Source: Azolla caroliniana (lineage: Eukaryota > Plantae > Polypodiophyta). Taken from it: 64,000 nt of DNA. The notes under the pieces are model-generated. The model was not told the DNA's origin. It did no database searches and saw only the letters and a program-made list of their open reading frames with translations. The translations under genes were made by a program, and so were the position numbers. Positions 1 through 64,000 of this stretch are shown one piece after another; within the stretch, counting starts at the first letter, position 1, and each line of letters starts with the position of its first letter. The stretch lies in the NCBI GenBank assembly GCA_043228905.1, contig JBHGNT010000020.1, forward strand, positions 11,904,001-11,968,000. The letters run 5' to 3'.

Positions 1-1069
1 ATGGAACCATCCACTATATGTAGTTTGCATTCAGAATTATAATATATTTTTTTCATGCCAATGAAACTTATGATGATCTTGATGAGAACCGCCCTTAGAC
101 CTCGAACAAGAAGCATGATCTAGAATAATATGATTCAAGACACATTGTGCAAATTCATTTAAGACAAATGGAATAAACATAAATTGACACATGCGTGATA
201 TTCTCCATGCGCAATATTCTAATATTCGAGAATATGAAATGGCCCCAAGAATATTAAAAAACCATTCGTTTTGTAAAATAAATATAAAATATTTATTTAT
301 TTATTTAAATAAATTTATTTCACCAAAAAAAGAACAATTATTCATTAATAGATTATAGTGTCAAGAGAGTTTATAAAACTTATTTTAATTAATTAATTTT
401 TAAAAATCGAATATTTTTATATTTATTATACAAATATGATTAGTATGAACTTTGAAGATATGATTAGGTTAAAGTACTATTTTTAATGTCAAAATAAAAA
501 TATTCATAAATTTTGGGGGAATAAAAAGTGAGAAATTAATGAGTCTTTATTTTATTTTATTTATTTATTAAAAATAAAACGAATACTTATAACTTATAAG
601 TTATATATTTATTATAAAAATTTAGTAGTCTCAAATCCCCAAGTACCTCTTTTATTATCCCTATTTATTGTCAAGTTCCTTTTTTTTTATCCTAGGAAAT
701 TAAAAAAGACAGAGTTTTTTTTTTTTTTGACTTAAACGAATACTTGACCACCCATTCGTATAAGTATTCGTTTGCATTCGAATGGGAAACCCGACGAATG
801 TGAATATGTCAATCTATATTCTTGTAATAATCTTAGAACTTGGTGAATATGCATATCATGCTCCTTTTGCATCTTGGAAAAGATCAGGATGTCATCTAAG
901 ATAAATGAAAATTTAGAATTTTTTATCGTCCATAAAGAGGCTAGTTTTGACCTATTTGACTAGAGTATACATGTGTTGTTGATATGTGTCTCCTTCCTAA
1001 AAAGGGAATTCATACATTGAAGCACAAAGTCTCTATGCGTGAATACAACATACACATATGAGCTCAACC

Positions 1070-1400
1070 TTCAAGGTGGTGTCTTAAGTATGGCACTTAA
1101 GTTATCACTCCCTCTTAATATGTCATCATATCTTGAACGAGTTGCACTATATGCCGAGCATGTGAAGAGCAAGTGACATTCATCCTCTACCATGCCATCA
1201 TTGCATACTTTACATGCCTTCAAATTTGTTACATTTTGATACTATGATGCAACTTCAATACCTAACTTGTGAGATCAAGCGCCAAGTAGTGTGAAGACTC
1301 ATATTGATAATGAAATAAGGTTGGATACGATCAATAGGCATTCTTACCTTATGTCGAGACTTAGCTTCTGTTGAAGCTCCTTCTATAAACAGATAATACC
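1070..1400 (-). pseudogene. Degraded 3' end of an RTE/RTEX-type LINE ORF (C-terminal Cys/His motif)
   Basis: Manual minus-strand translation gives R-L/SHKLGIEV...ACKVCNDGMVEDECHLLFTCSAY. This parallels RLSSHALRCETGRW...LCTLC...ESEYHTLIQCSAF of the elements at 25 kb and 54 kb. Confidence 0.6.
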
Positions 1401-2029
1401 CATTTAGCTATGTAGTGTAACTAGATACCAAACCTTTCCGTTCTAGAAGGTTTGGTGTCCAATGAAGGACGTCCCATGGAACAAAACCTAATACAAAATC
1501 TTCATCTGCTGGGGTGATATCAACATAATTTTTGTAGTCCAAACCTTCGATAGATGGATAAAACAATTTTGGATTTTTTTCCAGATACCTGGTGCCTTTC
1601 TTTTTCGTTGCGGGAGCATAACTATCTGGACTATTACTCAATAGAAGATTCAAATATGAATTATGACTTAGATAAATCGATTTGCGGTGTATAAAAAACG
1701 AGAAGCAAACTACTAGGTAGTGTTGGTTCTAGTATCAACAAAATCACTAAGAATAATGAGAAGTATCCTCATAGATTTCTCAATGTTTTGCTTCTTTACT
1801 AAACGATTGTTACCGAAGTTACTCGCCAAAAATTTGTGATAGATACGATCGATTATTACACCGAGAAGTTGAATTTAGGGTTGACATTTGCCATGTAGTA
1901 TTCTAGCTTTGTCCTCTTAGCACCTTCCCACTTTATCCTTAATGATTCCACAAACTTGTCCACAATCATTACATAATGCATATCATCGCATGAAAGCTCT
2001 AAAAGATCCATTACACCCTATATTCTGAA

Positions 2030-3606
2030 CCATTTTTCAGTTGACTTCTTAAAGAGCGATGAGCACTACATCTTCACCAAAACAACTCGAGATGGGTCTC
2101 GCATTTTCCTAATCATCTTCGTGGATGTCATGCTACTCTCCGTCCGGCTTGTTGAAGAGCTTGCTGATCTTGTTTGACAATTGCTATTGACGTTTGCTAT
2201 GAAGGACCTCGGTTTGGCGAGACACATTCTCAGGATGAAGATTAGCTGGCATCAGAATCAATGAAAACTATTCTTGTTGCAAGCTGACTATGTCGCTTGT
2301 GTCCTTGAACACTTCAACATGCAGTTAGCCAAATCTTCTTTGACCCCGCTCCCAATGAGACTTCCTGAAAACCGGTCTAGAGGGGGAAGATATGAAGTTG
2401 GTATCGTATGCATCGACAATCGACTCCCTGATGTACGCGATGGTCACGACACGACTTGACATTGCTCATGCTGTAGGCGTCGTTAGTAGATTCATGCATA
2501 ATCGTGGCCGATCGCATTGTAACACATTAAAGCATGTGTTCAGATACCTAATGGACACAAAAGACCATGGCATCCTATTCGGCCCGAACGATACTTCGAG
2601 CGTAGTCGGTTATACCGACTCAAATTTTGCCGGTTGTGTGTAAGTCAAAAATTGACAACCAAATATTGCTTTAAATTTGGCAATGAATATCAACGTCAAG
2701 AATATCACTTTGTTCAAAAGTCAAAACTTCAAGAGTGCACTGCTACGTCAACATCTGAGGCCGAATATGTAGCCACGTCCGACGTGGCAAAAGAGGCCTT
2801 ATGGCTCGGTCGGCTGGCGCACACGTTTCGACAAGTCAACTCCGACTCCGCTCTAGTTGTTTATAGTAACAATCAGGGTGTTGTTGCTCTGTCGAGAAAT
2901 TCTGTTCAACACAATGCCTCGAATCACATCGATGTGAGATATCACTTTGTTTAGAACTATGTCATTTCAGGAAAATCGACATACCTAAGTTGATAATGTC
3001 GCAAATGGGATGACCAAATCTCTTCTGGTGGATTGATTCTGATCCCTTCGGCACCAAATGGGTGTAACAAAGAATCAACCCGATTGAGTCGGACATTCAG
3101 GATGGTTTCAGACAATCGGCAATTGGCAATCGGCATAGATGACTCGAGTTCAGACCCTCCGATTCCCTTTCGGAATAGTTGATTCTACTTTAGCTCTTCC
3201 AGCTTCGGTTGACCCGACCTCTTGTTCCCGGATATTGCTGATTCGGACAAAGGCTGCCTTGTTCAACAACCCTTTTAATAAATCTGTATTTTTTGTTTAT
3301 TCTCTTGATTACAAATTTTTGTTGTATACGCCCATTACGGGGGAGTGTCAAATACGGGAAATAATGGACATATTCACAATGTCCCATTTAGACATACTAG
3401 GTTTTAGGCTACTTATGTAAATAGTGGAAAGGGCAATTCCCTAAGTTAGGTAGTATTTAAACTGACTTTTGTAACCTAGTTGTGGGTTGTTGATAGTGTC
3501 ATTCTTGTATTGTAACTTTTAGAATAAGATTGTTACATTGTGTGCCTCCTCGATATTGCTTTAACTTGTTAACTTGGTGATCTTCTTAGCATAGATGTTA
3601 TCAACA
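2030..3606 (+). mobile_element. Ty1/Copia remnant A: decayed RT/RNase H, PPT and 3' LTR
   Basis: ORF fragments SLMYAMVTTRLDIAHAVGVVSRFM, GYTDSNFAG, TSTSEAEYVA and HIDVRYHFV. PPT GGGGGAG at 3339-3345. LTR TGTCAA...TCAACA at 3346-3606. Confidence 0.85.
3346..3606 (+). repeat. 3' LTR of Copia A (~261 bp)
   Basis: Begins with TG directly after the PPT and ends in CAACA, where unrelated gag sequence starts. Confidence 0.7.
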
Positions 3607-4245
3607 CAGGAAATGGAAGAATCGTTCGGCGGCATGTTCAAGCTCACCGGCTCCAACTACTCAGTGTGGAAGTCGAAGATGAGGGATATGCTGGTGTTTA
3701 AAGATCTTTGGTTGCCGGTTTAGTTCGGGGACAAGAGACCAGATAAGATCGACGCCACAGTGTGGGAGGTGATGCACATGAAGACGACGGCATACATACA
3801 GTGCTTCATCGACATGAGTCTGTACAACAACTTCAATGAAGAAAGTAAGGCTCATGAACTCTAGGAGAAGATCAACATCATGTTCCAGAACAAGAATGCC
3901 ATTAATCGGGTTTCGGTATTCCGGAAGCTAGTGAGGCTCCAGTACCAGGACGACTCTAGTATAGCGGAGCACATGAATGCCTTCCAGGGACTAATCCACT
4001 AGGAAACCTTGTTGGAAGTACCTCTCGCCAATGAGGTACTCGCATTACTCCTGCTCGGTTCCCTCCTGGATAGTTGGGAGACGCTAGTTGTCACGTTGGG
4101 CAATGTCGGGCGGGAAGGAAAGTAGTTGTCCCTAGCAGCGGTAAAATCAAGTTTGCTAGATGAAGAAGCTCACTAGAAGGACTGGGAGTTCGGAACCGAT
4201 CCGAAGGCCTTGGTCACGGAAGATGACCACAATCGGGGAAGAGGC

Positions 4246-4787
4246 TAAAAGGGAATACGGTTCCTTTGCTATGCTCGGCCACAACCGAGACGTCGTGTCA
4301 AGCACAGAAAACAGGGATGTGGAGAGATGTATCTACGCACGAAACAGTAAAGATGAGAGTGCACAGGATGTTATCGTGGAAAACCCAAATATGGGAAAAA
4401 CCATGGCAGCCCTCAGACTGCAGAATATCACTATATCAAGATTACAACAATGGGGCAAAGAGGCAACGACCTCTTGCTCCCTCGCTTCGCCACCAGGCGG
4501 TTACAACATAGGCAACAAACTCTGTATATCGCTCTCTTATGCACTGTACAGAAGTTACACCAATAACTTTATCATCATCACTATTAAGTTTGCCCTAGGT
4601 CATATTTATACTAATATGACTTTTGGGCTATTTACAAATATAGCCCCAATGGGCTCTCTGGAACATATTTACATATGTGTCCCTTCCATCTGATGAGAGG
4701 TTCTCACTGGGCCTGCAACATCCGGTTCTCACTGGGTCTTCCTTGCCGGGTACTCACTTCCCATCCGGAGGGACCTGTTTCCTAACA
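4246..4787 (-). repeat. 3' LTR of element C
   Basis: Direct repeat of 8793-9464. Adjacent to the PPT (plus strand AACTCCCCCTTCA). Confidence 0.9.
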
Positions 4788-7700
4788 AACTCCCCCTTCA
4801 CTCCGGCATGGGATGTCTTACTAGTCCGATCCGCTTCCGACATGCATCCAGCTTGTCGGGTATCAGTACTTTGGTCAGCATATCTGACCCGTTCTCGGCC
4901 GTGTGGATCTTCATCAGTGCGAACTCTCGATCTTCTACTCGCTTCCGAATCCAGTGATACCTACGTTGCGTTCTTAGCAAGGTGAATGACACTTTGACTG
5001 TCGCAATAGAGCTAGTATTCATCTTGCTGGATACCGAGCTCACCGATAAAGTCCTTCATCCATAATATTTCCTTGCCGGCTTCCACAACTGCCATGTACT
5101 CCGCCTCCGTGGTTGACAACGCAACCGTCTTCTGCAGCCTCGACTAGCACGAAACAACTCCCCCTGCATATGTCATTACATACCCGGATGTAGACCGGCT
5201 GGTATCCACATCAGCCGACATGTCCGAATCGGTAAAACCGTCAAGTTGAGGTTTACCGGAGCCGAATCTGAGACACATATTCGAAGTGCACTTCAAGTAC
5301 CGGAGTATCCATTTGACCACGTTCTAGTGCTCCTTGCCGGGATTGCTCATAAACCGGCTCACCACTCCAACTGCGTATCCAATATCCAGTCGAGTACACA
5401 CCATTGCGTACATTAAGCTCCCGACGGCAGAAGCATATGGAACCTTCATCATATCTGCCTTCTCTGCTTTCATCTTCGGGCTTTGCTTACCGGATAATCT
5501 GCAGTTTGCAGGGAGTGTCGATTCGACCGGTTTCGCTTCTAACAAGTTGAACCGCTGAAGCACCTTTTTCACGTATTTCTCCTGTGACAACCACAATTGC
5601 TTCTTTGACCGGTCCCGGATGATGTGCATCCCCAGTATCTGTCTTGCCAGGCCCAAGTCTTTCATTGCGAAAGTTCGGTTGAGAGCCTTCTTCAACATCC
5701 GTATTTTGGCTTGGTCCCATCCGATGATCAACATGTCGTCCACGTATAGAAAGAGTATCAGGAAGTCACCTCATTCAAACTTCTTCAGAAACACGCAGTG
5801 ATCGGCCTGCGTCTTGTGGTACCCTTGATCGGTCATGAAGGAGTCGAACTTCCGGTACCATTGTCGGGGATCCTGCTTCAGTCCGTACAGGCTCTTCTTC
5901 AACCGGAAAACCAGGTGCTCCTTCCCTTTCTCCACGAATCCTTCCGGTTGCTGCATGTAGATCTCCTCTTCGAGGTCACCATGAAGGAATGCCGTCTTCA
6001 CGTCCAGCTGCTCTACCTCGAGGTCCATGCTTGCCGCTATACTTAGCACCGTTCGGATTGAGGTCATCTTTACTACTGGGGCAAATATCTCGTCGAAGTT
6101 CACGCCCTTCTTCTGCTGGAACCCCTTCACCACGATCTTGGCTTTGCATCTCCTGGTTTCAACTTGTGCACCCACTTGTTTCGGAGTGCCCACTTTCCTT
6201 TCGACAACTCTACCAATTCGTGCGTATGGTTCTCATGCAGGGAATCCATCTCATCCTGCATGGCACTTAACCATTTGCGGCTATGGGCGTCACCCTTAGC
6301 TTCTTCGAAGCTTTCCGGCTCTCCCTCATCGGTCAACAGCACATGCTCTGCATCTGGAAATCTCCGGGGGGCCCTTCTCTCTTTGAGAGGATATCTCCGT
6401 CTTTGGCCTTTGGCAACCAGCTCCACTATTTGTCCTTCATCCGAATCCGATTCGGGGTCTTGGCCGGTTCCGATTTCAGTTTCATCTACTTCTTCGTCTG
6501 CTGGTTCGGTATCCTCACCGTAACCGGTTGGTTCCTCGAGTGTCAACCGGCTCTTAGCCGGGTGTGTCCGAATCTCATCGGAGTTCATTATCTTCTTCTC
6601 CGACTCCCAGTCGGCAAGAGTCTTGTTCTCCATGAAGATAATATCTCGGCTCCGGAAAGCCTTCTTGTCAACTGGATCGCACACTCGGTAGCCGAACTCA
6701 TCATCGCCGTATCCGAGGAATATACATGGCCGGGTCTTTGGATCCAACTTTCCTCTACGGTCCTTAGCAACATGCATGTATGTGAGACACCCGAACACCT
6801 TCAGATGCCGGTAGGAAACTTCCTTACTAGTCCACACCTTTTGCGGTGTGTCTCCATCCAAGGGCACCGAGGGTGATCTGTTTATCACATACGTCGATGT
6901 CGACAGCGCCTCAGCCCAAAACGTCTTGGGTAATTTTGCATGTGCCAGCATACTCCAGACCCTCTCTATTATGGTCCGGTTCATCCTCTCGGCCAGCCCG
7001 TTTAGTTCTGGCGTCTTCGGCACGGTAAATTCGAGCCGGATTCCCTTCGAGCGACAGTACTCCTCGAACTGCCCCCAGTATTCACCTCCATTATCTGCTC
7101 GAACCGCCTTCAGCTTCCAGACGGATTCTCTTTCCACTCTTGCGTGGAGCTCCTTGAAGACGGATAACACCTGACCATAATAGCCGGTGTGGCCCATAGC
7201 CTCCTGCTGTGGTCATCTATGAACGTCACGAAGTATTGCGATCCTGCATGTGACGTCGTGTCCACTTGACACACATCAGTATGCACCAACTCCAGTGGTG
7301 CATTACGTCTCATCGGTGACCTCGATCGGAAGGAGGTTCGGTTTTATTTACCGACTAGGCAGTTGGTGCACCTCTCAAGATGCACGTTCTTCACTGGAAT
7401 GAGGTTGTCATCGGCAAACCTCTTCATCCCCTTTATGCTCATGTGACACAGTCTCTTGTGCCACAACTCGCCGGCAGTGTCGGAAGCAACGTTCACTTCT
7501 TCTGGGCATAACCGGGCATTGATCAGGTACAATGTGTTGACCTTCCGGGCCCAAGCCACAATCAGGCTCCCTTTGGTGAACTTCATAACACCGTTCCAGA
7601 TGCTACCCATGTAGCCTTCATCATCTACCCGATCGGCTGATATCAGGTTCAGTCGAACCTTTGGAACGTGTCGGACATCCTTTAGCAGCAGCTTGCATCC

Positions 7701-8777
7701 GGTTGGTGTTGTCAACCACACTTCTCCTATGCCGACAATTCGGCATGTACCTTCATTCCCCATCCGGACACAACCGTGATCACCGGCTGTGTAGGATGAG
7801 AAGTATTTACGGTCTGGGGTAAGGTGGAACAATGCTCCGGAATCAACAACCCACGTTGTCTCATTGCCAGCAAGGTTCAACTCACTCTCCTCGGTGATGA
7901 GCATCAACTCTTCTTCACTTGCCGCGATTACCGTCGTCCCCTGCCGTCGTCCCCTTCTTTACCGTTCCGGTCCGGTGTCCGCTTCGAATCAGTATCGTCG
8001 GTTTCCTTCTCTTTTCGGAAGTGCCAACAGTTCTTCTGGAAGTGTCCCGGCTTGCCGCAATAGAAGCAAGTAGGCCTCCCCCTTGACTTTGACCGTGTCC
8101 CCGACTTCTCCCGGTTCTGGGGACTACGGTTCCTTTGTCTTCCGCGTTCCGATTCGTTAATGAGCGCTTTGGAGTCGGAATTCGTATCCTTGTCTTCCGA
8201 CGCGCCTCCTCATCTAGCAAGCTCGAATTCACTCTTGCTAGGGATAACTGTTTCCCTTCTGGCCCGACGTTGCCCAAAGTGACAACCAACGTCTCCCAGC
8301 TATTTGGGAGGGAACCGAGCAGGAGTAGTGCTAGTACCTCATCGGCGAGAGGTACTTCTAATGATGTTGCCTGGTGTATCAGCCCCTGGAAGGCATTCAT
8401 TTGCTCCGCCATGCTGGAGCCATCTTGGTATCGGAGTCTTACTAGCTTCCAAAATACCGAAACCTGATTAACAACATTTTTGTTCTGAAAACATAATGCC
8501 GATCTTCTCCTAGAGCTCATGTGCCTTGCTCTCTTCATTGAAGTTGTTGTATAGACTCATGTCGATGAAGCACCGTATGTACGCCGTTGTCTTCATGTGC
8601 ATCACCTCCCATATTGTGGCATCGATTTTGTCCGGTCTCTTGTCCCCGAATTGAACCGACAACCAAAGATCTTTAACCACGAGCATGTCCCTCATCTTCG
8701 ACTTCCACACTGAATAGTTGGAGCCGGTGACCTTGAACATGCCTCCCAAGGAATTGTCCATTTTTCTGTGTCGGTTT

Positions 8778-8789
8778 GCTCTGATACCA
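8778..8789 (-). promoter_or_regulatory. Primer-binding site (tRNA-iMet) of element C
   Basis: Plus strand GCTCTGATACCA is TGGTATCAGAGC on the minus strand, 3 nt from the LTR. Confidence 0.9.
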
Positions 8790-8792
8790 GAT

Positions 8793-9464
8793 TAAAAGGG
8801 AATACGGTTCCTTTGCTATGCTTGGCCACAACCGAGACGTCGTGTCAAGCACAAAAAACAGGGATGTGGAGAGATGTATCTACACACGAAACAGTAAAGA
8901 CGAGAGTGCACCGTATGTTAACATGGAAAACCCAAATATGGGAAAAACCAGGACAGCCCTCAAATTGCAGAATATCACTATATCAAGATTACAACAATGG
9001 GGCATAGAGGCAACGACCTCTTGCTCCCTCGCTTCGCCACCAGGCGGTTACAACAGAGGCAACAAACTTTGTATACCGCTCTCTTACGCACTGTACAGAA
9101 GTTACACCAATAACTCTATCATCATCACTATTAAGTTTGCCCTAGGTCATATTTATACTAATATGACTTTCGGGCTATTTACAAATATAGCCCCAGTGGG
9201 CTCTCTAGAACATATTTACATATGTGTCCCTTCCATCCGATGAGAGGTTCTCACCGGGCATTCAACATCTGGTTCTCACCAGGAACTCGTCATTCGGTTC
9301 TCACCGGGTCTTCCGTTGCCGGGTACTCGTCATCCGGTTCTCATCGGGTCTTTTGTTGCCGGGTACTCCACATCTAGATTCGGCCTTGGCCTATCGGCCT
9401 CAGCCGAGTTGCTAATCAACACTGTTCTTCTCACTTCCCATCCGGAGGGACCTGTTTCCTAACA
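8793..9464 (-). repeat. 5' LTR of element C
   Basis: Direct repeat of 4246-4787 with ~130 extra bp of internal repeats. Followed on the minus strand by the iMet PBS. Confidence 0.9.
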
Positions 9465-12400
9465 GAGGCCGGTATCGGAGTCCCCAAAACCGGGACAAGT
9501 CGGGGATGAGGTCAAAGTCAAGGGGGAGGCCTACTTGCTTCTATTGTGGGAAGCCAGGGCACTTCCAGAAGAATTGTCAACATTTCTGGAAAGAGAAAGA
9601 AACCGGCACCACCGATTCGAAGAAGTGTTCGGACCGGAGAGGCCCGGATCGGAAAGGAATGTCGACGATCGTGACAAGTGAAGAAGTACTGATGCTCATT
9701 ACCGAGGAGAATGAGCTAAACCTTGTCGGTGACGAGATAACGTGGGTTGTCGATTCCGGAGCGTCGTTCCACCTGACACTAGACCGGAGGTGCTTCTCAT
9801 CCTACGCGGCCAGAGATCACGGGTGTGTCCTGATGGGAAATGAAGGTACATGCTGAATTATCGGAATAGGAGATGTGTTGTTGACGACATCAACCGTATA
9901 CAAGTTGCTGCTGAAGGATGTCCGACGCGTTTCGGAGGTTCGACTGAACCTGATATCAGCTGGTCGGCTAGATGATGAAGGCTACATGGGTAACATCTGG
10001 AATGGAGTCATGAAGTTCAGCAAGGGAAGCTTGATTGTGACTTGAGCCCGGAAGATCAACACGCTATATTTGATGCATGCCCGGATATGCCGGGAAGAAG
10101 TGAATGTAGCATCCGACCTGTCAGTGAGTTGTGGTACAAGAGGTTGTGTCATATGAGCCAGAAGGGGATGAGAAGGCTTGCCGAAGATAACCTCATTCTG
10201 GAGGTGAAAGACGTGCAACTTGAGAAGTGCACCGATTGCTTGGCCGACAAGCAAAAACGAACCTCCTTCCGGACAAGACCTATGATGAGACGGAATGCAC
10301 CATTGGAGCTGGTGCATATCGATGTGTCAAGTGGACATGAAGTCACATCCCAGATCGCAGTACTTCACGACATTCATAGATAACCACAACCAGAAACTAT
10401 GGGTCTCACCGTTGAAGTCAAAGGATCAGGTGCTCTCCGTCTTCAAGGAGCTCCATGCGAGAGTGGAAAGAGAAATTGTTCGGAAGCTGAAGGCAGTTTG
10501 AGCTGATAACGGAGGAGAAACCAGGGGCAGTTTGAGGAGTACTGTCAATCGAAGGGAATCCGGCTCGAATTTACCGTGCCGAAGACGCCGGAATTGAACG
10601 GGTTGGCTGAATGGATGAACCGGACCGTGATGGAGAGAGTTCGGAGCATGCTGGCACATGCAAAATTACCCAAGAAGTTTTGGGATGAGGCGCTGATGAC
10701 GATGACCTATGTGATAAACAGATCACCCTTAGCACCCTTGGAAGGAGGCTCACCGTAGAAAGTATGGACCAGTAAAGATGTATCTTACCGATATTTGAAG
10801 GTGTTTGGGTGTCTCACCTATGTGCATGTTGCAAAGGACAAGAGAGCAAAGCTATATCCGAAGTCTAGAACATGCATATTCCTTGGATACGGTGATGATG
10901 AGTTCGGTTACCTGGTGTGGGATCTGGTTGACAAGAAGGTGTTTGGAGTCGGGACATAGTCTTCATGGAAGACAAGACCATTGCTGACTGGGAGTCGGAG
11001 AAGAAGAACTCTGGATAATCCAATGAAAACCGGTTTGAGGACACAAGGACCTACCCGGTTGAAAACCGGATGTTGATTGGCAACCGGAGGACACTCGACG
11101 AACCGGCCGGTTTCGGACAAGAAACCGAACCGACCGAAGAAGAAGAAGAGGAAGAAGACACAGGAACCAGACAAGATCCTGAATCGGATTCGGATTCAGA
11201 ACAAATGGAGGAACCGGTTGCTGAAGACCAAAGACGGAGATACACTCTTCGAGAGAGAAGAGCCCCTCGGAGATTTCCGGATGTAGAGCATGTATTGCTA
11301 ACCGATGAGGGGGAGCCAGAAAGATTCGAAGAAGCAAAGAAAGACACCCACAACCACAAGTGGTTGAGTGCATGTAGAACGAGATGGATTCCTTGCATGA
11401 GAACCACACATATGAACAGATGGAGTTGCTGAAAGGGAAGAGAGCACTCTGGAACAAGTGGGTGTACAAGCTGAAACAGGGAGATGTCGGAAACACGCCG
11501 AGATACAAAGCCCGAATTGTAGTGAAGGGTTTCCAGCAGAAGAAGGGAGTAGACTTCGATGAGATCTTTGCCCCGGTAGTAAAGATGACATCCATTCAGA
11601 CGGTGTTAAGCATAGCAGCAAGCATGGACTTCGAGGTAGAGCAACTAGACATCAAGGTGACATTCCTACATGGTGACCTCGAAGAAGAGCTCTACATGCA
11701 TCAACCGGAAGGATTTGAGAAGAAAGGGAAGGAGCACCTGGTGTGCCAGCTGAAGAAGAGCTTATACGGATTGAAGCAAGCTCCCTGACAATGGTACTGG
11801 AAGTTCGACTCCTTCATGACCGACCAAGGGTACCACAAGATGCAGGCCAATCACTACGTGTTTGTGACGAAATTTGATGGAGGAGATTTCTTGATACTCC
11901 TCCTATATGTGGATGATATGCTGATTGCCGGATGAGACCAAGGCAAGATTTGGATGCTGAAGAAGGCTCTGAACCAGACCTTCTCAATGAAAGACTTGGG
12001 TCCGGCAAGACAGATATTGGGAATGCACATAATCCGGGACCGGTCGAAGAAGTTGTTGTGGTTGTCACAAGACAAGTATGTGACAAAGGTGCTTCAACGG
12101 TTCAACATGTCGAAGGCAAAACCGGTCGGATCGACACTTCCAGAAAACCGCAAGCTATCTAGAAAACAAAGCCCGAGGACAAAGGCGGAGAAGATGGATA
12201 TGATGAAGATACCATATGCTTTTGCCATCGGGAGCTTGATGTACGCAATGGTATGTACCCGATCGAATATTGGATATGCAGTCAGAGTGGTGAGCCGGTT
12301 CATGAGCAATCCCGGAAAAGAGCACTGGAATGCAGTCAAGTGGATACTTCGGTACTTGAAAGGCACCTCGAGTATGTGCTTCCGGTTCGGCTCTGGTAAA

Positions 12401-12895
12401 CCCCAACTTGACGGATTCACGGATTCGAATATGTTAGTTGATGCAGATACCAGCCGGTCTACATACGGATATGTGATGAGTTATGTAGGGGGAGATGTAT
12501 CATGGCAGTCGAGGCTGCAGAAGACGGTTGCATTGTCAACCACGGAGACGGAGTACATGGCAGCTGTAGAAGCCGGTAAGGAGATAATCTGGATGAAGGA
12601 CTTAATCGGAGAGCTAGGGATCCAACAAGAGGAATACCGGCTCTACTACGACAGTCAAAGTGCCATCCACCTTGCAAAGAACACGGCCTACCATTCCCGG
12701 ATTGAACATATCCAACGGAGGTACCACTGGATCTGGGAGAGAGTAGAAGATCAAGAGTTTGTGCTGACGAAGATCCACACGGAGGAGAACGGGTCGGATA
12801 TACTGACCAAGGTGTTGACAACCGACAAGCTGGATGTGTGCCGAAAGCGGATCGGGCTGGCGAGACATCCCATGCCAGAGTGAAGGGGGGGAGAT

Positions 12896-13113
12896 TGTTG
12901 GGAAATCGGTCCCTCCAGATGGGATCCGGTTATGAATGAAGAGGACCCGGTGAGAACCGGAAGAGAAGACAAATTGAGTAAATATGTGTTTTTGAGTAAG
13001 CTCATTGAGGCTACATCTGTAAATAGCCCTACGTTCATATAATTATAAATATGACTTAGAGCAATCACTTTTGGTGTTGTTATTGCCATAGTGTTGTTCA
13101 GTGATAACTGTTG

Positions 13114-13160
<47 letters not shown>

Positions 13161-13412
13161 CCGAGTTATACTCTGTTGTAACTGCCGGTTGGCAAAGATA
13201 CAGAGCACGAGGTCGTTGCCTCCGAGTCTTTGAGTGTATCTTTCCTATATATAGTGATAGCTTGGAGCATGTGGCCTCCCATGGTTTTTCCAATTAGGGT
13301 TTTCCACATAAATATTCTATGTACTCTGTACTTCCCATTTCTGTCTTTGATTTCCATCCAAGTGATTCAAGACTCGATTGTGGCCGAGCAATATTCCGCG
13401 CTTTTCTCGTCA
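12896..13412 (+). repeat. 3' LTR of element B, containing a (GA)n microsatellite at ~13116-13153
   Basis: Starts TGTTGGG after PPT GAAGGGGGGGAGA and ends TCGTCA. Shares blocks with the C LTR (GAGGTCGTTGCCTC, GGTTTTCCAC, TGTGGCCGAGC). Confidence 0.8.
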
Positions 13413-16400
13413 TTAGAAGTTACGCCGATCAACCCACCAGAAGAAACTCGTGATGTGGTATAGGTATAATGAATATATGGCACATCATTATGCGTACATG
13501 ACACATGAGCCAGAGAGCTACGTAGAAGCGACAGGAGACACAAATTGCCATGCCACTATGGAGGACAAAATGCGGGCACTCGATGCCAACGACACATGGG
13601 ACTTAGTTGACCCTCTCGGACACTGCAAAATGATCGGTTGCAAATGGGTATATAAGGCGAAGTATAATGCTGATGGTTAGGTCAACCGGTACAAGGCCCG
13701 ACTAGTGGCCAAAGGATATGCGCAGACCCACAGAATTGACTACGACGAGACCTTCGCACTGGTGGCGAAGATGACGACGGTTCATGTGGTACTGGCGGTG
13801 GCAGTGACAAGAGGGTGGCATCTTCACCAGATGGACGTGAAGAATGCGTTTCTTCAAGGAGATCTCAAAAAACAAGTCTACATGGTTCAACCACCTAGAT
13901 TTCAGTCGGAGGTGAACAAGTCGGCAGTATGTCAACTGAAGAAGTCGTGTTACGACATGAAGCAAACCCCCCATGCTTGTAATTTGAAGATCACGCACCA
14001 ATTACGTAAGATGGGCTTTGTGGCCTCCAAGTCCGACTCATCCTTGGTCATCCGGAAAGGTCCGAAAGGTCCGATGTGCATTCTGTTATATGTCGACGAC
14101 TTGGTCGTCACCGGACCTGACCTCGCTGAAATCGGCCGAGTCAAGTCCCAATTATTGGAAGCATTTGAGATAAAGGACTTGGGGGACCGTCACTTCTTCC
14201 TCGGGATCAAAGTGATCCACACCCCCGACGACATATTGTTGTCTCAACGACACTATGTTTTGAATATGATGTTCAAGTTCGACATGATGGATTGCCAACT
14301 AGTCCCGAATCCTCTCTACCGGAACCTGAAGCTAGATCCCGACTCGGGAGCGGCCTACGACGAGAAACGGTTTCGACAAATTTTCGGAAGCCTCATATAC
14401 CTGACTATCACACGACTCGACATTAGTTATCTGGTCGGAGTGATCAGCCAATTCATTTAGCAACTGACCGTCGAGCACCTTCAGTGGGTGTATCGACTAC
14501 TGCGATACCTAAGCGACACTAAGGATCGGGGGTTGTTGTATCGACATGGTGTAGCCAACTAGCTAGTCGGCTATACTGATGCCGACTGGGCCGGTGATGC
14601 GTTGCATCGTCGGTCAACATCCGGATTCATGTTTTCTCTCGAGAGCGTGGTTGTTGTGTGGAGCAGCAAGAAGCAACCACATAAAATATATAGTTGATAA
14701 GGGTTGAACTTGCAACCTTACATCAACGATACATCATGCTCAACCATCTTGATATGAGCATCGTATAAGATATATATGATCTACATATCATTGTATAAGA
14801 TGTACATGATCTAGGTATACTCTCTAGACATCTAGAAAGTTCCAAGGTTCTAGAATATTCTTCAAAATATTCTAATGCATGTACTTCAACTTAGAGTATA
14901 AATACTTGTAACCATCTTGGTCCCTTTCAAGGGATTCAATGTCAGTCATTGACACATCAATCTAGTATTCTTGTTTAGCCCCATCTTCTCTCCTTGATTT
15001 ACATCACTGTCTTTATGCTCTTGTATTGTTCCTAGTGTCTTAAGTTCCTCATCTCATCGCTCCCAACTTCCCCAGTTTCTATCCTCATCATGTCGAGTTC
15101 CACGTTCGTAACCTTATCGGTCATAGCCTCATCATCTGTGCTTTGTCGTAGTCTAGGGTTGATAGTGGCTCTGTTGAGCACTGAGGCTAAGTACTGAGGA
15201 GCTTATGTCGTGACCTGTGACACCATATGGCTTCAGCGGCTGCTGTAGGACTTACGGATCAATGTTTCCACTCCAATCCTGATCTACTACGACAACATCA
15301 ACAACATACAGCGTGCCAAGAACCTCATGTTCCATGCTCGCACAAAGCACATAGAGGTGCATTATCTTCCGAACAGGTCCTAAGTAGTGAAGTTGAACTC
15401 TGGTATGTTCGAACCAATCGGCAAGTTGCCGACATCTTCACCAAGGCGCTCAGATCAGACAAGTTGCAAAACTTTTCGAAGATGCTTAGGTTACAACATC
15501 TCGACATGCCACACTTGAGGGGGAGAACATGTAGAGAAAAAGGGGGAGAAAGAAAGAAAGAAAGAAATATTAACGTCTTCTAAGGCCAAAATTGGCCCAT
15601 GAGAGAAACAGGAGAAAGCTGAATTGACGGAAGAAATCGATACATCCGACAAAGTCGGAACAAGCGACAGAGTAAAAAAGGACAGAGCTGACCGGAATAA
15701 AGAGGCCAGGACCAAGACATGGTTGGATGTGGTCAAGGGCCTGAAGACAGATGACAAATTGGAGACAACTGATTTGGTCAAGTGGGTTGATTCAGATGAG
15801 CCGAATTTCATAAAGGCCAAGAGAACGAGAGGGCAACTGAAGTCGACGCTGACACGGAGGAGCCAACAGGTCGAGAAGTGCCAATACCACGACAACGAGG
15901 GAGCTGAAATGGGCCTGATGAGCAGACAAGCCGACTGTAGGGGTCGAGATGCATGGAGTTAGATGGGTCAAGAAGCGCTAGACCGGAGGGGTTGTGGAAC
16001 ACGGGACCAAACTGGACGAGGAGCGTGAGGACACCAAGAGGAGCCTGAAGATGGAGCCGACAGATGAGATGGAACCTCAAGTTGAGCTTGAGGGGGAGTG
16101 TTGAGAAGCAAGCTCAATATGGGCCGGATCGGCTGAATAAGCCGAGAGCCGGATCGGGTGAAGACCGATCGGCCAGGCTTGGATCGGATCGGTGAGCCGG
16201 ATTGATTAGCTGAATCGGATAACCAGATCATTGAGCCGGTAGGCCATTAGAGGCCTACGATCCTAACCTAGTAGATAGGCATATTTTTAGGAGTTAGTGT
16301 CAGTCGCTTAGTTATGAGCATTGAAGTACATGTCAGTACTTCTATCAGTCTTTTTAAGGACTTGTATAAAAGTGTTCATTGAGCACACTTGTATGTACAA

Positions 16401-16577
16401 AACATAGTATTATTTTGAAATTGAGTTTTGTGTTCTGCTCTCTTTGTCTCTCCCGAGTTCTCTCTGTATGGTCTCCAAGTTTTCCATTAATCCTTCGTTA
16501 TTTTTGTTGCTATCTGGCAGAGCTAGTTTTATCAGTTAGCTTCCGCACGCTACTTGTCACAAAGGCTAGTACCAACA
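13413..16577 (+). mobile_element. Ty1/Copia element D, 3' half (RT, RNase H, long 3' region, 3' LTR); probable host of B
   Basis: [51 protein letters not shown] and ADIFTKAL. PPT GAGGGGGAG at 16090-16098. LTR TGTTG...CAACA at 16099-16577. Confidence 0.9.
14680..15161. other. ~480-bp AT-rich, LTR-like insertion in the RNase H of element D
   Basis: Separates WSSKKQP (ends ~14679) from the continuing VALxSTEAxY (~15163). Contains TATAAATA. No TSD found. Confidence 0.6.
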
Positions 16578-16599
16578 TCTGATATCATATAAGAAACAA

Positions 16600-18810
16600 A
16601 TGGAGCAAAAACTACAAGCTATGCAACAAAAAAGAAGGTATGACATAATTCCACCTTAGACTAGGTTGTATTTGAAAATAAGTGACGCCTTGCCATCGTT
16701 TCTTAAAGGCCACTTGATGTTGCCATAGAACATCATCTGAACCCTGCAGATCATCATATTGACCACGTAGTGTATGGACAAATAAAAGCTAGAATTCAAT
16801 AAGCATGGTGCGAAGACGTAGGTGAGCATTATTAAAAACAACATCACATCTCGCTTTCCATGTTATGCAAAGAGCCATTCATATAATAGTATGCCAAATA
16901 ACCAGATTTTCAACTCTAAACCGTCAAATAGAAGATGGAAATGAGGTGAGCTAAAGATGTCCATGGGAAAAGTGAAAGACATGAGAAGCAAGCCTACTTT
17001 CATACTTCATAACATCTCCATGAAGGACACCCCATAATTATATTGCGCCCCACGAGAAATAGAACAAGAATAATGTTGTCTCAGCAATAAAAATAGCTTA
17101 CTGCAAAATAATTTGCTTGATCCTGGGACATAACCAAAACACATGCAAAATAGATTCCATAGATGCACCACATTGCATTCCACAAGCATATTGCTGATTT
17201 TACCTCAACTAATAACAAACAGGAAGAGCATAATGCATCAACAACCAACGAAAACAAATCACTTTTTTCAGCAACTACATACTCCAAAACCATTTCCAAA
17301 ATTTGGTAAGTTGGAATGCATGCACATTATTTGCAGTCCAATGGCAACATGTCATTTATACTTTGATTGCAACAACAAATTTCTACCTAGCTTAACCGAG
17401 TATTGGAAAAACTCCAAATGTTTACCATTTCCACCAACACTCGGCTTTTTCCATTGATAATCAACCGTATCCCAGTCCAAATTGTAAAGAGGCTTTTTTT
17501 GAAAAACCCACAATTAGCAACACAACAAGCATTCTTGAAAGGGTGGATCTAACTACCATTTTTTTCCAGATCTTGCAACAACTCAAATAGCTAAAACATT
17601 GGCAAACATCCACACTTCTGATGCAGAAAATACATACCACAACCTACCATCATCATCCACATTAAAGTATATAGCATCACCTGTAGTGTTAGTTACAGCT
17701 CCGAAAATAACTTTTAAAGGAGAGAAATAACCAAACCCAAATCTGATTGTTAGAGGGGGACTATGAAGCCATAAATTATCCCAATGCCACTTGCATATCA
17801 TTGCACATAATAGCACCTCCTCGAATTGAAGGCATTGACAAAGATTGTAATGGTTGATTCATAACATAGCATCCCCATGCTAGAACATTACCTACAATTG
17901 ATGCATCCAAAGAAGCCCAATTCAGCCGAGGACGGCTACCAAGCAGAAAACCCCTTGTGTCAGAGGAGAAAAATTCTAGGTCAAAGGCTATCTCAGCAAG
18001 TCATCCGTTGTCAAAGGTATCTTCAGAACTAGAAACTTTTTAACAATTGACCAACTTGTGAGAATTCCATTGAAAAATCTATCTTCTGATAAGGTTGTTT
18101 TAAACAAATGACAATTCTAAATAAAGGCCCACCTTAATGAGGGTTGCCACATTCCACCTATTGTTGGACACATAGTAGACAACCTATGCATCATTAGCTG
18201 ACTCCAACAGACTCCAAACGCCTTGCATTGTCAACATAGGTCTACACACAAATTTAGAAACCAAAGCCTTACATTGCGATTATGGATCCACCAGCTCCAA
18301 CCCACCATTTTGTCACGGAGCAATCTGTCACGGATAGATCATAATCTCAAGAGACAAGAAAGAAGATAGACAAATGGATGAGTAGTATTAACGAAAAGAC
18401 TCCATAACTGGTGTTGTTCACCTTGAATTCCTTCAAGGTGAACTCCTCTATTTATACTACATGGCATGCATACTTGTTGTGCGCATGTGAATCTACAATA
18501 GAGCATGTAGGTATGCATGCATGTGCCAAGTGTAAATACTACAAGGGAGCAACTATGCACATGATGCTAGCAAAACAATAAGGACCAATTACATACATAA
18601 CTATGTACTAGATATATTGGTTAACCCATGATATTATATTATAACATGGTCGTGTCAAGATTTCGAATCTTGACACAATCAATATTGCCCAAGCTACTTT
18701 AGGCCTTTTATATTGACCTGTTTTTCCTCCCCAAATGTAATTACGAATGAGGCATTGCACCTGCAATATGCAATATTATTGCATATTCTATTTCAAAAGT
18801 GTGTCAATAC
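16600..18810 (-). mobile_element. Degraded 5'-truncated L1-type LINE (post-RT region of ORF2)
   Basis: Minus-strand translation gives LIRNYIWGG, KVAWAILIAP, GGLELVDP, GSRPRLNWASLD, DDDGRLWYV and WNYVIP. These are collinear with ORF2 of the LINE at 43.2-46.6 kb. Confidence 0.8.
18326..18675. mobile_element. Solo LTR (350 bp) inserted in the LINE
   Basis: Termini TGTCA...TGACA. Exact 5-bp TSD CAATC at 18321-18325 and 18676-18680. Removing it restores the LINE frame KVAWAILIAP-GGL. Confidence 0.85.
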
Positions 18811-19175
18811 ATTTTACTTGAGTGAAATTCACTAGCGTTTTACTTGTAAACACGAAATATAAATGGCCCACGTGCTTTACATTAAGAAGAAAATTTATTG
18901 CTATAGCATTGTATGTGAGCTCAAAAACGATGATGTTTCACCTTCTAACATTTTGTAGATCTATTTAGCGTAATACCAAATTTACACACGTTTATTTCGA
19001 GTTCATAACTTTGACACACTTCATAAATTTGATTGTTTTATGAAATAAATAATGCTCATTTGCAGCCATAGCGAGTTTGCAATGACTCCCATGTCGTAAA
19101 TTAACATGGGATATCCGATAGACTATATAATGTGAAGTTTTTGAATGTTTCCCAAGTATTTCCCTCATGTGTATT

Positions 19176-19835
19176 CTAATATTTTACCCCTTAGTTCTCC
19201 AAATGTTGACTTTTTTAATACAAAGTAAAAAGTAACATCAACTTGCTCTGAGCGAATAATCATTAACCACTTAGTTTCTTGGTACTCACAACCCGTAGTA
19301 TATAGTCGAGGCTCTCTCATCCCTTTGTTAAGCCCTAGGTGTCATAATGAAACTTATTTATAGTTCTCAAGTTTTTTCAGATTATTCACAATCACAAGAC
19401 TTCCCTATCATGTCTTTGTTGCTAAGTTGACTTCCCAAATATTGATGAGAAAATAATGATTGACCCCTTACATGAATAGACATCTCAAAATCATTTGCTA
19501 GTTGACTAATATTTTACCCCTTAGTTCTCCAAAGGTTGACATTTTTAAATACAAAGTAAAAAGCAACATCAACTTGCTTTGAGCGAATAATCATTAACCA
19601 CTTTGTTTCTTGGTACTCACAACCCGTAGTATATAGTCGGGGCTCTCTCATCCCTTTGTTAAGCCCTAGGTGTCATAATGAAACTTATTTATAGTTCTCA
19701 AGTTTTTTTAGATTGTTCACTCACAAGACTTCCTTATCATGTCTTTGTTGCTAAGTTGACTTCTCAAATATTGATGAGAAAGTATTGATTGACCCATTAC
19801 ATGAATAGACATTTCAAAATCATTTGCTAGTTGAC
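19176..19835. repeat. Tandem duplication, 2 x ~330 bp, highly similar
   Basis: CTAATATTTTACCCCTTAGTTCTCC begins at 19176 and 19506. Both copies end CATTTGCTAGTTGA. Confidence 0.95.
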
Positions 19836-21079
19836 TAAACAACATATTAACTATATTATCATGATATATTGGTACAATTTGTTTCCTAACCAAGAAAGTG
19901 GAACTAAGTGCATTAAAACTCAAGAAAATATGAAATGTGAGGGAATTGATTCCACAGGAAGCGACGTGGCCTCTCACAAGTAGGCTAAAAAACCTGTAAA
20001 ATAGTTTCATATTTTTTTAATATATCTTGTTTTATATTTTTATTGTAGAAAACTTGTAACACGTGTCATTACAATCATGGATATTGGACAAGTAAACATC
20101 AAAAGCAACTCAACCTTATCTTCGACATGTTAAAAGCCTTGATTTTGGGGCTATGTTTATTAGAAAAAACTCTTTTTCACTTTGCCCTTTTCCATTATTT
20201 ACAAGATTTTATATGGCTAAGTCTAAGTAAACAAACAAATTAGAATTGTTACGAGATATGAAGAATTCTCCAAGAAGTTGAACTTACATGTTGAAATTGG
20301 GTATTGATGTTGATAGTCCACTACTCGTTATTGTTAACCTTCAATTTTTCTATGGCATGATTGAAACATATGATGCACCAAGATTACTTGACCTTCATTC
20401 GAAATATATGTTGTATTAGACACCTACTTATAAAGCTATGCTAATATCAAAGCATTTTTGTGCCCACAGATAGAATTGCATAAATCCAATGACAACATAA
20501 ATTACAATTGTTTGTCAACTTACAAATTCTTTCACACATTTTTGTATAAATAATTTGACTACCGAATAAAGTGGCATATTGAACCATGGAAAGCGTTAAT
20601 GAGAAATAAGTTCTCCATTCTCAATGAAAATTTAGGTTGTAGTAGATTTTAGAGTGTCAATATTGCAACCACAAAATTCTTTATCTTGAAATGGAATGGT
20701 CTCAATTTGTATAATATGAAACTTTAATGTCTCAATTGAGGAAATCACGTTTAGTCTTGTTTTGGCGGATACATGGCGGAACAAAAATAAATGCTTGGCA
20801 AGAGTTTATAGAAAGATAATGACAACAATGGATAGTAGCGACTTGGGGTATGGGGACATTTATGTTGAAGATTATGTTCAAATTTACATAACTATAGAAT
20901 TGACATGTTCCAAGGCTTGTGTACTTTTTCGTGTGAGTGAGAAGTCGATGAAAAGTAGATATAGTAAATTTCATTATCTTAAAAGGGGGAGAGAGAAATA
21001 ATGTCGCCACTAAATGGGCGATAATAGAATTTATATCCTTCAAAAATCCAATGATATGATCTGTCTCTCACTATATCCT

Positions 21080-21420
21080 ATTAGAAGTTTATAGATCAAC
21101 GAATGTGCCACCCATCGCTTAGAAGTGGGAAAGGGGGCTTACTATGCATTGGAGAACATATGTAATGATGGAGAAACTAGATACCTTTGGTAATGTTGGT
21201 GCATCTCTAAGGGGTTTAAGCATGGGACAATGACAACTCTAAATCCATTTCCAATGAGTTTGGAGATGTCCAAAAGCGTTTTCTCATGAAATTTCTTCAA
21301 AGATGTTGCACCAAATTAAAAAACCCTTCTTCTCACATGGGGAAACTACAATCGTCAATACAAGTTAGACCTTATCCCTTTTCCACCATCCACGCTAATT
21401 ATCTCACATTCTTCTTCATA
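21080..21420 (+). pseudogene. Old RTE/RTEX-type fragment
   Basis: AACGAATGTGCCACCCATCGCTTAGAAGTGGGAAAG...TACTATGCATTGGAGAACATATGTAAT is homologous to the NECATRRLEAGKRAYYAFENTCN region at ~26.25 kb and ~55.2 kb. Confidence 0.65.
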
Positions 21421-21880
21421 TGCAAACGAGCTTTTGGGCAATATAGAAAAGGAGACTCTTGGACGACATATTTTTCCTTGGTTTCATAAGCCTTACATTT
21501 GGAATCAATTCTAGTTAGCAATAACATTTGGAACACCCTCTATGTTTGATCTCTACTTTTATGTTTGGTAGCTTAGAATGTAGCATAGAAGACATAAGAA
21601 TTGAGAGTTTCCAAGGTCTCTTGTATTATATTTAGTTTCTTGTAAATCGCCCTGTGTTGGCTTGGTGCCTTATGTTGTAGGATCAATTTCCTCTTGCTCA
21701 AGCTAAATCCTTGTCATGGACAAGGCCTCTTCCAACGGAATTTTGAAGGTTTCCAATGGATGTTAGTGATCTGTCTATGTCTCTTATATTAGAAGCTATA
21801 CACCAATGGTAAAAGTTGCAAAACGTGAAAATTCTTAACTTGTTGGGTATTTACAAGAACACACCCATAAGTTTTAAAAA

Positions 21881-22193
21881 GGGAAAAGTACCATGATACC
21901 CCTGGAAGTTCATCTATTTACCAGAATGCCCCTGGAAGTTCCAAATTTACCAAACTACCCCAATGTCCAAAAAATTACACTTTATAAAGTAATTATACAC
22001 TCAAATCTACAAGCCCTATTTACCAAAGATGGAAGAAATGGACCCGAACTAGCCCTATTTACCAAAGATTTGAGTGTATAATTACTTTATAAAGTGTAAT
22101 TTTTTGGACATAGGGGTAGTTTGGTAAATTTGGAACTTCCAGGGGCATTTTGGTAGATAGACGAACTTCCAGGGGTATCCTGCTACTTTTCCC
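21881..22193. mobile_element. Mutator-type (MULE) foldback MITE, 313 bp
   Basis: ~128-bp TIRs (GGGAAAAGTA...TACTTTTCCC). 9-bp TSD TTTTAAAAA at 21872-21880 and 22194-22202. Confidence 0.9.
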
Positions 22194-22251
22194 TTTTAAA
22201 AATCACATGACATAAGAGCATCATAGGAATTGTTTTAAACTTCAAAATACC

Positions 22252-22614
22252 TAAGAATCGGCAACAGTTCAGTTTGGGCTTAAGCAATTAGCATTTTCCA
22301 AGCCAAACGGGTTAAGTCTTAACCAATTTAGAAGATTTAAAACTTGAACCAAACCAAACCAAACCAACAAGTAAGTCTAAATCATTTTAGGCTTAACATC
22401 AATATTCCAAAAAATGCACAAATAAAAAAATTAAATTTTTTGTAAATGATAGAACTTGCTTTACCAGTTTCAATTAGTTATGCAAGGTTGAAGTTAAAAC
22501 CAAACCAAGCTCAAACTAGTTAACAAAACTTAGGCATGAATCGAGCGAACTCCTAAACTGTTTAAGGGTTAAATGGCGCGGTTCAAGATTGAGCGGAATT
22601 GTTGTCGACTCCTA
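22252..22614. mobile_element. Possible old hAT-like MITE
   Basis: Imperfect ~19-bp TIR (TAAGAATCGGCAACAGTTC vs TAGGAGTCGACAACAATTC) and internal AAACC repeats. TSD not convincing. Confidence 0.4.
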
Positions 22615-22682
22615 GGAAATAGCCAACAATTTCGAGCTCAAGAGTATCATAGAAGACCTTATTAGTGCAAAAAGGTAATAAC

Positions 22683-23409
22683 TTTTTTGTTTTTTTTTAA
22701 ACAAAAGTACACAATAGTTTCCATTACCAATCCAATAAGCATATACAAAGCATATAATGATACAATCTAGTGGAGGGTAAGATAAGAGAGAAAATGTATA
22801 TCCCCCACTATGTCATAATAGGAAACAACCATCGAGGGGATACATATTGCTAAACCATTTGGTCATTTCTCTCCACAAATACAAACAAATCATTCCACTT
22901 CCCTTTAAAAGGATTGTTGTTTCAGAAAAATGGTATCTTCATTACCAATGAAGGAGTCATATTGACCTTTTAAAATTGAAATAAGAATCAACCAAATTTC
23001 CTTCACACAATGAATAGGATTTTGCTTTATTTGCTAAAACACATTTTTGCATCGATCTATCCAAATATTCCATAGAACCACCGACGATATCATAGCCTAT
23101 ACTGTGGCATCCACACTCAACCAATTTGAGCTTGAATATGGTATGTCCTTAACTTGCCTTCCCCTAGTTTGAAGGGTAAATAGTATATTTTCCCTTTCAT
23201 AATTATGCTTATCCACATTTACTTCACACAATGAACATGATTTTGCTTTATTTGCTGAAACACATTTGTGCATTGATCTATCCAAATATTCCACAAAACC
23301 ACCGATGATATCGTAGCCCATATTGTGGCATCCACATTCAACCTATTTGAGCTTGAATATGGTATGTCCTTAACTTGCCTTCCCCTAGTTTGAAGGGTAA
23401 CTAATATTG
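22683..23409 (-). mobile_element. Short 5'-truncated L1-type LINE with poly(A), TSD and internal duplication
   Basis: TSD AAAAAGGTAATAAC(T) at 22669 and 23410. Poly(T) on the plus strand from 22683. Minus translation IWATISSVVLWNIWID and EIWLILISILKGQYD matches the C-terminus of the 43-46 kb LINE. Confidence 0.85.
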
Positions 23410-23582
23410 AAAAAGGTAATAACTAATTCCTACCATGTTTCTGGTTACATTTTCATTCTTTTTCCTTTGGGTTTTATGTTCTTCAAATTTTCATTTTTTG
23501 TCTTTTTCTCAAGTTAGGAATGTCACCCATTAGTAAGCCAAATTTTTATAAGCCTATGCACAATTTTACTAATTGTTGTAAG

Positions 23583-24740
23583 GGGTACAACTTATCATGT
23601 TGGACGATCTCCTAACGAAGTATACATCATATATGGTACAACCTATCATGCTGGACGATGTCCAAAGAAAGTATACATCACATTCAACAACTAGTATACA
23701 ATTACATTTGGTCTAGTAAGGAAGATCATGCAACTCATGCCAAGGTGGCATGATATGTTCTCACATCACCCAAATGGAGAGGAGGGATGGGTTTGATTGA
23801 TACCCTCTACTATCCAAAGCACCACTTGCCAAATTTGTTGTTCGAGGACTCCAACTAGGGGATGACTATTGGAAAATGCTATAGAGCTATGTTCCGAGGA
23901 TCTCAAACCAAGGTTATCACACGAATTAGAGGATCATAGATTTAGTGCATTCATGTGGAAGCATGGTGTGACATAAGACGAGGGTTAAAGTGCGGTCAAC
24001 CTAACTCCGAACTTGCATTGCTCAATCAACGCATCCTATGGAACCCATGAGTCTGGTAAACTAATTGGATCAAGTAAGGGGAAGCATTGCAGAAGGTCCA
24101 ACAAAGAGTATAGAGTGTTGGAAGCGGTTTATGTCAATTTCACGACAAGATCAAGCCAACATACTCCACGACATCAGGGGCAGATGGACTATGAGATCTG
24201 AAATTATGAATGCTCTATTGCTTGGGGAAGTTGCTAGTCCAAGGACGGCAATGGAGAAGTGGATAGGGAATGAGGAGGAAACACCAAATAGGATCCAAGG
24301 CCAAGAGACAATGAGGAACCAACAACAACGAACATGGAAATTCGAGTGTTCGTGTATACAGGTCATAAGTGGATTGTAGATCCCATCCAATCAAAGTCAC
24401 ATTGGAATTTGTCAACCCAATAACACTATGAACTCTCTAGAAACAACATTGTAGGGGGGATTTCTCTAATCAAATTGTGCACCAGGCGATGGTATTGCAG
24501 GAGATATGGAGTGAAGTTGTAGTCACGCTAAAGAGACAATACAATGGCATCAAGGTGGATTCGTTGTAACCAAAAGACAACGATTAGCCTTCATCCAACA
24601 ATGGTCATCCTCTCCCTTTCTTGAGTCAATGGGCCTCCACATAAGATGGAACTATCGAGTCCCTTCTGGGATTTCTATAATTCTCAATTGTAAAATTTTA
24701 TAAGTAATGGAAGGAGTTTTGTTTTCGGTAAGAAACAAAA
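23583..24740 (+). mobile_element. Degraded 5'-truncated L1-type LINE
   Basis: WYNLSCWTMSK..IQQLVYNYIWS..AKVA*..KWRGGMGLID near the start and IRWNYRVP near 24645. The first ~50 bp is tandemly duplicated (23583/23635). Confidence 0.7.
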
Positions 24741-24879
24741 TTTGTTGTAATGGGTGAATGCATGAAATTTTGATTTAATTTCACAGTCTTAATAATTGAA
24801 CTACAACCATTTGGACAATCTCTCACATTCTTACAATAATGTGGGTATCCTGACTCGCTCTCTCTTTATCATAAGTACC

Positions 24880-25069
24880 TTACCCTAGTGGTAAGTTGTT
24901 ACACGACAAACACTATGTCTTGGGCTTGAAACCTAATTATCTCACCTCTCTATTAGATACTTGATACATATATCACTTTTAAGTCACTAGATGCCACTGT
25001 GGAATGTAGGGGTTGAACCCATGACCTCCTGGTCTCCATTGCGCAACATTACCAACTGAGCTACATCCA
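24880..25069. other. Twin convergent tRNA-like (SINE-head-like) module, copy 1
   Basis: Plus strand: A-box-like TACCCTAGTGG at 24881 and B-box-like GGCTTGAAACC at 24923. Minus strand: A box TAGCTCAGTTGG at 25063-25052 and B box GGTTCAACCC at 25019-25010. Flanked by CT/CA repeats. Confidence 0.7.
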
Positions 25070-25099
25070 TCTCGGCGACTCTTTCTCTCTCACACACAC

Positions 25100-27311
25100 A
25101 CATGCATGTGCTAAATTTTGGGGAAATCTAAAGGGGAAACGTGTTGAGAGTTATGGTGACTTAACTCTTCACGACTTGTCTATGCATTGTAAGAATTTAT
25201 ATGAGTTATCACTTGCCAGAAAGATGATGTATTCTGGTTCCCTTTCACATATGCCTCCCTTCTTTACAATTGAAGATATATGCGTAGGACTTAAGAAATT
25301 GGCCTCTCGAAAGGCAAGCGATCTTCAATGTATAAAGGTTTAAATGCTCAAATGGACGGGAAAGGAAGCACATGTATGGATAAGCGATATGTTCAATGAT
25401 GCATTGCAACATGGTATGCCATACGATTGGACTACAAATTGGATCAAACCTTTACATAAAGGTGGAGATATAAATAATGTAAACAACTATCGAACAATCA
25501 TGGTTGGCTCATTAATGGCAAAACTATTTGGATGTATAATGGAATCAAAGATAAGTGTATGGGCTAAAAAAAATGGTAAGAGAGCTTATGGACAAGCTGG
25601 CTTTTGAAAACACCATAGCACCATTTATCACCTTATCACCCTTCGAGTATTAATGGACGAAAGTCGCCTTAGAGGTAAAGGTTTATATTGTTGCTTTGTA
25701 GACTTCAAGAAAGCTTTTGATATGGTACCTCGTGAGCATCTTTGGAGGCGAATGGAAGAACTTGAGGTGCCAAGTGAATATATGCTTGCAATTTCCCGAA
25801 TTTATGAGAAGGTTATATGTTGTGTGCACATGAGAGATAAATTTTCAGATTTTTTCAAAAGCACTATTGGTGTTAAGCAAGGATGCCCACTCTCACCAAC
25901 ACTATTTGGTCTATGCATTGATGAATTGGAAGAAATGGTTACCAAGTTTGCAAAGGAAGAATGTGTTGAAGAAGTTGCCATTGGGAATGTTGTGATTATG
26001 CTTTTGCTATATGCAGATGATGTAGTGCTTTTTGCAAATACTTTAGGAGATGCACAAAAGCTTATGAAGGCATTGGAAAAATTTTGCATGCATACTAAAT
26101 TAAGTGTCAATAGCTCTAAAACAAAGATTATGCTTGTGAAGAGCCAAAAAAGAGATAAACCATGCATTATGTACAACAATGAGCCACTTGAATGTGTGGA
26201 AAGCTTCAAATATCTTGGCCTTGAAGTTCCTTCAAATCATAGATGGAATGAATGTGCTACACGCCGCTTAGAGGCGGGCAAGCGAGCATACTATGCATTT
26301 GAGAACACATGCAATCTTGGAGATATTAAGTGTTGGGTCCTCACTTTGGAGATATTAAGTGTTGAGATGGATATCTTTTCGACACTTTGGTGACACCGGT
26401 TCTTCTCTATGGGGTGGAAGTATGGGGTGGTAGCATCCCTAAATCTATGTGGAAAGAGTTTAAAAATGTCCAAAAGCATTTTCTTACCAATTGTCTACAA
26501 GTTAAGAAACAAACGCCCTACACCCTCCTCCTCCTTGAGACAGGATCGCTTCCCATTGAGATCATGGCCATGGAAAGGTTTGTTGAATACATGCTTAAGG
26601 TTCAAAAAAGTCCCTCACATCGACTTCCTAGAATTGCGTGGGAAGCAAGCAAAAAGATCCAAAAGACGCATAAAAGCAAAATTTTGTGTTCCGGTTGGAT
26701 GCAAGATATAGAAAAATGGTTTGGTAGATGGGATGCGAGACACTTGCTTCATGATGCATCATTAGATTCCTCTGTAAATGAGGCATTTTTGCAACACCAA
26801 TGTATCATGACATGGGACAAATGTGGATGCTCAGACTTCACACATTATACTACACATGTTGCACCTAACTATAAAACCATATTCTTTGCGGAACGGGGAA
26901 ATCCTACACATTGATACATGTTAGAGCCCATACCGTTATCTTCCATTCAAACCATTGCTTCCATGCGACTTAGCTCACATGCATTGCGATGTGAGACAGG
27001 GCGTTGGGGCACAAGTGATGAGAGTGGTCGGCTATGCACACTTTGCCCTAAACAAGTTCGCGAGTCTGAGTATCACACTTTGATACAATGCTCTGCATTT
27101 GATCATATCCGACCATGCTTTCCACATCTCTTCGACCGAGCCCAATCCTTGCATGAATTCCTCTCACAACCACAATGTGCACTCTCGATTGCAACATTCA
27201 TTGGTAAAGTTCTTGAACATCGAGAGTCACTACTCACTTTCACACGTATCACGTGAAATGTAATATTTTTGGTTTCATAGGTCATATTTGACCTCCGAAG
27301 ACAATAATATA

Positions 27312-27347
<36 letters not shown>

Positions 27348-27407
27348 ATCTATCTCTAGGTCATATTTGACCTCCGAAAACGATAATATAATCTATCTAT
27401 CTATCTC
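25100..27407 (+). mobile_element. RTE/RTEX-type non-LTR retroelement, copy 1 (RT plus C-terminal Cys/His motif, no APE), pseudogenised
   Basis: NNYRTIMV, QAGF, FVDFKKAFDMV, GVKQGCPLSPTLF, LLYADD, FKYLG and RLSSHALRCETGRW-CTLC-HTLIQC. Several stops. (CTAT)n/(CTTT)n tail. Confidence 0.9.
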
Positions 27408-28194
27408 TTGGTGAAAACACAATAAATGTTTGTAAAAAACACTACTTACAATGGGTGTGAGAATGGAGTATGGTTACCCACTAACTACATACACTACATG
27501 GGTAGTGGAACATGTTGAATTGTGAAGAGGCAAGACGAACACTCCACTGAGGAAAGAATTCCACTTGCCCCAATAAAGAAAATTGTCACATTAGTACCTG
27601 GCCCATCGAATACAAAAGCGTTGCGCATGTTCCAATTATGATACAATCCCCAATATCTCAGAAATAGAAAAACGACCTCCATGTCTGGTTTTGGGTCAAC
27701 CTATGTAAATTGTGCAAACACCCATTGTCTAGGTGTCAAATAACACCATGATAAAACTTGCCAAATTTGAGAAATGTAACTTTAAACCTGACAAGCAATC
27801 AGACCTTGTATAAATCAATGAGTACTATATTCCATTTGAATAATGCAAAAGAAGCAATTACATGTTGCTAGTCCACGACACTTTACAGCTAATCCCAAAG
27901 GAAATCTACCAATCAAACCTCTCCAAATGAAGTCCTTTGCTACAAATGGCAATTAAGAATGCCAACTACGTTGTAAGATCTACCACAACCCATTATCAAA
28001 TTTGTGTATTTTCCATTCTTCTTCAGCCTTAGATGATAACCATCCAAGAGACTCAACAAAACAATGATACAAAAGGTTAGTAGTCACTTGTAACAATGAC
28101 ATTTGACACCGTCAACACCAATCACTCCATGGTTTTTCTCCTATTTGTAGAGATAAGGGACCTTGTATCAATGCAATATTTTGTAGTTGTTGAC

Positions 28195-31100
28195 TGTAAA
28201 GAATCGGGTATGATTCTTGTGTAGCGGAAGAGATGTGTGTTATGTGTATGTGTGAGAGGAATTAGAGGAGATGACAAGAACCCAAGGTTCCTTATGCGCA
28301 ACGCTCGGCCACAACCGAGCGTCTTTTCATACACAGAAAACGGGAAGTAGAACACGACACAAAGAAGAGAAATGGTACACAGGAGGTTAACGTGGAAAAC
28401 CCCAAACTAAGGGAAAAAACCACGGCAGCCCACAGGCTGCAAACTGTCACTATGTATGAATGTACAAAGCAGTGAGTACATGGAGGCAACGACCTCGGAC
28501 TCACGATCTTCGCCACAGGCGGCGGTTACAAACAGAGGCAACGACCTTGTCTCTCTCTCTCTCCCTCTGTACAGTTACGCACTCTCTCTTTTCTTGCACC
28601 AACAAGAAAAAAATGACAACAACAACTCTAAACCAAAAGTTTGCCCTAAGTCATATTTATACTAATATGACTTTTCGGCTATTTACAAATATAGCCACAA
28701 TGGCTCTCAGAAACATATTTACGAATATGTCTCTTCATCCGGTTCATACCGGGCCTGCACCATCCGGCTCTCCGTAGCCGGGTACTCCTCATCTGGTTCA
28801 TACCGGGCCTGCACCATCCGGCTCTCCGTAGCCGGGTACTCCTCATCCGGTCTTCACCGGGTCTGTATCATCCGGTTCTCCGTAGCCGGGTTCCCTTCAT
28901 ACCGTTTCCCATCCGGAGGGACCTGTCTCCCAACAGGAGAGAAGAGAGAAGAGAGAACACAAGCTAGATAGAAAAAGGAATACTCAAGAAGAAGGTGTAT
29001 ATTCACAAGTAGAATAGCAAATACAAAATGTAGCATTACAAGGAGTCACAACCGACTTAGTATGAAGTAGGAGAAGGGTGCTTTATATAAGGTCACCCTC
29101 TCTCTTCATTAACTCACTACAACAACTACTCTCTCTTGAGGAATGTGAAGACTAGTAGTCATGGGGAATATGTAACTCATTAGTTATGTGTCATAGAATA
29201 TGATTGTATGACACATAGTTAATGTGTAGAGAGTAGTGGTGTGACTCTTGACCTTTGAGTAATCATAGATTCTCAAAAGTTGTGTTCACACGTTGCACTA
29301 TGTGGAGCTTGATTCTCAACATGCTGCCTCAAGCTCAACTCGGGTCAATTCCTTTCGATTGATGTCTGCACCTTCTAGTATCCAGTTCCGACGATCTTTG
29401 GTGTCCGCTTTGGCTCGTACCCAGTTCGGAGGGTATCCGGTTCTCGCTTGTACTCCCCCTCAAGCCTAGCAAGTCAGGGATCCTCAATCCAAGGTCTAAC
29501 ATGAATTTCTGAAGCTTGTCAGCTCCTAGGGCCTTGGTGAAGATATCGGTGGTCTGAAGATTTGTGTAGATGTGTAAAAGATCGACTTCTCCGGTCGGAA
29601 CACGGTCTCGAATGAAGTGGTAGTGCACTTCCTTTTTGCTCCAATGAGTACCCTACGAGGATACATTTCTCCGACTTCGGGGTAAGCTTTTTTCGCTTCT
29701 CGTCGGGGATGTGCACGTATGCAATGGAGCCGAATATCCGAACATGTGATCGGTCCGGCTTCTTTCCGAAAAATTTCTCGTGCGTAGTAAGTTAGTGCAC
29801 TCCCAATGTCGTACACTGATTCATGAGGTATACGGCCATGTTAGCCGCTTCTCGCCCAGTATGACTTCAGTAGGTGCTTTTCGTTCATCATGGCCCGTGT
29901 TCCTTCGAGGATGTGTCGATTCTTTCGTTCGGCAAATGCGTTTTGTTGTGGCACATGTCGACACGAAAACTCTTGCCCAATTCCTTCTTTTCATAGAAAA
30001 GCCAAAAATAAGTCAAAGAAGTACTCCTTGCCTCCATCCAACCGAAGACATCGTACATGTCGGCTCGTGGCTTTCTCGACTTCATTCTTAAATATTTGGA
30101 AGTGTCCAAACACTTCGCTCTTTTGCCGCATGGGGTAGATTCAGGTGTGCGTGGAGAAGTCGTCGATGAAGGCCACGTAGTATCGACATTCGCCGAATGT
30201 AGTCATCTGAGTCGTACCCCATACATCGGAATGAATTACGTCGAGTACTTCGCTCACGTTCCGCTCCATCTAAAATGGGTGCCAATGTTGCTTGCCGAAT
30301 TGGCAAGTGGCACACAAGCCTTTAATCTCTTTCTCCTTGAATGTCGGGAGCCTGATGGTGACTCCTTTCGATTGCATTGCCTTGATCTTTTGGAGGTTGA
30401 TATGGCTAATCCGCTTGTGCCATAACTCTATGTCGAAATCGGCTTTCGTGCCCTTTGCGAACATGGCCGATTTCATCTCGTGCAAGTCAAGAATGAAGGT
30501 CCGGTCCTCTCTTGGTCCAGGAGCAATGAGTCAGCCCTCTTTTTCGATGGAGCAACCGCCTTGATTAAATCGTATTTGCATCCCTTCTTGATGGAGCAGC
30601 CGAATGGGACATTGTTGATGTGTCGAATCAGATGCATAGTGTCGTCTCCAGTTTCAACATAGCTAGGTCGGTCCGGCTCTCGAAGTTCTCAGAACCATTC
30701 TTGATGAGACGTCATATGGTTCGAGGCACCGGAGTCGACGAACCATACGTCTTTCGGACTAGATGTGCTATTCGAAGTAGAAGCCGACATAGAATTTGCT
30801 CAATGTCTCATCACGAACATTCCGCCACGATCGTCATAGTCAAAGTTGGTGGCGTAATTGGTATGTTGTCGGCTACTGGAAGCCAACTTGCGTAACTTCT
30901 TATGGCACTCTTCTTCGTGGTGACCGATTTTTCTACAATATCCGCATTCGACCGAGTTTTGTCGGCTCAGAACGGAATGGAAGCTCCCCGTTCTTCCGAA
31001 GGTTTCTTGCTAGCTTCCGTCTTGATGCCAAAATTGCGAGTTGTTTTCGTAAGTCCGTCCTCCTTGTCCTTGGCTGAATCGGCCTCTTCTTGCACGACTG

Positions 31101-32343
31101 CGTCCTCTTCCTTCGTCCGAGTGTGAGTAAAGCATGTGGCCTTTCGAGGCATTGCTCCTTGTTCGAACATGGTTTTCTTCAACCAACAACATGGATTGAA
31201 GATCGAAGAAGGGGGGCAGATTCTTCCGTGCTAGTACGACGGTCCTCATTGTGCCGAACCGTGGTGCAAGGCCGTCGAGGCATATTTGCACCATCTAATG
31301 ATCGTCCACATTCACTCTTACTGAGCCGAACGAGTCGCAAAGCTCCTTGATCTTCAAGGTGTAGCTCGTGATGGACATATCCCTTTGTTGGATGTTGTTC
31401 AAATCTTGGTGAAGTTGAAGCTTTCTCGCGGTTGTGTTGGCGGCGAAAATCTTTCATAGATTCTCTCACACTTCCTTAGGCATCTCGGCTTCTTGAATGT
31501 AGCCGAGCATGTGGTCGTGAACACGTGTCGCCAAGCAATACATCACTCGGTTTGCCGCTTGCTCCCATGTTGCATAGTCGGCGTCTTTTGGGCCAAGTCG
31601 GTTTTCTTGTGCTCCTTTGATGTATCCCCAATAGCCTTGGCCGACAAGGTATTGGTGCATCTTGTACTCCCAAGATGCAAAGTTGTTTCAATCTAGCTTC
31701 TTGCTAGGGAGAGCGCTCCCCATTTGAGTATTCATTATCGATGAAGATTTCTTCCTTCTTTTGTTTTCCTTCTCTCTCGAATACGAGCTATGTAGTCGCA
31801 CTACGATAGTGATGGATTGGTTCTTCTCGAATGTCGGCGTAGAACACAACACAGGCAGATGGGCTAGATCGAGCTACCAAATCGCTTTGATACCATGTAA
31901 AGAATCGAATATGATTCTTGCGTAGTGTAAGAGATGTGTGTTATGTGTATGTGTGAGAGGAATTAGAGGAGAGAAGAGAGAACACAAGATAGATAGAAAA
32001 AGGAATACTCAAGAAGGTGTATATTCACAAGTAGAATAGCAAATACAAAATGTACCATTACAAGGAATCACAACCGACTTAGTATGAAGTAGGAGAAGGG
32101 TGCTTTATATAAGGTCACCCTCTCTCTTCATTAACTCATGACAACAACTACTCTCTCTTGGGGCATGTGAAGACTCATAGTCATGGGGAATATCTAACTC
32201 ATTAGTTATGTGTCATAGAATATGACTCAATGACACATAGTTAATGTGTAGAGAGTAGTGGTGTGACTCTTGACCTTTGAGTAATCAAAGATTCTCAAAA
32301 GGTGTGTTCACACGTTGCACTGTGTTGAACTTGATTCTCAACA
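28195..32343 (-). mobile_element. Ty1/Copia element E, internally deleted (RT missing), with both LTRs
   Basis: LTRs at 28195-29321 (interrupted) and 31896-32343. TSD TTGAC/TTGCC. PBS TGGTATCAAAGC at 31884-31895. Gag, GAG-pre-IN (LWHKRISHIN) and IN are present. KCILVGYSLEQKG is fused directly to HYHFIRDRV at ~29630. Confidence 0.9.
28272..28935 (-). mobile_element. Solo LTR of the B/C-related Copia family, inside the 3' LTR of element E
   Basis: Termini TGACA...CAACA. TSD GGAGA at 28267-28271 and 28936-28940. Shares GCTCGGCCACAACCGAG and CCATCCGGAGGGACCTGT with the C LTRs. Confidence 0.9.
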
Positions 32344-35300
32344 TTGCCAAATAAACCCATAATTAGGCGGGATGCATAATAATTGCCGCACTTCAACAAA
32401 CTCCAAAATTCTTTGAGATGGAGCCACCTCTTTGACCCCCAAATGAAACAAACAATTAAATTGAGAGTGCAATCTCTCCTTTCCTGGCCAACATAATTAC
32501 CGAGAAGACACAAGTAACTCTTTTGCAAAGAATTACAATGCTCTCTACTAGATGATGGTTTCCATACACATAACAAGAGTGCTTCTTGCCATGAGGTAAC
32601 CAAGTGTTGAACATAGGAAGAGCCTAGAATCCTAAGTGAAATACATCCATTAAGTAATTGCCACCATGAAGCCTTAATCGTTGTCCTCCCATGTGTTAAA
32701 CCCTTGTTCTCAATGAAATATTGAACAATAGATATCCATGGTTGTGAGTTTGAACACATGTCTTGTAACAATGAAAATCTGAGATTCCCAACAAAATCTA
32801 CGAGCCATCATATGCATAGATAAGTTCAATATTCCAGCTCCCTCTAAGCGATTAGGGGTTGCTAGATGATTCCACACAACCCAAGTGATTCCCATCTTAT
32901 CCCTCCGAAAACATAGAAGAAAACCGAATTTGAAACCCTACAGACCGTAGAAAATCGAGAATGCTTCCACTTCCAAAATGATGGATACCTACAATAATTC
33001 CCATTTTATAGCACAAGGGGAGGCTTTTACATCATACTTAATGGCAACCATTTTCTGTTCGCGATTCTTCCTCGATTCTTTCTCACATCATATCTTATTA
33101 TTCCTCTCTTTTTGTGGCACATTAAAGTAACCATTAACTACTATGCCTAGTACTTATAAATTCTCTCCCTATATTTATGTTTCTTTGTACATTAGTCCAT
33201 GTTCATCTACATACTTGCACACCCTCGTTCACACGCATCCGGCGAACTTTCTCCTTGGTGGAGGAATTCCCCACGACATCCACCCCCACCAAACCGCACA
33301 TCCTCCGGTATGTGCCGAGTAGTGAAGTTGAGGGGATTCCAGTCCACTTTTTACTCGTCCTCTCTGGTTCTATCATCGACCGGGTTCTCGTCTAATTCCT
33401 CGTTCCTGTCAGCATTGTCTTCCACCACGCCCGAATCCAGCTCCAACTCGTACCGCTTCTTGAAGGCGTTTATTCATTTTCCCACAACCGATATTGTGAT
33501 CCTTATTCCGTCGAGCTCTACTAGATGGTATGTCGCATTGTCGTTGGCGTTTGTCACCGCATATGGCCCAAACCACCGCCTCACAAACTTTCGGATCAAC
33601 TGGTGCTAGTTGTCGAGGCTGTTGTCATACACCAACACCCAGTCGCCTTCTTCGATGTTTCCCGGCCTCAATCGGTGGGTCCGGTCGAACCATCCTTTGC
33701 TCTTCATCCTCGCCTTCACTTGTTCCACATCCTCCGACCTTCATTCAAGCTGTCAGATCCGCGCTGTCAGCAGCTCCACCCAACTCATTTCGTCTGACTA
33801 GTCGATTCGCATCCACGACGCTATCATTCTCTCCACTGTCATAATCGGCTTTTATGTGAACATGAGTTCGGTTGGCATGTATCCAGTTACCGAATTGTGC
33901 GTAGTTCAGTCTGCCAACAAAGCATAAGGTAGAAGCCTCAGCTAGTTTCTAACCCACCCGTCGCATCCTCTCATGATCGCCTTCACGATCGGCCCATGTC
34001 CGTGTTCGACCTTCCCGTTAGCCTCTGGATTGTATGCCTTCATGAGGGACAACTTAACCCCTTGTCAATCGAACAACTCCTCTGCTTCTTACGCATCCAA
34101 CTCCCCTCGGTCGGCCACGATCTTCTCGACACACCCATACCGGTAGATTACATCCTCGATGAGGAACCGGCAAACAGTCGCAGTCATCTTGTTCAGCAAG
34201 GCTCGGCCTTCCACCTAGTTCCTCATGTCCTCTCTTGCTAGGAACAAGTACAACATCTGCCCCACCCCCATTGGCATCATCACTAAGTCAACCATCCACT
34301 TGAAGTGAATGGCCGAAAGATAGGTCAGGTTCTCGTCTTAGTGCCAGATTATGGAATGCACTTGGCAACTCTCACATGTTGCCACAAAGTGGTGCACGTA
34401 CTTGTACATTCCCGGCCACAGTACTTCTCCTTCAGCTTCTCGAACGTGGCCCATGTCACCTGATGTCCGGACCAGGGACTTTCGTGAAACTCCGACATCA
34501 TCACTGATTGTTCCTCCTTCGTAACCACCCCGAATGGTGTGCCGTTTCGCTTCTTCGGAAGCCGCCATATCTTACCATCCTTCAAGAAGAACTTGTACGC
34601 CTTCTTTCGGATATGACTCGCTTCCTCCTTGGTCTCTAACGCGTCATTTGTCATCAAGCTCAGGAACTGCCCAATCTGAAGCCACTCCTCATCGTAGTCA
34701 TTCTCGTTGAACTTGAGCAGGGTCGGAGTGCTTCGCCCATTTTCCAACAATCGAGCCGATTCAAAGAAGTCCACGCCAACTTCTTCGTTTTCCAATACCA
34801 TGTCATCTTTGTTGTTGTATCGTGCTCTCAATACCATGTCGGCCATGGCATTGTCCTTTCCGGAGATGTGTCGTATCTCAGGATTCAGGGACTTGATTTA
34901 CGTGATCCACCTGAGCATCGCCAAGTCCAGGGTTGCGCATTCAGAAACCATACCGAGGATCTGTAGGCAGTCCATCTCGATGATTACTTCCGTTGTCGTG
35001 TTATTACGCAAGTGCGTGTGGAAACGAGGCGGGACCGCGGGGGTCTCGAACCAAAGAGCAAGTGAGGGAGGAGGAAAAGAGAGAACCGGCTACGCAGGAC
35101 CGGGATACACAGGGACACGGCCCTTCAGCACGGAGAACGCGAACGAACACCGACACAGACAGATGCGAATGACTAAATATATATATTAAGAAAATTATGG
35201 CTAACACGGCTACAACCCTCGATGGGGCACAGGTTGGTTACAACCGAGCAGGCCGGCGAACAGATGCCGATGCCTGTTCGCTTCGACGCACAAAGGGGTA

Positions 35301-35706
35301 GCCGGTCGGAGGTGCTGCCGGAAGCACTCGGGCGTTCCTCGAAACAGCGCAAGCCCCCCCCCCGGAACCCTGCACAGAAAGCTCTGGAGCTCAAGAAGGA
35401 AGGAAGCAGAGAGAGAGAGAAGCGTCCAGAAACGGTCCGACAGCACTTCGTTCTCTCCCCCCCCGCGAGATGCCTGCAATAGCTCTTTCCTGCTCCTTAT
35501 ATAGGCCGACGAGCAGGCCGTCCTGTCAGCTTTATTCCCTGTCCCTTTGGACAGGGATTCGCTTCGTCCTTCACGCATCCGCGTAGTTACGCCGCCGACT
35601 CGTACAGTTCCTTCGCTCGCGCGCGCGATCGAAAAGACTGTTCGCGCGGTCTTTGTCTTCACTTGTGTTAGGGCCCGTTCCCGCCGATTATCCTCCTAAT
35701 TCGCTT

Positions 35707-38700
35707 CTATGTACAACTCGGAGCGTGCGCGCGTGAAGAACCGGTTCCCACGCCTTGGTGCGCCGATTCCGCCCATGGACGGTTTTCTTCACGACATCCG
35801 CCCCCACCTAACCGTGCATCCTCCGGTATGCACCAAGAGAGTTGGGACGGAGAAAACCGGCCCGTCTTCATTTCTTCGCCCGTCGGTTCTTCCTCGTTTT
35901 CGGATCTTTCGTCACTGCTGACTAGGAGAGCTGGGTCTGGCTCGTCGTCGTGTCGCTTCTTGAACGCTTTGATCCGCTTCCCTGCAACCGGTATCGCCAT
36001 TCTCGTGCCGTCTAGTTCCGCCAGGTGATATGTCCCGTTGTCATTGGCGCTCCGCACCACGTAAGGCCCGAACCACCTTCGTGCGAACTTCCGTGTAGCT
36101 CGGTGCTGGTTGTCGAGGCTGCTGTCGTAGACGAGCACCCAGTCACCTTCGTCGATTTTCTTCGGTCGGAGCCGGTGCGTTCGGTCGAACCGGGCTTTGT
36201 TCTTCGTCCTCGCCACCCGGAGCTTCTCCGCAGCCAGTGCCACGTCCTCCGGTCTCCGCTCGAGTTGTCGTATACGTGCGGCCAACAACTCCTCCCGGCT
36301 CATCTCGTCCCTCCAGTCGACCGTTGCCCACGAGGAGATCGTCCGTTCAATTGGCATGATCGGCTTCTGGCCGAACATGAGCTCCGTCGGCATGTACCCG
36401 GTTACCGAACTGTGCGTGGTCCGGTCTGCCCACAAAGCATAAGGTAGCAGCCGCGGCCAGTTTCCGACTTGGCCTCCGCATGCTCGAACCAGCGCCTTGA
36501 CGATCGGTCCGTGTCCGCGCTCCACCTTTCCATTCGCCTCCGGATTGTACGCAGTGGTGAGCGAGAGCTTGACTCCCAGCCGGTCGAACAGCTCCGCGGC
36601 TTCTTCGGCGTCCAACTCCCCTCGGTCAGCCACGATCTTCCCGACGCACCCGTACCGGCATATTACGTCCTCGATTAGGAACCGACATACGGCCGCGGTC
36701 GTTTTGTTCGGAAGGGCCCGGCCTTCCACCTGGTTCGTCAGATCCTCCCGCGCTAGGACCAGGTACCGCATCTGTCCTACCCCCATTGGCATCGTCACCA
36801 GATCTACCATCCATTTGAAGTGGATGGTCGGAGGGTACGTAGGGTGAAGCTCGTCCCGATGTCGGACTATGGAGTGCTTCTGACAGCTCTCGCAAGTCGT
36901 CACGAACCGATGCACGTCCTGGTACTGCCCCGGCCACCAATACTTCCCCTTCAGTTTCTCAAACGTAGCCCATGTTCCACGGTGTCCAGCCCAAGGGCTG
37001 TCGTGGTAGGCCGTCAGCAGCTCCTCCTGTTCTTCCTTCATCGCCACCACCCGGAGCGGAGCGCCGTCCCTCTTCTTTGGGTGTTTCCATAGATAGCCAT
37101 CCCGGAGGAAGAACCGGTACGCTTTCTTCCGGATCCGGTTGGCCTCGTCCTTCGTCCATGACGCATCGGGCGTCATTGTCTTCAAAAACCCACCGATCTG
37201 CAGCCACTCCCCGTCGTACCTGCTCGCGTCGAAGTCGTTAAGCGCCGAAGTGCTTGTTCCGTCGGTTGTTACATACGCAGTCTCGAAGAAGTCCACGCCG
37301 ACCTCTTCGTCCTCCGAAACCATGCCGCCCTCATCATCGAACCTCGCCCTTGAAAGCATGTCGGCCATGGCGTTGTCTTTCCCGGAAATGTGTCGTATTT
37401 CCGGGTCCAGGGATTTGATGTACGCTATCCACCTGAGCATTGCCAGGTCCGGCGTCGCGCATCCGGAAACCATGCCGAGAATCGGCATGCAATCCGTCTC
37501 TATGATTACCTCTGTCCCGATCAGATAGTCCTTGTCAGCCTTCACCGCCGAAACGATACCCCAGAGTTCGCGTTTAACCTGGGCGTATCCTCGCTGCCGT
37601 TCGCTGAGGACCTTCGCGCCGAATCGGATCGGAAACCGATCGCCGTCCTCGTCTTCTTGGTTGACGACCCACCCGATTCCGGTCGGACTCGTGTCAACCG
37701 TTATGTACACTGGGGTGCCCTTCCTGTAGACGGCCTTTCGGAGCGCCGGTGCTGCCGAAAGAGCCTCCTTCAGCTTCCGGACCGACTCCGTGTGCTTGTC
37801 TAGCCATTCGAATCTTCGCCCTTTCTTCAATAATCCGTACAGCGGCTCCGCGACGTGCGCGTAATGCGGGATCCATATGTGGTAGAAGGCGCATGCTCCC
37901 AAGAATCTTCGTACTTCCGTGACCGAGCTGCAATCAGGCTTCATCGCGGAGATGGCTTCTATCTTTGCCGGAGACGGTTTCCGGCCATATGGTCCACATA
38001 AATGTCCGACCACCATGATTTCCCACTGCCCGAACGCTGACTTCTCCCCCGAGAAGGTGAGCCTCGCATCCTCTAGCCTTTGCAGCACCTTCTCGCAGTC
38101 GTCGATGTGCGTCACCACGAATCGCCGGCATCCGTCCGGCCCGATCGTCTCGTCCTTCTCTTCTACCGGGCATCCCTTGATCGGGATGTCGTCTAGAAAC
38201 GGCATGGTGATGTCCGAGATGCAGTCCCTCAGCACCTTGTTCATTGCATTCACCATGTGGGCCACCGAGTTGGTCCCTCCTTGCGGCAGCGTACACATCC
38301 GCACTAGGCCGAGGGGAGTTCGCATCGTCGTAATGTCTCTGCTCTCCACGGCTAGCTGGAACTGGTCGTACCCTGAGTATAGATCACCGACCGAGTAAAT
38401 CGACCTTCCGGCGAAGGCCTCCGCGAACTCGTCTATGGTCGGTCCGATCCCTGCGTTCCGAATGGTCACCCTATTGACCGGTTGCAAGTCCTGAATGAAG
38501 CGCAATGATCCGTTTTTCTTTGGTACGGTAAACCATCGGTTTGAATACGGGGCGCTCGATGGCTCGAGAATGCCCATATCAACTTTCTGCTTCAACAGCT
38601 CCATCAACTTCGGGATGTGAGCTCTCGGAACCGGAATTGGCTTGAGATTCCACGGTACATGCGGTACCGTGAATATCACCATCGGCTCTACGGTCGTCGG

Positions 38701-39352
38701 GTCTACGCACCCGATTTCCTCCGGTGAGAATGCGAAGGCTTTCCCGTGCCTTCCGAGCATCCTCCGAAATCGGTCTTCCTCCGCCGGTAGTAGGAACCCG
38801 CCCCCACCGATCTTCAGCTCGCGGAGCGTCTCGTTGGTGAAGGTGTGTCCTATGCAGGCTGGATCTCGTAAGCTGGGGTCCGATGCAACCCCTTTGATTC
38901 GGGATTCGCTGCCCTCCGGTAAGGGCGCCGCAACTGGCCTCACCTTCCGGTCCACAGTCTTGTACTTGGTGCTAACTCGGGCCGTCCGTTCCGACTCGAG
39001 CCATCGACCGAAGTCCGCGATGACTTCGTACATTTCTTCGGAACATACCGGTATCGTCCGGTCTTCGTTAAGGTCTTCTTCGACTACCTTCCCCAGCATT
39101 CCCAAGGTGTCGTCGAAGGAGACTGCCTCCACGGCTCCGTTGATTTCTTCGTCAGGGCCGAGAACTCCGCACGCTCGAAGTCTCCCCTCCGTCTTTGTTT
39201 TCTCTCGGCCGGCGATGCCGACCATCGCACATGCTCCGCTGCCGGAGAAGCAAAATTTCCTACCTATTGTACACGGTTTTATCGTACAGATGTGGGGTCT
39301 TCCCGGAGCATCCGGACTGTCGCGGCCCCACGCCTTGGCAGTCCTTTCTAAA
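35707..39352 (-). CDS. pol: Pol (RT, RNase H, integrase), reached by probable -1 frameshift
   Basis: 1172-aa ORF from 39225, with the frame open upstream to the slippery site. DLYSGYDQ, LPQG, FLDD, VDTSPTGIG, H-H-C-C IN zinc finger, VADRG, PEANGKVER and WFGPY motif. No chromodomain. Confidence 0.92.
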
Positions 39353-39357
39353 AATCC
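39313..39357 (-). promoter_or_regulatory. Putative -1 programmed ribosomal frameshift signal
   Basis: G GAT TTT heptamer immediately before the gag TAG, a 6-nt spacer, then a GGACTG...CAGTCC stem-loop. Pol is in the -1 frame. Confidence 0.8.
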
Positions 39358-41474
39358 TCTCGGTTTTCGGAACCGAGGGAGTCGCGGTTACGTTCGTGGT
39401 TCGGCCGTACCGTCAGAAACTGGACCGAATGTCGCCCGTCTTGGCTTTTGACCCTCGCGTAGGCCGAACCATTGTCCAGCACCTTGGTCTCCATTCGCGC
39501 CGCCGTGATGTACGGCTCTCCCAGTATGACCGGATGTGAAGACGTCTCCTGCACGAAGAAGTGCTGGTCAATCTCGACGTCGCCGATCTTGACTCGCACA
39601 TTCGGACAGGCCCCGTGCAGTTCCTCGGTGGCGCGCGTTGCTGCCCTTATTTTCCACCCGTGCTTGGTGTTGATCGGCCATTTGCCCTTCTTATAGAAGT
39701 CCATGGACATCAGATTGATCTCCGATCCGTGGTCCACCAAAGCTATCACCGGTTCCTGGACATCGCCAATCTTTACCGGGGTTTCCGTGGTCGCTCGGGC
39801 CCAGTGTGGTCTCGAATAGTGGCTTTCCGCCCACTCGTCTCCCAGCGCCATGTCGTCTAGGTGCGTCGTCCGCACTTCCACCGGTCTTTCCGGTTCTATC
39901 TCCGTCGACAGCCTCTTCCGTTTCACTAAGTCCACGATGGAGTCATGGAACTCCTTCTTGGCGATTCCCAGCACCTCTCGTAACGACAGCTCCACCTTGC
40001 TGTCGAGGATCCGTTCCTCCAGGACCTTTCGCAAGTCCGTGGTTCTTTCTATCTCCGTCCCCAGACGGTACCCGCCCTTCTGGGGTTTATCTTGCGTACC
40101 GGCCCCGCCGGCTTCGTCCCGTCGTGGCCCGGACCGGGTCTCGTATCGTTGTGAGGGCCCGGTCGTCCCGGGTTTCCCCACCCGCTTCTCTTCTACCAGA
40201 GCCTCGTAGTTCCGGCAAGCGGCTTCCACGAAGCCCGTCTTTTCCTCGACCGGGTCGCTCCACCCGGTCATCTCCCGTACCCGTTTCTCCGCACGGTCCG
40301 ATTCCTCCCTTTTAAGCCCTGCACCGGCAAGGCCTTCTAGCATCGTCGGCCAGAATCCGGCTTTGCTTTCCTTTCGGGCCTCGCCGCCCCCGACTCGAAT
40401 GCCGGCCGACGCCGAGTAGTGGACGGTTTCCGCGTGTCGGGTCGCCGCCTCTTCCATCAACCTTTTCATACCACCTCGCCCGTCGTTTCGGCTCAGGGCC
40501 CTTCGGGTGTCGCTGGCATGCACCCGTCCTTCCCACAGGTACACCACCCTATTCCTCAGCGCCTCCGCGAAGTCGCCGCAGTCCTTCCGAATGTGGCCGA
40601 CTTCATCGCACCACATGCACCTGTTTCCTGCCGCCGGCCGTCGGTCACGAGCCGGTTCGCCTCCTTCCCTTCGGGTCTGCGCGATTTGGAGGTCCTTTAT
40701 CGCCTTCGTCAATTCCTCCAGCGCCGCTCCTCCGGTTGAGCCTCTGGCTACGCCGGTCGAAGCCGAACCAGTTTCCAACCACTCTCGGGTCTCTTCCTTT
40801 CGCACCTGTGGCGCTGGTTCGAGCTTCCTTGCTGCGACCGAGCCCGACCCGGTTGCCCCGTTATCCGCCCATTCTCGCCGTTTGTCGAAACGGCCACAGA
40901 CCTTCCTGACAGCCGCCCAGTCGGTAGTGAGCCCGTCTTCGGTTTCCAGCAAGAGGCCCACTTGCTCCCGATCCCGCTCGTCGACCGACTTGACAAACAG
41001 CAAGACCCGGCTCGTGTCCAGGATGGTTCGGTCGAGCGCCGAAAGGCGCGCAAAGTTTTCCTCGAACTCCCGGAGGAGTGCCGACGCGTTTCTTCCCTTC
41101 CCCGGGGATTCCACCCATTCCATGAACCTTCGCTTCGAAAGCCGGAGCGCGTCGTCCAGCCCGTATTTCTCTAGGAGCCGACCTTCGAACTCTTCCCAGG
41201 TACGGCTCTCCGCCCGCACCTCGAGCACCTCCGCATGGATGCTCGGCATCGCCACTCGGGGGAACCCGGCAAGACGCCTTTCTTCCGGAATGTCCCGCAT
41301 CAGCATTTCTGCACCGTAGGACGCCAGATACTTCGTGGCATCCCTCCCATCGAACCGGCCGATCGTGCCGACGACCGCCTCAATAGCTCTGTCGAGGGCA
41401 CCGGTGCCCTCGCGCGCGTTTACAATCCGATCCACGGCCGAAGCCATGGCCTCTGCAAGATCCGACCCCCTCAT
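39348..41474 (-). CDS. gag: Gag-protease polyprotein of the intact Gypsy
   Basis: Open frame with first ATG after the PBS at 41474 (MRGSDLAE). Zinc knuckle CMWCDEVGHIRKDC. Aspartic protease-like ALVDHGSEIN...VILGEP. Confidence 0.9.
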   Translation of the reverse strand: MRGSDLAEAMASAVDRIVNAREGTGALDRAIEAVVGTIGRFDGRDATKYLASYGAEMLMRDIPEERRLAGFPRVAMPSIHAEVLEVRAESRTWEEFEGRLLEKYGLDDALRLSKRRFMEWVESPGKGRNASALLREFEENFARLSALDRTILDTSRVLLFVKSVDERDREQVGLLLETEDGLTTDWAAVRKVCGRFDKRREWADNGATGSGSVAARKLEPAPQVRKEETREWLETGSASTGVARGSTGGAALEELTKAIKDLQIAQTRREGGEPARDRRPAAGNRCMWCDEVGHIRKDCGDFAEALRNRVVYLWEGRVHASDTRRALSRNDGRGGMKRLMEEAATRHAETVHYSASAGIRVGGGEARKESKAGFWPTMLEGLAGAGLKREESDRAEKRVREMTGWSDPVEEKTGFVEAACRNYEALVEEKRVGKPGTTGPSQRYETRSGPRRDEAGGAGTQDKPQKGGYRLGTEIERTTDLRKVLEERILDSKVELSLREVLGIAKKEFHDSIVDLVKRKRLSTEIEPERPVEVRTTHLDDMALGDEWAESHYSRPHWARATTETPVKIGDVQEPVIALVDHGSEINLMSMDFYKKGKWPINTKHGWKIRAATRATEELHGACPNVRVKIGDVEIDQHFFVQETSSHPVILGEPYITAARMETKVLDNGSAYARVKSQDGRHSVQFLTVRPNHERNRDSLGSENREDF

Positions 41475-41496
41475 CTTCTGCTCTTCTGCCGCTTCT

Positions 41497-41514
41497 TTCA
41501 CGTCGGGTTCACCA
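41497..41514 (-). promoter_or_regulatory. Primer-binding site complementary to tRNA-Trp
   Basis: TGGTGAACCCGACGTGAA (18 nt), 3 nt from the 5' LTR. Complementary to the plant tRNA-Trp(CCA) 3' end UUCACGUCGGGUUCACCA, as recalled from memory. Confidence 0.8.
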
Positions 41515-43246
41515 AGATGTCGTGTTATTACGCAAGTGCGTGTGGAAACGAGGCGGGACCGCGGGGGTCTCGAACCAAAGAGCAAGTGAGGGAGGAGGAA
41601 AAGAGAGAACCGGCTACGCAGGACCGGGATACACAGGGACACGGCCCTTCAGCACGGAGAACGCGAACGAACACCGACACAGACAGATGCGAATGACTAA
41701 ATATATATATTAAGAAAATTATGGCTAACACGGCTACAACCCTCGATGGGGCACAGGTTGGTTACAACCGAGCAGGCCGGCGAACAGATGCCGATGCCTG
41801 TTCGCTTCGACGCACAAAGGGGTAGCCGGTCGGAGGTGCTGCCGGAAGCACTCGGGCGTTCCTCGAAACAGCGCAAGCCCCCCCCCCCCGGAACCCTGCA
41901 CAGAAAGCTCTGGAGCTCAAGAAGGAAGGAAGCAGAGAGAGAGAGAAGCGTCCAGAAACGGTCCGACAGCACTTCGTTCTCTCCCCCCCCGCGAGATGCC
42001 TGCAATAGCTCTTTCCTGCTCCTTATATAGGCCGACGAGCAGGCCGTCCTGTCAGCTTTATTCCCTGTCCCTTTGGACAGGGATTCGCTTCGTCCTTCAC
42101 GCATCCGCGTAGTTACGCCGCCGACTCGTACAGTTCCTTCGCTCGCGCGCGCGATCGAAAAGACTGTTCGCGCGGTCTTTGTCTTCACTTGTGTTAGGGC
42201 CCGTTCCCGCCGATTATCCTCCTAATTCGCTTCTATGTACAACTCGGAGCGTGCGCGCGTGAAGAACCGGTTCCCACGCCTTGGTGCGCCGATTCCGCCC
42301 ATGGACGGTTTTCTTCACGACACCGTCCCGATCAAATCATCTTTCTCAGCCTTTACCGCCGAAATGATACCCCACAGTTCGCACTTAACTTGGGCGTACC
42401 CTCTTTGTCACTCACTTAAGACCTTTGCACCAAATCGGATGGTGAACCGTGTTCCGGCTTCGTCCTCCTGGTTGATCACCCATCCAATTCCGGTCTTACT
42501 CGTGTCGACCATCACGTAAATCGAAGTGTCCTTCTTGTACACCGCTTTCCGGAGAGCCGGTGCCGTCGTCAACATTCCCTTCAATCTTCGAACCGCCTCT
42601 GATTGCTCTTCTCTCCACTTGAACTTCCGCACCTTCTTCAGCAAGCCATAGAGTGGCTCTGCAATGAGCGCGTAGTGCAAGATCCAGATGTGGTAGAAGG
42701 CACATGCCCCTAAGAATCATCGAACCTCGGTCTTCCTTCATGGCCGAAATGGCTTCCACCTTTGTTAGAGACGGTTTCCATCCATATGGACTACATAGGT
42801 GTCCGACCACCACGATCTCCGACTACCCAGAAGCCAATTTCTCTCTGAGAACGTTAGTCATGCTCCTTCAAGTCTGTCCAATATTTTTTCGCAGTCGACG
42901 ATGTGGTCAGAAATGAACTTCTGACACCCGTCCTCTCCAACCGATTTGTCCTTCACATCCTCCAGACACCCCTTTATTGGAATGTCGTCCAAAAACGACA
43001 TGGTGATGTCCAGGATGCAATCCCTCAGCACTTTGTTCATTGCATTCACCATGTGCACCACCGAATTAGTACCCCCTTGGGGTATGGTACACATCTGAAC
43101 TAAGCCAAGAGGGGTCTGCATCGTCGTGATGTCCTTGCTTTCGACGGCTAGTTGGAACTAGTCATACCCAGAGTATAAGTCGCCGACTAAGTAGATAGAC
43201 CTTCTCGCGAAGGCTTCCACGAACTACTCAATTGTCGGTCTGACCC

Positions 43247-46200
43247 TATCTCCCGATTCTGCCCATGTGGATGATGTATTGTGATAGTTAAAATCAACAG
43301 AAATCTTTTGTAAGTCCAATATTTGATTCCCTACCTGAACCACTCGAGCACTTATATAACTCGAATGTGGTCTTCTCTCTTGCAAATGTTGCAGGGATTT
43401 CAATCCCCTACGCAGCCTACCTATTTTAGTTAAAGATGCATAAAATACTTGTGCATAATCATCATAAGTCATCAGCTAGGATATCTAGATTAAGATGTCC
43501 TGATGGCTCTTATACCACGGATCCTAGCCAGATGCGACAAATAGCCTCTGATTATTATGAAGCTTTGTTAAAAGCTAGACCATTTTCTGAGGCTGATATG
43601 GTTAAGAGGGACATTAAATGGTCTAGGGTTCAGAATAGGGTTTCTGGAAATCTTTTACGTTGTCTTTTACAACCATTAAGTACTCAAGAGGTTTTTAAAG
43701 CAGTAAAAGCCCTTGCAAAGGATGTTTGTCCTGGTGTGGATGGGCTGGGAGTTCAATGGTATATCCAGTATTGGGATTTGATAGGTGATGGGCTGACTAA
43801 GGCCTATCAACAAATTTTAGATTCTGGAAATATGCCCCAAGAATGGAAGGAGGGTTTAATCTATATGATTCCTAAAACAAGTGGACAATTAGAAGAGCTT
43901 AGCCAGGGGAGACCAATTACCTTGTTGAATGTTATTTATAAGATATTAGCAAAAACGATAGCTAGACGATTACAACCTTATCTTTCGGAGTTGATTCATG
44001 ATACCCAAACAGGTTTTTTGCAAGAGCGAAGTATTTTTTATAATATTATTCTCTTTTGGGAAATGGTGACCATCGCTGAAGCACAGAAGCAAGATCTGGC
44101 GGTGTTATTTCTTGATTTTGAAAAAGCTTACGACAAAGTGGACTGGGATTTTATGGAGGGAACACTTGTTAGGATGGGTTTTCCAAGTAATTGGATACGA
44201 GGAGTTTCAGCATTATATCGTAATGCAAGTAGTTCTCTATTATTTGCAGGGGACATTGGTAGGCGTTTTTTTATTTCAAGATCTGTACGCCAGGGATGTC
44301 CACTTGCTCCTTTCATGTTTTTGTTAGTATCCGAAGCATTCTCTGTACATTTAAATTCTCCATATGTAAATATTAAAGGTTTAGCACTACCGGTAGCAAA
44401 CGCAAATGTGGATTGTGAATTCACTAATGATACAGCTTTATATGTTCAGGCCTCACATGGTAATTTGTTTCATGTGCAAAAGGCCGTGGATGATTTCTCT
44501 GATGCATCGGGTGCATTGATAAATTGGGATAAGTCATCAGGTTTTTGGGTCGCTTCGGGAGATACGCTAGTTAATGTACCCTCTTTAGGATTCACATGGA
44601 TACCTCAAGGTCAGTCCATTAGGTATTTAGGTTGTCGAGTGGGTGTGGGATTAAAGTCAGAAGATATGATTGCACCCTCATTGTTAAGATTAAGAAATAA
44701 ATTAGTATATTGGAATAAAGAAAAATTATCTTTAGCAGGACGTGTAGTTGTAGCTAATGCGGTGTTGTTGTCCTCGATTTGGTATATAGCATCTACATGG
44801 CTGTTTTCTAGGTCAATAATGTTGAAAGTTCAACGTTTAGTACGGAATTTTATTTGGGGGAACAATAGGTCAGTCAATCCTGTAGCAAAGGTAGCTTGGT
44901 CTATTCTGATAAAACCTAAACAAAAAGGTGGTTTAGGTTTGATTGATCCATTTATGCAAAGCAAAGCTTTACTTACTAAACATGTTGTTAGGAGTTTATT
45001 GCCAAGACAGGAGTTATGGAAAAAGCTATGGATGCAACATCTATATAAGGTCAAGCCTTCGGTAGGTGGTCAATGGAAGGATAGTCTTAGATGGTTCTTC
45101 AATGCAGATTTCCAGCTACCTAAGTCCAATGATGGATCATTGCGTTTCTTCAATGGAATTTTTCGGGCATGGGAAACTCTTCGGCAAGCGCTTGTTTTCT
45201 TGCCATCGAAAAGCTATCATCAATTTATGCATCAACCATTGATATGGAATCCTTTATTTACTGATGAAGCTTCATGTGTTTTGGGTTTACGTCCTAGGTT
45301 ATCATGGGCTGCAATGGATAGTGGACCAGCTCGTACGGTTGCGGATTAGATAAGGTTTATGCAGTCCTCTACGCTGGAGCAAAGTAATAGGTTATCTAAC
45401 TTAAGAGGGGCTAAGATCATGTTATCACAATTGTCCAGGGTGTATCAGGTCACAGTGCCTACATTGCAATTTGATCATTTTCAGAGTTGGTACGGTATGT
45501 TCTCGACACTCAATATACTTATAGGAGCTCGGTTATATGATCAAAATGGTAGCATTTATTTTTATGAAGTGTTGGACAATGGTAGGTTGATACTAGTGGA
45601 TGAGGAGTCTCAAATCATGTTGGCTGCGAAGCAATTGCCAGTGCGAGTAATTGCTAGATTAGATAAAAATATATATATCGATCCTAGTCCACTAATAGTT
45701 AATTTTTCATCTCATATTTCGGTGTTAGACTCTAAACCTATTCATGACCTGCAATGGGATCCAACGGATTATGGTTGGAAATTATCCATATCTGACTCTT
45801 CGACTAAGCTCCTTCCTTTTTTCAATATTCAGTAGCGTTTGGCAGGAATTTTATGTTGAGGCAGACCGAGCCGATACCTGCTGGAAAAAAGTATTGGGAG
45901 GAAGGTAATGTTTCATCTACTCATATGGTTATGTTTTGGAAACAGTTTTGGTCTATTAAATGCATGAATAAGATATTGCATTTTCGGTGGTTGATGATTC
46001 ATTATGCATTGCCAATAGGTCATTTATTGAGGGGATCGGTGAGTAATCGGTCATGTATTATGTGTGGGTTTGCGGATGAGACATTGCATCATGCATTTTG
46101 GGAATGTGTTTCCGCAAAAAGTTTTTGGTGTCGAATTCTTAGGCTTCTAGGTCGTAAGTATAGGTCTGCTATTTTTACGTGGGGTGCAGTCTTTTGGGGA

Positions 46201-48343
46201 ATGTTGGATCAACAAAGGGCTTTTTATCATTATAATTATTCTTCATTGTCTTTATATGTAAGAAGTTTTCAGGTATATTCTACTTCAAGATCCTTGCAGG
46301 GAGTCAAGTTCTTCTCGCGGAGTTAAGTTTGGCAGATTGTCTCCTCGTTGTCTCTATGGGTTCTTTGGAAAGCTAGGTGCTCCAAGTTATACAATGATGA
46401 AGACATTCACGTTGTGGATCAGGTAAAGTCTTTTTGGAATTTATTAGTACATTTGGTTAAAGGTGAGCATGACAGGTATAAAGGCTATGGAAACACAATC
46501 ATTCGAAAAAGAAAGAGATTACGACGAGTTTGGTCAGCTATTCCTATAATGTTAGATGCAGGCACGGAGGTTAGGTGGAATTATGTGCCACCTCGTTGGT
46601 TGTTCCCGCCACTAGTACCATTCTTATGGCGAACAACATGAGATAATAGGGAGGAGATGGTGGCGGCATGTAGGAAGCTTATTTTAATGTAGGTAAGATA
46701 TACATATGCTAGAAGAAGATATGAGGAAATGGGATGATATTCTCGATGCTGAATCAAACTAGTATAAGAAGATTTTAGTGGTATGAGGCAAATTTCGTGT
46801 GATAATCAGATACATCAACATGGTGGATGTGGATAGGTTGAAATAGGTTTAAGTTGTTTTGTGATTAGGATGACTGATGTTGGTGGGGGTTGTCGAAGAT
46901 TACTAGGAGAAGGTGACGATTTCTGTTTGTTTTCTACTCGTTTGTTGGTTGTTAGTGTAACAGGATTGTCGAATCGGAGATAGCGAGATGGTAGATGGGG
47001 ACATGACGAAGCCGTTTTTCTGTTTTTTGTGGTTAGGATTAGTGATGTTGGAGTGGGGGCTGAAGCAGATTATTATGAGAAGGCGAGGAATGGTTTTCCC
47101 TCATTTTTTGTTGTGATTACAAGGCCGCGTTAATCGGTGAGATGGAATAGGGGAAGCAAGATACCCCAGATATGGGCTGACTTAAGACAGATATTACGGT
47201 TCTCATAGGTTGCGGGATGATGGCAGTGGAATTTGAAGCAACTTTGTCATGGTGTGAGGATGAGTGGTGTTGGTGCGAGGGCTGAAGCAGATCAGGAGGG
47301 GAGAGGAATCATTGTTCACTTATTTTGTTGTTAATTGCACAGGATATTGGCGGTACTTGGCGAGATGGTGGATGTGGATTGATTGAAGCAATTTGTTTGT
47401 TTTTAGGAGTAATGATGGTGGGGGGGACAGAAGCAAATCATGAGGGGATGAGGAACCATTATTCACTTGTTTTTGTTGTTATTTGTATAGGTTAGAGGTG
47501 GTATTCGGCGAGATGGTGGATGTGGTTTGATTGAAGCAATTTCTCTGTTTTTAGGAGTGACGATGGTGCAGGGGAACGAAGCAAAACATGAGGGGATGAG
47601 GAACAATTTCTCATTTTTGTTAATTCATTGCACAAGACATTGGTGGTATTCGGCGAGATGGTGGATGTGGACTAAAGGAAGCAATGTGTCTGTTTTAGGA
47701 GTGATGATGGTGGGGGGGATCGAAGCAGCTCATGAGGGGATGAGGAATTTTTTTACTTATTTTGTTGTTAATTCCACAGGACATTGGTGGCATTCAGCGA
47801 GATGGTGGAGGTGGATTGAATGAAGCAATTTGGTTGTTTTTAGGAGGGATGATGGTGAGGGGGCCAAAGCACATCATGAAGGGAGAGTGAATAAGTTGTG
47901 GGGATCGAAGCAAATGGGGTGAGAGGTGGAGATTAGTATAGTACATTTCATTTTCATGGTCTGTTTTTTTTCTCCCCAACAATTTTTACAAATGCTGGAA
48001 TCAGTTCAGATCTGTTTGCAACTGTTTCTGTTGGGATGGGGAATCTTCTTACAACTCCACACCTGACACATATGATTGGAAAGATGGAGGACATGGAATA
48101 TCATGTGAAATATAAGTTTTCTATGGAGTTCTGTTCTAAGAGCCCGAAATTTTGTTTTCTGCAGTAGATCACTGGAATCAATACTGTGTTTTATGGTTGT
48201 TTTTTTTCCCAACAGTTTTTACAAATGCTAGAATCAGTTCAGATATACTGGTGGAGATGAAACAATATTATGTACTATTTGTATACTGCCTTCGTGCTTT
48301 TTATTAATACCAATGGAGCATATGTTTTATGGTTCAAAAAAAC
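43247..48343 (+). mobile_element. 5'-truncated L1-type LINE with a long repeat-containing 3' region, inserted in the RT of the old Gypsy
   Basis: 15-bp TSD TTGTCGGTCTGACCC at 43232-43246 and 48344-48358, with an A7 tail. ORF2 remnant at 43436-46641: CPGVDG, RPITLLNVIYK, LDFEKAYDKVDW, SVRQGCPLAP, RYLG, CIMCG..ETLHHAFWEC. The YADD-equivalent reads FTND, and in-frame stops are present. Confidence 0.93.
46810..47900 (+). repeat. Diverged tandem array with a ~145-bp unit in the LINE 3' region
   Basis: GCGAGATGGTGGA(T/G)GTGG recurs at ~47361, 47508, 47653 and 47797. More degenerate units lie upstream. Confidence 0.85.
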
Positions 48344-48738
48344 TTGTCGGTCTGACCCGTGCATTTCAAATGGTCACTTTGTTGACCGGTTGCATGTCCT
48401 GAATGAAACGCAACGTGTCGTTCTACTTCGGCACCGTGAACCACCGATTCGAATATGGGGCACTCGACAGTTCGAGAATCCCCATGTCGACCTTTTCCTT
48501 GAGCAGCTCCATCAACTTGGAGATGTGAGTCGTTGGCACCGGAATCGGTTGAGGTTCCACGGTACATGCGGTATCGTGAAGATCACCATCAGTTCGAAAA
48601 TGGTCGGGTCGACACACCCAATTTCCTCCAATAAGAATGCAAAGGCTTTTCCATGCCTCTTGAGCATCCTCCGAAACCGGTTCTCCTCGACGGGCAATAA
48701 GAAGCCAGCCCCACCGATCTTCAACTTCGGTGAGCCAG

Positions 48739-50380
48739 TGTCGTGAGGATTCACCGCCACAATGTGAAAACCGGGGAAGATGGAGATATCAGCGGAGTGC
48801 ACCGCATGCACTCCCTCTTGTAAAGATTGTACAAAGATAGTGGGTGCCTTTAAGGCACCGAATAGGAATAATAGCCGAGTAGGATATCCCACATTGTAAC
48901 GTCCTTCCCTCCTTGGACTATAAAACGAGGGAGGTGTCTCTTGTAAAAGGGTTGCCCATTTTGAGCTAGGAGGGTATACCGTTAGATTTAGAGCTTGGTA
49001 GTTTTCTCTTAATCTTATTTTCTTAGGGTTTCCACTTTGGTCTCCTTAACTTTATTTCGTTTTAGGCTTTCATTTTTGGTCTTGTTTAGTAGTTCATCTT
49101 GTTCTTCATCTTGTGAGAGATCATGGGAGATTTAGGGTTTTGGGTTTCTTTATGTGATCTAGGTTTCATGAGCTTGGGGTTTTGGGTTTATATTCTTCTT
49201 GGTCGAGTTAGTGTTTTCTTTTGCGGTTTCTACAACGGCGCCTCTTCGGCATGCCGGTGGCGGCACTTGAAGCCTCAGCTTCCTCTCCTTGATGGAGAGC
49301 ATTTCGCGTGGCGGCCAGTTCGAGAAGGGACGCCGAAGTGGCACGGGACCACTCCACCGTCAGCGGGGCGTGACCAACAATGGATGTCGCAGTCCCGATG
49401 GCCCACTTGACTCAGCTTCGCCAGTTCCCATTCTTAATTTGTTGTATAGCCGTTTGTTTGGCGATAGCCACCAGATTCGTGGCATGTAAGCATCTTGTTG
49501 TAAACATTTTGTAATATATATTTATGTTGGTGTATATCTATCTTCCGTTGTAACATATTCTAGTCGAGTCCTTAATCACGGCGAACCATTCCTTGAGCCC
49601 CACCTTCATTGGATCCGGAAGCCGATTCCGGATTCCGATCCGACCGGGAGACGATTCCATACCGAAAACCTACGGGCCGGAGCTCGCAAAGCTTAAGGCC
49701 TCTGCCATCTGATTCCCTCATCCGTAACCCCCGTGGTCCCGCCTAAGATCCTACATGTACACGTGGAATACCGCGACATCTTGGTGAAGCTGACATGAAA
49801 GGTGGCAACAGAGGATGGAGGTGGACGAAGAAGAAATCGTGGTGAAGGCAATGTCGAAGGTGATGATGGACATACACGGAAGAAGGGTGAACAAGAAACG
49901 GCTCAGAAGCCATTGAGAGTGCGGTCAAAGAAGTCGACCATTGGAGTGGGGACAAGGTCCCAAAACTTTTAAAGCCCACGGTGCCCGGATTGATCGAGAG
50001 GAGATGTCTATGAGGCAATAAGGCTAAGGTGTTTGCCAAGTGGTGGTACCCGTATCGACGTGAAGAGGACGAAGAGCTTCGAGAAGCTCGCAGTTCGTGG
50101 TCCTTCGAGGGAGTTACCGAATATGCACAGGCATGAGGGATCGAAGGAATGGAGCCGGCACGAGTCCGGTCGAAGGGGGAGTCATCGACAAGTACCCACC
50201 AAAGCGCTATACGTGTGTTCCCTAGAGATTGAGAGTCACTTGCTCAACTCTTGGGGCGGAGACGAAGATTGGTGGGGGTGGACAAGGCGTTGGTGAGGGA
50301 AGCCTACGAGGGCTCGAAGTCGAAAGTCCAGGTTGAAACGAAGGGGCCGACAAAGGCAAACAGAGATTTAGAAGGAAGCT
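48739..50380 (+). mobile_element. Truncated Gypsy of the same lineage: 5' LTR (48739-49778), PBS and decayed gag start
   Basis: Termini TGTCGTG...CGCGACA. TCT followed by TGGTGAAGCTGACATGAA (degenerate Trp PBS). Peptide AIESAVKEVDHWSG resembles AIEAVVGTIGRFDG. Confidence 0.75.
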
Positions 50381-51390
50381 GAGGTCATTCGGCGGACGTC
50401 GATCGCGTCATTGACCGCCGCCTTCCCTTCGTGCTTGCGCAATCTGGAGGTCTCGCACCATTTTGATCAGTTCCTCCAACGTTGTATCTCCCGTTGAGCC
50501 GTCATCGATGTTCGTCGGTGTCAACCCAATTCGAATCTCCAACTCGTCTCACCTGGCCGAGTCGATAGTTCTCCGATCTTCCTCCCGATAGTCGGGCCTA
50601 GTAACGACGTGTCCTCGTTATCGAAACGGTTGCAGACCCCCTTTACCACGGTCCAGTCGACCATGAGTCCATCATCCGTCTCCAAAAGGCGACCTACCTT
50701 TTCCGGTCAAGTGGGTCGACCGACTTGATAAATAGCAGGACCTTGCTCGTATTGAGCAGGATCCGGTCCAGTGTTGAAAGGCGCACAAATCGCTTCTCAA
50801 ACTCTTGGAGAAGCATCAATGTGTTCCAGCCTTTGTCAGGGAGCTCAACCCACTCCATGAACTCCCTCTTCGACAACCAGAGTGAGTCATCGAAGCCGTA
50901 TCTTTTGAGGAGCCGTCCCTCGAACTCCGACCAATTCCTATAGTCGGCTTCAACCTCAAGCACTTCCGTGTGGATGCTCGGCATTACGACCCGTGGGAAT
51001 CCGGACAGTCTTCTGTCCTCCGGAATGTCCCTCATTAGCATTTCGGCCTTATAGGCCTCCAAGTAACTCATTATGTCCTTTCCATTAAATCAGCCTCTTG
51101 TGCCGACTATCATCTCTATAGCCCTGTTCAGGCCACTCGCGCTCTCCCGAGCGTTCACCAGGCAGTCAACAGCCACCACCATTGCTTCTGCAAGCTCACT
51201 TCCCTCATTTTTAACTCCTTTGTTGCCCCTTTCATGTCAGATTCACCAAAGATGTCACAGAATTCCGCGAGTATGTGTCGGAACAGGGCGGGACCATCAG
51301 GGCTGTGAACAAAGGAGTCGGTAAAGATGGGGGAAGCGGGAGAGAAGCTTCTATCCGGATCAGCCTCCAGATATCTTCACCGGCACACGG

Positions 51391-52003
51391 TGTCGTGTTG
51401 TTTCGCTTTCGCGTGGGAAATAAGGCGGGACTACGGGGGCCCTGAACCGAGGAGCAAGAGAAAGAAGAGGAAGGGGGAAGCGCGCAAGCGTAGGGCTGGT
51501 TAGGCCTTTCACAACCGACAGCGCTTGTCGGCCGAATGAACCACCAACGCGTATACCGACTGAACAAGAAGCACGCTTGTGGAAACAAAAAGAAAGGGGA
51601 GACTCACAAGAACACAGATAGACAAAAAACAGGAGATTCAATTACAATATTAGTAACGATTACAGTGTTTGCAAGATTACAGCCGGCTAGCCAGTGACAG
51701 ACCCAACCCAGACAATCACACACACCCACGCGCACACACATAGTAGAGCCTTGCCAGAAGGCACACGGCTTTCCTCGAAGCAGAGGCAACCAACACAAAA
51801 TCCTGTAGAGAACAATGAAAGAGGAGGAGAGAGCTCGGTTCCCAGTCCGACAGCACTAGCCTATTAATAATCTTCCTAGGATATTTTCATCAGCCTACCT
51901 ATTCCTAATTATGTACTCCTTATCAATACTTGTGCCCGCGCATAAGGGCCGGTTCACGCGCCCTTTTCACCAATTCCACCTAAGGCCGGTTTTCTTCACG
52001 ACA
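51391..52003 (-). mobile_element. Gypsy solo LTR inside the 5' LTR of the old Gypsy
   Basis: TGTCGTGTT...TTTTCTTCACGACA, the same termini as the intact element. 4-bp TSD ACGG/ATGG. Confidence 0.85.
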
Positions 52004-53811
52004 ATGGGCTCAGGCGCATAACCGATCTTAACCTGTCACTGGATACCGGATGATGAGCACACAGGCTCGGCTACATATGCTATTCCGGACAAACGGGCTT
52101 GGGTGCGTAACCGATTCGGACCTATCAGTGGATGTCGGATGATGAGCACACGGGCTCAGCTACGTATGTTATTCCGGACCTATCACCAGGTACCAGATGA
52201 TGAGTTACGAGCTCAGAAACACAGACAAAGTCATGAGGCAATTGAATAACAGAAAGGAGAATGCGGACTCAACACACACACACAGATCAAATACAATAAT
52301 CAAAATGGATTAATCAACAGAGAAAATACAACCGGACTCGGCTGGTGACAGAGCTTCATGCTCTCAACACACACACACCCAAACTCTAGTGAACCTCTGA
52401 TCGTGAACACACGGGCTTCCAACGTGAACAGAGACCTCACTACCACCAAAAACATAGAAGAAAACCGAAACCGAAACCCTACTAACTACAAGAAATCGAG
52501 AACGCTTCTGCTTCCAAAACAATGGATACCTACAATAGTTCAAACCTCCCCTTTTATAGCACAAGGGGAGGCCGTTACATCATGCTTGATGGCAGCCAGT
52601 TTCTGTCCTCGATTCTTTCTTACATCATATCCTATTATTCCTGTCTTTTTGTGGGACATTAAAGTACCCGTTAACTACTCTACCTAGTACTTATAAATGC
52701 CTTACCTATATTTACATTTCTTTGTACATTAGTTCTTGTTCGTGTGCATACTTGCACACCCTCGTCCACGCGCATCCGGCGAAGTTTCTCCTTGTGACCG
52801 GAATTCCCTACGACAGCGTACATGAAATGGCCAAGATTGTGATTTCCAATACATGAACTTATCCCTCAACTTACTAGACATTCATTCAATCTATTGACCA
52901 TTTATAACATTCATTCCTAATGGATAGCCCAAGTGTCGAAAAATAGAGCCTTTCTTCACCACGAATCTTGTCATCCTAAATATTCCAAATCCCTTTCAGT
53001 ACATGATATGAGACTAGAATTCCTCCAGTTAATATGTAATCCAGAACCCAATGCAAATTGGTTCCATACAAGCATCCCCTTCTCAAGATTCTCTTGTGAG
53101 GCTTGTAGAAACATGAAAGAATCATCATCCAACGCTTGTGCTACTAGTTGCCCTCTAGACGGAAGGTGTACACCCACAATGTCATCATTTGTTGCAAGCC
53201 TTGATAACATGACTAACAAGGGATGAGTAACAATAGCACAACAATGGGCTAAGTGGGCATCCTTGACGAACGGATCTTGTGAGGGTAATATCTGATGTAA
53301 CTGCCCCATTAAACATTACTCGAGACACCACATCTTGTCCTAATAAAAATATGAGGCGAGATATACGAGGTCCAAAGCCCATTGTATGCATTAACCTAGA
53401 AACAAAGGACCAATTAACATGATCATAAGCTTTCTCCAAATCTAATTGCACCATAATCAATTATTGATGAGTGTTTAGAGCATAATCCATGGCCATTTGA
53501 ACATTCAACACATTATGCAATATATTCCTACATGCAATAAAACCATATTGGGTGGGATATATCAAGTTTGGCAAATACTTTTGTAATCTATTTGCCAAGA
53601 CCTTTGTAAATATCTTATACAACTCACCCCCCCCCCCCCATCAAAGAAATAGGTCTCCATTGATGAAATGACTCAGGAGATGCCACCTTTGGAACTAATT
53701 TAATTAGACCAACCTTCCAAGCTTGAGGCACCAAAATCCCGAGAAAGTTCAAACTCACTCTCTCTCACACACACATTGTCTCTCTGTCTCTATCTTTTTA
53801 TTGTAATTAGT

Positions 53812-53995
53812 TTACCCTAGTGGTAAGTTGTTAACACTACAAGCACTACGTCTTGGGTTTGAAACCCAATTTTCTCACTCTTTATTATATACTTGATACA
53901 TATCTCTTAATTCACTAGATGCCACTATGAAATGTAGGGGTTGAACCCATGGCCACTTGGTCTCCCTTGGGCAACCTTACCAACTGAGCTACATC
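53812..53995. other. Twin convergent tRNA-like module, copy 2
   Basis: Plus strand TACCCTAGTGG at 53813 and GGGTTTGAAACCC at 53855. Minus strand TAGCTCAGTTGG at 53991-53980 and GGTTCAACCC at ~53947-53938. (CT)n on both sides. Homologous to 24880-25069. Confidence 0.7.
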
Positions 53996-54028
53996 TCTCT
54001 CTCTCTCTCTCTCTCTCGCTCTCTCTCT

Positions 54029-56245
54029 AAACAATTTATCCAAACGCAAGAGAAAGCGCATGCATGTGCTAAATTTTGGGGAAATCTAAAGGGAAAACGT
54101 GTTGAGAGTTATGGTGACTTAACTCTTCACGACTTGTCTATGCATTGTAAGAATTTATATGAGTTATCTCTTGCCGGAAAGATGATGTGTTATGATTCTC
54201 TTTCACATATGCCTCCCTTCTTTACAATTGAAGATATATGCATAGGACTTAAGAAATTGGCCTCTCAAAAGGCAAGCGATCTTCAATGTATAAAGGTTGA
54301 AATGCTCAAATGGACGGGAAAGGAAGCACATATACGGATAAGCGATATGTTTAATGATGCATTGCAACATGGTATGTCGTACGATTGGACTACAAATTGG
54401 ATCAAACCTTTACATAAAGGTGGAGATATAAATAATGTAAACAACTATCGAACCATCATGGTTGGCTCATTAATGGCAAAACTATTTGGATGTATAATGG
54501 AATCAAAGATAAGTGTATGGGCTGAAAAAAGTGGTAAGAGAGCTTATGGACAAGCTGGCTTTCGGAAATACCATAGCACCATTGATCACCTTATCACCCT
54601 TCTAGTATTAATGGACGAAAGTCGCCTTAGAGGTAAAGGTTTATATTGTTGCTTTGTAGACTTCAAGAAAGCTTTTGATATGGTACCTCGTGAGCATCTT
54701 TGTAGGCGAATGGAAGAACTTGAGGTGCCAAGTGAATATATGCTTGCAATTTCCCGAATTTATGAGAAGGTTATATGTTGTGTGCGCATGAGAGATAAAC
54801 TTTTAGATTTTTTCAAAAGTACTATTGGTGTTAAGCAAGGATGCCCACTCTCACCAACACTATTTGGTTTATGCATTGATGAATTGGAAGAAATGGTTAC
54901 CAAGTTTGCAAAGGAAGAATGTGTTGAAGAAGTTGCCATTGGGAATGTTGTGATTATGCTTTTGCTATATGCAGATGATGTAGTGCTTTTTGCAAATACT
55001 TTAGGAGATGCACAAAAGCTTATGAAGGCATTGGAAAAATTTTGCATGCATACTAAATTAAGTGTCAATAGCTCTAAAACAAAGATTATGCTTGTGAAGA
55101 GCCAAAAAAGAGATAAACCATGCATTATGTACAACAATGAGCCACTTGAATGTGTGGAAAGCTTTAAATATCTTGGCCTTGAAGCTCCTTCAAATCATAG
55201 ATGGAATGAATGTGCTACACGCCGCTTAGAGGCAGGCAAGCGAGCATACTATGCATTTGAGAACACATGCAATCTTGGAGATATTAAGTGTTGGATCCTC
55301 AAGAAATATCTTTTCGACACTTTGGTGACACCGGTTCTTCTCTATGGGGCGGAAGTATGAGGCGGTAGCATCCCTAAATCTATGTGGAAAGAGTTTGAAA
55401 ATGTCCAAAAGCATTTTCTTACCAAGTTTCTACAAGTTAAGAAACAAACGCCCTACACCCTCCTCCTCCTTGAGACGGGATCGCTTCCCATTGAGATCAT
55501 GGCCATGGAAAGGGTTGTTGAATACATGCTTAAGGTTCAAAAAAGTCCCTCACATCGACTTCCTAGAATTGCGTGGGAAGCAAGCAAAAAGATCCAAAAG
55601 ACGAATAAAAGCAAAATTTTGTGTTCCGGTTGGATGCCAGATATAGAAAAATGGTTTGGTAGATGGGATGCGAGACACTTGCTTCATGATGCATCATTAG
55701 ATTCCTCTGTAAATGAGACATTTTTGCAACACCAATGTATCATGACATGGGACAAATGTGGAGGCTCAGGCTTCACACATTATACTACACATGTTGCACC
55801 TAACTACAAAACCATATTCTTTGCGGAACGGGGAAATCGTACACATCCATACATGTTAGAGCCCATACCGTTATCTTCCATTCGAACCATTGCTTCCATG
55901 CGACTTAGCTCACATGCATTGCGATGTGAAACAAGGCGTTGGGGTACAAGTGATGAGAGTGGTCGGCTATGCACACTTTGCCCTAAACAAGTTCGCGAGT
56001 CTGAGTATCACACTTTGATACAATGCTCTGCCTTTGATCATATTGGACCATGCTTTCAACATCTCTTCGATCGAGCCCAATCTTTGCATGAATTCCTCTC
56101 ACAACCACAATGTGCACTCTCAATTGCAACATTCATTGGTAAAAAGTTCTTGAACATCGAGAGTCACTACTCACTTTCACACGTATCACGTGAAATGTAA
56201 TATTTTTGGTCTCATAAGTCATATTTGACCTCCGAAGACGATAAT

Positions 56246-56324
<79 letters not shown>
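54029..56324 (+). mobile_element. RTE/RTEX-type element, copy 2 (near-intact RT-only ORF)
   Basis: ORFs 53957-55360 and 55382-56200 are in the same frame, split by one TGG>TGA, with a late frameshift near 56140. Long (CT)n tail at 56251-56324. Highly similar to copy 1. Confidence 0.92.
56251..56324 (+). repeat. (CT)n microsatellite, tail of RTE/RTEX copy 2
   Basis: Perfect run of roughly 36 CT units directly after the element's 3' UTR. Confidence 0.95.
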
Positions 56325-56327
<3 letters not shown>

Positions 56328-59300
56328 ACACTATTTGCAATCACAAGACTTTAAATAATCAACTTCCAAGGACCACATCAAAAAAATTCCCTCTTAACAA
56401 TCCCATTATGCATGGTATGTCTCCATGCCATTGTCAGACACATTTATAGCTTATTGTTGAGGAACCTTGCTAACCTAACATGTTGCAAATACGCTTTGTA
56501 GGTCTTTACCTCACTTTGAGATTTCCCACCAATAGCATTATGGACCGTTAAAACAAAAGAATGTGAGTGCACCCGTGTATTCATCTCTAGCTTTGGTTTC
56601 AATACATATGGACATTAGGATCCTGATTGCTTGCCTTATTTGTTTTTATTGACTCAAGTTTGGAGAGATCATTTTCTTCTTTCTCCACATCATACTGTGA
56701 GGTTTCAGAAAATAAAATAGCTAGAATGATATGTTCTATTGCATAGTTGTTGATTAAAATGACATTTGGGGCAGGATAATTATGCTCATGTATGACGCCT
56801 TCTTTGTCGACGAGCATAATGTTGAGGCCAATATGAACAAATATATCACACGTACCACAAAGTTACACAATATTTAGATAGCCAAGCTTAGGAGTGGGAA
56901 AATAAAGGAAAATAAAAAGAAGTTATTATTGAGATTCGAGAAGGTGAAACAAGATGCGGATAATTTAAGCCAAGATTACGAGAGCACTTGCTACATCTAT
57001 TAAATTTTAATACTCCAAATGGTCGGGTGCATGGGCAATATTACTTTCTCACCCACAAATGTTTTGGATTTGATGGGAATAAGATTTTGATGATATTGGC
57101 TCATGATAAAATTCTACCTTTCTCATTTTTGTGTAGCCCTAATGAACTACTCTACCATGTCTTACCACATGTTACATCCTGTTTGAATGCCTCGTACTAG
57201 TCTTTACTAGGGAATTAGATTCTAAGCAATTTTTACACCTCATTTGTTATTATAATTTGAAATTCTTATGCCATGTAGTTGTTTTCATCACCCACCTTAA
57301 AAGCTCCTTCAATGCGCCTTTTCCAGATTTTCTTGTTGAGTCCTTTACCACAAAATACCAATGTAACGAAGGAGGAATAATCATAATTCCAAGTCTAGTG
57401 TCTTGTGACTTCATTTCATTAAAGAAAAAAGTCATATGTAATTTTATCATGATTCATGACCCCTTTCTACCAAAGGGAACCTTTTGAACTGTGTATTTGT
57501 ATCTTTCAATATTCGTGGCATGTGTCTCCTAATGATTTATAAGTTTCACTTGTCTAGTGAAGTTCTCATATGGAGGACTACGATGGTCTACTAAAGTTAT
57601 TGTATTAAGATGGATTGAGATATCTTGTAATAGATTCGTAGACAGGGAGAGGTTGGTTCATTCATTTCATCATTATCTAATTCGTCTCAAAAAATATATT
57701 TCTAAATGAGTCCTTTTATTGCACATGTAGCATCCAAAAGTTTGAAAAAGTTTTTAAGATATATCTTACCCCACCACAAGTTAACAGACAAAAGCCTACC
57801 ATCGTTTACCTACTAGTAGTTGTGATATAACTTCTTCTGCGCTAAAACATGAACCGAATGACACCAAAGAAGCAACATGTTGATTAAGAAATAAGTTTAG
57901 CATGAATCTCATAATTATTCAAATGGCGCTATATAACGATACACCAATACATAATAATGCTACAAGTGTAATTTGATCGAAGGACAAGCAAACTATTTTC
58001 TAGCCTCCTTTCTCAAATTCAATGTTGGGTACAACTTGTCTCCACCTACTAAGTGTCCCCCCACGTGTTTATGTACAGACTTTTCATTCTTAATTGGTAA
58101 AACATCAAGGCTTGTACATTTGTTCAAACGATTGTCTCATCCTCTTGCATGTTCATATAGATTGTTTATGTATACTTTTAAATCTACACTTTTTTTAATG
58201 TAACAATCCATGGTCACACACTAAAGACCTAGGAGGAGGTTTTAAGACAGTGACATTATGAGCTAACCATATCAAATAGATTTAAAACATGTGTATCACA
58301 TCATCTCCATTAACATTTAACATTACCAAATGAAGCGGTCAATCCATACCCCTCATTATTATACATAGATCATTTAAAGTGTATTATGATCAACACTATC
58401 ATAATATATGTTTGCACTCGTCTCTCCTTGATCTAGCCATCGAAGGCTCAAATAATTGGGAAATGTATGAATTATTTTGCACCTTTTAAAGTTGCATGAA
58501 AAATATAAAGTGGGCAAGGAACGAACACATCATGATGCATATTTACATTGGATTCTCTACCTTGATGTTGACATCAACAACTCGAATTATTGGAAAAGGT
58601 ATGAATTATTGGAAAAAGTGAAGGCATGTCAGATGAGCAAACATTTGGGACAGGGTGCGTTGAATGTTGAGCTTGAAATAATTTGGATGGAGGGAGGGCA
58701 ACAAGGTTTGGAGGACTTGTATACTTTTATCGGGGGGAAACATGGAATTTAGAAATTCCGAAATCTCACATTTCTAAACGAGGGGTGTATGTTTCTCCAC
58801 TTGAAGTTTTATAATCTTCACTAACATTATATGCATAAAAACCAGTTCAACATTAAAAAGATATTGATCTAAGATATCGACTAGGAAGCATTGTTTTTTT
58901 ATAAGCCCTTGGTACAATAAGAATTTTTACAACTGGTGCCAAATAAGATTCATTGAGGCCATATGTAGAGTGTAATTTTTTTGACAAAAGGTGTGAAAAA
59001 TTAGCAATCCAAAATCTTTGCGAAATGGGTCGATTGCATATGATTCTCTATGTAAAAACTTTGTTTTCGTGATTTTTGTATACATGAACTTTCTATCATA
59101 TTGGAAACGCTACTAATGAAGATCTCAATTAGAAAGTATTTTGTGAGCCATGAGAGTCACAACTCTTGTTCTCAAAACTCTTTTAAGAGATATCTCAACT
59201 ATTTGAAGGTTTGTAATTCTAATATAAAAAGGTATGTGTATCTTCAATTATGGGATATTAAGGGGGATTATAATGATTCTAGAACAATGGAAAGCGTGAA

Positions 59301-62300
59301 ATACCAATCTAAACTTAGATTTCATTTGAACACGACCGATTTTCAAATCTCGATGGGGAATGAAATTGCATATGATGACAAAGTATGACAAGGGGTTCCA
59401 AGACATTCACATCACAACGAGGTTTTGTTCAAACATCTAACTAGCAAAATGAAGGTGAAACTATAATACATAAAGAGAAAATATGAATGATTGATATATA
59501 TATATATAATGTATATGATATAGATAAGTGGGAAGGGTTAAGACAAAAAGGCATGGATTATATGTGTGGGTGAGAGAGTGACTTCATGCTAAGACAGTGT
59601 CATTATTTGCATTAAGCATGTGAGCACTATCTTACGCCTCGTCACATATGAAATGACGCGATAGGTTCATGAATCAACATACTTGTCATGGAGACAAGAT
59701 CATTATTCCTCAAGTCACGGGTCAATATAATAATATTAGACCATTATTTGGTCCTATCTATACCTTATATTATTGTGCATATGTCTTCTCGTGGTTCAAT
59801 GTGAAGTATCTTCCCAATGTATACTACTTATATAGTGCTAGTACTAGGGCACATCTCCTTTCCTATGACAACAATGAGTATTCTCATTCTAATCATCAAG
59901 CCTAGTACGTAGGTAGAATTGATCAGGTGTGTCCACCCATCGCAAAGACTTGTAACCTAACACATTTTCTCTCATGAAAATCATTATTTTGAGGTTTCAA
60001 CTTTGTGAGGATCCACACTCGATTACATTGAACAAATGTTTTTCTAAGCTCGAGCTTCTCAACATTGTAAGACTTGAACCATATTTATAATGTCAAACCA
60101 AACATTAAGCTTCAACTTCTTGACATGCAAATTTGAACAAACGTGTGCCTTCTTTTTGAGGTTGGTTTCATCATAGTCTCCTCTAATCAGTCTATATTAC
60201 ACCAATGGTAGGATAAAGCGTGAAGAAATTACCTTGCCTCTGCACAAACAATATTATGTTCAATGAAATTATGATCCTAAGCTCAGGCTTCTTGACATAA
60301 AGGAGTGCTAGTGATTCCCTTGGATGTGTAAATACTTTGCAAATACACAAATAGTTTGAGGTTCACACTCATGTAGCTTACCTTCATAAACACCAATATT
60401 ATTCATGTGGTCCATTATTTGACAACATCAATGTGTCAGTTCCATATGGGCACCCTTTCTTTTATTTAACCTATCACAACTTGAAGTATAGCCTACCTAC
60501 CAGTCTCACCATGAAGGACTTATGCGAACCCTTAGTCTTGGGATTCTCAAACTCTATTGGCAATGATCACAACTCACAACTTTTTTTAGAGTACACATTT
60601 AGCCTTGCACATATTTGTGTCCTCGAAGCAAAACACATTTTAAGGAATCCTATGGTGAAGAATGGTCTCTTTCCCGTAAGCTTCATTGACTCTCCACCAT
60701 ACATTGAGTTTGAAGCATGGGTCTCTACTACCATAACCCAAGCCACTTGTACAACATAAAACAGTATTGATCCTCAGAAGACTTGATGGCATTTGTCATG
60801 CCAAGTGTTGACATTTGTATTGCCACATTGTATTTGGAATTGCAATTTTCAAGAGTATCCAATTCAAGCAACTCCATCCTATCAATTTGGCAAGTTTAAC
60901 ATCACACATGTCTCAAAAATAAATTAAACATCTTTCATGAGTTGTACACTGACCATTATACCTTCCTGAAATTGTGGCAACATTCTATAGACAATAACTT
61001 GTGAATTTCATTAGCAGGAATCAAAAGTTGCCTTACTAGATATGGTTAGTAAAGAATCTACTAAAGTCGAATTAAGCTTACAATTATATTAGAGATTGTG
61101 ACAAAATTAACAATTGTATTCATACTTTTCAAGATCACATTGAGATGTCTTAGTCGAAGGCATAGTTACTATGTACATTACGTACTCCGGTCTCAATTTT
61201 CCAATTTCGAAATGTTTAGTTTCGTTCCAATGGGGCAATAAGTATCGATGTTTAAAACAAATTTCATGAGATGTAATCTACAGTAATGAGTAATTGTTGG
61301 ATCATACATGAAATTGTTCTTAAGTAACAAGGATCCAACATATACTTATGGTATACACGATGTTCTTCTTTTCCAAAACATTTGAGGTACTTCCTCATAG
61401 ATGAGAATCCTACTTTTTGGTTTTCATGTTTTTAAAAGCAACATACAATATATGCGTATGTTTCTTAATTATTATTTCACATAAAATAAAAACAAAAACC
61501 CTCAAGATCTTCCTCATTTGTTTCGCCCCAAAATCCAATTGTGAAAAGACCATGATTGTCTTCACAATTTTCTAGAAGAGAATATTTCCATGAAACAATG
61601 AACAATGTTTATTTCACAAATTTGCAAATTATCTATGAGTGGTTTATCAATAGCTCAAGGAGGCATAAAGGATCCAATGTGCACATTGAATATATGTATG
61701 CTCAAGGATATGAGGGTATAAATGTGTCACTAAGAGCTCAAGGACATTAAGAAACATATGAACTCATATGTTTCTCATAACCATGTTTATGAAAAGCATG
61801 CCCTCATTCACTAAAATATTGGTAAAAAAAATCGTGACAATATTAGCTCAAAGCCATCCATCAATATCTAAGTGCATGAGTTCATGACATAATAACGTTC
61901 TAGAAACATGTGCACTTAGTCATTAAATGTAGGTCCATAAAGTTAACCAATATGTACATATTTTTCTACTAAAATCATGTAAAGTTGTAGCATTTTATCA
62001 TAACACTATAAAGTATGTTGGGCAACTGTAACAGAATTTTCTCTACAGTAATTCAAGTTGAATCCAAGAGTTTAGATCAATTACCCCTTGATTTGTGGCA
62101 TGTGCAAGTAATTGGCTTGTGTCTTGAGGTAACCATGGGGAACATATAGTGGCAATATCAAAGAAAGAGAAATAATCAATATATAAAACCCAACCAATTT
62201 CAAGTCCCAAGTGCCAAAAGAGAAATAATTCCCCACATTGTGTTGTTGTAATCCAAATCTAAGCAAAGCAACATAGATTCAATATAAATAATCTCAAGGA

Positions 62301-63523
62301 ATATTAAAGAACCACCAGTCGTTTGTTCAAACATAAATTATATATACAAATGCTGGTAAAATCATAAACTAAGGTTCCAACAAATCTCAAGTCCCAAGTG
62401 CCAGATGGTAAATCGCTACATTGTTTTGTGATGATCCAGATGTAAGCAAAAAGCATCAACACATTTCAAGGAGGGATGTGATATAATTTCAAGAAAAGCA
62501 ATATGTAAAGTGAATAATTTTTTCTGATTTACCAATTTCACACAGTGCACGGCAACAACATTCTCTTCAACATAACATTCAGAACAATCTTTTCATTTTT
62601 ATTCTGCCTAATCTTTTTACAAGTTCTGATCAAAGAAAGACTTGCCTGAGACTCAATAGAAGAATTTAATCAATCAAAGCACATTTCAATGTTTAGATGA
62701 ATACTGTAGTAAGTCTATATCAATTAAGAAAGTATGTAGAAGCATACCAACCAGAAATACAAGCTGATAATTCCATCCAAGGAAACATAATATGGATTTT
62801 ACAATCAACAAATCATATGAAAGCATAACAAAAAATGGTAGCGTAATCCCATATCCTAGAAACACGGTATATACAACTTCCGTAAGAGATACAGAAAGAA
62901 CCTAAAAGATTATCAATATTTGGAAATACAAGACCAACGTTAAACATCACCAATATGAGGATAGATGAGCATGATGCTGAAAGAATGAAAGAAATGTTGA
63001 ATTTACTTAAAGCGATTATCAGGAACACAATGATAATGATGACGATAGATAGCAATGCATACAATCAGAACTCAAAAAGGGCTCACAAACTTTAAAGAAA
63101 CTATTGTTAAAATCCAACTACATGCTCCGAAGGATTTAAGTCATTACAATGATGGTGATGATGATTGATGAACAAAATGTTGGCCCCACAAGAAGAAAAG
63201 AACTATCAACTTCAAAAAGAAACTGTAGAGCTGAAACATAAAACTTGTTTCATTAACTTGAGGTAATCAATAACCTCCCAGGATTTATAAAAAAAGCCAC
63301 TACAATGGTGATTGATGAGCAAAAAACCCCACGAGTATTTGTAAAAAGCCATCACAATGACAATAGATGAAAAACAAATCCTGTGAGGTTTATAGGGAGC
63401 CATTAAAATGATGTTGATAGATGGACAAAAACCTTCAAGGATTTCCAAAAGCCATTCCAATGCCAAGGAAGGAAGAAAAAAGTAAGAAATGACTAGAACT
63501 TCGATGAAGAAGGCAAAAAAGAG

Positions 63524-64000
63524 CTATGGCTGTTGACATGGGAACCGGGCGGATTCAAGATTCTTAACTTGATCACAAAGACTCTTCACATATTGAATAG
63601 TTTCATCCAAAACTAACGAAGCATCCAAGAGAGATCCACCTGGTATCATTTTCCTTAGAGCTTTCATGGTTTTCTTGATCTTCTGTCTCCTATAGTCTTG
63701 CTTCAAAAGACTTGGTTTGCCATTAAAACTCTGTTTTCTTGCAATCATCACCTCATTTTTGTCGTCAATCATGAATTGTTTTGCATCGATCTCGTCTTCT
63801 TTTTCTTTCATCTTATCTGACGTGTTCTTCTGTACTTTTTCTTCATATATTCGTTCCCTCTCATTCTTACCCTTGTGTAATTCAGGTATCCTTCCTCTCT
63901 TATTTGCACCCTTTTGTACCTGTTCATCATCTATTCTTTCCCTCTTATTCGAACTCTTTTGTGTTTCTTCTTCTTCATCATCTTTATCTTCATTGCAGAT
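63524..64000 (-). CDS. bHLH transcription factor, SAC51/bHLH144-like (subfamily XIV); 3' part only
   Basis: C-terminal RRQKIKKTMKALRKMIPGGSLLDASLVLDETIQYVKSL is an atypical C-terminal bHLH. The frame stays open from 64000 to the stop at 63524, with an upstream acidic and basic tract. Confidence 0.8.
   Translation of the reverse strand: MCNEDKDDEEEETQKSSNKRERIDDEQVQKGANKRGRIPELHKGKNERERIYEEKVQKNTSDKMKEKEDEIDAKQFMIDDKNEVMIARKQSFNGKPSLLKQDYRRQKIKKTMKALRKMIPGGSLLDASLVLDETIQYVKSLCDQVKNLESARFPCQQP

What the first reader, a model, noticed from the sequence alone, without database searches (positions are those of the whole stretch)
24857..27407. Composite unit seen twice: twin convergent tRNA-like heads + CT microsatellite + endonuclease-less RTE/RTEX RT
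Seen: the same architecture occurs at 24.86-27.41 kb and 53.76-56.32 kb. Each has a ~190-bp module with one plus-strand and one minus-strand A/B-box pair facing each other, CT-type repeats on both sides, then an RT ORF and a microsatellite tail. The two ORFs start within ~30 bp of the same position, just upstream of the RT domain, with no APE. Known: random 5' truncation of LINEs should not give the same breakpoint and the same upstream neighbour twice. Inference: this is either a distinct mobile unit (a tRNA-headed, RT-only retroelement) or an RT element that targets microsatellites beside this Pol III-like module. By eye the module is more diverged (~85%) than the RT body (~95%+), which leans toward targeting or module exchange. 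T-runs in the ORF argue against full Pol III read-through.
Basis: partly seen in the sequence, partly recalled or inferred. Interest (0 to 1): 0.8.

Follow-up and report, generated by a model that had tools for sequence, protein, structure and literature searches.

The report
SINE and LINE share CT microsatellites
A short tRNA-like repeat and a 5'-cut copy of a longer retrotransposon sit side by side twice in this plant DNA, likely because each inserts on its own at the same CT repeats, so this is not a new composite jumping gene, although the short repeat's two facing tRNA-like heads are unusual.

Summary
The two units are real (93% alike, unrelated flanks), but they are not one mobile unit. 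The ~210-bp module is a common interspersed repeat. In 62 related loci with usable right flank it is followed by this LINE only 5 times, and those LINE 5' ends are scattered (138-2067 nt into the window's RT). In public runs the LINE family continues upstream of the window's breakpoints in frame, with no depth step. Its closest relatives carry an APE endonuclease. The RT bodies are 97% alike and the modules 87-90%; the RT copies share 0 of 13 rare variants. Both elements sit at (CT)n: 39 of 61 module ends versus 10 of 1885 background windows. Best reading: an older minus-strand SINE and a younger RTE/RTEX-like LINE landed independently in the same microsatellites; the 27-nt closeness of the breakpoints is probably chance plus microhomology. 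What is left of interest is a SINE with two convergent tRNA-like heads, always opposite to the LINE in polarity. Four look-ups found no earlier scan note of it.

The parts
24864..25076 (-). SINE-like module, copy 1 (~210 bp; tRNA-like head at the right end read on minus, A-rich tail at the left end)
   Evidence: nhmmer hit to a family profile, model positions 4-213; tail side inferred
24868..24950 (+). second, weaker tRNA-like segment (A/B-box-like, followed at once by a T-rich stretch); antisense within the SINE transcript; limits approximate
   Evidence: score 61 vs shuffled 44.5 against tRNAs from fetched loci (family consensus)
24995..25076 (-). tRNA-like Pol III head with clear A and B boxes; left limit approximate
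   Evidence: 80 vs 49; Rfam tRNA 13-15 bits, below cut-off
24852..24865 (+). left copy of a TSD-like 14-mer around module 1 (12 of 14 match to 25077-25090)
   Evidence: score 9, not significant against swapped flanks
25077..25100 (+). right TSD-like copy plus (CT)n(CA)n spacer; its CACA overlaps the LINE's first bases (microhomology)
   Evidence: sequence; family majority letter at 54058
25099..27311 (+). 5'-truncated RTE/RTEX-like LINE, copy 1: RT, C-terminal Cys/His region, 3' UTR; dead (stops at 25341, 25605, 26912; 23-nt net insertion near 26343)
27312..27408 (+). (ATCT)n/(TTCT)n tail with a 50-bp repeat of the LINE's 3' end (27278-27327 / 27357-27406)
27410..27932 (.). third, unrelated microsatellite-associated element with ~200-bp imperfect inverted ends (MULE/SaTar-like), abutting the LINE tail; right limit is the end of the match
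   Evidence: 74% to the ~790-bp element in L074; its end also follows (CT)n in L033, L060, L088
53796..53995 (-). SINE-like module, copy 2 (lacks the last ~9 nt of the family's right end, as do several other copies that run straight into (TC)n)
53994..54028 (+). (TC)17 spacer
54030..56249 (+). 5'-truncated RTE/RTEX-like LINE, copy 2 (one stop at 55358; 2-nt insertion near 56142)
56250..56324 (+). (TC)37 tail

Best explanation
Each unit is a dead, 5'-truncated copy of an APE-type LINE (RTE/RTEX-like) lying beside a separate ~210-bp tRNA-like repeat, and the two likely inserted independently, at different times, into the same (CT)n microsatellite. Shown: the module is dispersed and mostly stands without the LINE; LINE copies beside it have many different 5' ends; the LINE family runs on upstream; both elements are tied to (CT)n with fixed polarity. 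Inferred: the module is a SINE transcribed by Pol III from its minus-strand head through the antisense second head to an A-rich tail, and it inserts near the left edge of a (CT)n tract, duplicating the tract's first 10-20 bases. Inferred: the LINE, whose RNA ends in (CU)n/(AUCU)n, primes on the (AG)n strand inside the tract and is 5'-truncated at short microhomologies. A tract hit by both then reads module-(CT)n-LINE-(CT)n whichever came first, and the LINE's own tail makes a new tract edge, which gives the LINE-then-module order also seen.
For: (1) Of 103 loci from a module motif search, 25 were dropped by eye as bacterial tRNAs or chance hits and 8 as repeats of the same insertion, leaving 70. 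Of the 61 with 100 nt or more of right flank, 4 have this LINE directly behind the module; L084, with a 90-nt flank, is a fifth (5 of 62). All are on the same strand, starting 138, 1116, 1400, 1613 and 2067 nt into the window's RT, each right after (CT)n. (2) The reverse order, LINE 3' end then module, is seen in L050 and L080 and by eye in L003 and L027. (3) Laid contigs: the top loose end in all 4 runs lies before 54030 (20, 17, 20 and 4 contigs; agreement 0.77-0.82). Read by eye in the ORF frame it gives KKRRIWEVT, matching KKRRAWEVK in P0001. Summed depth at 54041-54061 (181k in X1) lies within the range of the bins behind it (117-389k), so there is no step at copy 1's breakpoint. (4) Closest relatives are APE+RT ORFs of 1059-1126 aa, 57-74% identical, in one clade with support 97. 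(5) Rare variants (90% or more of depth has another letter): RT 0 of 13 shared between the copies, module 1 of 6; three minor alleles at 21-48% are shared, i.e. one subfamily. Each window module is closer to L073 (88.6%, 93.0%) than to the other (86.5%). (6) (CT)4 within 40 nt right of the module in 39 of 61 loci versus 10 of 1885 background windows; (GA)4 in 0 of 66. LINE adjacency 5 of 62 against a rough 0.4% background, p about 6e-6. (7) T4+/(TTA)2/(TTTA)2 at 21 of 37 intact left ends versus T4+ at 2 of 39 right ends; in TSD-bearing full copies (L015, L085, L067, L064) the extra bases lie on the left; no T4 on the minus strand of the consensus.
Against: Two long LINE copies 29 kb apart, both behind a module, in the same orientation and with breakpoints 27 nt apart remain a coincidence that I could not price: no whole genome was held, so the share of LINE 5' ends that abut a module is unknown. 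Both window modules carry a G at 24963/53895 that 0 of 17 other copies and 4% of X1 depth carry. The related loci were found by a right-end motif, come from low-coverage metagenome contigs and may be from a related species. Only 5 of 47 clusters have a TSD beating swapped flanks at p<0.05, and the window's own TSD-like pair is not among them. 36 module hits are left-truncated, more than a pure minus-strand SINE would suggest. One single-copy contig in X2 and X3 aligns from 54020 and could be a third copy cut at the same place; the output does not tell. 872 loose-end rows were not shown.
Confidence: 0.8

Rival explanations
1. An amplified non-autonomous composite: one master locus (module + truncated RT) is transcribed as one RNA and copied in trans by the full LINE.
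For: Same order, orientation and near-same breakpoint twice; one shared rare module variant; same LINE subfamily. tRNA heads joined to RTE-derived bodies are a known route to new SINEs (PMC5786205, passages).
Against: Module 10-13% diverged versus RT 3%; 0 of 13 rare RT variants shared; different spacers and breakpoints; 0 of 62 related loci show this junction; no depth step; 12 T4+ runs plus a T4 behind the plus B box block Pol III read-through; no unique TSD around either whole unit by eye.
Confidence: 0.07
2. Chimera made at insertion: the RT jumps from LINE RNA onto SINE RNA (or the second nick primes on SINE RNA), so module and truncated LINE arrive together each time.
For: Would explain different module ages, scattered breakpoints and fixed polarity; module-then-LINE is enriched about 20-fold over a rough background.
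Against: A microsatellite lies between the two parts in all 7 cases; module 1 has its own TSD-like pair (not significant); the LINE-then-module order also occurs; the modules look older than the LINEs.
Confidence: 0.07
3. Local DNA-level copy or gene conversion between the two loci 29 kb apart.
For: Proximity; same orientation; one shared rare module base.
Against: Flanks unrelated; homology stops at the microsatellites; uneven divergence; no shared rare RT variants.
Confidence: 0.06

Closest known systems
Microsatellite-targeting APE-type LINEs: Kibi (TC), Koshi (TTC), Waldo, Mino (PMC3812793, passages read)
   Same: APE-type LINE found in a dinucleotide microsatellite; Kibi uses the same TC motif.
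   Different: Those are animal elements of other clades (clade names recalled: Tx1, R1). This one is a plant RTE/RTEX-like family; I found no paper on TC targeting by RTEX.
SaTar modular TE arrays in guayule and rice (PMC5907723, abstract and one passage read)
   Same: Unrelated elements line up without nesting at a microsatellite; locus 1 holds three (SINE, LINE, long-TIR element).
   Different: SaTars are non-autonomous MULE DNA transposons; here two of the three partners are retroelements with opposite fixed polarity.
RTE-clade LINEs and Au-like SINEs with microsatellite tails (PMC6007223, abstract and Discussion read)
   Same: Microsatellite tail proposed to choose or prime the cleavage site; SINE and LINE share insertion habits.
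   Different: Au SINEs share the LINE's 3' end and polarity. This module shares at most 7 nt (ACGATAA) with the LINE's 3' end and lies in the opposite orientation to (CT)n.
tRNA-headed SINEs with RTE-derived bodies, e.g. Bov-tA, WALLSI2 (PMC5786205, passages read); RTEX-N1_Ec32 (PMC12477816, passages read)
   Different: Those carry short UTR pieces at fixed junctions and are amplified as units; here the junction is a microsatellite, variable, and not amplified.
Dimeric tRNA SINEs such as Twin of Culex (recalled, not read)
   Same: Two tRNA-like regions in one short element.
   Different: As recalled these are head-to-tail; here the two face each other. Searches listed no paper on a convergent pair or on fern SINEs of this kind.

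Membership tests
APE-type non-LTR retrotransposon (5'-truncated copy) | RT domain of non-LTR type | tested here: met
   RVT_1 E 9e-32; 74% to P0001
APE-type non-LTR retrotransposon (5'-truncated copy) | APE domain upstream in full-length members | tested here: met
   P0001-P0004 carry Exo_endo_phos; the family in the laid runs continues upstream in frame for at least 30 nt; the APE itself was not seen in this organism
APE-type non-LTR retrotransposon (5'-truncated copy) | intact 3' end with simple-repeat tail, variable 5' ends | tested here: met
RTEX (RTE-X) clade specifically | RT groups with labelled RTEX references | not testable with these tools
   No labelled reference set; the tree (quick method, 60 of 120 hits) places it with unnamed APE+RT ORFs and an Adiantum protein (support 100), far from the window's L1. 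The defining paper was not held. The RTE/RTEX label is recalled resemblance.
RTEX (RTE-X) clade specifically | ORF1 / 5' region of the full element | not tested
   5' part absent from the window and not retrieved
tRNA-derived SINE (SINE2) | tRNA-related head with A and B boxes | tested here: met
   (80 vs 49); below Rfam cut-off as expected for a decayed head
tRNA-derived SINE (SINE2) | short, dispersed, many copies, non-coding | tested here: met
   70 independent loci; mean pairwise identity 79% among 22 near-full copies
tRNA-derived SINE (SINE2) | variable A-rich or simple-repeat 3' tail | tested here: met
   21 of 37 left ends versus 2 of 39 right ends
tRNA-derived SINE (SINE2) | target-site duplications | tested here: inconclusive
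   score 8 or more in 20 of 47 versus 27% in swapped pairs; 5 individually significant
tRNA-derived SINE (SINE2) | 3' end shared with a partner LINE | tested here: inconclusive
   only a 7-nt match by eye; partner not identified
tRNA-derived SINE (SINE2) | Pol III transcript | not testable with these tools
   only contigs were available
   0 of 62 related loci; breakpoints and spacers differ
   89.9% vs 97.0%, p 2.7e-5

The most novel reading that the evidence does not exclude
The module is a two-way SINE: both tRNA-like heads work, so it is copied from either strand. The minus RNA with its A-rich tail would prime on the (CT)n strand and the plus RNA with a (CU)n tail on the (AG)n strand, both possibly at staggered nicks made by this one LINE's endonuclease, so that the RNA tail picks the priming strand. 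Not excluded because 36 hits are left-truncated with an intact right end (two, L096 and L033, with TSD-like pairs), several copies repeat their right-terminal 20-45 nt as the LINE repeats its 3' end (L023, L025, L059, L070, L074), and some copies lack the T4 behind the plus B box. The right-end search motif biases all of this.
Probability: 0.13. Interest if true: 0.65.

Novelty: new variant of a known kind. Interest (0 to 1): 0.3.

Why it matters
As it stands it is modest: it shows how unrelated elements pile up at rare (CT)n tracts in a large fern-like genome and can mimic a composite element, and it adds a likely (TC)n-targeting plant LINE and a SINE with two convergent tRNA-like heads that my searches did not find described. 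If the SINE is copied from both strands, or by the same endonuclease using the opposite nick, it would offer a direct test of whether the RNA tail chooses the priming strand, as proposed for RTE elements in PMC6007223.

Tried and rejected
No whole genome was held, so the genome-wide co-occurrence table could not be made. Rfam and ARAGORN gave no tRNA above threshold. No RNA holder was listed; X15, guessed as RNA, was called probably DNA by the tool; nothing is said about expression. Summed depth over the module's right half was about ten times that over its left half, but copy 1's left half is diverged and the tool warns that depth is not copy number, so I did not use it for polarity. Loose ends at copy 1's junction were dropped by the tool as repeat. 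Folding the module consensus gave no unusual stability (z -1.1 and 0.0), so the two heads are not predicted to pair into one long hairpin. The synonymous/non-synonymous count was misregistered and is discarded. The careful tree did not finish; the quick tree is used. Segmental duplication was rejected on unrelated flanks. A MITE reading of the module was rejected: one variable A-rich end, one precise end, no real terminal inverted repeat beyond the A/B-box likeness. Repbase and Dfam could not be searched, so the SINE and LINE may already be catalogued there; supplements of the papers were not opened. Earlier scan notes: blank by sequence and by words.

Full report
Observation. The window is repeat-rich plant DNA, probably fern: the named relatives of the RT are from Adiantum, Taxus, Riccia and Klebsormidium, and one Adiantum protein is 73% identical over part of the query. 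The two units align from 24855-27357 to 53787-56294 at 93%, and the DNA outside is unrelated (57-58% in forced alignments). The module is 89.9% alike and the RT body 97.0% (p 2.7e-5). Both ORFs are broken (stops at 25341, 25605, 26912 and a frameshift in copy 1; a stop at 55358 in copy 2).

The RT is an ordinary truncated LINE. A search for longer relatives gave 456 proteins; the best are 1059-1126 aa, 57-74% identical, and the four best carry an APE-type endonuclease before the RT. The window's ORFs begin at aa 342 and 351 of P0001, in the linker. To see whether the organism's own family goes on upstream, I laid contigs of four public runs on 54020-54620. The best-supported loose end in every run lies just before 54030 (20, 17, 20 and 4 contigs); read by eye in frame it is KKRRIWEVT, matching KKRRAWEVK of P0001. 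Summed depth over 54041-54061 lies within the range of the bins downstream, so there is no step at copy 1's breakpoint (about 54057 in copy-2 coordinates). The tool warns that depth is not copy number and hid 872 loose-end rows, so this shows that upstream-extending copies are the top class, not their exact share. Both breakpoints sit at short microhomologies with the spacer (CACA in copy 1, CT in copy 2). The RTE/RTEX label is resemblance: the tree (quick method, 60 of 120 hits) has no labelled references.

The module is an element of its own. A 19-nt module motif found 103 loci in metagenome contigs. I dropped 25 as bacterial tRNAs or chance hits and 8 as the same insertion seen twice, leaving 70. 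They hold a ~210-bp repeat, 79% mean pairwise identity among 22 near-full copies, often in tandem arrays spaced by (CT)n. Of 61 loci with 100 nt or more of right flank, 4 are followed directly by this LINE, and L084 (90-nt flank) is a fifth; their 5' ends are 138, 1116, 1400, 1613 and 2067 nt into the window's RT, each after (CT)n and on the same strand. Two more loci (L056, L068) are followed by more distant relatives cut inside the APE. The opposite order, LINE tail then module, occurs in L050 and L080 and by eye in L003 and L027. None of 62 has the window's junction. These loci are anchored on the module's right end, are low-coverage contigs and may come from a related species.

Independent origin of the two window units. 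At sites where 90% or more of run X1's depth has another letter, the RT copies share 0 of 13 (9 in copy 1, 4 in copy 2, within the first ~550 nt) and the modules 1 of 6; three commoner alleles are shared, so the LINEs belong to one subfamily. Each module is closer to L073 than to the other. Modules 7-11% from a near-consensus copy beside LINEs only 3% from each other fit older SINE insertions joined later by younger LINEs. The one shared rare base (G at 24963/53895; 0 of 17 other copies) is the main point against this.

Why they meet. (CT)4 lies within 40 nt right of the module in 39 of 61 loci, against 10 of 1885 background windows, and (GA)4 in 0 of 66. In the window the long (CT) tracts on the plus strand are exactly those at these units. 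A LINE that needs (CT)n will therefore often land beside a module; adjacency is 5 of 62 against a rough 0.4%. At locus 1 a third element follows the LINE tail: 27410-27932 matches a ~790-bp element with ~200-bp imperfect inverted ends in L074, whose end also follows (CT)n in three other loci. This is like the modular arrays that SaTar MULEs build at microsatellites (PMC5907723, abstract), and TC-targeting LINEs are known in fish (Kibi; PMC3812793, passages).

How the module most likely works. The minus-strand head is clearly tRNA-like (80 vs 49), the plus-strand one weaker (61 vs 44.5), each only in its own orientation. The minus strand of the consensus has no T4, while the plus strand has one right behind its B box. 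The left end carries a variable T/(TTA)/(TTTA) run (21 of 37) and the right end is precise (2 of 39 with T4). Where a TSD is visible in full copies the extra bases lie on the left, and the TSD tends to be the first 10-20 bases of the tract (only 5 of 47 individually significant). I infer a minus-strand Pol III SINE with an A-rich tail that primes on the (CT)n strand, while the LINE with its (CT)n/(ATCT)n tail primes on the (AG)n strand. The partner LINE is not identified: the SINE's 3' end and this LINE's 3' end share only ACGATAA, a lead and no more. 36 hits are left-truncated and several repeat their right-terminal 20-45 nt, which keeps a two-way reading open, but the search motif favours such copies and most lack (CT)n on their left, as later damage would.

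The remaining coincidence. Two breakpoints within 27 nt has a chance of roughly 2-4% for one pair if ends are spread over 1.5-3.3 kb (my estimate, no call). The scan had notes on 264 windows of this genome, so such a pair is not surprising, but without the assembly I could not measure it.

Literature. Searches for RTEX with microsatellite targets, for fern SINEs and for convergent or tail-to-tail tRNA SINEs listed nothing that describes this module or pairing; one search listed RTE-X in Marchantia and microsatellite-associated MITEs in pineapple (listings only). PMC5753468 (passages) only confirms RTEX as a Repbase clade. Repbase and Dfam were not searchable, so absence from print is not established.

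Verdict. Observation confirmed; composite mobile unit not supported (0.07); independent targeting of (CT)n by a SINE and a LINE best supported (0.8). Interest 0.3, carried by the convergent two-head SINE and the fixed opposite polarity.

Noticed in passing
window 27410-27932; L074 oriented 371-1165; L033, L060, L079, L088: A ~790-bp non-coding element with ~200-bp imperfect (71%) inverted ends, repeatedly next to (CT)n; MULE/SaTar-like.
   Followed up: partly
window 34994-42329 (-): Young Gypsy element, LTRs 99.5% alike, two long ORFs; the bases before the 3' LTR show a small hairpin and no clean polypurine tract, as other notes on this genome report for some Gypsy lineages.
   Followed up: no
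window 43430-46641 (+); remnants 16636-18324, 22820-23881, 53013-53631: L1-type LINE (RVT_1 + zf-RVT) and older relatives; one remnant lies just left of module 2 on the minus strand.
   Followed up: no
window 21091-21300 (+) and 1011-1274 (-): Older, more diverged fragments of the same LINE group, with no module hit beside them.
   Followed up: partly
L012 and L085, right of the module: Another recurrent sequence that follows (CT)n or a cut module; on the minus strand it ends much like the SINE's tail, so it could be the 3' end of a partner element.
   Followed up: no
family alignment: L073, L080, L083: A module subfamily has a G inside the T4 behind the plus-strand B box, removing that terminator-like run.
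   Followed up: no
window 47212-47892: Tandem array of a 144-bp unit, about 4 copies, 79% matches.
   Followed up: no
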